From the IMG/VR virus record IMGVR_UViG_3300034082_001974: a DNA stretch of 27,892 nt; one strand, given 5' to 3'. The DNA comes from a virus (taxonomy: Duplodnaviria > Heunggongvirae > Uroviricota > Caudoviricetes). A program made the position numbers and the translations under genes. Shown piece after piece: positions 1-27,892 of the stretch (within the stretch, counting starts at the first letter, position 1; every line of letters begins with the position of its first letter). The notes below the pieces were generated by a model. It was given only the letters and a program-made list of their open reading frames with translations, made no database searches and was not told the DNA's origin.

Positions 1-263
1 CAAGACCATAGAGTTTCATCAGTTTTAAGTGCTACTGTATGAGATTTTCCACTCGCAATAGATTTCCAATTGTTACCACCAAGTAGCGTAGTGACTGGAG
101 TGCTTCTATATGTGGTATCATTTACTCCTAATTGTCCATAAAAATTAAGACCCCAAGACCATAATGCAGGTTGTCTAAAAGTTTCTGCCGGAACAAAGAC
201 ATCATAAAAATTATAAACTACTCCGTTCTCTGTAAAACTATAATTAATATCGTCTGCGGGCAT
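1..263 (-). CDS. RCC1-repeat beta-propeller protein, paralog C (5' part; runs off window edge)
   Basis: Not in the ORF track. My translation from ATG at 263 reads MPADDINYSFTENGVVYNFYDVFVPAETFRQPALWSWGLNFYGQLGVNDTTYRSTPVTTLLGGNNWKSIASGKSHTVALKTDETLWS..., the same 51-aa unit as 3448..4671 and 5343..6521, open to position 1. Confidence 0.9.
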   Translation of the reverse strand, partial: MPADDINYSFTENGVVYNFYDVFVPAETFRQPALWSWGLNFYGQLGVNDTTYRSTPVTTLLGGNNWKSIASGKSHTVALKTDETLWS

Positions 264-273
264 TTTAGGTTCC

Positions 274-627
274 TTACTGTTTTACAAATATTATAGGAGT
301 ATTCATTTTTTGACTCCAGTTTTCAAAATACTCTACTATATTATTATTTATTGATTCTTTAATTGTTTCAATAATTTTGAGATATTGTCCATTCTCATTA
401 TTTTCTACAGAAACTAAAAATCCACACTTATCTGGACGATATTCTTCGTCTATTAATTCTTGAGACCAGGCACAAAAATAATTCTCACAGGATTTTGGTC
501 TTACTTTATGAACATCACATTTATTCTCACATAAAAATCTACAAGACTTTCCATTTCCAAACTCCCATCCATAAGCATCACCAGTCAACCAAGTGCAACA
601 AACAGTGCAACCATTACAGTCTTTCAT
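274..627 (-). CDS. YkgJ/CxxCxxCC-family cysteine-cluster (Zn/Fe-chelating) protein
   Basis: CNGCTVCC, then C-x3-C-x3-C and RPKSC-x4-C; 10 Cys in 117 aa. ATGA overlap with the upstream gene. Confidence 0.75.
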   Translation of the reverse strand: MKDCNGCTVCCTWLTGDAYGWEFGNGKSCRFLCENKCDVHKVRPKSCENYFCAWSQELIDEEYRPDKCGFLVSVENNENGQYLKIIETIKESINNNIVEYFENWSQKMNTPIIFVKQ

Positions 628-1310
628 TCAATATAATCCTCTTCTTTAAAATAATGATTCACTAAATCTATCTCACCATTATGTAGTCTTGAAGAGAAAT
701 TTTCATCCCATACTTTCAAAGATTTTACTTTATATTTTCCACCACTTCCAATCCAGAATTCTCTATCCAGTCTATATCCAGTTTCCAGATACTTATCATT
801 TAGTTTGTTAATATAAGAAGCATTTGCCCACCAGAAGTTTCCAGGATAATGTCCAATATTATCTACATTTTTTGTAATCTCTCCATTCTCCCAAATCGTA
901 TCTCCCAAAATCAACCAAGTCTGCCCCACACAATCATAAGTATTCAAATATTCTACACATTCTTTCCATCTATCAATCACAAAGTATTCCATCATTAATC
1001 TCCAAGATTGTGATTCTAATGTATTTTTAGAAGATCCTTTAGTATGAAAATATAGAATCTTATAGTCTGAATTTTCCTTACAAAAATCTCTTAAAGAAAT
1101 CAAAGTTTCAGTCTCTTCGTTCCAGTTGGTATTTCTTTTAATTACTGCTTTTTCAGGAACATTAAAAAGTTCTTGGTCTCCATTTATCCCAAAATGAATA
1201 TAATCTGATTCTTTAATTAATCCAGAAGCATATAATCTATGCAATTGAGATTGATAAATGAATGCTCCCAATCCTATTTGTGCGATATGATAGAAAATTG
1301 CAATCTTCAT
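624..1310 (-). CDS. Glycosyltransferase-like phage protein
   Basis: 228 aa with ILYFHTKG, WRxMMEYF, YDCVG, HYPGNFWWA and RLDREFWIG motifs that I recognise from viral GT-like proteins. ATGA coupling on both sides. Function inferred. Confidence 0.55.
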   Translation of the reverse strand: MKIAIFYHIAQIGLGAFIYQSQLHRLYASGLIKESDYIHFGINGDQELFNVPEKAVIKRNTNWNEETETLISLRDFCKENSDYKILYFHTKGSSKNTLESQSWRLMMEYFVIDRWKECVEYLNTYDCVGQTWLILGDTIWENGEITKNVDNIGHYPGNFWWANASYINKLNDKYLETGYRLDREFWIGSGGKYKVKSLKVWDENFSSRLHNGEIDLVNHYFKEEDYIE

Positions 1311-2092
1311 ATTGAATAATTTGCGGTCTCCATTCCTTTATTTACATTTAATCCTAGATTTGGAATAGATATAATTCTTTCTTTATTTAAAAATCTATAG
1401 AGTGCGTGTTCAATATCATTTCCTGTAGTATACTGTATCATTTTTTCCAAATATACGAAACTTCTTTCTAATGCTTCTATCGTCTCATTAAATAACATTT
1501 TATCAAAAGACCATAACCCAGTCACCATCATTCCTTCTGCCTGATATAGATAGGCATAAATATTTTCCAAATTATCAGTATTCATACTTTCTATTTCTTT
1601 ATTTAAATAACTATAAGTCTTTGCGATGTAATAGTTTTCTAATAATTTACTTTCATAATCTTTAATTTCAAAATATTCATTTAAAGTATATCTTCCAGTT
1701 AATTTAAAAATTCTAGTTACATCAGTAAAGAGTTGCTTATCTTTCATTAGATACAAACAGTTTAATATACCTCTGGTTTCTAGTAGTGACTTACCAAAAG
1801 TAATGAGTTCTGGTTTTTGTGAGAAATTTTCATAAAGAGTTTCAATTCCAGGTTCATTATAAAATTCTAAAAATAAATCTGATTTCTCCTGAAGAATTGA
1901 TTTATATTCACTTGAGATTGATTTATAAGAACATTCAAATAAACAAATATAAGCATTTGGAACTTTGGTTCTTATGGATTCAATTGTATCTAAAGTTTGA
2001 AAAAATCTTTGCTCTGTATTATAACGACTATAATTCTTTTCGGCAAAATGCTCTAGTGAAGAACCAACTAGAAATAAAAATTTATAATCCAT
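1307..2092 (-). CDS. Putative glycosyltransferase-like protein
   Basis: 261 aa with RFFQTLDTIESIR, ICLFECS and IFKLTGRYTLN motifs; lies in a coupled operon with the TPR-GT gene. Function inferred. Confidence 0.5.
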   Translation of the reverse strand: MDYKFLFLVGSSLEHFAEKNYSRYNTEQRFFQTLDTIESIRTKVPNAYICLFECSYKSISSEYKSILQEKSDLFLEFYNEPGIETLYENFSQKPELITFGKSLLETRGILNCLYLMKDKQLFTDVTRIFKLTGRYTLNEYFEIKDYESKLLENYYIAKTYSYLNKEIESMNTDNLENIYAYLYQAEGMMVTGLWSFDKMLFNETIEALERSFVYLEKMIQYTTGNDIEHALYRFLNKERIISIPNLGLNVNKGMETANYSI

Positions 2093-3422
2093 TTAAAAAC
2101 TCTCTCAATTGTTGTAACGGTGCATCCCAGTTTCTGGGTTTCTTTTGACGAAATAGATGAACATTATCACCATACCACCAAGATTTTCCTGTTGAACTAG
2201 TCCAGGCATAATACTCCATAATAGGAACAAAGACACATACTTCTTTACCCATAGAAGATGCAATATGAGCGATTGATGTGCAAGAAGTAATCACCAAGTC
2301 CATTTGATTTATAATAGAAAAAGTATCAGCAAATTCTCTATTTTTTGAATGAAATTCTTTGATGTTTCTTTTACAAGAATCTGGAACAGGAGTATCACTC
2401 ATTTGTAAGGAATAAAGTGAATATTCAGGTTTGCCTAATACATTAAACAAATTAAAGAAATCTACACTTCTAAAATGTGCCTGTTCAAATCCAGAATCAG
2501 AATTCCAGAACATTCCAATTTTATACTTTGTGTCTTTTTGAATATAAGAATATTGCTTTTCCTTCTCTGGTAATGGATTAAGATATGGTTCTTGACCTAA
2601 ATCTTGCACTGAAAGTTGAAGATAATATGGAAGAGCAAGGGCATAAACCCAACAAGAGTTATCTGGATATTCTGGTTTATCCCAGACACAAACACTTTCA
2701 AAACCATTATAATTGAAAATATCTGCTAAATGTTTTCTAGTGGTTGCCCATATAGGTCTCATTCCAAGTTCTTTCAGGTTCTTCATAAACCGAATATGCA
2801 TAATTTCATCACCAGCACCACAATTCGCATCAATCACAATTGTCTGATTTGGAGTAATTCTACCATTCCATTTTTGAAAAGGCAATTTAATATTCTTATA
2901 TGCAGTCTTTTCTGTTTCTATGAGAAAGTGTTCAAGTGCCTTTGGTAAATCATCTTTATGAAAATAATAACCCGAAAGATTGTGATGAACCTTCTTTTCT
3001 ATTTCCTCTGGTAAATCGTTTCTCTTTGAAAGATTAAAAAGTAACTTATGTGCCTTATCTAATTGTCCAAGTTGTGAATATGATGAGGTTTCTTCAAATA
3101 AAAGTTCTGGGTCATTTGGAGTGATTTTCTTACACTTTTCAATTTGAGTAATTGCTTTCTCTGGATAATTAAATTGATTATAAGCATTAATAAGATTTTT
3201 AGAAGTAATATATTTTTCTTCTGTGGTTGTTGCCTTATGAAGTGTCTTTTCTCCATATTCTATTGCTTTTGGAAGATTTTTAAGTTCAAAGAATATTTTT
3301 GATATTTCATCATATTGTGAAAATAGTTCTGCTCTTTTTCCAAATGCTTCTAATAATTCATAAGTAAGTTGTTTTTCATTAAACGAATATAAGGTTTTGG
3401 AGACCAATTCAAGAGGATTCAT
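2082..3422 (-). CDS. TPR-repeat plus GT-B (GT9-like) glycosyltransferase
   Basis: N-terminal helical TPR-like repeats (KAIEYGEKTL, KAITQIEKCKKITPND, KALEHF), GAGDEIMHIRF, and C-terminal MDLVITSCTSIAHIASSMG...WWY...LFRQ...W signature. Confidence 0.8.
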   Translation of the reverse strand: MNPLELVSKTLYSFNEKQLTYELLEAFGKRAELFSQYDEISKIFFELKNLPKAIEYGEKTLHKATTTEEKYITSKNLINAYNQFNYPEKAITQIEKCKKITPNDPELLFEETSSYSQLGQLDKAHKLLFNLSKRNDLPEEIEKKVHHNLSGYYFHKDDLPKALEHFLIETEKTAYKNIKLPFQKWNGRITPNQTIVIDANCGAGDEIMHIRFMKNLKELGMRPIWATTRKHLADIFNYNGFESVCVWDKPEYPDNSCWVYALALPYYLQLSVQDLGQEPYLNPLPEKEKQYSYIQKDTKYKIGMFWNSDSGFEQAHFRSVDFFNLFNVLGKPEYSLYSLQMSDTPVPDSCKRNIKEFHSKNREFADTFSIINQMDLVITSCTSIAHIASSMGKEVCVFVPIMEYYAWTSSTGKSWWYGDNVHLFRQKKPRNWDAPLQQLREFLNGL

Positions 3423-3444
3423 ATAAAAATAATATATTTAAAAG

Positions 3445-3451
3445 TATTTAG
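3445..3451 (-). promoter_or_regulatory. T4-type late promoter-like CTAAATA overlapping the RCC1-A stop
   Basis: tatttag on + strand, 23 nt upstream of the TPR-GT start. Confidence 0.5.
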
Positions 3452-4671
3452 ATGTAATCTACAGATTGAATTGCTATTGTATGAAAACCTCCACCAGCAA
3501 TAGATGTCCAATTGGTTCCACCAAGTAGTGTGGTGACTGGAGTTCTTCTAGGGGTAAGATCATTTACTCCTAATGCTCCATAACCATTAGCACCCCAAGA
3601 CCATAAAGTTCCATCAGTCTTAAGTGCTATTGTATGATAACCTCCACAAGCAATAGATTTCCAATTGGTTCCACCAAGTAGTGTAGTGACTGGAGTGAAT
3701 TTAGTTGCATTATTATTTACACCTAGTTGTCCAAAATCATTATAACCCCAAGACCATAAAGTTCCATCAGTCTTAAGTGCTATGGTATAAGAAAGCCCAC
3801 CCGCAATAGATTTCCAATTGGTTCCACCAAGTAGTGTAGTGACTGGAGTGCTTCTATTTGTAGTATCATTTACTCCTAGTCGTCCATAAGAATTATAACC
3901 CCAAGACCATAAAGTTCCATCAGTCTTAAGTGCTATTGTATGATAATATCCACCAGCAATAGATTTCCAATTGGTTCCACCAAGTAGTGTAGTGACTGGA
4001 GTGCTTCTATGTGTAGTATCATTTACTCCTAGTTGTCCAAAATTATTACGACCCCAAGACCATAGAGTTCCATCAGTCTTAAGTGCTATGGTATGATAAC
4101 CTCCACAAGCAATAGATTTCCAATTGGTTCCACCAAGTAGTGTGGTGACTGGTGTAAATATACCTGTTCTAGTATCATTTACTCCTAATGCTCCATAATT
4201 ATTAGCACCCCAAGACCATAGAGTTCCATCAGTCTTAAGTGCTATGGTATGATATTGTCCACCCGCAATAGATTTCCAATTGTTACCACCAAGTAGTGTA
4301 GTGACTGGAGTTCTTCTAGTTGTAGGATCATTTGCACCTAATGCTCCATAATCATTATTACCCCAAATCCATAAAGTTCCATCAGTCTTAAGTGCTATGG
4401 TATGATATTGTCCACCATCAATAGATTTCCAATTTGTTCCACCAAGTAGTGTGGTGACTGGAGTGCTTCTATTTGTAGTATTATTTACTCCTAGTTGTCC
4501 ATTAACATTATAACCCCAAGACCATAAGGAAGGAGTAACTGATAATCCAGAATTACCGAGTGAATCTAAAATAGGACCATAGACCTCTAAAAGATAGTCT
4601 TTACTGACTAACTTTTTACCTAAATCTACACCATCACTGTCTTTAAAATTAGTTGTTGGTTGGTAAGGCAT
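3448..4671 (-). CDS. RCC1-repeat seven-bladed beta-propeller protein, paralog A
   Basis: Seven ~51-aa repeats with WG-x-N-x-x-GQLG and HTIALKTDGTLWSWG RCC1 consensus, after a ~48-aa unique leader. Confidence 0.92.
   Translation of the reverse strand: MPYQPTTNFKDSDGVDLGKKLVSKDYLLEVYGPILDSLGNSGLSVTPSLWSWGYNVNGQLGVNNTTNRSTPVTTLLGGTNWKSIDGGQYHTIALKTDGTLWIWGNNDYGALGANDPTTRRTPVTTLLGGNNWKSIAGGQYHTIALKTDGTLWSWGANNYGALGVNDTRTGIFTPVTTLLGGTNWKSIACGGYHTIALKTDGTLWSWGRNNFGQLGVNDTTHRSTPVTTLLGGTNWKSIAGGYYHTIALKTDGTLWSWGYNSYGRLGVNDTTNRSTPVTTLLGGTNWKSIAGGLSYTIALKTDGTLWSWGYNDFGQLGVNNNATKFTPVTTLLGGTNWKSIACGGYHTIALKTDGTLWSWGANGYGALGVNDLTPRRTPVTTLLGGTNWTSIAGGGFHTIAIQSVDYI
3470..4527 (-). repeat. Tandem 153-bp coding repeat x7 (RCC1 paralog A)
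   Basis: Constant blocks such as aatagatttccaatt and ccaccaagtagtgt recur every 153 nt, with one unit of 156 nt. Confidence 0.95.
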
Positions 4672-5326
4672 TAGGTGTCTCTACTATTTGAGGTTCTCTT
4701 AAAATTATATTATAAACTTCTTCACCAGTGGTACAAGCATCAATTTCTTGAAGTTTTTGATACTCCCAATCAAATGCTTCTTGAACTTTTAAATCAATCT
4801 GTGAAATAATATATTCAAGTTCTGTAGTTGTAATTTGCAACCAAACATCATTACCAAATTTAAAGTTATGAGGTCCTGGAGAAGCAATCAATTTACTCAT
4901 ATAAACTAATCTATTCTCACGACTAGTTGAAACTGAAATAGTAGTTCCATTTAGTTCAATTTCAATATTGATATTTTCCTTTTCTTTACGAACTGGGGAT
5001 ACCTGTTGCTTATATTCATATTTGATTGTTTCTAATGCCTTATTATAAACTGGATAAGTCATTTCAACTCTTATTGGAATATTATTTTCTTTTATAATTT
5101 CCCATTCAAAGTTTCCTAGACTCTGATATCTTGAATCGTGTTCTGGAATAATTTGAACTACAGAAAGAAGATAAGTATTCTCATCAATTTGTAGAGGTAT
5201 ATTCTCATAATCTCTTGGAGTAACTTTGCCTTCAACTTCAAGTTCTTCTAGTTCGGCATTAATTAATCGGTAATTATAACCAATTGGTCCTAAAATCAGT
5301 TGAGAATCGTGAATAAGTGAGTACAT
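4649..5326 (-). CDS. DUF4376-like tail-associated protein
   Basis: 225 aa; C-half pattern (VRKEKE...VSTSRENR...FKF...W..IT..EL..I...I...VQEAFDWE......ID) resembles DUF4376 proteins found beside phage fibres. 23-bp overlap with RCC1 paralog A. Confidence 0.55.
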   Translation of the reverse strand: MYSLIHDSQLILGPIGYNYRLINAELEELEVEGKVTPRDYENIPLQIDENTYLLSVVQIIPEHDSRYQSLGNFEWEIIKENNIPIRVEMTYPVYNKALETIKYEYKQQVSPVRKEKENINIEIELNGTTISVSTSRENRLVYMSKLIASPGPHNFKFGNDVWLQITTTELEYIISQIDLKVQEAFDWEYQKLQEIDACTTGEEVYNIILREPQIVETPNALPTNN

Positions 5327-5339
5327 ATTGTTTTATAAT

Positions 5340-5346
5340 TATTTAG
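5340..5346 (-). promoter_or_regulatory. Late promoter-like CTAAATA overlapping the RCC1-B stop
   Basis: tatttag, 14 nt upstream of the DUF4376-like start. Confidence 0.5.
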
Positions 5347-6521
5347 GAGAAATCTACTGACTGTCCTGCTGTGAGTGCTACTGTATAATAAGATCCACCA
5401 GCAATAGATTTCCAATTGTTACCACCAAGTAGTGTAGTGACTGGAGTGCTTCTATATGTAGTATCATTCACTCCTAGTTGACCATTACCATTATACCCCC
5501 AAGACCATAAAGTTCCATCAGTCTTAAGTGCTACCGTATGAACACCTCCACCAGCAATAGATTTCCAATTATTACCACCAAGTAGTGTAGTGACTGGAGT
5601 GCTTCTATTTGTAGTATCATTTACTCCTAGTTGTACAGAAGTATTAAGACCCCAAGACCATAGAGTTCCATCAGTCTTAAGTGCTATGGTATGATAAGAT
5701 CCACAATCAATAGATTTCCAATTGTTACCACCAAGTAGTGTAGTGACTGGAGTGCTTCTAAATGTAGTATCATTTACACCTAATGGTCCAAAATTATTAC
5801 TACCCCAAGTCCATAGAGTTCCATCAGTTTTGAGTGCTACCGTATAATAAAGCCCACCAGCAATAGATTTCCAATTGGTTCCACCAAGTAGTGTGGTGAC
5901 TGGAGTGCTTCTAGTTGTAGTATCATTTACACCTAATTGTCCATTATTATTATAACCCCAAGTCCATAGAGTTCCATCAGTCTTGAGTGCTACTGTATGA
6001 TAATATCCACCAGCAATAGATTTCCAATTGGTTCCACCAAGTAGTGTAGTGACTGGAGTGCTTCTATGTGTAGTATCATTTACACCTAATGCTCCATAAG
6101 TATTACGACCCCAAGACCATAAAGTTCCATCAGTCTTAAGTGCTATGGTATGAAAACCTCCACCCGCAATAGATTTCCAATTGTTACCACCAAGTAGTGT
6201 AGTGACTGGAGTGCTTCTATGTGTAGTATCATTTACACCTAATGGTCCAAAATTATTATAACCCCAAGTCCATAGAGTTCCATCAGTTTTGAGTGCTACC
6301 GTATGAACACCTCCACCCGCAATAGATTTCCAATTATTACCACCAAGTAGTGTAGTGACTGGAGTGCTTCTAAATGTAGTATCATTTACACCTAATTGTC
6401 CATTATTATTATAACCCCAAGACCATAAGGTATCGCCGATATATTGGTCTATTAACTTATAATCAGTTATAAAATAATCTTCAATATCTCCAAATTGGTC
6501 AGATAAAAATTGATTAGGCAT
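5343..6521 (-). CDS. RCC1-repeat seven-bladed beta-propeller protein, paralog B
   Basis: Seven 51-aa RCC1 repeats after a ~31-aa unique leader; AGGAG Shine-Dalgarno in the 3' end of the upstream fibre gene. Confidence 0.92.
   Translation of the reverse strand: MPNQFLSDQFGDIEDYFITDYKLIDQYIGDTLWSWGYNNNGQLGVNDTTFRSTPVTTLLGGNNWKSIAGGGVHTVALKTDGTLWTWGYNNFGPLGVNDTTHRSTPVTTLLGGNNWKSIAGGGFHTIALKTDGTLWSWGRNTYGALGVNDTTHRSTPVTTLLGGTNWKSIAGGYYHTVALKTDGTLWTWGYNNNGQLGVNDTTTRSTPVTTLLGGTNWKSIAGGLYYTVALKTDGTLWTWGSNNFGPLGVNDTTFRSTPVTTLLGGNNWKSIDCGSYHTIALKTDGTLWSWGLNTSVQLGVNDTTNRSTPVTTLLGGNNWKSIAGGGVHTVALKTDGTLWSWGYNGNGQLGVNDTTYRSTPVTTLLGGNNWKSIAGGSYYTVALTAGQSVDFS
5375..6428 (-). repeat. Tandem 153-bp coding repeat x7 (RCC1 paralog B)
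   Basis: Same unit as in paralog A and at 1..164. Confidence 0.95.
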
Positions 6522-8015
6522 TTAGATTCTCCTCTCTAATTCTTCAATACGAAGTTGTTGTTCTTTAATTGCCTCAATCAATACTCCTATAAGATTTCCA
6601 TAAGATACTGATTTTGTTCCATCATCATTAGTCTCAACAACTTCTGGAATAATTTTTTCAATATCTTGAGCAATTACACCAATTGAAGGTTTATCATTAT
6701 GCTTCCAATCAAATCTTACTCCATTAAGTTGTTTAGTGAGTTCAAGTGCATTCTTAATAGGTTCAATATTAGTTTTTCTAGATACATCTGAAAGTGAAGT
6801 GAACTGTGTTGCTGATACGGTTCCTGTTGATGTAGTAAAGGTAAGTGCGGTAGATGAGGTATAAGCAGTTGAATATGTTCCAACAGTTGTAGCACTCATT
6901 GTTGGATATAAAGTTCCAGATGGAGTATTATTGAGTGTTGCGCCACCACTAAATGTTGTCCATCCAATTCCAGTTACAGTTGATTGAAGAACCTGACCTG
7001 TAGTTCCTGATGAATTTGTTGAGTCATAAATTGACCTTCCAATTCCCACATCACCAATTATAGAAAGAGTTCTTGTTGGATTTGTGGTTCCTACTCCAAT
7101 ATTACCACCATAAGCACCTAAAGAAATTACTCCACTTGCATCTACATCAATACTTGGAATACCTGAAATATCATTTACAGAGAAGAGGCTTCCAGTTGAT
7201 AGATTATTTGTAATTGAGAATAATTGACCCGCACTACCTTCCCAAGATAAGGTGCCGGAGTTTAGAGTATCATAAGGAACAATATCAATTATAGTACCAA
7301 TTCCAAGTGTACCAGTTGAAGGATTGAATTGGAGTTTTGTTGAAGAAACGTGAGCAGTTTTGGCAATTCCTGATGTGACCGAAAGAATTCCAACATACCA
7401 GTTTGAATTTGTTGTGGTGTTATCAAATACAGTAAATCCACCATCACTAGAACCTTGAACTCCTTGAACTCCTTGAGCACCTTGGACTCCTTGGGCACCC
7501 TGAACTCCTTGAGCACCTTGGACTCCTTGGGCACCCTGAACTCCTTGAGCACCTTGGACTCCTTGAGCACCTTGGACTCCTTGGGCACCCTGAACTCCTT
7601 GAGCACCTACAATTCCTTGAGCACCCTGGACTCCCTGAAGTGCAGCAGTTGCAATTGGTATCCAACTGACTCCAATACCAGTGGAAATTAATACAGAACT
7701 TGCAGTACCTACTTGATTATTACTATCCTTTAATCCCCCAGCAATTTTGATATAACTATCAGTCTGCCCTAATGATACTGTTTTATTAGTAAGACCTCGT
7801 ATTTCTCCACTCTGTTCAAAAACAATATCTACGTTATTAACACCATCACCAATAAAAATATCACGACTTGTATCACCAAGAGTTAAATCTCCACCCGGAT
7901 TTGCGATGTTGAGATTTCCATTATCATCCAACTGAATAGTCGCACTACTAATGCCGGTATTTCCTTGAAAATCTACTAGACCCGATGCGGGTGTTATGAT
8001 TACATCTTTTGGCAT
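6522..8015 (-). CDS. Collagen-like tail fibre with C-terminal peptidase S74 intramolecular chaperone
   Basis: About 20 G-X-Q triplets, VGIGTTNP fibre motifs, and SDVSRKTNIEPI...NGVRFDWK...IGVIAQDIE...LIEAIKEQQ. The true start is probably ATG 8015 (MPKD, 497 aa), one base after the upstream TAA and behind a GGAGG/GGAG motif, rather than 8036. Confidence 0.88.
   Translation of the reverse strand: MPKDVIITPASGLVDFQGNTGISSATIQLDDNGNLNIANPGGDLTLGDTSRDIFIGDGVNNVDIVFEQSGEIRGLTNKTVSLGQTDSYIKIAGGLKDSNNQVGTASSVLISTGIGVSWIPIATAALQGVQGAQGIVGAQGVQGAQGVQGAQGVQGAQGVQGAQGVQGAQGVQGAQGVQGAQGVQGVQGSSDGGFTVFDNTTTNSNWYVGILSVTSGIAKTAHVSSTKLQFNPSTGTLGIGTIIDIVPYDTLNSGTLSWEGSAGQLFSITNNLSTGSLFSVNDISGIPSIDVDASGVISLGAYGGNIGVGTTNPTRTLSIIGDVGIGRSIYDSTNSSGTTGQVLQSTVTGIGWTTFSGGATLNNTPSGTLYPTMSATTVGTYSTAYTSSTALTFTTSTGTVSATQFTSLSDVSRKTNIEPIKNALELTKQLNGVRFDWKHNDKPSIGVIAQDIEKIIPEVVETNDDGTKSVSYGNLIGVLIEAIKEQQLRIEELERRI
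7452..7637 (-). repeat. 9/18-bp collagen repeat (GAQGVQ)n
   Basis: ccttgagcac/cctggactc-type units in frame; about 20 triplets. Confidence 0.95.
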
Positions 8016-8016
8016 T

Positions 8017-10476
8017 TTAGAAAACTCCCCCTCCAAGTCTTATTTTTCTTTCTGATAGAGAACTTCCAACATTAACAAGTGCTGAATTAGTTTGACTACC
8101 ATTTATTGTGGCAAATGCTTGAACGGCGTATGGTTTATCTAATAAAACAGTAATATTTTTCATCCAGCATCCCTCAGAAGAAGTGGCTGAATCTACATGA
8201 ACACCTATATTTATATAACGAGAAAATGCCACTGGAGCAATTGTCAATTCTTTTGTTTCATAAGCACTTGTTGCAGCAGCACTAAACCGAACTGCTTCAT
8301 TGCCACCAGCCATCCAAGTGCTGTTTTGACCACCAGAATTTGCTAACTGATTTGGTCCAACTCCAGATATTACATTTCTTTGTTCAAATATTGGATAAGT
8401 TCCAGAAAATCCTGGCGCCAATTTGATTTGTGCTTTTGCTCTTACAGTAACTCCTGCTGGAACAAAAACTGATTCAAACCAACCACTTCCATAATCAGAA
8501 CCATCTGCAATCCAATAAACTCTCCAAGCATCTTCGGCAGAATCCCAAAATCTTACAGAAAGATAAGTTTGTTGATAGATAGCATCATATTCCATATTAT
8601 GTTCAATAACACTTCCAGATGCACCATTATGTCCTCTATCAATATGCCCACCATGAAAACTTCCTCTAACCTGCAGATTATTGGCAGCAGGAGAATAACC
8701 ACTAACAAACTCAAATATAGAATATATTAGAGTGTTATTATTGTATGGATCCATTTCCATACCTCGTCTGTTTCCCGTATGTTTATGTTTATAGTATCCT
8801 CTATAAAAACCACTAACAAAATTAAGGTAGTCGGTTCCATTAGAAATGTAGTGATGAATCCCAACATTACCATCATAGAAGTGAAATCTACCTGCCCTAG
8901 TTGAACGAGAAATATAAACATAACCAACTTCTGCCCATTCACTTGATCCCTCCAATCTACATCCCCATGCTTCACTAGCAACTCCTATACTATTATAAAG
9001 ACATAGACCCTCACGATACCATAAAGCATATGAAACGTTGAATCTACCTTGAACATGGCAACATCTTATCTGATCATATCTACCATAAATCCAAAATCCC
9101 CCCAAATCTCTAGTAGAGTTTGAACCTGTCATTACAATTCCTTCTAACCAACTATTCTGACTGTGTGCTGGAATAGTATTTGTTAAAGTAACAGGCAAAC
9201 TCACATTAGATTTCCAAGTACCGGGTCCAAGATATAATCCCCCTTCTGCTTGCCCTTGACTGCTGCCCGCATACTTCAAATATACATCTTTAAAAATTAT
9301 TGCTCTGGAGTAATTGGTGCCACCTGCTTCAATATACACTCCATAATAGTCTGTGTTTGGAGTAACTGGTTCAATAACTACATCTCGTGTTAAACGATTG
9401 ACTAATGCACCAGAAACTACATTATAACCAACGGCAGCAGTAAGTGTAATAATACTTCCAGAAACAGATGAAATTGTGTGTTTATATCTTGGTCCGGGTG
9501 TTTCATTTCCATACGCACTTTGGGCATAGTCAGTTGATCCTCCTGCCTCACTTCTGGCTTCAATCCAAATATCATCATTTGCAACAAACATATTGGCATT
9601 TGCTACAGTAATTGTTGTTGATGCTGCAAGAGAAGAAACAGTAGTAACAGTAGCACACTTTCTCACTTTGTTATTAATAGTGTGAATCTTATCGGAACCA
9701 GTTTCATAAACAGTTAATCCCGTAACAGTACCAGTAACAGAACCTGATAGTGTCAGTGTGTGGTTGAGATAATTAATTGCACTAATAGTATGAATATTAC
9801 GATTTGCACCAGTACCAAAGATAATTATTTGACCAACACGGAATACTTTTGAATTAACAACAACTAAACTTGTTCCAGAAGCAGAAACAACTGTAGATTC
9901 TGGTCCAACAAACTGTCTAAAATAAACTGTATTAGAATCAATATCGTGAATCCAAAACCCCTCATCTCTTAATGTAGATGCTCCTGCATTTGATGCTTGA
10001 GTGGTTGTATTATCAAATATAGCAAACCATTCTCCCACTGCAAAATTTGTAGCAGAAGTAAAAGCAAAACTTGTTGCTCGTTCATTTGCACCAGATGAAA
10101 GAGTGGTGGTTGGCATACCATCACTACCTTCCATAATAACGCTTGCGCCAGTTTCTCCTTGTCCATAAAGGATATGAGAAGCAGCAGCAGTTCCTCTAAA
10201 TTGTAACTTATGTCCTGCTCTTGCGTGATAAGTTCCATTAGTTCTTATTCTTAATCTTCCATTCATTCTCAAGGTGGTTCCTGCACCAACTTGAGTTTGT
10301 AAAGTTCCATAGACATCACTATCATCAAAACCGTTTGTGACTGGTGTTGAGACATTATAAGTGACTGTATGTCCAGTTGCAATTACAAAACTATCAGCAT
10401 CAACAGGTGCTACTCCACCAACCCAAGTTGCTCCTGCTGAAAAATTACCAGTTGTAGTAGATGTAATAACTGCCAT
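8017..10476 (-). CDS. Large virion protein: G8-like N-terminus, beta-rich/beta-helix-like middle, jelly-roll-like C-terminus (possible tailspike/depolymerase)
   Basis: Begins TSTTTGNFSAGATWVGGVAP...FVIATGHTVTY, typical of G8-like starts; Gly/aromatic beta-strand-rich 819 aa; sits between fibre genes. Fold assignments are inferred. Confidence 0.6.
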   Translation of the reverse strand: MAVITSTTTGNFSAGATWVGGVAPVDADSFVIATGHTVTYNVSTPVTNGFDDSDVYGTLQTQVGAGTTLRMNGRLRIRTNGTYHARAGHKLQFRGTAAASHILYGQGETGASVIMEGSDGMPTTTLSSGANERATSFAFTSATNFAVGEWFAIFDNTTTQASNAGASTLRDEGFWIHDIDSNTVYFRQFVGPESTVVSASGTSLVVVNSKVFRVGQIIIFGTGANRNIHTISAINYLNHTLTLSGSVTGTVTGLTVYETGSDKIHTINNKVRKCATVTTVSSLAASTTITVANANMFVANDDIWIEARSEAGGSTDYAQSAYGNETPGPRYKHTISSVSGSIITLTAAVGYNVVSGALVNRLTRDVVIEPVTPNTDYYGVYIEAGGTNYSRAIIFKDVYLKYAGSSQGQAEGGLYLGPGTWKSNVSLPVTLTNTIPAHSQNSWLEGIVMTGSNSTRDLGGFWIYGRYDQIRCCHVQGRFNVSYALWYREGLCLYNSIGVASEAWGCRLEGSSEWAEVGYVYISRSTRAGRFHFYDGNVGIHHYISNGTDYLNFVSGFYRGYYKHKHTGNRRGMEMDPYNNNTLIYSIFEFVSGYSPAANNLQVRGSFHGGHIDRGHNGASGSVIEHNMEYDAIYQQTYLSVRFWDSAEDAWRVYWIADGSDYGSGWFESVFVPAGVTVRAKAQIKLAPGFSGTYPIFEQRNVISGVGPNQLANSGGQNSTWMAGGNEAVRFSAAATSAYETKELTIAPVAFSRYINIGVHVDSATSSEGCWMKNITVLLDKPYAVQAFATINGSQTNSALVNVGSSLSERKIRLGGGVF

Positions 10477-10634
10477 TATGGTGTTGTGCTAAGGTATGGA
10501 TAATTAACTTCTGGTTCTGGAATACTGATTTCAAGTTCAATCATATTCTCATCTTCTCTTATGTAGTTTATTACACAAGGTTCATCCGCAGTTGCTTCAA
10601 GTGTATTCTTATTAATTGTTATTTTGGTAATCAT
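10476..10634 (-). CDS. Small acidic hypothetical protein (52 aa), absent from ORF track
   Basis: [52 protein letters not shown]; exactly fills the gap, with TAATG stop/start overlaps at both 10634 and 10476. Confidence 0.8.
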   Translation of the reverse strand: MITKITINKNTLEATADEPCVINYIREDENMIELEISIPEPEVNYPYLSTTP

Positions 10635-13600
10635 TAGAATTCAACCTCTAGTTTTGCTACATCCTTTCTTTCTGCAAATATTGTGTAGTAATAATTCAGT
10701 TCACCCTCTTCTTTAGAGAATATTTCCACAGTATTATTTATTACTCTATTTACTCTTGGTGTTGCACTCTCACCGATTGGAGTGAGATTGACTGTAATTG
10801 TTTCTGCATCAACTAATCCAGTCCAATAATCTGGAAGTTCTATAATAGAACTTTGAGTTCTTCCTCTCACGTAAACACCAAGTTCCGGTCCTTCTAACGA
10901 ACCATACTGAAGTTTCTTACCTTCTTTTGTTGGGTGGTCGATAATGAAGGACTTTGTGGTTGCACCGAAGGAACCGACAACGTGAAGTTTGTATTGAGGA
11001 TTTGTGGTTCCTATGCCGACATTACCTGTTGTTCCTTTAACTAGAATTCCAAGTGATTGATCAGTAAATCCATTTGCTGGTTGAATTCTTATATCACCAA
11101 TATCATTTCTAATTGTTACATTATTTGCCCCACCATCTGTCGTTCTTCCAGAAGAATTAAGGAAAAAGTAAACGCCACCGCCACTTGAAACAAGTTTTAA
11201 TCCAACATAAGATGCTGCACCACTATTTGGATTATTAAATTCACTGAAATGAGAAGCGTTCTGATTTTTAAAAACTACAAGACTGTCACCTGGATTTGTT
11301 ATTCCAACTCCAAGATTACCAGAAACATAAGCACCACCAGTGACTTGAAGTCTTTGTGATGCGGTTCCTGTTGATGTTGCTGCTCCTACAAAAACATTAG
11401 CAGAACTTAAAGTATTAGTAGAAGCATTAAAGGCAAATGCTTGTGCAGTACTTCTTGCCTTTGCTGTTTGATTACTTCCAGTTCCAGCAACCATAACAGG
11501 ATAAAGTGTTGTGGTTGAAGTATCATCAGTAGCATTAATAGTTGTGGATGGTCCCCCAGCACCCTGGACTCCTTGAGCACCTTGAACTCCTTGAGCACCT
11601 TGAACTCCTTGAGCACCTTGAACTCCTTGAGCACCCTGGACTCCTTGAGCACCTTGAGCACCTACATTACCAGTTCTTGAAAATTCTACTACTAATGTAG
11701 TTCCATTTGTTGGTAAAGAACCCGAAATGTGTGTTACTGGAATCTTAAAATAACCAGCAGCAGCAGTAACAGCACCAGTAACATTCCATACATTAACAAT
11801 TGTTCCTACTGAAGATGCTGAAGTTATGTAAATATAACCTTTTTGAGTATTTGTAGAATCATCCCAAGTATCATACCAAGTGGTTTGAACATTTGAGTTT
11901 GAATCATTATTATCAATAAAAATTTGAGATACACTTCCTATAGTGGCATTATTATAAGCAATAACACCATTACCTGGATCTGCATCTGTAGTAGTGGTAT
12001 TAAATGTATAAGGTACTCCACCTCTATTTCCTACAACTCCTTGAGCACCCTGGACTCCTTGAGCACCCTGGACTCCTTGAGCACCTTGAACACCTTGGGC
12101 ACCCTGGAATCCTTGAGCACCTTGAACACCTTGAGCACCTTGTGCTCCTTGACGACCTTGTGCACCTTGAGCACCTACATCACCTTGTCTTCCTTGAGCA
12201 CCCTGGAATCCTTGAGCACCCTGGAATCCTTGAGCACCCTGGACTCCTTGAGCACCTTGGACTCCTTGAGCACCTTGGAATCCTTGAGCACCCTGGACAC
12301 CTTGAGAACCTGTTGCACCTTGGATTCCTTGAGCACCCTGAACTCCTTGAGCACCTTGTGCACCTTGAGCACCTTGAGCACCTGTAGCACCCTGGATTCC
12401 TTGTGCTCCCTGAACTCCTTGAGCACCTTGAGCACCTTGAACACCTTGAGCACCTTGAGGACCTTGTAGTGCTGCTGTTGCTATTGATTCCCACTTAACA
12501 CCAGAACCAGTAGAAAGTAATACAGAACTTGCAGTACCTACTTGATTATTAGAATCATAAAGACCAGCACGAAGTCTTATATCTCCATTTACATCAAGTT
12601 GTCTTGTTGCATTTGTGGTTCCAATACCAACAGAACCGGAAACATAAGCGCCGCCAGATACTTGTAAATTTTGTGAAGAAGTTCCTGTTGTTATTGAAGT
12701 TCCAACAACAACAACACCTTTACTCGGACTTAAAAAAGTATTACCATCATTTAAATTAATTATTATAGAATTATGTTCTATAGTAGTTCCTATAGACCTA
12801 CCCTTTACTACAAATGAATTGCCATCACCAAATCCACCGGGTCTAGTATCTAATCTAAAAATACCTCCAACTCGCCCGGTTTCAATACCTATTATTTGTG
12901 ATACATTAATTCCATAAGATAAAATTTCACCATTTACTTCTGTAAATAAAGCAGACGTAATTGTCCCAAGTCCACTAAAAATAATGCCACCATCTGTTGA
13001 TGGAGTTCCTTCAGTAATATCTCCTATTTTTATATCACAGTCAGTATCTAAGATATGAAGTCTTGATGTTGGATTTGTGGTTCCAATGCCAACTCTTTGA
13101 TTTACCGCATCATATACAAAGTTAGTTGCGCCGGCAGATACATTATTATTGTTAAAAATAACTTGAGAGTTGGAACCTGCTATTGGTCCTATGAGACCTT
13201 GAGCACCCTGGATTCCTTGTGCTCCCTGAACTCCTTGAGCACCCTGAGCACCTTGAACACCCTGGACACCTTGAGCACCTTGAGCACCCTGCACACCCTG
13301 GAATCCTTGTGCACCCTGAACACCCTGGAAACCCTGAGTACCTACTGCACCTTGAACTCCTTGTGCACCTTGAGCACCAACAGCACCTTGAATACCTTGA
13401 GCACCCTGAATGCCTTGAGCACCTTGTACACCTTGAGAACCTGTTGCACCTTGTGCTCCCTGGACTCCTTGAGCACCCTGGAATCCTTGAGCACCTTGAG
13501 CACCTTGGACTCCTTGAACTCCTTGAGCACCTTGAACTCCTTGTGCTCCCTGGACTCCTTGAGCACCCTGGAATCCTTGTGCACCTTGGACTCCTTGAGC

Positions 13601-15886
13601 ACCTTGGGCACCTTGACGACCTTGGGCACCTTGAGGACCTTGCAATGCTATTTGTTGAATATTTGCCCAAGAAACACCAGCACCAGTAGAAATAAGAACT
13701 GAAGACGCAGTACCTACATTATTATAAATGTCCCTTAATGTAGAATTCAATTCAATAGGACTCTCAAAAACAAAGTTTCCAGAACCATCAATTTGTGCTC
13801 TTACTGCCGCATTAGTAACATCAACAAAACGAAGATTTGGTGTTGAAGTATTACCATAAACATCGAGATACCAAGCAGTTGCATTATCAGTTGCTCTACC
13901 AAAACTTAACTGACCACCTTCATTAGATGCATCAACTCTACCTGCCTTGATTTCTCCACCAACAACATCAAGTTTAATTCCTGCTGCTGGATTTGCTGTT
14001 CCTATACCAACACTCTGATTTACTGCATCATATACAAAGTTAGTGGCACCTGCAGAAACATTATTGTTGTTAAAGATGATTTGTTTATTAGTACCAGCAA
14101 TTGGTCCCGTTAAACCTTGAGCACCTTGAGCACCCTGGACTCCTTGAGCACCCTGGAATCCTTGAGCACCTTGAGCACCCTGGACTCCTTGAGCACCCTG
14201 GACTCCTTGAGCACCTTGAGCACCTTGAGCACCTTGAGCACCTTGAGCACCCTGAACACCTTGAACACCTTGGGCACCCTGGAATCCTTGAGCACCTTGA
14301 ACACCTTGAGCACCTTGTGCTCCTTGACGACCTTGTGCACCTTGAGCACCTACATCACCTTGTCTTCCTTGAGCACCCTGGAATCCTTGAGCACCCTGGA
14401 CTCCTTGAGCACCTTGGACTCCTTGAGCACCTTGAGCACCCTGGACTCCTTGAGCACCTTGAGCACCCTGGACTCCTTGAGCACCTTGAACTCCTTGAGC
14501 ACCTTGAACTCCTTGAGCACCTTGAACTCCTTGAGCACCTTGAACTCCTTGAGCACCTTGAGCACCTTGACGACCTTGTGCACCTTGAACTCCTTGAACA
14601 CCCTGAAGTGCGGCATTCTGTATTGTTGCCTTTCCTACAACAGTTCCACTTACATCATAAAGTGCAATAAAGTCACCACTTTGAGGGTCTGTAACGGTAG
14701 GTAATCCATTAATATCAAGACTTGTGGCAGTTCCAATAAATCTAGAAGCCGTGATTTGAGTATCAGTAACGTGAACTCCACCAACTGCCAAACGAACTCC
14801 ATTTGGTACTTGAGTGCTTCCAATACCAACACCATAGTTGAATAGCCAGGCATCAGTAGTACCGGCACCTAAAGTACCACCTTTAATCCACATAATTTGC
14901 TTATATGTGGAAGAAATACTATCAATACCAACAATATTAATATTAATTAATGGAGTGCCTTCGGTAGAAGCAATTGCAATACCACCGTGATTTGCCGTAG
15001 TATCAGTAGAAACATCCTGACCAAAGGCATTTGTTGTAAATCCTAATATAATATCTTTATCTTTAACAACTAGTTCATTAACAGAAATAAATGCCGTAGT
15101 ACCACCAACAGTTATATTTCCAGTAACATTTAGATTTGAATTAATATTGGTAGCACCATTAACAGTGAGACCAGTAAATGTAGGAATATCAGTTAGTGTG
15201 ATTGTCGCACCAACTCCAGATGCCGTTGCAGTTAGATTTCCACTTACAAAGTTGATTGAAGAAACTGAATTTGCACCACCTACAACAGAACCTTCTTCAC
15301 GAATTGTAATACCAGTAATTGCACCAGCAGAAGCAGCAGCAACCCAAGTAGGAGCAGCACCAACTCCATTTGATTGAAGAACAAATCCAGATGTACCGTT
15401 TGCTAAGAATACAGTACTATCAGATGCAGATTGATAAGGTATATTACCAACAACACCACCTTTTAGATTAGTTGCTATACCAGCATTAGAAACATAATCA
15501 GCAATTGTGATAGTTGCCCCAGCACCAGATGCCGTTGCAGTTACATTTGGTCCTACAAAGTTAACAGAATTAACACTATCTGTAGTTCCTACAACAGAAC
15601 CTTCTTCACGAATTGTAATACCAGTAATTGCACCAGCAGAAGCAGCAGCAACCCAATCTACTCCAGAACCAGTTGATGCAAGAACTTGTCCGGGTGCTCC
15701 AGATTCATTATCCTTGTCAAAGAGAGAACCACGAAGTCTAATACCACCATTTACATCTAAGTTTGTTGTTGCATTTGTGGTTCCAATACCAACCTTACCA
15801 GTAACCTCTAATACTGTTTGATTTTCAGTATAAGAATTAATACCAATTTTTAAATTTTGTTGACGATTACTGATATACTTTGTCAT
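10634..15886 (-). CDS. Very long collagen-like tail fibre (1750 aa)
   Basis: Four G-X-Q blocks separated by VGIGTT-containing beta modules. C-terminal [29 protein letters not shown]...LPDYW..LV....TVNLTPIG domain is typical of T4-like fibre ends. Confidence 0.9.
11552..14605 (-). repeat. Four G-X-Q collagen blocks (approx. 11552-11671, 12022-12466, 13175-13642, 14098-14605)
   Basis: In-frame 9-bp degenerate repeats of roughly 13, 49, 52 and 56 triplets. Confidence 0.95.
12082..12225. repeat. 144-bp exact direct repeat, second copy at 14257..14400
   Basis: Base-by-base identity including the distinctive GRQGDVG codons (cctacatcaccttgtcttcc). Confidence 0.85.
15279..15347. repeat. 69-bp exact direct repeat, second copy at 15588..15656
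   Basis: cctacaacagaaccttcttcacgaattgtaataccagtaattgcaccagcagaagcagcagcaacccaa occurs twice, 309 nt apart. Confidence 0.85.
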
Positions 15887-15897
15887 TTGATTTTGAA

Positions 15898-16239
15898 TTA
15901 GTTAAGAGTTTCTAGAATACTTCCAACAAATTTTAAATTTGTACCATTATTACCTGATAATACTAATTTATCACCACTTTCAAGAACTAATTTACCAGCA
16001 AGAAGATTTGCAGTATCATTTCCAGAAATTGGATAATTCTTTAACATTTCTGTTGTGACTGCAATTCCAGCAACACTTCTTTGATGTGATAATGAAACAT
16101 CATAAGAAGTTGCTCCAATATTTGCGACTTGTGCTAAAAGAACTACACCCGTATAACCTACTGGTGCCGAATAAACAATTGTTGGACTTGTAGATATCAC
16201 CGCTGTAACCGTCTGAAATACATTGAGTGCTAATGCCAT
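15898..16239 (-). CDS. Conserved small virion-associated protein (cyanomyovirus-like)
   Basis: 113 aa, [12 protein letters not shown]...[19 protein letters not shown]...GKLVLESGD; GGAGG Shine-Dalgarno inside the end of the upstream gene. Confidence 0.7.
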
Positions 16240-16243
16240 TTGA

Positions 16244-18106
16244 TTAATCTCCTCCTAGTGCAAGAATGAATGGTGTCATTGTAGAAAATAAACTCTTAGA
16301 ATAAAAAGTACCAGAAATAGTTCCTGTTTGTTGATTAATTACAACACCATCACCAATTCTAAAGTTTCCCGATTGATCGGTAGAAGTAAACACCACTAGA
16401 CCACCATTGCGGGCATCAGTTTCATTTCCTTGAATAGGAACTCCACCTGCAGCAGGAAGAGCAGTTGCAATATTTGTTCCCGAACCAATATATTCGAGAG
16501 AATGACCTGATGCCAGTACACGACTTTGCTTAAAGAAAGGAACCGTAGTACCAACTCCCACCGCATAAGGAACATTATCACTAATAGTTATAGTACAAAT
16601 ACCAGCCGAAACTGGTGTTGAACTTGAAATTACATAATAAGTTGGAAGAAGATTTGCAGTCCCTATTGCAGTATTAATACCAACATTAGGAGAAGCAAAC
16701 GTTACTGTTGGTGCTGTTGTATATCCTCTTCCATTTGAAACCATTTCAACAGAAGTTACTGAACCATTTTTCACCGCACCAACAGCGGTTGCAGGAACTC
16801 CCCATGGTTCACTTGGATCACTAAAAATAATATCAACATTTTGAGAATAACCCGTCCCACCAGAACTTACAGTTACACTATCAACAGTATAATAAAGTTC
16901 ATCAAAATAAATCACCTGACCGTCAAAAGGTCTCACCACATTTATTTTTGCTGTTCCACCTGATTGATAAGTGTGTGATAAAGTAGAAACCCCAACATAA
17001 ACTTCAAAAGAAGTTGGTGAAGGAATTGCGGAAACATCAAAGATATAACCACTATTACCTGATGGGTAAGTTACAATTCCTGGACCAGAAGAACACGTGA
17101 ATGCAAGTCCAACAATTGAAACTCCCATTCCAACATTAAAATTATGATTCGTATTTACTGTGATTGTAGTAAGACCAGTTGTATTATTATAGAGAGCATT
17201 AGTTACACTTAAAGTAGGAACGTTCAAATTCAATACAAATTCAAAAGCATTTGGTGCTGTTGCTGCCGTAATAATACCGGTATACTTAAGTGGACCTCTT
17301 CCATCAGCAACCAGACCAAAAGTGCCAAAAGAAGAGTTTGAGTTGGTTAAGTCACATGCAGATCCAGAACCACAAAAGACAGCAGTCTCATTACAAATAG
17401 TAAATAAAGATACTAATTGAGCATAACCTTCATTAGTAATAGAACATCCAATACCACCTTGATTATATTGAGTATAACTATCAAGAACCATAGATTTTGT
17501 TGGTCCTATTGCCTTTGATCCATCAATCTTTAATCCAATACTGTTTGGAATAAAGTTGGTGCAGTTTTGAATATAAGGTGACTGATTAAAGTATCCAATT
17601 TGATTTGGATTAAATGCAAAAATTGCCTTACCAGAGTTTAATGTTCCCGTGTAAGACATTTCTGCAATATAGTTTCCATTTGAGACATAAAACAAGTCTT
17701 GATTTACATTCAGTGGTGATACTGATACTTCTCTTAAACTATCACCAACAATTGAAACTTGTTCTGGAATTACTATAGGATTATTTTCTAGATAAGATCC
17801 AGCACTAACTTTAATAACTGTTCCTGTTGTTGCCTCTGCGATTGCTCCTCCAATTGTTGCCTTTGCGTCTCCAAGTTTTCTTCCGGTATTGATGTCGTTT
17901 CCATCTGATGTAACGTATAAAATATTAGTAACTGTTGTTCCAGCACCAAGTCTTACAATATCGGTGCCGATCCCTGTACGTTCTCTGCGAGCATATAACT
18001 CTGCGTCGTAAGTATTAAGTCCAAGTTCCCCCAAAGGTAAATCATTTACCGTTGGTCTCTTTCCAGGAACTGCTGACCGCTTTATGCGGATAATAGGTGC
18101 CGCCAT
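16244..18106 (-). CDS. Virion structural/fibre protein with Mtd_N-like N-terminus and pectin-lyase-like beta-helix segment
   Basis: IRIKRSAVPGKRP...LPLGELGLNTYD N-terminal anchor; LYVTSDGND...AKATI..AI...GTVIKVSAGSYLE...SIVGDSLREV beta-helix start; VTVSSGGTGY/GRGYTTAPTVTF motifs. Confidence 0.7.
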   Translation of the reverse strand: MAAPIIRIKRSAVPGKRPTVNDLPLGELGLNTYDAELYARRERTGIGTDIVRLGAGTTVTNILYVTSDGNDINTGRKLGDAKATIGGAIAEATTGTVIKVSAGSYLENNPIVIPEQVSIVGDSLREVSVSPLNVNQDLFYVSNGNYIAEMSYTGTLNSGKAIFAFNPNQIGYFNQSPYIQNCTNFIPNSIGLKIDGSKAIGPTKSMVLDSYTQYNQGGIGCSITNEGYAQLVSLFTICNETAVFCGSGSACDLTNSNSSFGTFGLVADGRGPLKYTGIITAATAPNAFEFVLNLNVPTLSVTNALYNNTTGLTTITVNTNHNFNVGMGVSIVGLAFTCSSGPGIVTYPSGNSGYIFDVSAIPSPTSFEVYVGVSTLSHTYQSGGTAKINVVRPFDGQVIYFDELYYTVDSVTVSSGGTGYSQNVDIIFSDPSEPWGVPATAVGAVKNGSVTSVEMVSNGRGYTTAPTVTFASPNVGINTAIGTANLLPTYYVISSSTPVSAGICTITISDNVPYAVGVGTTVPFFKQSRVLASGHSLEYIGSGTNIATALPAAGGVPIQGNETDARNGGLVVFTSTDQSGNFRIGDGVVINQQTGTISGTFYSKSLFSTMTPFILALGGD

Positions 18107-18133
18107 TATTTACATAGTTGGTATGAACCGTAA

Positions 18134-18151
18134 AACTCTTATATAAGAGTT
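18134..18151. other. Perfect 18-bp intergenic palindrome AACTCTTATATAAGAGTT
   Basis: Self-complementary; lies between a late-promoter motif and the 620-aa gene start. Confidence 0.6.
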
Positions 18152-18157
18152 ATTAAT

Positions 18158-18164
18158 TATTTAT
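18158..18164 (-). promoter_or_regulatory. Late promoter-like ATAAATA overlapping a stop codon
   Basis: tatttat, upstream of the 620-aa gene. Confidence 0.5.
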
Positions 18165-18349
18165 GAAAACTCTTCTTCCACTTTTGTTCCTCTTTTAGGT
18201 TTTCTTAATTTCTCAAGTTCAACACTCAAAGTATCTACAGTTTTTCGTAAACTATTGACTTGAGTTTCTAGCACAATATTTTTTGTAAATAACTCAAATG
18301 CTTTTTGTTGATAAGTACTAATAATATCTTTATAATCTTCTTCAGTCAT
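18161..18349 (-). CDS. Small coiled-coil protein
   Basis: MTEEDYKDIISTYQQKAFELFTKNIVLETQVNSLRKTVDTL... heptad pattern; ATG 18349 preferred over GTG 18361. Confidence 0.7.
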   Translation of the reverse strand: MTEEDYKDIISTYQQKAFELFTKNIVLETQVNSLRKTVDTLSVELEKLRKPKRGTKVEEEFS

Positions 18350-18375
18350 AAAAAAATACACCCAGTTCCAGAGTG

Positions 18376-18382
18376 TATTTAT
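18376..18382 (-). promoter_or_regulatory. Late promoter-like ATAAATA
   Basis: Intergenic tatttat, 27 nt upstream of ATG 18349. Confidence 0.5.
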
Positions 18383-18398
18383 GAGTTATTAGTTGAGT

Positions 18399-20348
18399 TT
18401 AAAAAATACCCGCATCAACCGTAATGTTTTCCAGATTTCTTGTTGAACCTGTGCAAGAAATAACTTGAGATTGTCCGGCACAATCATTTACCCATAATGA
18501 TTCAATTTCAATTGATGCATAATTTCCATTTGTAACTGTAAGAGTTCCTGCTCCTTCAGTCGCATCATCAGCAAAAACAATTCTACTAGAAGAATCATCC
18601 CAAAACATCGCTGCTTTTTTAGCAGTTGTTGAAAAATAGTTTAAAAGAAAACCAATATCCTTGTTGAGATCTGATGTTGGAACTCCAAGAACACCGCCAC
18701 CAGTATCAATTAGACCAAGATCAATTAGTGCATCTTTAACATTTAATGTTGTAGTATTAACTTGAGTTGTGGAACCATTAACATATAAGTTTCCACCGAC
18801 AGTCAGATCATCAGCGACAGTTACATCATTTGCAGCAAGTGTGATTGCTACTGCTCCTGTACTTGACTTAATATCATTACCAGTAATTTGTAGGTCACCC
18901 TTAATTTCAGTAAGAGTATTGCTGGTTAATGTAATATTAGTATTACCGTCAGATGCCTGAATATCATTACCATTTATACGAATATCTCCAGCAAAAGTGG
19001 TTAATGTGTTGGAGGTAAGAGTGATATTGGTATTTCCATCACTTGCTTCAATAATGTTACCATCAACTTCAAGGTTTCCACCAACAGTTAGTTTGTTGCG
19101 AACTGTAGTAATACCTGTTGTAGCAGAAAGAACAACATTAGTTGCTGCTTGAAATGCATTAACTGTAGTAGCATTTGCATTAATTAGATTAAATGTAGTT
19201 GCAGTTGTTGTTGCATTTCCACCATTAACTGCAATATCTCCAGTTAAGGTAAGAGTGTCGGTGTTTGATACATAAGAAATACCAGCATCAACATAAACTG
19301 CAGTAGAAGCAGTACCAGTATTATTAACAAATAATCCCGGATAGAAAGTTCCTGATGGTGCCGTGGTAGTGTCTACTGTAAGAGCACGAGTTGCAGTACC
19401 AATAGTACCAACAAGTGGTTGATTAAATGTAGTAGTACCATTAATAGTAATAGTATCACCTGAAGTATCACCAAGAGTTACGTTTCCATTCGCAACAAAG
19501 TCACCAGTGATTGTTGCAATACCAGAAACCGTTAAGTTATCTTGGATCTCTACTGTACCTGCAGCAGAATCCAGAATAAGATTTCCTGAAGTTGTATCAA
19601 TTTCATTCGTTGCAGTTATACCAAGACGAATAGCATCAATATAAGCACCAGTAGCAAAACTGCCAATACCTGAAAAATATGCGTCTTTCCATCTTTGAGT
19701 TGATATGCCAATATCATAGGTATTATCTACATTTGGTGCGAGACCTGAAATAAATTCACCACCAACATTAATATTATCAGTATTACCGTCACCAAGATTT
19801 ATTGTTCCTCCAGCAAAAGTTACAATACCAACAAAATATGACTGACCTTGAACATGTAAACTACCACCAATTGAAACATTCTTATTGACACCTAAACCAC
19901 CATCAATTTGAACAGCACCAGTATCAGCATTACCTAAAGTATTATCGGTAGTATCTGTGAAAGTAGCAATTCCAGTAAATACTGGATTAGACGAACTATT
20001 TGTCCAACTTAAATTTCCACTACCATCATTAGTAAGAACATTATTTGCTGAACCTTGAGATCCTGGAAGTGAATAAGTTACATTACTTGCAAGAGCAGTA
20101 TTTGGTGCTTTGAGTTCTATATAATTAGAACCACTATCAGTTCTTTCTACAAAACGAATACCACTTCCGGTGGTTGCAGTTTCTTTAGTCCAATAACGAT
20201 GAGACCCAAAAAACTTATTGTTATTTGTAGTACTATCGATACCTACATAGAGATCAAATGTATCACTAGTAAGTGCTGGTTCACCTGCTCTTAAACCTGG
20301 CAGATTAACAAAGGCACCTCTTTTAAATTGGAGGATTGGTGCTGCCAT
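18399..20348 (-). CDS. Tail fibre-like structural protein with Mtd_N-like N-terminus
   Basis: MAAPILQFKRG...LRAGEP...DLYVG start; many V.GNL.V.G beta-spiral-type motifs; ends ITVDAGIF. Confidence 0.75.
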   Translation of the reverse strand: MAAPILQFKRGAFVNLPGLRAGEPALTSDTFDLYVGIDSTTNNNKFFGSHRYWTKETATTGSGIRFVERTDSGSNYIELKAPNTALASNVTYSLPGSQGSANNVLTNDGSGNLSWTNSSSNPVFTGIATFTDTTDNTLGNADTGAVQIDGGLGVNKNVSIGGSLHVQGQSYFVGIVTFAGGTINLGDGNTDNINVGGEFISGLAPNVDNTYDIGISTQRWKDAYFSGIGSFATGAYIDAIRLGITATNEIDTTSGNLILDSAAGTVEIQDNLTVSGIATITGDFVANGNVTLGDTSGDTITINGTTTFNQPLVGTIGTATRALTVDTTTAPSGTFYPGLFVNNTGTASTAVYVDAGISYVSNTDTLTLTGDIAVNGGNATTTATTFNLINANATTVNAFQAATNVVLSATTGITTVRNKLTVGGNLEVDGNIIEASDGNTNITLTSNTLTTFAGDIRINGNDIQASDGNTNITLTSNTLTEIKGDLQITGNDIKSSTGAVAITLAANDVTVADDLTVGGNLYVNGSTTQVNTTTLNVKDALIDLGLIDTGGGVLGVPTSDLNKDIGFLLNYFSTTAKKAAMFWDDSSSRIVFADDATEGAGTLTVTNGNYASIEIESLWVNDCAGQSQVISCTGSTRNLENITVDAGIF

Positions 20349-20376
20349 TTGTTTTTTTTTTCTTAATTCTTTCTAC

Positions 20377-20383
20377 TATTTAG
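20377..20383 (-). promoter_or_regulatory. Late promoter-like CTAAATA
   Basis: Intergenic tatttag, 29 nt upstream of the 649-aa gene. Confidence 0.55.
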
Positions 20384-20387
20384 ATAG

Positions 20388-20717
20388 TCAAAAAGTACCC
20401 GCATCAAGGTCAATCTTATTATCTAGGTCAACATCGAGAGTGTTTACAAAGTCTCCTGGAAGTCCTGGTTGTGTTGTTTCTGTATTTGAAGCAGCAGAAA
20501 GAACTAAATCAGGATTTCTATCTTTCCATTTTCCAGATGGTGCATCATACATAAGAACATATTTATCGTTAGTTCCGCTGATTTCAACATCGGTAAGTTC
20601 GTCTAGGTATTGTGGCATAATTTCAAAGTTATATCCTATTGTTACTTTTGGTTTGATTGGGACTGAACTTTTAACTGAATAATTATTTGATGAATTGAAA
20701 ATTACTTTATAAGTCAT
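20388..20717 (-). CDS. Conserved hypothetical structural protein
   Basis: 109 aa, LDELTDVEISGTNDKYVLMYDAPSGKWK; ends LDAGTF like the downstream gene's DAGIF; ATGA overlap with the upstream gene. Confidence 0.65.
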   Translation of the reverse strand: MTYKVIFNSSNNYSVKSSVPIKPKVTIGYNFEIMPQYLDELTDVEISGTNDKYVLMYDAPSGKWKDRNPDLVLSAASNTETTQPGLPGDFVNTLDVDLDNKIDLDAGTF

Positions 20718-21049
20718 ACAGAAGTACTCTCCTCTACGATTGCAGTTCCTTTAATTACTTTTAATTTTTTATTATTAATTGTAATCACAACATCAAAGTA
20801 ATTTCTTCCTGCCTTTAACCTAGAAGTTTGATCTTCTGTTAGAGTTAATTTAATAGTTCCAGTACTAGAAGTAATTGTCTTTCCAAATTCTTCATAAGAA
20901 GTTGATGATGGAAACTTACGAATACGAGCATAAGTTGTTGTAATCCCAAGAAGATTAACAGCAGAACTATCAGGTTGAAATAGATTAAAAGTTGCCTCAA
21001 AAAATGTTCCCTTTTCTATAATTAAATTGGTAACTTCAGCAACTGCCAT
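20714..21049 (-). CDS. BppU-N/LtfC-like beta-sandwich adaptor protein
   Basis: NLIIEKGTFFEATF...GTIKLTLTEDQTSRLKAGRNYFDVVI...KVIKGTAIV matches the Ig-like baseplate/fibre-collar pattern. Confidence 0.65.
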   Translation of the reverse strand: MAVAEVTNLIIEKGTFFEATFNLFQPDSSAVNLLGITTTYARIRKFPSSTSYEEFGKTITSSTGTIKLTLTEDQTSRLKAGRNYFDVVITINNKKLKVIKGTAIVEESTSV

Positions 21050-21069
21050 TTTTCTTGGGAATTTTTAAG

Positions 21070-21076
21070 TATTTAT
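21070..21076 (-). promoter_or_regulatory. Late promoter-like ATAAATA
   Basis: Intergenic, 21 nt upstream of the BppU/LtfC-like gene; retained at the same spacing in the duplicate at 26774..26780. Confidence 0.6.
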
Positions 21077-21090
21077 GATAAAGTGAAAAC

Positions 21091-21357
21091 TTATTCTTCA
21101 AGCAAAGAGTTGTGAAGTGCGACAAATGCATTTCCATCTTGAATTGCTATGGTTAAATCGGAAAGATCTTCTCCTGATCCAGTAACATGCTCGCTACTCA
21201 TTACAATTTCCAGATGAGAAACATTTCTTTGAACTGTGTGTACAATTTTGTTGGTAATATTTTCCTTTGAAATTTCATTGCTTATAACCCAAACACTATC
21301 TCTTGCTGCAGAAATAGTTTGTACAATTTCTTGGGATGTTGGAATTGTTTCTTCCAT
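21091..21357 (-). CDS. Hypothetical protein (88 aa)
   Basis: Full-length ORF with ARDSVWVI...RNVSHLEIV motif, its own TAAATA motif upstream and a purine-rich leader. Confidence 0.65.
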   Translation of the reverse strand: MEETIPTSQEIVQTISAARDSVWVISNEISKENITNKIVHTVQRNVSHLEIVMSSEHVTGSGEDLSDLTIAIQDGNAFVALHNSLLEE

Positions 21358-21390
21358 TGTTTTTCTCTTTGTATTATAATAATTAATTAA

Positions 21391-21397
21391 TATTTAT
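21391..21397 (-). promoter_or_regulatory. Late promoter-like ATAAATA overlapping the sulfotransferase stop
   Basis: tatttat, 34 nt upstream of the 88-aa gene. Confidence 0.45.
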
Positions 21398-22332
21398 GAT
21401 CCGATGAGTTGAGTATCATCTTCTTGGTCATCCTCCGAAATTTCTAAAACTTCTTCTTCATTAGTATCTTCAAAATCAGAATTTACAATTCTCCAAAATT
21501 CAGTATTCTTGCATTTTTCCAAAATTTTTGGCGAAAGAATATCTTCTGGATTTTTAGAGACAGATTCTAACGTTGGTCTAACATCATGCATATCAGAAAA
21601 TCCATAGATTTGTGCATCGTTTTCTCTATTTATGTTGTTTAATTTATTAAAATCGTGCTCAAACAATTCTTCTCCCAAAAATTCATAAATTTTCTCTACG
21701 GTTTCTTTCGGATTATTCACCAAATCACGATACTCTACTAAATGTATTGAATTTTCATATCCCCCCATTAGTGCCATTCTAAGACCTTCAACAGATTGAC
21801 CCAAAATTCCATTTGGACTTGCAATAAATTCGCAACGGTTGTCGTCAGTTAATGGGATATTATTTTTAACTAACATTTCATCAATGAAATTAATTTTTCC
21901 ATTTACTTCGTATGGATTTCTTTTCATCATTGAAATAAAAGAAGTTAAAATCTCTGCTGTATCTCTAACCGGGCAAATTACTTTAGGTTGAATATCAAAA
22001 TATCCAAAAATGTAATTCATACGAACTGTCCACGAACGGTTCTTATCAAAAATTGCAGGTTCTTGGCGATCACTGTAATATTGTGGAAGAATAGATGCAA
22101 TAATTTGTTTTGCTTGCTCTGGTTTTGGATATCCAAGAAAAAGTTCATCATTGGAAAACTGGTTCTCCAATGCAATCATCGTTCCAACAACTGGAGAACT
22201 TGGACCAGAATAAAATTTTGGATTTTGATTTAAAATTGAAGAAAGTAAAGTACTTCCGGATCTTGGAAGACCTGACATAAAATAAAAATTTTTATTTAAA
22301 CGGTTTATTTCTTCACGAATAATTTCTTTCAT
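21394..22332 (-). CDS. Sulfotransferase family protein
   Basis: FMSGLPRSGSTLLSSILNQNP 5'-PSB loop, FDKNRSW, VICPVRD..EILTSF 3'-PB region, LVEYRDLV..P..T...IYEFLG. Confidence 0.88.
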   Translation of the reverse strand: MKEIIREEINRLNKNFYFMSGLPRSGSTLLSSILNQNPKFYSGPSSPVVGTMIALENQFSNDELFLGYPKPEQAKQIIASILPQYYSDRQEPAIFDKNRSWTVRMNYIFGYFDIQPKVICPVRDTAEILTSFISMMKRNPYEVNGKINFIDEMLVKNNIPLTDDNRCEFIASPNGILGQSVEGLRMALMGGYENSIHLVEYRDLVNNPKETVEKIYEFLGEELFEHDFNKLNNINRENDAQIYGFSDMHDVRPTLESVSKNPEDILSPKILEKCKNTEFWRIVNSDFEDTNEEEVLEISEDDQEDDTQLIGS

Positions 22333-22344
22333 AATTGATTACCT

Positions 22345-23250
22345 TTATTGTTTATCTACAGATTGAATAATTTTTTCAAAATCATACAGTTCTTCTTGTT
22401 CGACGAAAGGATATTCTATTTCAACTCCATTAAAATCAAAGTCAAATAAGTAACTTCCTGGAAGTTTAAAGTCATGTGAAATTTCGGTACAGATATTATC
22501 ATGAATATCATAACCAAAAACTTTTGGACTTGTACCATTCCAAAGAACTGTAGACGGTAATTTTAATGCCGCCGCCGCATGTTGCATAGAAGAATCAATT
22601 AAAATTCTCTTTTTACTATGTATAAGTAAACTAAACAACTCCATTAAAGATAATGAATTTTCTGGAGTTGCAAAAATATGATTTGCTCCTTCTAATTTTG
22701 CAGAATTTAATTTTGTAATTTGATAAATTTCATACTTGTCTTTATAATAATCAACTAATTGTTGTGCAAGAGTTTCTGGCATATCTCTTGTCCAAGAGTA
22801 TGGTTTTGCATCAGTACTCATTACTCCACCATTAGTGTGAATAACCATCACCGATTTTTTATTTTTGCACCACACTTGTTTTGCAATATTTTTTTGCAAT
22901 GCATTAAATTTTAATTCCGGTTTCTCATCATTAAATTTCAAATTATATAACTTGCACCAGTTTTCAATTAGTGAAAGTTTTTTATGAATATGGTCAGTTG
23001 TGTAGTATGGTTCGTGATAAAAAAGTAAAGAGTCCTTATCTTGTATATAATTTTGATAGAAGTAACTTGTATTTCCTAATTGATATACTCTATCAACAAA
23101 AGAAATGTTTAAAAAAATTTCTGAATATACGCAGACAACAATTAATTTTCTATCTGGATAATTATTTTTAATGCATTTTGCCACTGCTATTGCTGCTACA
23201 TGTTTTCCAATTCCACCTTGAATATGAAAAATAGTGTATTTTGATTTCAT
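22345..23250 (-). CDS. GT9-like (heptosyltransferase-fold) glycosyltransferase
   Basis: HIQGGIGKHVAA at the N-terminus, VIHTNGG, and RILIDSSMQHAAAALKLPSTVLW. Confidence 0.78.
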   Translation of the reverse strand: MKSKYTIFHIQGGIGKHVAAIAVAKCIKNNYPDRKLIVVCVYSEIFLNISFVDRVYQLGNTSYFYQNYIQDKDSLLFYHEPYYTTDHIHKKLSLIENWCKLYNLKFNDEKPELKFNALQKNIAKQVWCKNKKSVMVIHTNGGVMSTDAKPYSWTRDMPETLAQQLVDYYKDKYEIYQITKLNSAKLEGANHIFATPENSLSLMELFSLLIHSKKRILIDSSMQHAAAALKLPSTVLWNGTSPKVFGYDIHDNICTEISHDFKLPGSYLFDFDFNGVEIEYPFVEQEELYDFEKIIQSVDKQ

Positions 23251-23290
23251 TTATTAATTAATCCTTACGAATATTTTATAATATTTTTGG

Positions 23291-23866
23291 TCATTTGTCA
23301 AGTTCAAAGGTTTCTTGTATTTCTTCAATTAAATTTGAGTTTTTTGATACCACTCCCAAACCATGGGAACAAGTAAAATTAGTTTTTGGTAATGATATCT
23401 CATCAAATAATTGACAAACACCATAATGAGGAACACAAGTATCATGGAATAAAATTACTCCATTATCTTTTACAAATTTGCTCCAGGTATCGTAATCATT
23501 TTTGACTGCATTGTATGTATGAAATCCATCAATATGCAAAATATCAATCGGTTTTTCCCATTGTTTTGCAACGAGACCAAAATAACCTTTAATGAAAGTA
23601 ATATTATTCATATTAAGTTCTTTTCTTTTTTGTTTCACATAATCAAAAGTATTATTATATCCAGACATTGGGTCTCCTTCAAAAGTATCAATTCCATAAA
23701 TTTTTCCAATTTTTGGAAGACCAAAACAAAATGATGAGTAACCAAAAGCAACTCCCAAATCCACAATTACTTCTGGTTGTTGTTTATTTACAATCCATTG
23801 TGCAAATATAATATGATCGGTCCATGCTGTTGGAATTTCACTAATAATTTCTAATTTTTTATTCAT
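23291..23866 (-). CDS. Class I SAM-dependent methyltransferase (Methyltransf_24-like)
   Basis: IVDLGVAFGYS motif I, YGIDTFEGD, and IDILHIDGFHTY..V..D...W...VKDNGVILFHDT. Confidence 0.88.
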   Translation of the reverse strand: MNKKLEIISEIPTAWTDHIIFAQWIVNKQQPEVIVDLGVAFGYSSFCFGLPKIGKIYGIDTFEGDPMSGYNNTFDYVKQKRKELNMNNITFIKGYFGLVAKQWEKPIDILHIDGFHTYNAVKNDYDTWSKFVKDNGVILFHDTCVPHYGVCQLFDEISLPKTNFTCSHGLGVVSKNSNLIEEIQETFELDK

Positions 23867-24615
23867 TTTGTTTCACCAAATATATTTTTAGTATTTTTTA
23901 CTTTGCTTTTAAGTATGTCCCAATTTTGCGAATTTTGAAAATGATTGTAAGTATAAGCATTATGAGTATCTAAATCAATTCTTGTTCGTATTGAAAAATT
24001 TTTATCTAAATTAGTAAGAGTTTTGGATATTCTACCATGAATTTTATTGGTTTTAAATGCATAAACATTTTTACAATTCTGTACCAAATAATCATCCCCA
24101 TACCAAATTTTATATAAACTTGGAATTACTTTATACGAAGATTTTTTAATAAACATACACACACCAAAAGCATAACTTTGACTTCCTATAGGTTGCTTCC
24201 TATTAAGATTAAGTTTTGTGAGTTCAATACTATTGTGATGAGACGAATTAATATGATAATTATCAATAGTTCCTTTTAGGTAAGAACCAATAATATCAAT
24301 TTCTATTATATCTAAATTTTTAACATAATCAAAAAGATCTTCTTCCACAAATACATCATCATTCAATAAACAAATTATGTCTGTGCTAGAACGATAATAT
24401 CCATCATTCCAAGCAGGATTGACATAGATGTTTTTGTTATAGCAAATTATTTTTATCTTTGAATGATGCAAGATTTCTTTGTTTGGTCTTTTTTGCTTTT
24501 GATTATCTATTAAATAAATTTGGTTTACATTAGTGTATGAACAATATTTTTCCAAATAATTTATAAAATTTTCATCACACCACATTGTAGGAATAACAAT
24601 ATCAATCGTGTTCAT
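23863..24615 (-). CDS. GT2-like (GT-A fold) glycosyltransferase
   Basis: IDIVIPTMW, IYLIDN, YVNPAWN, CLLNDDV (DxD-like), and WYGDDYL. Confidence 0.8.
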   Translation of the reverse strand: MNTIDIVIPTMWCDENFINYLEKYCSYTNVNQIYLIDNQKQKRPNKEILHHSKIKIICYNKNIYVNPAWNDGYYRSSTDIICLLNDDVFVEEDLFDYVKNLDIIEIDIIGSYLKGTIDNYHINSSHHNSIELTKLNLNRKQPIGSQSYAFGVCMFIKKSSYKVIPSLYKIWYGDDYLVQNCKNVYAFKTNKIHGRISKTLTNLDKNFSIRTRIDLDTHNAYTYNHFQNSQNWDILKSKVKNTKNIFGETK

Positions 24616-25253
24616 AAGTCGTAACTTTTTATAAAGTTACCTTTAAATTTTTTAGTTCCTATATGAGAAACTGTATACTTTGGATTTAACCAAATTTGAT
24701 ATCCAAGTTCTTTAATTTTCCCACATAGCATTATATCTTCACCTACAAATCCATCATTAATTAAATTATATTCGCAGATATATTTTAATTTTTTTCCTCT
24801 AAATACACACTCTGGGTTACTTTCCCATAAATCTTTTATTACATTTTTTGAAAGTTTAAGAAATCCAGTTCCACATCTATCAATTTTTAAGTATCCATCT
24901 AAAGGATCTGAATTTTTATTTATTCCATATACATTATACTCTACTTTTTTATCGCTCTTATTTACGACAGGAACAGCAACTACATCTTTTGAAGATTGAA
25001 CAATTTCTAAAAGAACTTTTGCGCTCCATTCTTCATCATCATCAATGAAAACTAGATCATCGTATCCTTGTTGGTATGCAAGATTAAGAAGTTCATTTCT
25101 TGCCATTGGAAGAATACTTTCATTGGTAAGAAAAACTGGTTGAAACATTACCCCATTTTGCAATCCAAGTTTCGTAGATTCATATAAGGAATTTACAAAC
25201 CAAGCATCAACTTTTCCATCCAAACATGGAGTGGCAATTAATATTTTTTTCAT
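24612..25253 (-). CDS. GT-A fold glycosyltransferase-like protein
   Basis: KILIATPC, LPMARNEL, LVFIDDDEEW, CGTGFLKL, and GEDIMLC..IKELGYQIWL.P...SHIG. Confidence 0.78.
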   Translation of the reverse strand: MKKILIATPCLDGKVDAWFVNSLYESTKLGLQNGVMFQPVFLTNESILPMARNELLNLAYQQGYDDLVFIDDDEEWSAKVLLEIVQSSKDVVAVPVVNKSDKKVEYNVYGINKNSDPLDGYLKIDRCGTGFLKLSKNVIKDLWESNPECVFRGKKLKYICEYNLINDGFVGEDIMLCGKIKELGYQIWLNPKYTVSHIGTKKFKGNFIKSYDL

Positions 25254-25279
25254 TTAAAACCCATAGTAAAATTTATTTT

Positions 25280-25286
25280 TATTTAG
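25280..25286 (-). promoter_or_regulatory. Late promoter-like CTAAATA heading the glycan-enzyme cluster
   Basis: Intergenic tatttag, 27 nt upstream of ATG 25253. Confidence 0.55.
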
Positions 25287-25288
25287 TG

Positions 25289-26359
25289 TTATTCTAGTGC
25301 ATCTACTCTCTCTTTGAGATCCTTAACTTCTTGCATTAATTCTTTAATAGCATTAACCATTACTGGAATTAGTGAAGCAGAACCAAGTGTGTACTGATTT
25401 GGATCATTTGTATTAACAATTCCAGTATAATATGCATCAAATTCTTGAATAACTTCTAAAACTTCTTGAGCAATAAATCCAGATGCTGGGTTACCTTTAT
25501 TATTATCAGTATGGCGGAAATTCCAATCAAATTTACGTGGTCTTATTTTCGCAAGAAACTCGCCACCAAGTGGTAAGTCAATAATGTTTGCTTTATCTCT
25601 TTGGTCTGATGTAAATGTCCAGGCAGTTGCTGCTCCTTGAAAACGAGCAAAATTAATCCCACTATCAATCGTTACCTCATTGGAAATAGTTGCAGTTGAT
25701 GTTTGTCTAGCATTTCCTCCAAGTACAACATTTCTACTTCCAGCGGTGTTGTTAAATCCTGCAGCCCTACCAATGTAAGTGTTATAACACCCAGTGATGC
25801 TACAGAACCCTGCATTAAAACCAAAGAAGTTATTATGTTTTCCATAGGTGTTGCAATACCCTGCATACGCACCAATGAAGTTATTATAAACTCCAGTAGT
25901 GTTGCTACGTCCTGCAACAATACCAAAGAAGTTATTATCACTTCCAGTGGTGTTGTAACCTCCTGCACTACTACCAAAGAAGTTATTTCTACTTCCAGTG
26001 GTGTTTCTACATCCTGCACTATCACCAAAGAAATTATTACAACTTCCAGTAGTGTTGAAAGACGTGTCCCTACCAAAGAAGTTATTATTACTTCCAGTGG
26101 TATTGGAACGTCCCGCATAACGACCCATGAAGTTATTATTACTTCCAGTGAGGTTGTTACGTCCTGCACAACAACCAATGAAGTTATTACAACTTCCAGC
26201 GGTGTTGCAAAGTCCTGCATTAAGTCCTATAAAAAAGTTATTTGTTCCTGTTGTTGTAGTATTTCCTGCGCCACCTACAAAAAAGTTTCTATTAGCCGTA
26301 TCACCAAAAAACCGTTTATTATTATCAATTACAGTAGATCCAGATATTTGAATAGACAT
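25289..26359 (-). CDS. Tail fibre/adhesin with 17-aa Asn/Gly/Cys repeats and C-terminal S74 chaperone
   Basis: About ten xxNNFFGxxAGxxNTTG units, then SDQRDKANI...RPRKFDW...GFIAQEV...LIPVMVNAIKEL; AAGGAG Shine-Dalgarno upstream. Confidence 0.85.
   Translation of the reverse strand: MSIQISGSTVIDNNKRFFGDTANRNFFVGGAGNTTTTGTNNFFIGLNAGLCNTAGSCNNFIGCCAGRNNLTGSNNNFMGRYAGRSNTTGSNNNFFGRDTSFNTTGSCNNFFGDSAGCRNTTGSRNNFFGSSAGGYNTTGSDNNFFGIVAGRSNTTGVYNNFIGAYAGYCNTYGKHNNFFGFNAGFCSITGCYNTYIGRAAGFNNTAGSRNVVLGGNARQTSTATISNEVTIDSGINFARFQGAATAWTFTSDQRDKANIIDLPLGGEFLAKIRPRKFDWNFRHTDNNKGNPASGFIAQEVLEVIQEFDAYYTGIVNTNDPNQYTLGSASLIPVMVNAIKELMQEVKDLKERVDALE
25740..26250 (-). repeat. 51-bp coding repeat x~10 (one 48-bp unit)
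   Basis: accaaagaa(g/a)ttatt at 25820, 25922, 25973, 26024 and 26072. Confidence 0.9.
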
Positions 26360-26361
26360 TT

Positions 26362-26544
26362 TTAATTCTCCTTAGTGAGTTTTAACACACTCAATTTCCA
26401 ATCAGTATTTAAATATTTTTCATCTTCTTCCTTTCGAACCCATTTCCAAGTTATATTATTATGTATTGATTTTTTACTAAATCGAGAATTATTTTCACTC
26501 TTTAATTTATTTTTTATTTTATAAAGATATTGAAATTTTACCAT
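26362..26544 (-). pseudogene. Probable internally deleted Seg-like (GIY-YIG) homing endonuclease remnant
   Basis: YLYKIKN resembles the Seg-type N-terminal YxYKITN, and ENNSRFSKKSIHN...VRKEEDEKYLNTDWKL resembles the C-terminal G.NNS.FG..WI.N...YL..GW.LG module; no catalytic core between them. Confidence 0.5.
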
Positions 26545-26575
26545 CTTCGTGTCTCCACTAGGTATGTACTGTGTC

Positions 26576-26583
26576 TATTTATA
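26576..26583 (-). promoter_or_regulatory. Perfect T4 late promoter TATAAATA
   Basis: tatttata on + strand, followed on the minus strand by GGAG and ATG 26544. Confidence 0.65.
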
Positions 26584-26674
26584 TCGTTTTAGTTCTTTCA
26601 CTTCTTCAATAGCATTAGCAAATATTTTTATGTTTTCTTTGAGATTAATCGTACCAGTAATATAACATATTAAA

Positions 26675-26781
26675 AAGATTAACTGCAGAACTATCAGGTT
26701 AAAAGTTGCCTTAAAATCAGTTCATTTTTCAATGACTATATTACAACTGCCATTTTTATTGGAGTATTTTAAATATTTATG
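26675..26781 (-). pseudogene. Decayed duplicate of the promoter and 5' end of the BppU/LtfC-like gene (20951..21077)
   Basis: Aligns with 20951..21077; the promoter-leader-ATG part matches at 31/37 nt. Two 10-nt deletions frameshift it (ancestral MAV...NIVIEK.TDFKATF...PDSSAVNL). Confidence 0.85.
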
Positions 26782-27427
26782 TGAAAGTAAAATATACTGA
26801 TGCCAATGCATTATTAGATGTACTAGTAGTTGTACTTACTGTTCCATTTGCAGGAATTTGATTATAATTATAAATTAGATATCTTACATATTGATTTGGA
26901 CTATTAGAAATTTCATTCATAGTAATTCCTGTTACGGTTCTATTTGGTGTAGTGGAACTAGATGACCATTGTGCAGCAGAAATTATTGGACTTTGGGCAG
27001 CAGACATTGTAATAGACTGTGAACTTAAAGTTGAATCACTTATTTGAACATTAGCAGTATATGAAATTTGACTTATCTCAAAATTTGGTCTAAAAACAAT
27101 TATAGTTTTTGATGATCCTCCACCCAGTCCGAGAGTAGGAAATGTCATTCCAGTGACACTATCAACTGAAGTTAATTTTGAATATGATCCTATTATTCTA
27201 GAATTTAAATCATTTGCGTTTGCAAAACTAGTCCAATTTGTTGGAATAACAGTAGAAGGATCTATTAGGAATATAAATCCAGATGTGGCAACATCAAATA
27301 ATATAGCAAAATCTCCAACTTGGGATCCACTTGGTAAAGCAATATTAGGTGTATCATTCACAGTTGAGGATCCAACAAAAGTAAATGTCTTTGATAATGA
27401 AGAAAATAAACTTTGCATTATAGACAT
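26777..27427 (-). CDS. Ser/Thr-rich beta-sandwich protein, putative fibre-tip/adhesin partner
   Basis: 216 aa starting MSIMQSLF one base after the fibre stop; LPSGSQVGD.AILFD...P..WT motifs are typical of fibre-associated domains. Confidence 0.6.
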   Translation of the reverse strand: MSIMQSLFSSLSKTFTFVGSSTVNDTPNIALPSGSQVGDFAILFDVATSGFIFLIDPSTVIPTNWTSFANANDLNSRIIGSYSKLTSVDSVTGMTFPTLGLGGGSSKTIIVFRPNFEISQISYTANVQISDSTLSSQSITMSAAQSPIISAAQWSSSSTTPNRTVTGITMNEISNSPNQYVRYLIYNYNQIPANGTVSTTTSTSNNALASVYFTFT

Positions 27428-27428
27428 A

Positions 27429-27892
27429 TCAAGTTACTCCTGCTCCAGAAATAGCAAATACATTACTTGAGATACATATGATAGTTGATAGTGCATATTG
27501 AGAAAGATAGCGAGTTCCAGTTAATCCAGTTCCGGCAAGCCTCATAGTGACTCCAGAACCAACAAAAACTGTTTTTGCTGTCCCAGTATTATTAAAAATA
27601 GTAATTGCATCTCCAGAACTAAAAATATTAGAAGGGACAGTCACCCCTACACCAGCAGTAATATTTACGTGTTTTCCGACATCTGTAATTGCGAGAGTAT
27701 AAGTATCCGATTGTGAATTTTGAGGAATTGCACGAACATTTCCACTTATATCTCTTATTGAACTCGCAGTAATTATTCCAGATGTTGCATTAATTCCAGA
27801 AGAATTAATAGTAATTGCCGATCCAATAACTACTGATGATGCTGTTACAATACCAGCAAAGTTTCCATTGGTTGCTGTTATATTATTTACAT
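27429..27892 (-). CDS. Tail fibre C-terminal part (5' end outside window)
   Basis: The frame is open from 27890: ...GIVTASS...GNVRAIPQNSQSDTYTLAITDVGKHVNITAGVGVTVPSNIFSSGDAITIFNN...GSGVTMRLAG...ISGAGVT. The track's 27644 start is an internal GTG. Confidence 0.8.
   Translation of the reverse strand, partial: VNNITATNGNFAGIVTASSVVIGSAITINSSGINATSGIITASSIRDISGNVRAIPQNSQSDTYTLAITDVGKHVNITAGVGVTVPSNIFSSGDAITIFNNTGTAKTVFVGSGVTMRLAGTGLTGTRYLSQYALSTIICISSNVFAISGAGVT

Follow-up and report, generated by a model that had tools for sequence, protein, structure and literature searches.

The freshwater cyanophage record IMGVR_UViG_3300034082_001974 encodes three RCC1 propellers that adjoin its tail fibres and whose repeats share an almost uniform scaffold and differ in a few loop residues. 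We analysed a stretch of 27,892 nucleotides (the window), in which the following genes are relevant:

3..263, minus strand: RCC1-A, first 87 aa of the protein (33-aa leader, blade 1 and the beginning of blade 2)
274..3422, minus strand: four genes between RCC1-B and RCC1-A, for a 446-aa TPR protein and Cys-rich proteins of 261, 228 and 117 aa
3448..4671, minus strand: RCC1-B, 407 aa (48-aa leader, seven blades)
4649..5326, minus strand: DUF4376-family protein, 225 aa, between RCC1-C and RCC1-B
5343..6521, minus strand: RCC1-C, 392 aa (31-aa leader, seven 51-aa blades, short tail)
6522..8036, minus strand: tail fibre, 504 aa (collagen-like Gly-X-Y run and C-terminal Peptidase_S74 intramolecular chaperone domain)

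The propeller genes and their neighbours

The first-pass annotation had counted 15 units of 51 aa across three genes, and both its coordinates and its tally (1 + 7 + 7 for RCC1-A, RCC1-B and RCC1-C) are correct. RCC1-A is cut by the window start; the complete protein (P0057, with its DNA in L071, identical across the part inside the window) has 390 aa and seven blades, and the whole genome holds 21 units. In RCC1-C, units start at residues 32, 83, 134, 185, 236, 287 and 338, with residue r corresponding to window bases 6521-3(r-1) down to 6519-3(r-1); those of RCC1-B start at residues 49, 100, 151, 203, 254, 305 and 356, the third (B3) comprising 52 aa, one residue more than the other units. 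The assignment to seven-bladed RCC1 propellers likewise holds, with units of all three proteins above the Pfam RCC1/RCC1_2 cut-offs, RCC1-B (E 7e-90) and RCC1-C (E 1.7e-137) also above that of RLD (PF25390), and seven blades in a structural model of RCC1-C. Judged by its leader, RCC1-B is the ortholog of S-SRM01 gp337, and RCC1-A is that of gp344. Because the source is a short-read metagenome assembly, in which near-identical repeat arrays can be mis-assembled (PMC12222747), the blade order might in principle be mis-joined; however, letter-for-letter copies of protein C on 21 contigs and of protein A on 17 speak against this.

The location among tail fibres, also part of the earlier description, is borne out by Pfam and PHROG matches and by a gene order conserved in relatives (S74 fibre, RCC1, DUF4376, RCC1, TPR). 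The product of 6522..8036 matches PF13884 (E 3.6e-15), Collagen (E 2.1e-9) and many tail-fibre PHROGs, and that of 10634..15886 also matches tail-fibre PHROGs. The RCC1 genes share one gene train with these fibres, and no minus-strand terminator-like site was found in 1..11000. The stop of the 6522..8036 gene directly abuts the start codon of RCC1-C. In relatives, the S74 fibre has 268 or 398 aa, is just 25-31% identical and shares 8 nt with the start of RCC1-C; the RCC1-C leader is kept at 81-90% while this upstream gene is swapped, which makes docking of the propeller on the fibre's shaft improbable.

The gene at 4649..5326, whose end overlaps the RCC1-B start by 23 nt, keeps its position in all close relatives. 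Its product matches PF14301 weakly (E 0.13), but eight of ten aligned homologs match this family (best E 4.2e-11), and an Atlas feature search links it to DUF4376 clusters (0.96). DUF4376 proteins of Alteromonas phages, encoded just 3' of genes for receptor-binding proteins (RBPs), have been identified experimentally as tail-fibre chaperones (PMC7289586, PMC10579305), making this protein a candidate fibre/RBP chaperone. The four genes at 274..3422 lie outside the propeller family; they are syntenic in S-SRM01 and L067/L069, and their products are 68-85% identical to the L067/L069 counterparts. The RCC1 genes are also set within a putative modification-enzyme cluster, which leaves room for other roles.

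Hypervariable loops on a homogenised scaffold

Pairwise DNA identity between units ranges from 78 to 93%, and the TPVTTLLGG and NWKSI codons are almost unchanging, in agreement with the nearly invariant scaffold reported in the first-pass annotation. That annotation had further placed the variation in three patches, and amino-acid entropy indeed peaks exactly there (WG-x-N-x-x-G-x, TT-x-R and G-x-x-H), being focused in unit columns 6, 8, 9, 11, 19, 40 and 41, six or seven per blade (in RCC1-C, unit start +5, +7, +8, +10, +18, +39 and +40). Tyr, Asn, Phe, Ser and Gly are frequent among the residues used there. Its view of these loops as diversified is upheld by the substitution pattern: the seven hypervariable columns show a pN of 0.51 and a pS of 0.055 (omega about 14.6), as opposed to 0.009 and 0.20 (omega 0.04) in core columns, and an omega of 11.6 was obtained for all 21 units when other genomes served to define the columns. 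Extra alleles at codon positions 1, 2 and 3 number 13, 17 and 2 at hypervariable columns versus 3, 3 and 12 in the core. Third positions thus evolve at the neutral rate, whereas positions 1 and 2 change 6-8 times faster. Hypervariable codons accordingly combine a frozen third base with all four letters at the first two; four-fold-type hypervariable codons end in T in 32 of 33 cases, compared with 156 of 408 for core codons (Fisher p 6e-12), and Arg is encoded by CGT or CGA at hypervariable sites, as opposed to AGA in the core. Amino-acid replacement at these codons is driven by selection.

The scaffold, for its part, evolves in concert. Units share a core identity of 0.886 in the window and of 0.70 in S-SRM01, as against 0.615 across the two genomes, the highest between-genome value (0.74) falling below the lowest within-window value (0.77). 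At hypervariable sites, orthologous and non-orthologous blades of the two genomes are equally dissimilar (identity 0.20 in both cases), although the leaders indicate that the three-paralog set is older than the split of these phages. The four-gamete test is failed by 126 of 210 site pairs. Each phage thus has its own scaffold, common to its three paralogs, and dozens of IMG/VR phage loci show a similarly homogenised scaffold with hypervariable columns. The homogenisation proposed earlier is hence a case of concerted evolution, in which gene conversion and unequal crossing-over, both within and between the three genes, preserve the similarity of the 21 blades.

RCC1-C orthologs from related lake phages have core identities of 0.94-0.96 (dN 0.02-0.03), as against 0.18-0.27 at hypervariable sites (dN 0.87-1.07) and a dN of 0.09-0.24 for the neighbouring genes; entropy among seven orthologs peaks at the same columns. 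Near relatives also display a one-blade register shift and the replacement of whole blades or short patches. The loop variants that the first-pass annotation had envisaged for populations are therefore present among related genomes, which combine different loops with the same scaffold, but not between lake metagenomes from 2020 and 2024, in which the flanks and the unique repeat pieces compared are identical. The diversity is germline, arising by point substitution and homologous recombination.

In an AlphaFold2 model of RCC1-C (pLDDT 90.7, pTM 0.88; 28 strands in seven blades), whose best matches among solved structures are UVR8, HERC2 and RCC1 (TM 0.82-0.91), the hypervariable columns map, by DSSP strand assignment, to loops that follow strand C, precede strand D or connect strands A and B, all on the same side of the beta-meander. 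In this model, each blade contributes six or seven such residues, from the A-B loop and from both ends of the C-D loop, and the 7 x 7 residues cover one face of the ring. An alignment to UVR8, with the numbering anchored by the D96N/D107N mutant sequence of 6xzl, equates column 6 with W94, 8 with D96, 19 with D107 and 40/41 with W285/R286, which form the UVR8 dimer interface (PMC5091643). Model topology and alignment thus agree on a single face. Conservation extends to the scaffold, to the leader at the N-terminus, to the tail at the C-terminus and to the opposite face with its loops TLLGGxN and TDGT; both termini exit from this conserved face.

Proposed receptor binding and its alternatives

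We propose, with a probability of roughly one half, that RCC1-A, RCC1-B and RCC1-C are soluble seven-bladed RCC1-type propellers that serve the phage particle as binding modules diversifying over evolutionary time, namely as accessory receptor-binding or adhesin proteins, and that they probably recognise the host. We infer virion location and receptor binding from the genomic context and from distant homologs. RCC1-B and RCC1-C match phrog_4219 (E 1e-53 to 2.5e-55), whose members in phage W70 (W70_237-239) were detected in purified virions by mass spectrometry, and GAP_001, a separate RCC1-type protein, is a virion protein of phage GAP32 (PMC11370258, PMC5259590), although the kinship of these proteins to those of the cyanophage is only distant. 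The S-SRM01 paper makes no mention of its RCC1 orthologs. In relatives, the propeller is fused to fibre segments, and PollyC carries, according to UniProt, a T7 tail-fibre N-terminal domain. The ring would be anchored at a conserved virion site through its leader and tail, with the variable face pointing outward to bind variable glycan or protein ligands on the host surface, and a genome with three propellers, each 'printed' differently, would broaden or hedge its host recognition. Maturation or attachment may be assisted by the DUF4376 protein encoded between RCC1-C and RCC1-B.

A Tyr/Asn-rich variable face under positive selection would suit any arms-race binder, and the 390-407-aa RCC1 proteins lack a signal peptide and a fibre-type domain. 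They could thus be intracellular effectors rather than virion parts, produced in the course of infection to bind and block variable host proteins (defence or takeover targets); an analogous case is BLIP-II, a bacterial RCC1-like propeller that binds beta-lactamases. We consider this unlikely, given the fibre gene train, the translational coupling to the S74 fibre gene and the DUF4376 chaperone-family gene, the presence of homologous phage RCC1 proteins in virions and the fusions to fibre segments.

The enzyme genes nearby suggest another role, as carriers or partners of modification enzymes, with sugar-decorated Thr/Asn-rich loops whose variability reflects a tolerated or glycan-shielded surface. 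Here and in relatives, genes for a TPR protein and then a sulfotransferase, a glycosyltransferase and a methyltransferase flank and separate the RCC1 genes, and among 848 units, 53% have N-x-S/T behind GxLG, versus 26% after shuffling. However, this motif occurs in 0-14% of units at some loci, the Pfam search showed no glycosyltransferase fold in any of the four products encoded between RCC1-B and RCC1-A, and tolerance alone cannot account for the fast first and second codon positions, rendering this role quite improbable.

Similarly improbable is the absence of adaptive diversification, with unconstrained loops and a scaffold whose uniformity is due to gene conversion plus purifying selection, the contrast between them being a by-product. 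Hypervariable dN between genomes is indeed saturated, roughly matching the dS of neighbouring genes, so that the case for positive selection rests on the within-genome comparison, which is itself complicated by gene conversion, a clearly active process that depresses apparent scaffold dS. Yet conversion tracts cannot homogenise a codon's third base and leave its first two untouched: the per-column allele excess at third positions is similar at hypervariable (0.29) and core (0.35) columns, but reaches 1.9-2.4 at positions 1 and 2 of hypervariable codons. Moreover, all 21 hypervariable signatures are distinct despite continuing homogenisation, and identical columns vary in independent phage lineages.

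Targeted mutagenesis of the DGR type (AAY to NNY), which would fit the NNT codons in which positions 1 and 2 take any of the four bases, the T in 21/21 units at four columns and the NNY pattern of other phages, is highly implausible, since no reverse transcriptase was found in the complete S-SRM01 genome or five related IMG/VR contigs (one 100% complete), no template-like copy was noticed, every unit retains AAT at columns 7, 15 and 33 as well as numerous other adenines, columns 11 (CAA, GCA, CGA, CCA) and 42 (CAT, TAT) vary at non-A bases, the locus is unchanged in metagenomes four years apart, and the targets would be 21 separate units instead of one C-terminal variable region.

Relation to known systems

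In DGR targets and lamprey VLRs, a constant scaffold carries a few variable codons that form the binding surface; DGR codons are stop-free NNY, and VLRs are repeat proteins with variable residues along one face. The cyanophage system differs from DGRs: no reverse transcriptase was found in the relatives searched, no template repeat was noticed, and adenine specificity is absent. The analogy to VLRs drawn in the first-pass annotation is apt for the logic of a constant repeat scaffold with a variable face, but does not extend to somatic or within-population diversification, which was not detected in the 2020 and 2024 metagenomes. The diversity is thus of neither the DGR nor the VLR type.

Sets of RCC1-like paralogs also exist in large myoviruses (W70_237-239, GAP32 GAP_001 and the 121Q and PBECO4 arrays), where several tandem or clustered single-propeller proteins of ~40 kDa, linked to phrog_4219, are annotated as 'DNA/chromosome condensation protein'; they are only named after RCC1, with a guessed role as DNA encapsidation aid, and their descriptions, unlike ours, include no scaffold homogenisation, hypervariable face or fibre/DUF4376 linkage (PMC11370258, PMC5259590). 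Alteromonas phages V22 and A5 share a DUF4376 gene directly 3' of a host-recognition gene in a recombination-prone module, but use a trimeric fibre instead of a propeller as RBP (PMC7289586, PMC10579305).

The closest solved structure is Arabidopsis UVR8 (4dnw and others; TM 0.83-0.88, 31-33% identity), a seven-bladed RCC1-type propeller of equal size whose dimer-interface residues coincide with the phage hypervariable columns. In UVR8, however, the blades are mutually divergent and the interface residues conserved (GWRHT triad); the phage proteins lack the Trp triad, and neither dimerisation nor light sensing is indicated.

A further parallel is provided by the HNWD/HET-E/HET-D WD40 sensors of fungal NLRs in Podospora anserina (PMC12222747). 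The phage repeats are RCC1 rather than WD40, form stand-alone propellers without NACHT or effector domains, belong to a phage rather than a cellular immune receptor and are fixed at seven blades in the phage clade. Yet the fungal 'high internal conservation' repeats likewise build propellers, are >80% identical through concerted evolution, carry few hypervariable codons per repeat under diversifying selection on the interaction face, and are exchanged within and between paralogs with changes in register and number.

Gene neighbourhood and fold of the RCC1 proteins

All long ORFs of the window lie on the minus strand. Among their products are a collagen-like fibre of 1750 aa, a fibre with a Peptidase_S74 domain, several further fibre-like proteins and a 620-aa protein resembling a baseplate or fibre protein known from Synechococcus phage S-SRM01 (70% identity) and from P-SSM2 (57%). 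Because of these fibre, baseplate-like and S74 products, the window can be placed, by gene content, in the tail-fibre part of the genome of a T4-like cyanomyovirus (Kyanoviridae), which among cultured phages is closest to S-SRM01 from fresh water. No near-identical DNA was found among cultured phages, and 24 metagenome runs of lake water from 2020 and 2024 contained the window DNA. The features discussed below are as follows:

3..263, minus strand, RCC1-A, cut by the window edge, one unit
274..2092, minus strand, three small proteins between RCC1-B and RCC1-A, one of them Cys-rich (phrog_9155)
2082..3422, minus strand, TPR protein between RCC1-B and RCC1-A, with a C-terminal half of ~250 aa that lacks an assigned domain
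3448..4671, minus strand, RCC1-B, 407 aa, seven units
4649..5326, minus strand, 225-aa product between RCC1-C and RCC1-B
5343..6521, minus strand, RCC1-C, 392 aa, seven units
6522..8036, minus strand, fibre of 504 aa that has a collagen run and ends in a Peptidase_S74 chaperone domain
8017..10476, minus strand, 819-aa protein between two fibre genes, unmatched in Pfam and PHROGs at the thresholds applied
15898..16239, minus strand, 113-aa product matching phrog_1276, which also matches the N-terminus of an RCC1 fusion protein from the related locus L037
20714..21049, minus strand, 111-aa product matching phrog_3304 (L-shaped tail fibre assembly)

The RCC1 and fibre genes form a single tight gene train. 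No minus-strand terminator-like site was detected in 1..11000, and the T4-type late promoter motif TATAAATA had 2 matches compared with 3.5 expected, none of them upstream of an RCC1 gene. RCC1-C has the S74 fibre gene directly upstream and the gene for the 225-aa product directly downstream, an order that is kept in S-SRM01 and in the syntenic contigs L067 and L069; in the window and both contigs, the end of the fibre gene abuts or overlaps the start of RCC1-C. The RCC1 genes are thus flanked as expected from the first-pass annotation, which had placed them among tail fibres, and sit in a fibre module with an adjacent putative chaperone gene. The 225-aa product matches DUF4376 only at an E-value of 0.13 by itself (Atlas score 0.96), and eight of its ten homologs match PF14301, with E-values down to 4e-11; judged by these matches, it is a DUF4376 family member. 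In the Alteromonas phages V22 and A5, where the DUF4376 gene immediately follows the RBP gene, its product was shown by experiment to be a tail-fibre chaperone (PMC7289586, PMC10579305). A complex prediction for RCC1-C and the DUF4376 protein (score 0.00, mark 0.32) counts neither for nor against binding.

The S74 fibre upstream of RCC1-C is swapped among relatives that are otherwise 70-85% identical, with the junction to RCC1-C retained. Its counterparts in the window (6522..8036, 504 aa), L067 (9202-10008, 268 aa) and L069 (8812-10008, 398 aa) share 25-31% identity, whereas the RCC1-C leader is 81-90% identical between relatives. This contrast weighs against the contextual link to the fibre: the docking site of RCC1-C, if there is one, is something more conserved than the shaft of the upstream fibre. 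In addition, metagenome contigs join the Gly-X-Y collagen runs of the 504-aa and 1750-aa fibre genes (window 7677 and 11600-11621; 'goes back 3945'). The near-identical collagen-repeat DNA of these two genes is likely to be either a substrate for recombination or a source of assembly errors.

The first-pass annotation had reported three RCC1 genes with 15 visible 51-aa units. With LWxWG as the anchor, these were confirmed (1 + 7 + 7 in A, B and C), with the exception that the third unit of B has 52 residues. The complete product of gene A, available from public assemblies (P0057), comprises 390 aa and seven units, and the corresponding DNA in contig L071 is identical to the window over the shared part, so that the genome total extends to 21 units. 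RCC1 and RCC1-like domains were sought with the Pfam models PF00415, PF13540 and PF25390 at curated cut-offs and as tandem repeats of ~50 aa. B and C score 265 and 250 bits for PF00415 (cut-off 21.7), with seven stretches each, and 302 and 459 bits for the RLD model PF25390 (cut-off 150). An AlphaFold2 model of C, based on a 53-sequence alignment, has a pLDDT of 90.7, a pTM of 0.88 and 28 strands that make up seven four-stranded blades, with the first strand pairing with the last blade to close a seven-bladed propeller of the RCC1 type. Foldseek aligned it with UVR8, the HERC2 RLD and RCC1 at TM scores of 0.82-0.91, the best solved match being UVR8 (TM 0.83-0.88, 31-33% identity), followed by HERC2, HERC1 and RCC1. 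Both sequence and predicted fold thus identify the proteins as bona fide RCC1-like domains. Apart from a leader of 31-48 aa before the repeats, they contain no further Pfam domains. RCC1 proper functions in Ran guanine-nucleotide exchange and chromatin binding, roles that a phage infecting bacteria would not be expected to have; the label 'regulator of chromosome condensation' attached to phage proteins derives from the repeat model only. Two further RCC1-A forms, P0059 and P0067, differ from the main one by a Gly-to-Pro change in one case and an 8-residue patch resembling a short out-of-frame stretch in the other; they are either real variants or repeat-assembly errors.

Hypervariable columns and their codons

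When units are numbered over 51 columns from the L of LWSWG, high entropy is limited to columns 6, 8, 9 and 11 (WG-x-N-x-x-G-x), 19 (TT-x-R) and 40 and 41 (G-x-x-H). Milder variation occurs in columns 3, 16-18, 20-21, 31, 37-38, 42 and 44, and the remaining scaffold is invariant or almost so, often even at the codon level, as seen in per-column tables. Per-column entropy and codon counts thus peak at the three patches that the first-pass annotation had set apart from a near-invariant scaffold. The units are 78-93% identical in pairwise DNA comparisons, yet all 21 hypervariable signatures are distinct, with Tyr (23%), Asn, Phe, Ser and Gly prominent among their residues.

Across all unit pairs (Nei-Gojobori), the seven hypervariable columns show a pN of 0.51 and a pS of 0.055 (omega ~14.6), compared with 0.009 and 0.20 in the core columns (omega 0.04). 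To avoid circularity, the calculation was repeated for the 21 units on six columns chosen for their variability in other genomes, which yielded an omega of 11.6, as opposed to 0.3 at all remaining columns. The excess of non-synonymous change predicted for the loops is therefore real, with an omega of 11.6-14.6 pointing to diversifying selection on six to seven codons per repeat.

The distribution of changes within codons is equally uneven. Extra alleles at codon positions 1, 2 and 3 number 13, 17 and 2 in the hypervariable columns and 3, 3 and 12 in the core. Third-position change per column is about equal (0.29 hypervariable, 0.35 core), whereas positions 1 and 2 of the hypervariable codons change 6-8 times more than position 3. 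Columns 6, 8, 9 and 41 have T as the third base in all 21 units, and column 11 has A in all of them. Codon usage was rejected as the cause of this bias, because both the frequency of T and the choice of Arg codons differ between hypervariable sites and core: for four-fold-type residues, T occupies the third position in 32 of 33 cases at hypervariable sites and 156 of 408 in the core (Fisher p 6e-12), and Arg is encoded by CGT or CGA at the former and by AGA in the latter. Since a conversion tract cannot reset the third base while sparing the first two, the pattern needs selection at the hypervariable sites, either for replacement or against homogenisation.

Every window unit also has an N-x-S/T motif after the GxLG turn (columns 15-17, VNDT), situated on the variable face beside column 19, and putative modification-enzyme genes lie close by. 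Past gene A, contigs L071 and L067 contain sulfotransferase, glycosyltransferase and methyltransferase genes. As a family-wide rule, a glycosylation motif was rejected, with N-x-S/T found after GxLG in only 53% of 848 units from related loci (26% after shuffling).

The variable face and its evolution

In the model, each unit contributes the strands LWSWG (C), RSTPVT (D), WKSIAG (A) and HT(I/V)ALK (B), and the hypervariable columns are the first residues past strand C, the last before strand D and two residues of the A-B turn. In such a beta-meander, the loops after C and before D and the A-B turn share one face. The opposite face carries the invariant D-A loop (TLLGGxN) and B-C loop (TDGT). 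In the last blade, the N-terminal leader enters strand C and the C-terminal tail exits strand B, and this topology would place both leader and tail on the invariant face. A sequence alignment with UVR8, whose numbering was fixed by two positions that differ between the wild type and a D96N/D107N entry, equates column 6 with W94, column 8 with D96, column 19 with D107 and columns 40/41 with W285/R286 of the GWRHT motif. In the UVR8 dimer, R286 pairs with D96 and D107 across the interface (PMC5091643). Together with the column matches, this pairing argues that the three variable patches correspond to UVR8 residues from a single face that together make up a protein-protein interface. The proposal that the variable residues lie on one face is thus upheld by the topology of the model and by homology to the UVR8 interface.

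S-SRM01 encodes, in order, a fibre annotated as a distal subunit, an RCC1 protein, a hypothetical protein, an RCC1 protein, a TPR protein, several other genes and a third RCC1 protein. Distinct N-terminal leaders identify its RCC1 trio (gp335, gp337 and gp344) as orthologs of C, B and A, but the scaffold differs, with FAGG, KQV, AAIK and LGDNTT in place of the LLGG, KSI, ALK and LGVNDT of the window. Within the window, the core has an amino-acid identity of 0.886, compared with 0.70 within S-SRM01 and 0.615 between the two genomes. The highest value between the genomes (0.74) lies below the lowest within the window (0.77), and each window unit is closer to all other window units than to any S-SRM01 unit. 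At hypervariable positions, orthologous and non-orthologous blades are equally dissimilar (0.20 and 0.20). The homogenised scaffold noted in the first-pass annotation can thus be traced to concerted evolution across the three paralogs. In a four-gamete test, 126 of 210 informative site pairs were incompatible within the window, and 44% even within 10 nt; the window units are therefore mosaics.

The same pattern recurs in related genomes. Most of 65 related IMG/VR loci encode two to four RCC1 paralogs, and some encode 14-unit double propellers or giants of 27-45 units. Each has its own scaffold, a within-gene identity similar to that between genes and the same variable positions. NNY-type hypervariable codons recur among them, as at column 6 of locus L010, with T in 30 of 30 units. 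The best IMG/VR match is 62% identical; closer orthologs (73-80%) were found only in a large protein collection. At least 7,845 homologous proteins were retrieved at E < 1e-30, among them a clade of C orthologs (390-402 aa, 73-80% identity) with leader, tail and scaffold in common.

The syntenic contigs L067 and L069, whose neighbouring genes are 68-85% identical to those of the window, show how differently the two parts of a unit evolve. The core of C is 94-96% identical to its orthologs there (dN 0.02-0.03, dS 0.6-0.76), compared with 18-27% for the 49 hypervariable codons (dN 0.87-1.07), and the neighbouring genes have a dN of 0.09-0.24 and a dS of 0.8-1.5. Conservation of the scaffold thus far exceeds that of ordinary genes in this region, and the hypervariable sites have reached saturation, in keeping with the prediction that related genomes would carry different loops. 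Entropy over seven ungapped C orthologs peaks at 1.6-2.2 bits at columns 6, 8, 9, 19, 40 and 41, with values near zero in the core and of 0.2-0.33 bits in the termini.

Whole blades move as well. Blades 1-5 of the related protein P0046 correspond to blades 2-6 of P0062 and P0068 at 85-98% identity, a register shift by one blade between proteins that have identical leaders and tails and seven blades each. Blades 3 and 4 are identical (100%) in P0062 and P0068, which differ in blades 1, 6 and 7 (72-87%); P0058 and P0064 show similar blade-wise change. Shifts and replacements of this kind would be expected from unequal crossing-over and conversion among similar units.

The NNT codons are reminiscent of DGR targets, a reading that was rejected. 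DGRs combine a reverse transcriptase with a template repeat in the same element. The reverse transcriptase model PF00078 matched neither the complete S-SRM01 genome nor any of five related contigs, of which one is 100% complete, and no reverse transcriptase was detected among 30 window products scanned (Pfam for 1..10476 and two others, PHROGs for 274..26359). Moreover, variation is not confined to template adenines, with AAT invariant at columns 7, 15 and 33 and C or G altered in columns 11, 42 and 44. Finally, the unique flanks show zero differences over kilobases in contigs of four runs, and the unique parts of 1..12000 are 100% identical in X1 and X2 (2024) and in X13 and X18 (2020), so that the phage genotype is persistent over four years. 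The Logan contigs are fragmented within the repeats, where many pieces align to two positions, so that this constancy concerns the unique sequence rather than rare loop variants. 'Other letters' occur in one run at 5915-5948, with a depth equal to that of the phage itself, and in a single contig of another run at 6072; they could be pieces of paralogous blades placed on the wrong unit. Given the lack of a retroelement match, the non-adenine pattern and the unchanged flanks, diversification is germline and proceeds on an evolutionary timescale.

A possible host-binding repertoire and its analogues

The description at the sequence level, comprising 21 blades, concerted evolution, diversifying selection on one face and recombination of blades, can be made with high confidence. 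It is about as likely as not that the propellers serve as virion-borne modules for host binding, for which they are candidates by context. B and C match phrog_4219 (E 1e-53 to 2.5e-55), and proteomic virion evidence comes from distant homologs only: three tandem members of this family in E. coli phage W70 (W70_237-239) were detected in the virion by mass spectrometry, and the RCC1-type GAP_001 of phage GAP32 is a virion protein, with arrays also present in 121Q and PBECO4 (PMC11370258, PMC5259590). The authors of the W70 study guessed a DNA-packing role for the RCC1 proteins from their name. Some relatives fuse the propeller to fibre parts, as in L008, where a collagen-like fibre segment precedes at least 27 units. 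The giant proteins (L050:1812-10322, L057:450-17585 and L008:664-7998) are chains of several propellers, with 2445-5712 aa and 27-45 units. Most N-terminal parts of the long RCC1 fusion proteins had no match in PHROGs, the exceptions being L008 (collagen-like fibre), L059 (weak fibre) and L037 (phrog_1276). Pseudomonas phage Littlefix gp88 (1365 aa), whose gene adjoins a tail-fibre gene, has an RCC1-like domain at 945-1339, and a PollyC protein is named after a T7 tail-fibre N-terminal domain.

It is tempting to speculate further, with a probability of roughly 0.35, that the 21 near-identical blades constitute a germline cassette pool. Blades and loop patches would be reshuffled by homologous recombination, both inside each of the three genes and from one to another, as well as between co-infecting relatives, while selection would rewrite the six to seven stop-free NNY codons of each blade. 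The resulting three faces of 49 residues might then act as a self-renewing repertoire that sets or hedges host range. If true, such a pool would be a viral, RT-independent counterpart of the logic of fungal HNWD proteins and lamprey VLRs, and it would be widespread, given more than 7,800 homologs and multi-paralog sets in most of the 65 viral contigs.

How T4-like cyanophages recognise their hosts is poorly understood, and a great many genes in their fibre regions lack an assignment. Against this background, the locus provides a sharply defined, testable candidate: three small soluble propellers whose presumed ligand-contact residues can be read from the sequence (seven per blade, 49 per protein). 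An orthologous trio is present in the cultured relative S-SRM01. It also offers a functional reading for many phage genes labelled 'regulator of chromosome condensation'. We found no description of a hypervariable, constant-scaffold pattern in phage RCC1 proteins in the open-access literature searched. A constant repeat scaffold with a selected hypervariable face, familiar from the sensors of fungal NLRs and exploited in designed repeat binders, has thus arisen on the RCC1 fold in phages, with no retroelement involved, and these natural libraries, with their stable scaffold and known variable face, may be of interest as binder scaffolds.

Among known systems, DGR targets have the NNT codon look in common with the phage RCC1 genes, which are not themselves such targets. 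The analogy to lamprey VLRs drawn in the first-pass annotation holds for the design principle of a constant scaffold with a variable face; it does not extend to the somatic mode, diversification being evolutionary. The closest analogue in logic is the WD40 sensor domain of fungal HNWD NLRs, whose repeats are more than 80% identical via concerted evolution and whose interaction surface contains four hypervariable codons per repeat under diversifying selection (PMC12222747). Concerted, near-identical repeats, a few selected hypervariable codons and an interaction face are features also of the phage proteins, whereas these have an RCC1 rather than a WD40 fold and lack the NLR architecture of an effector combined with NACHT/NB-ARC. 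The phage RCC1 proteins thus work like an HNWD-type family, of which they are not members.
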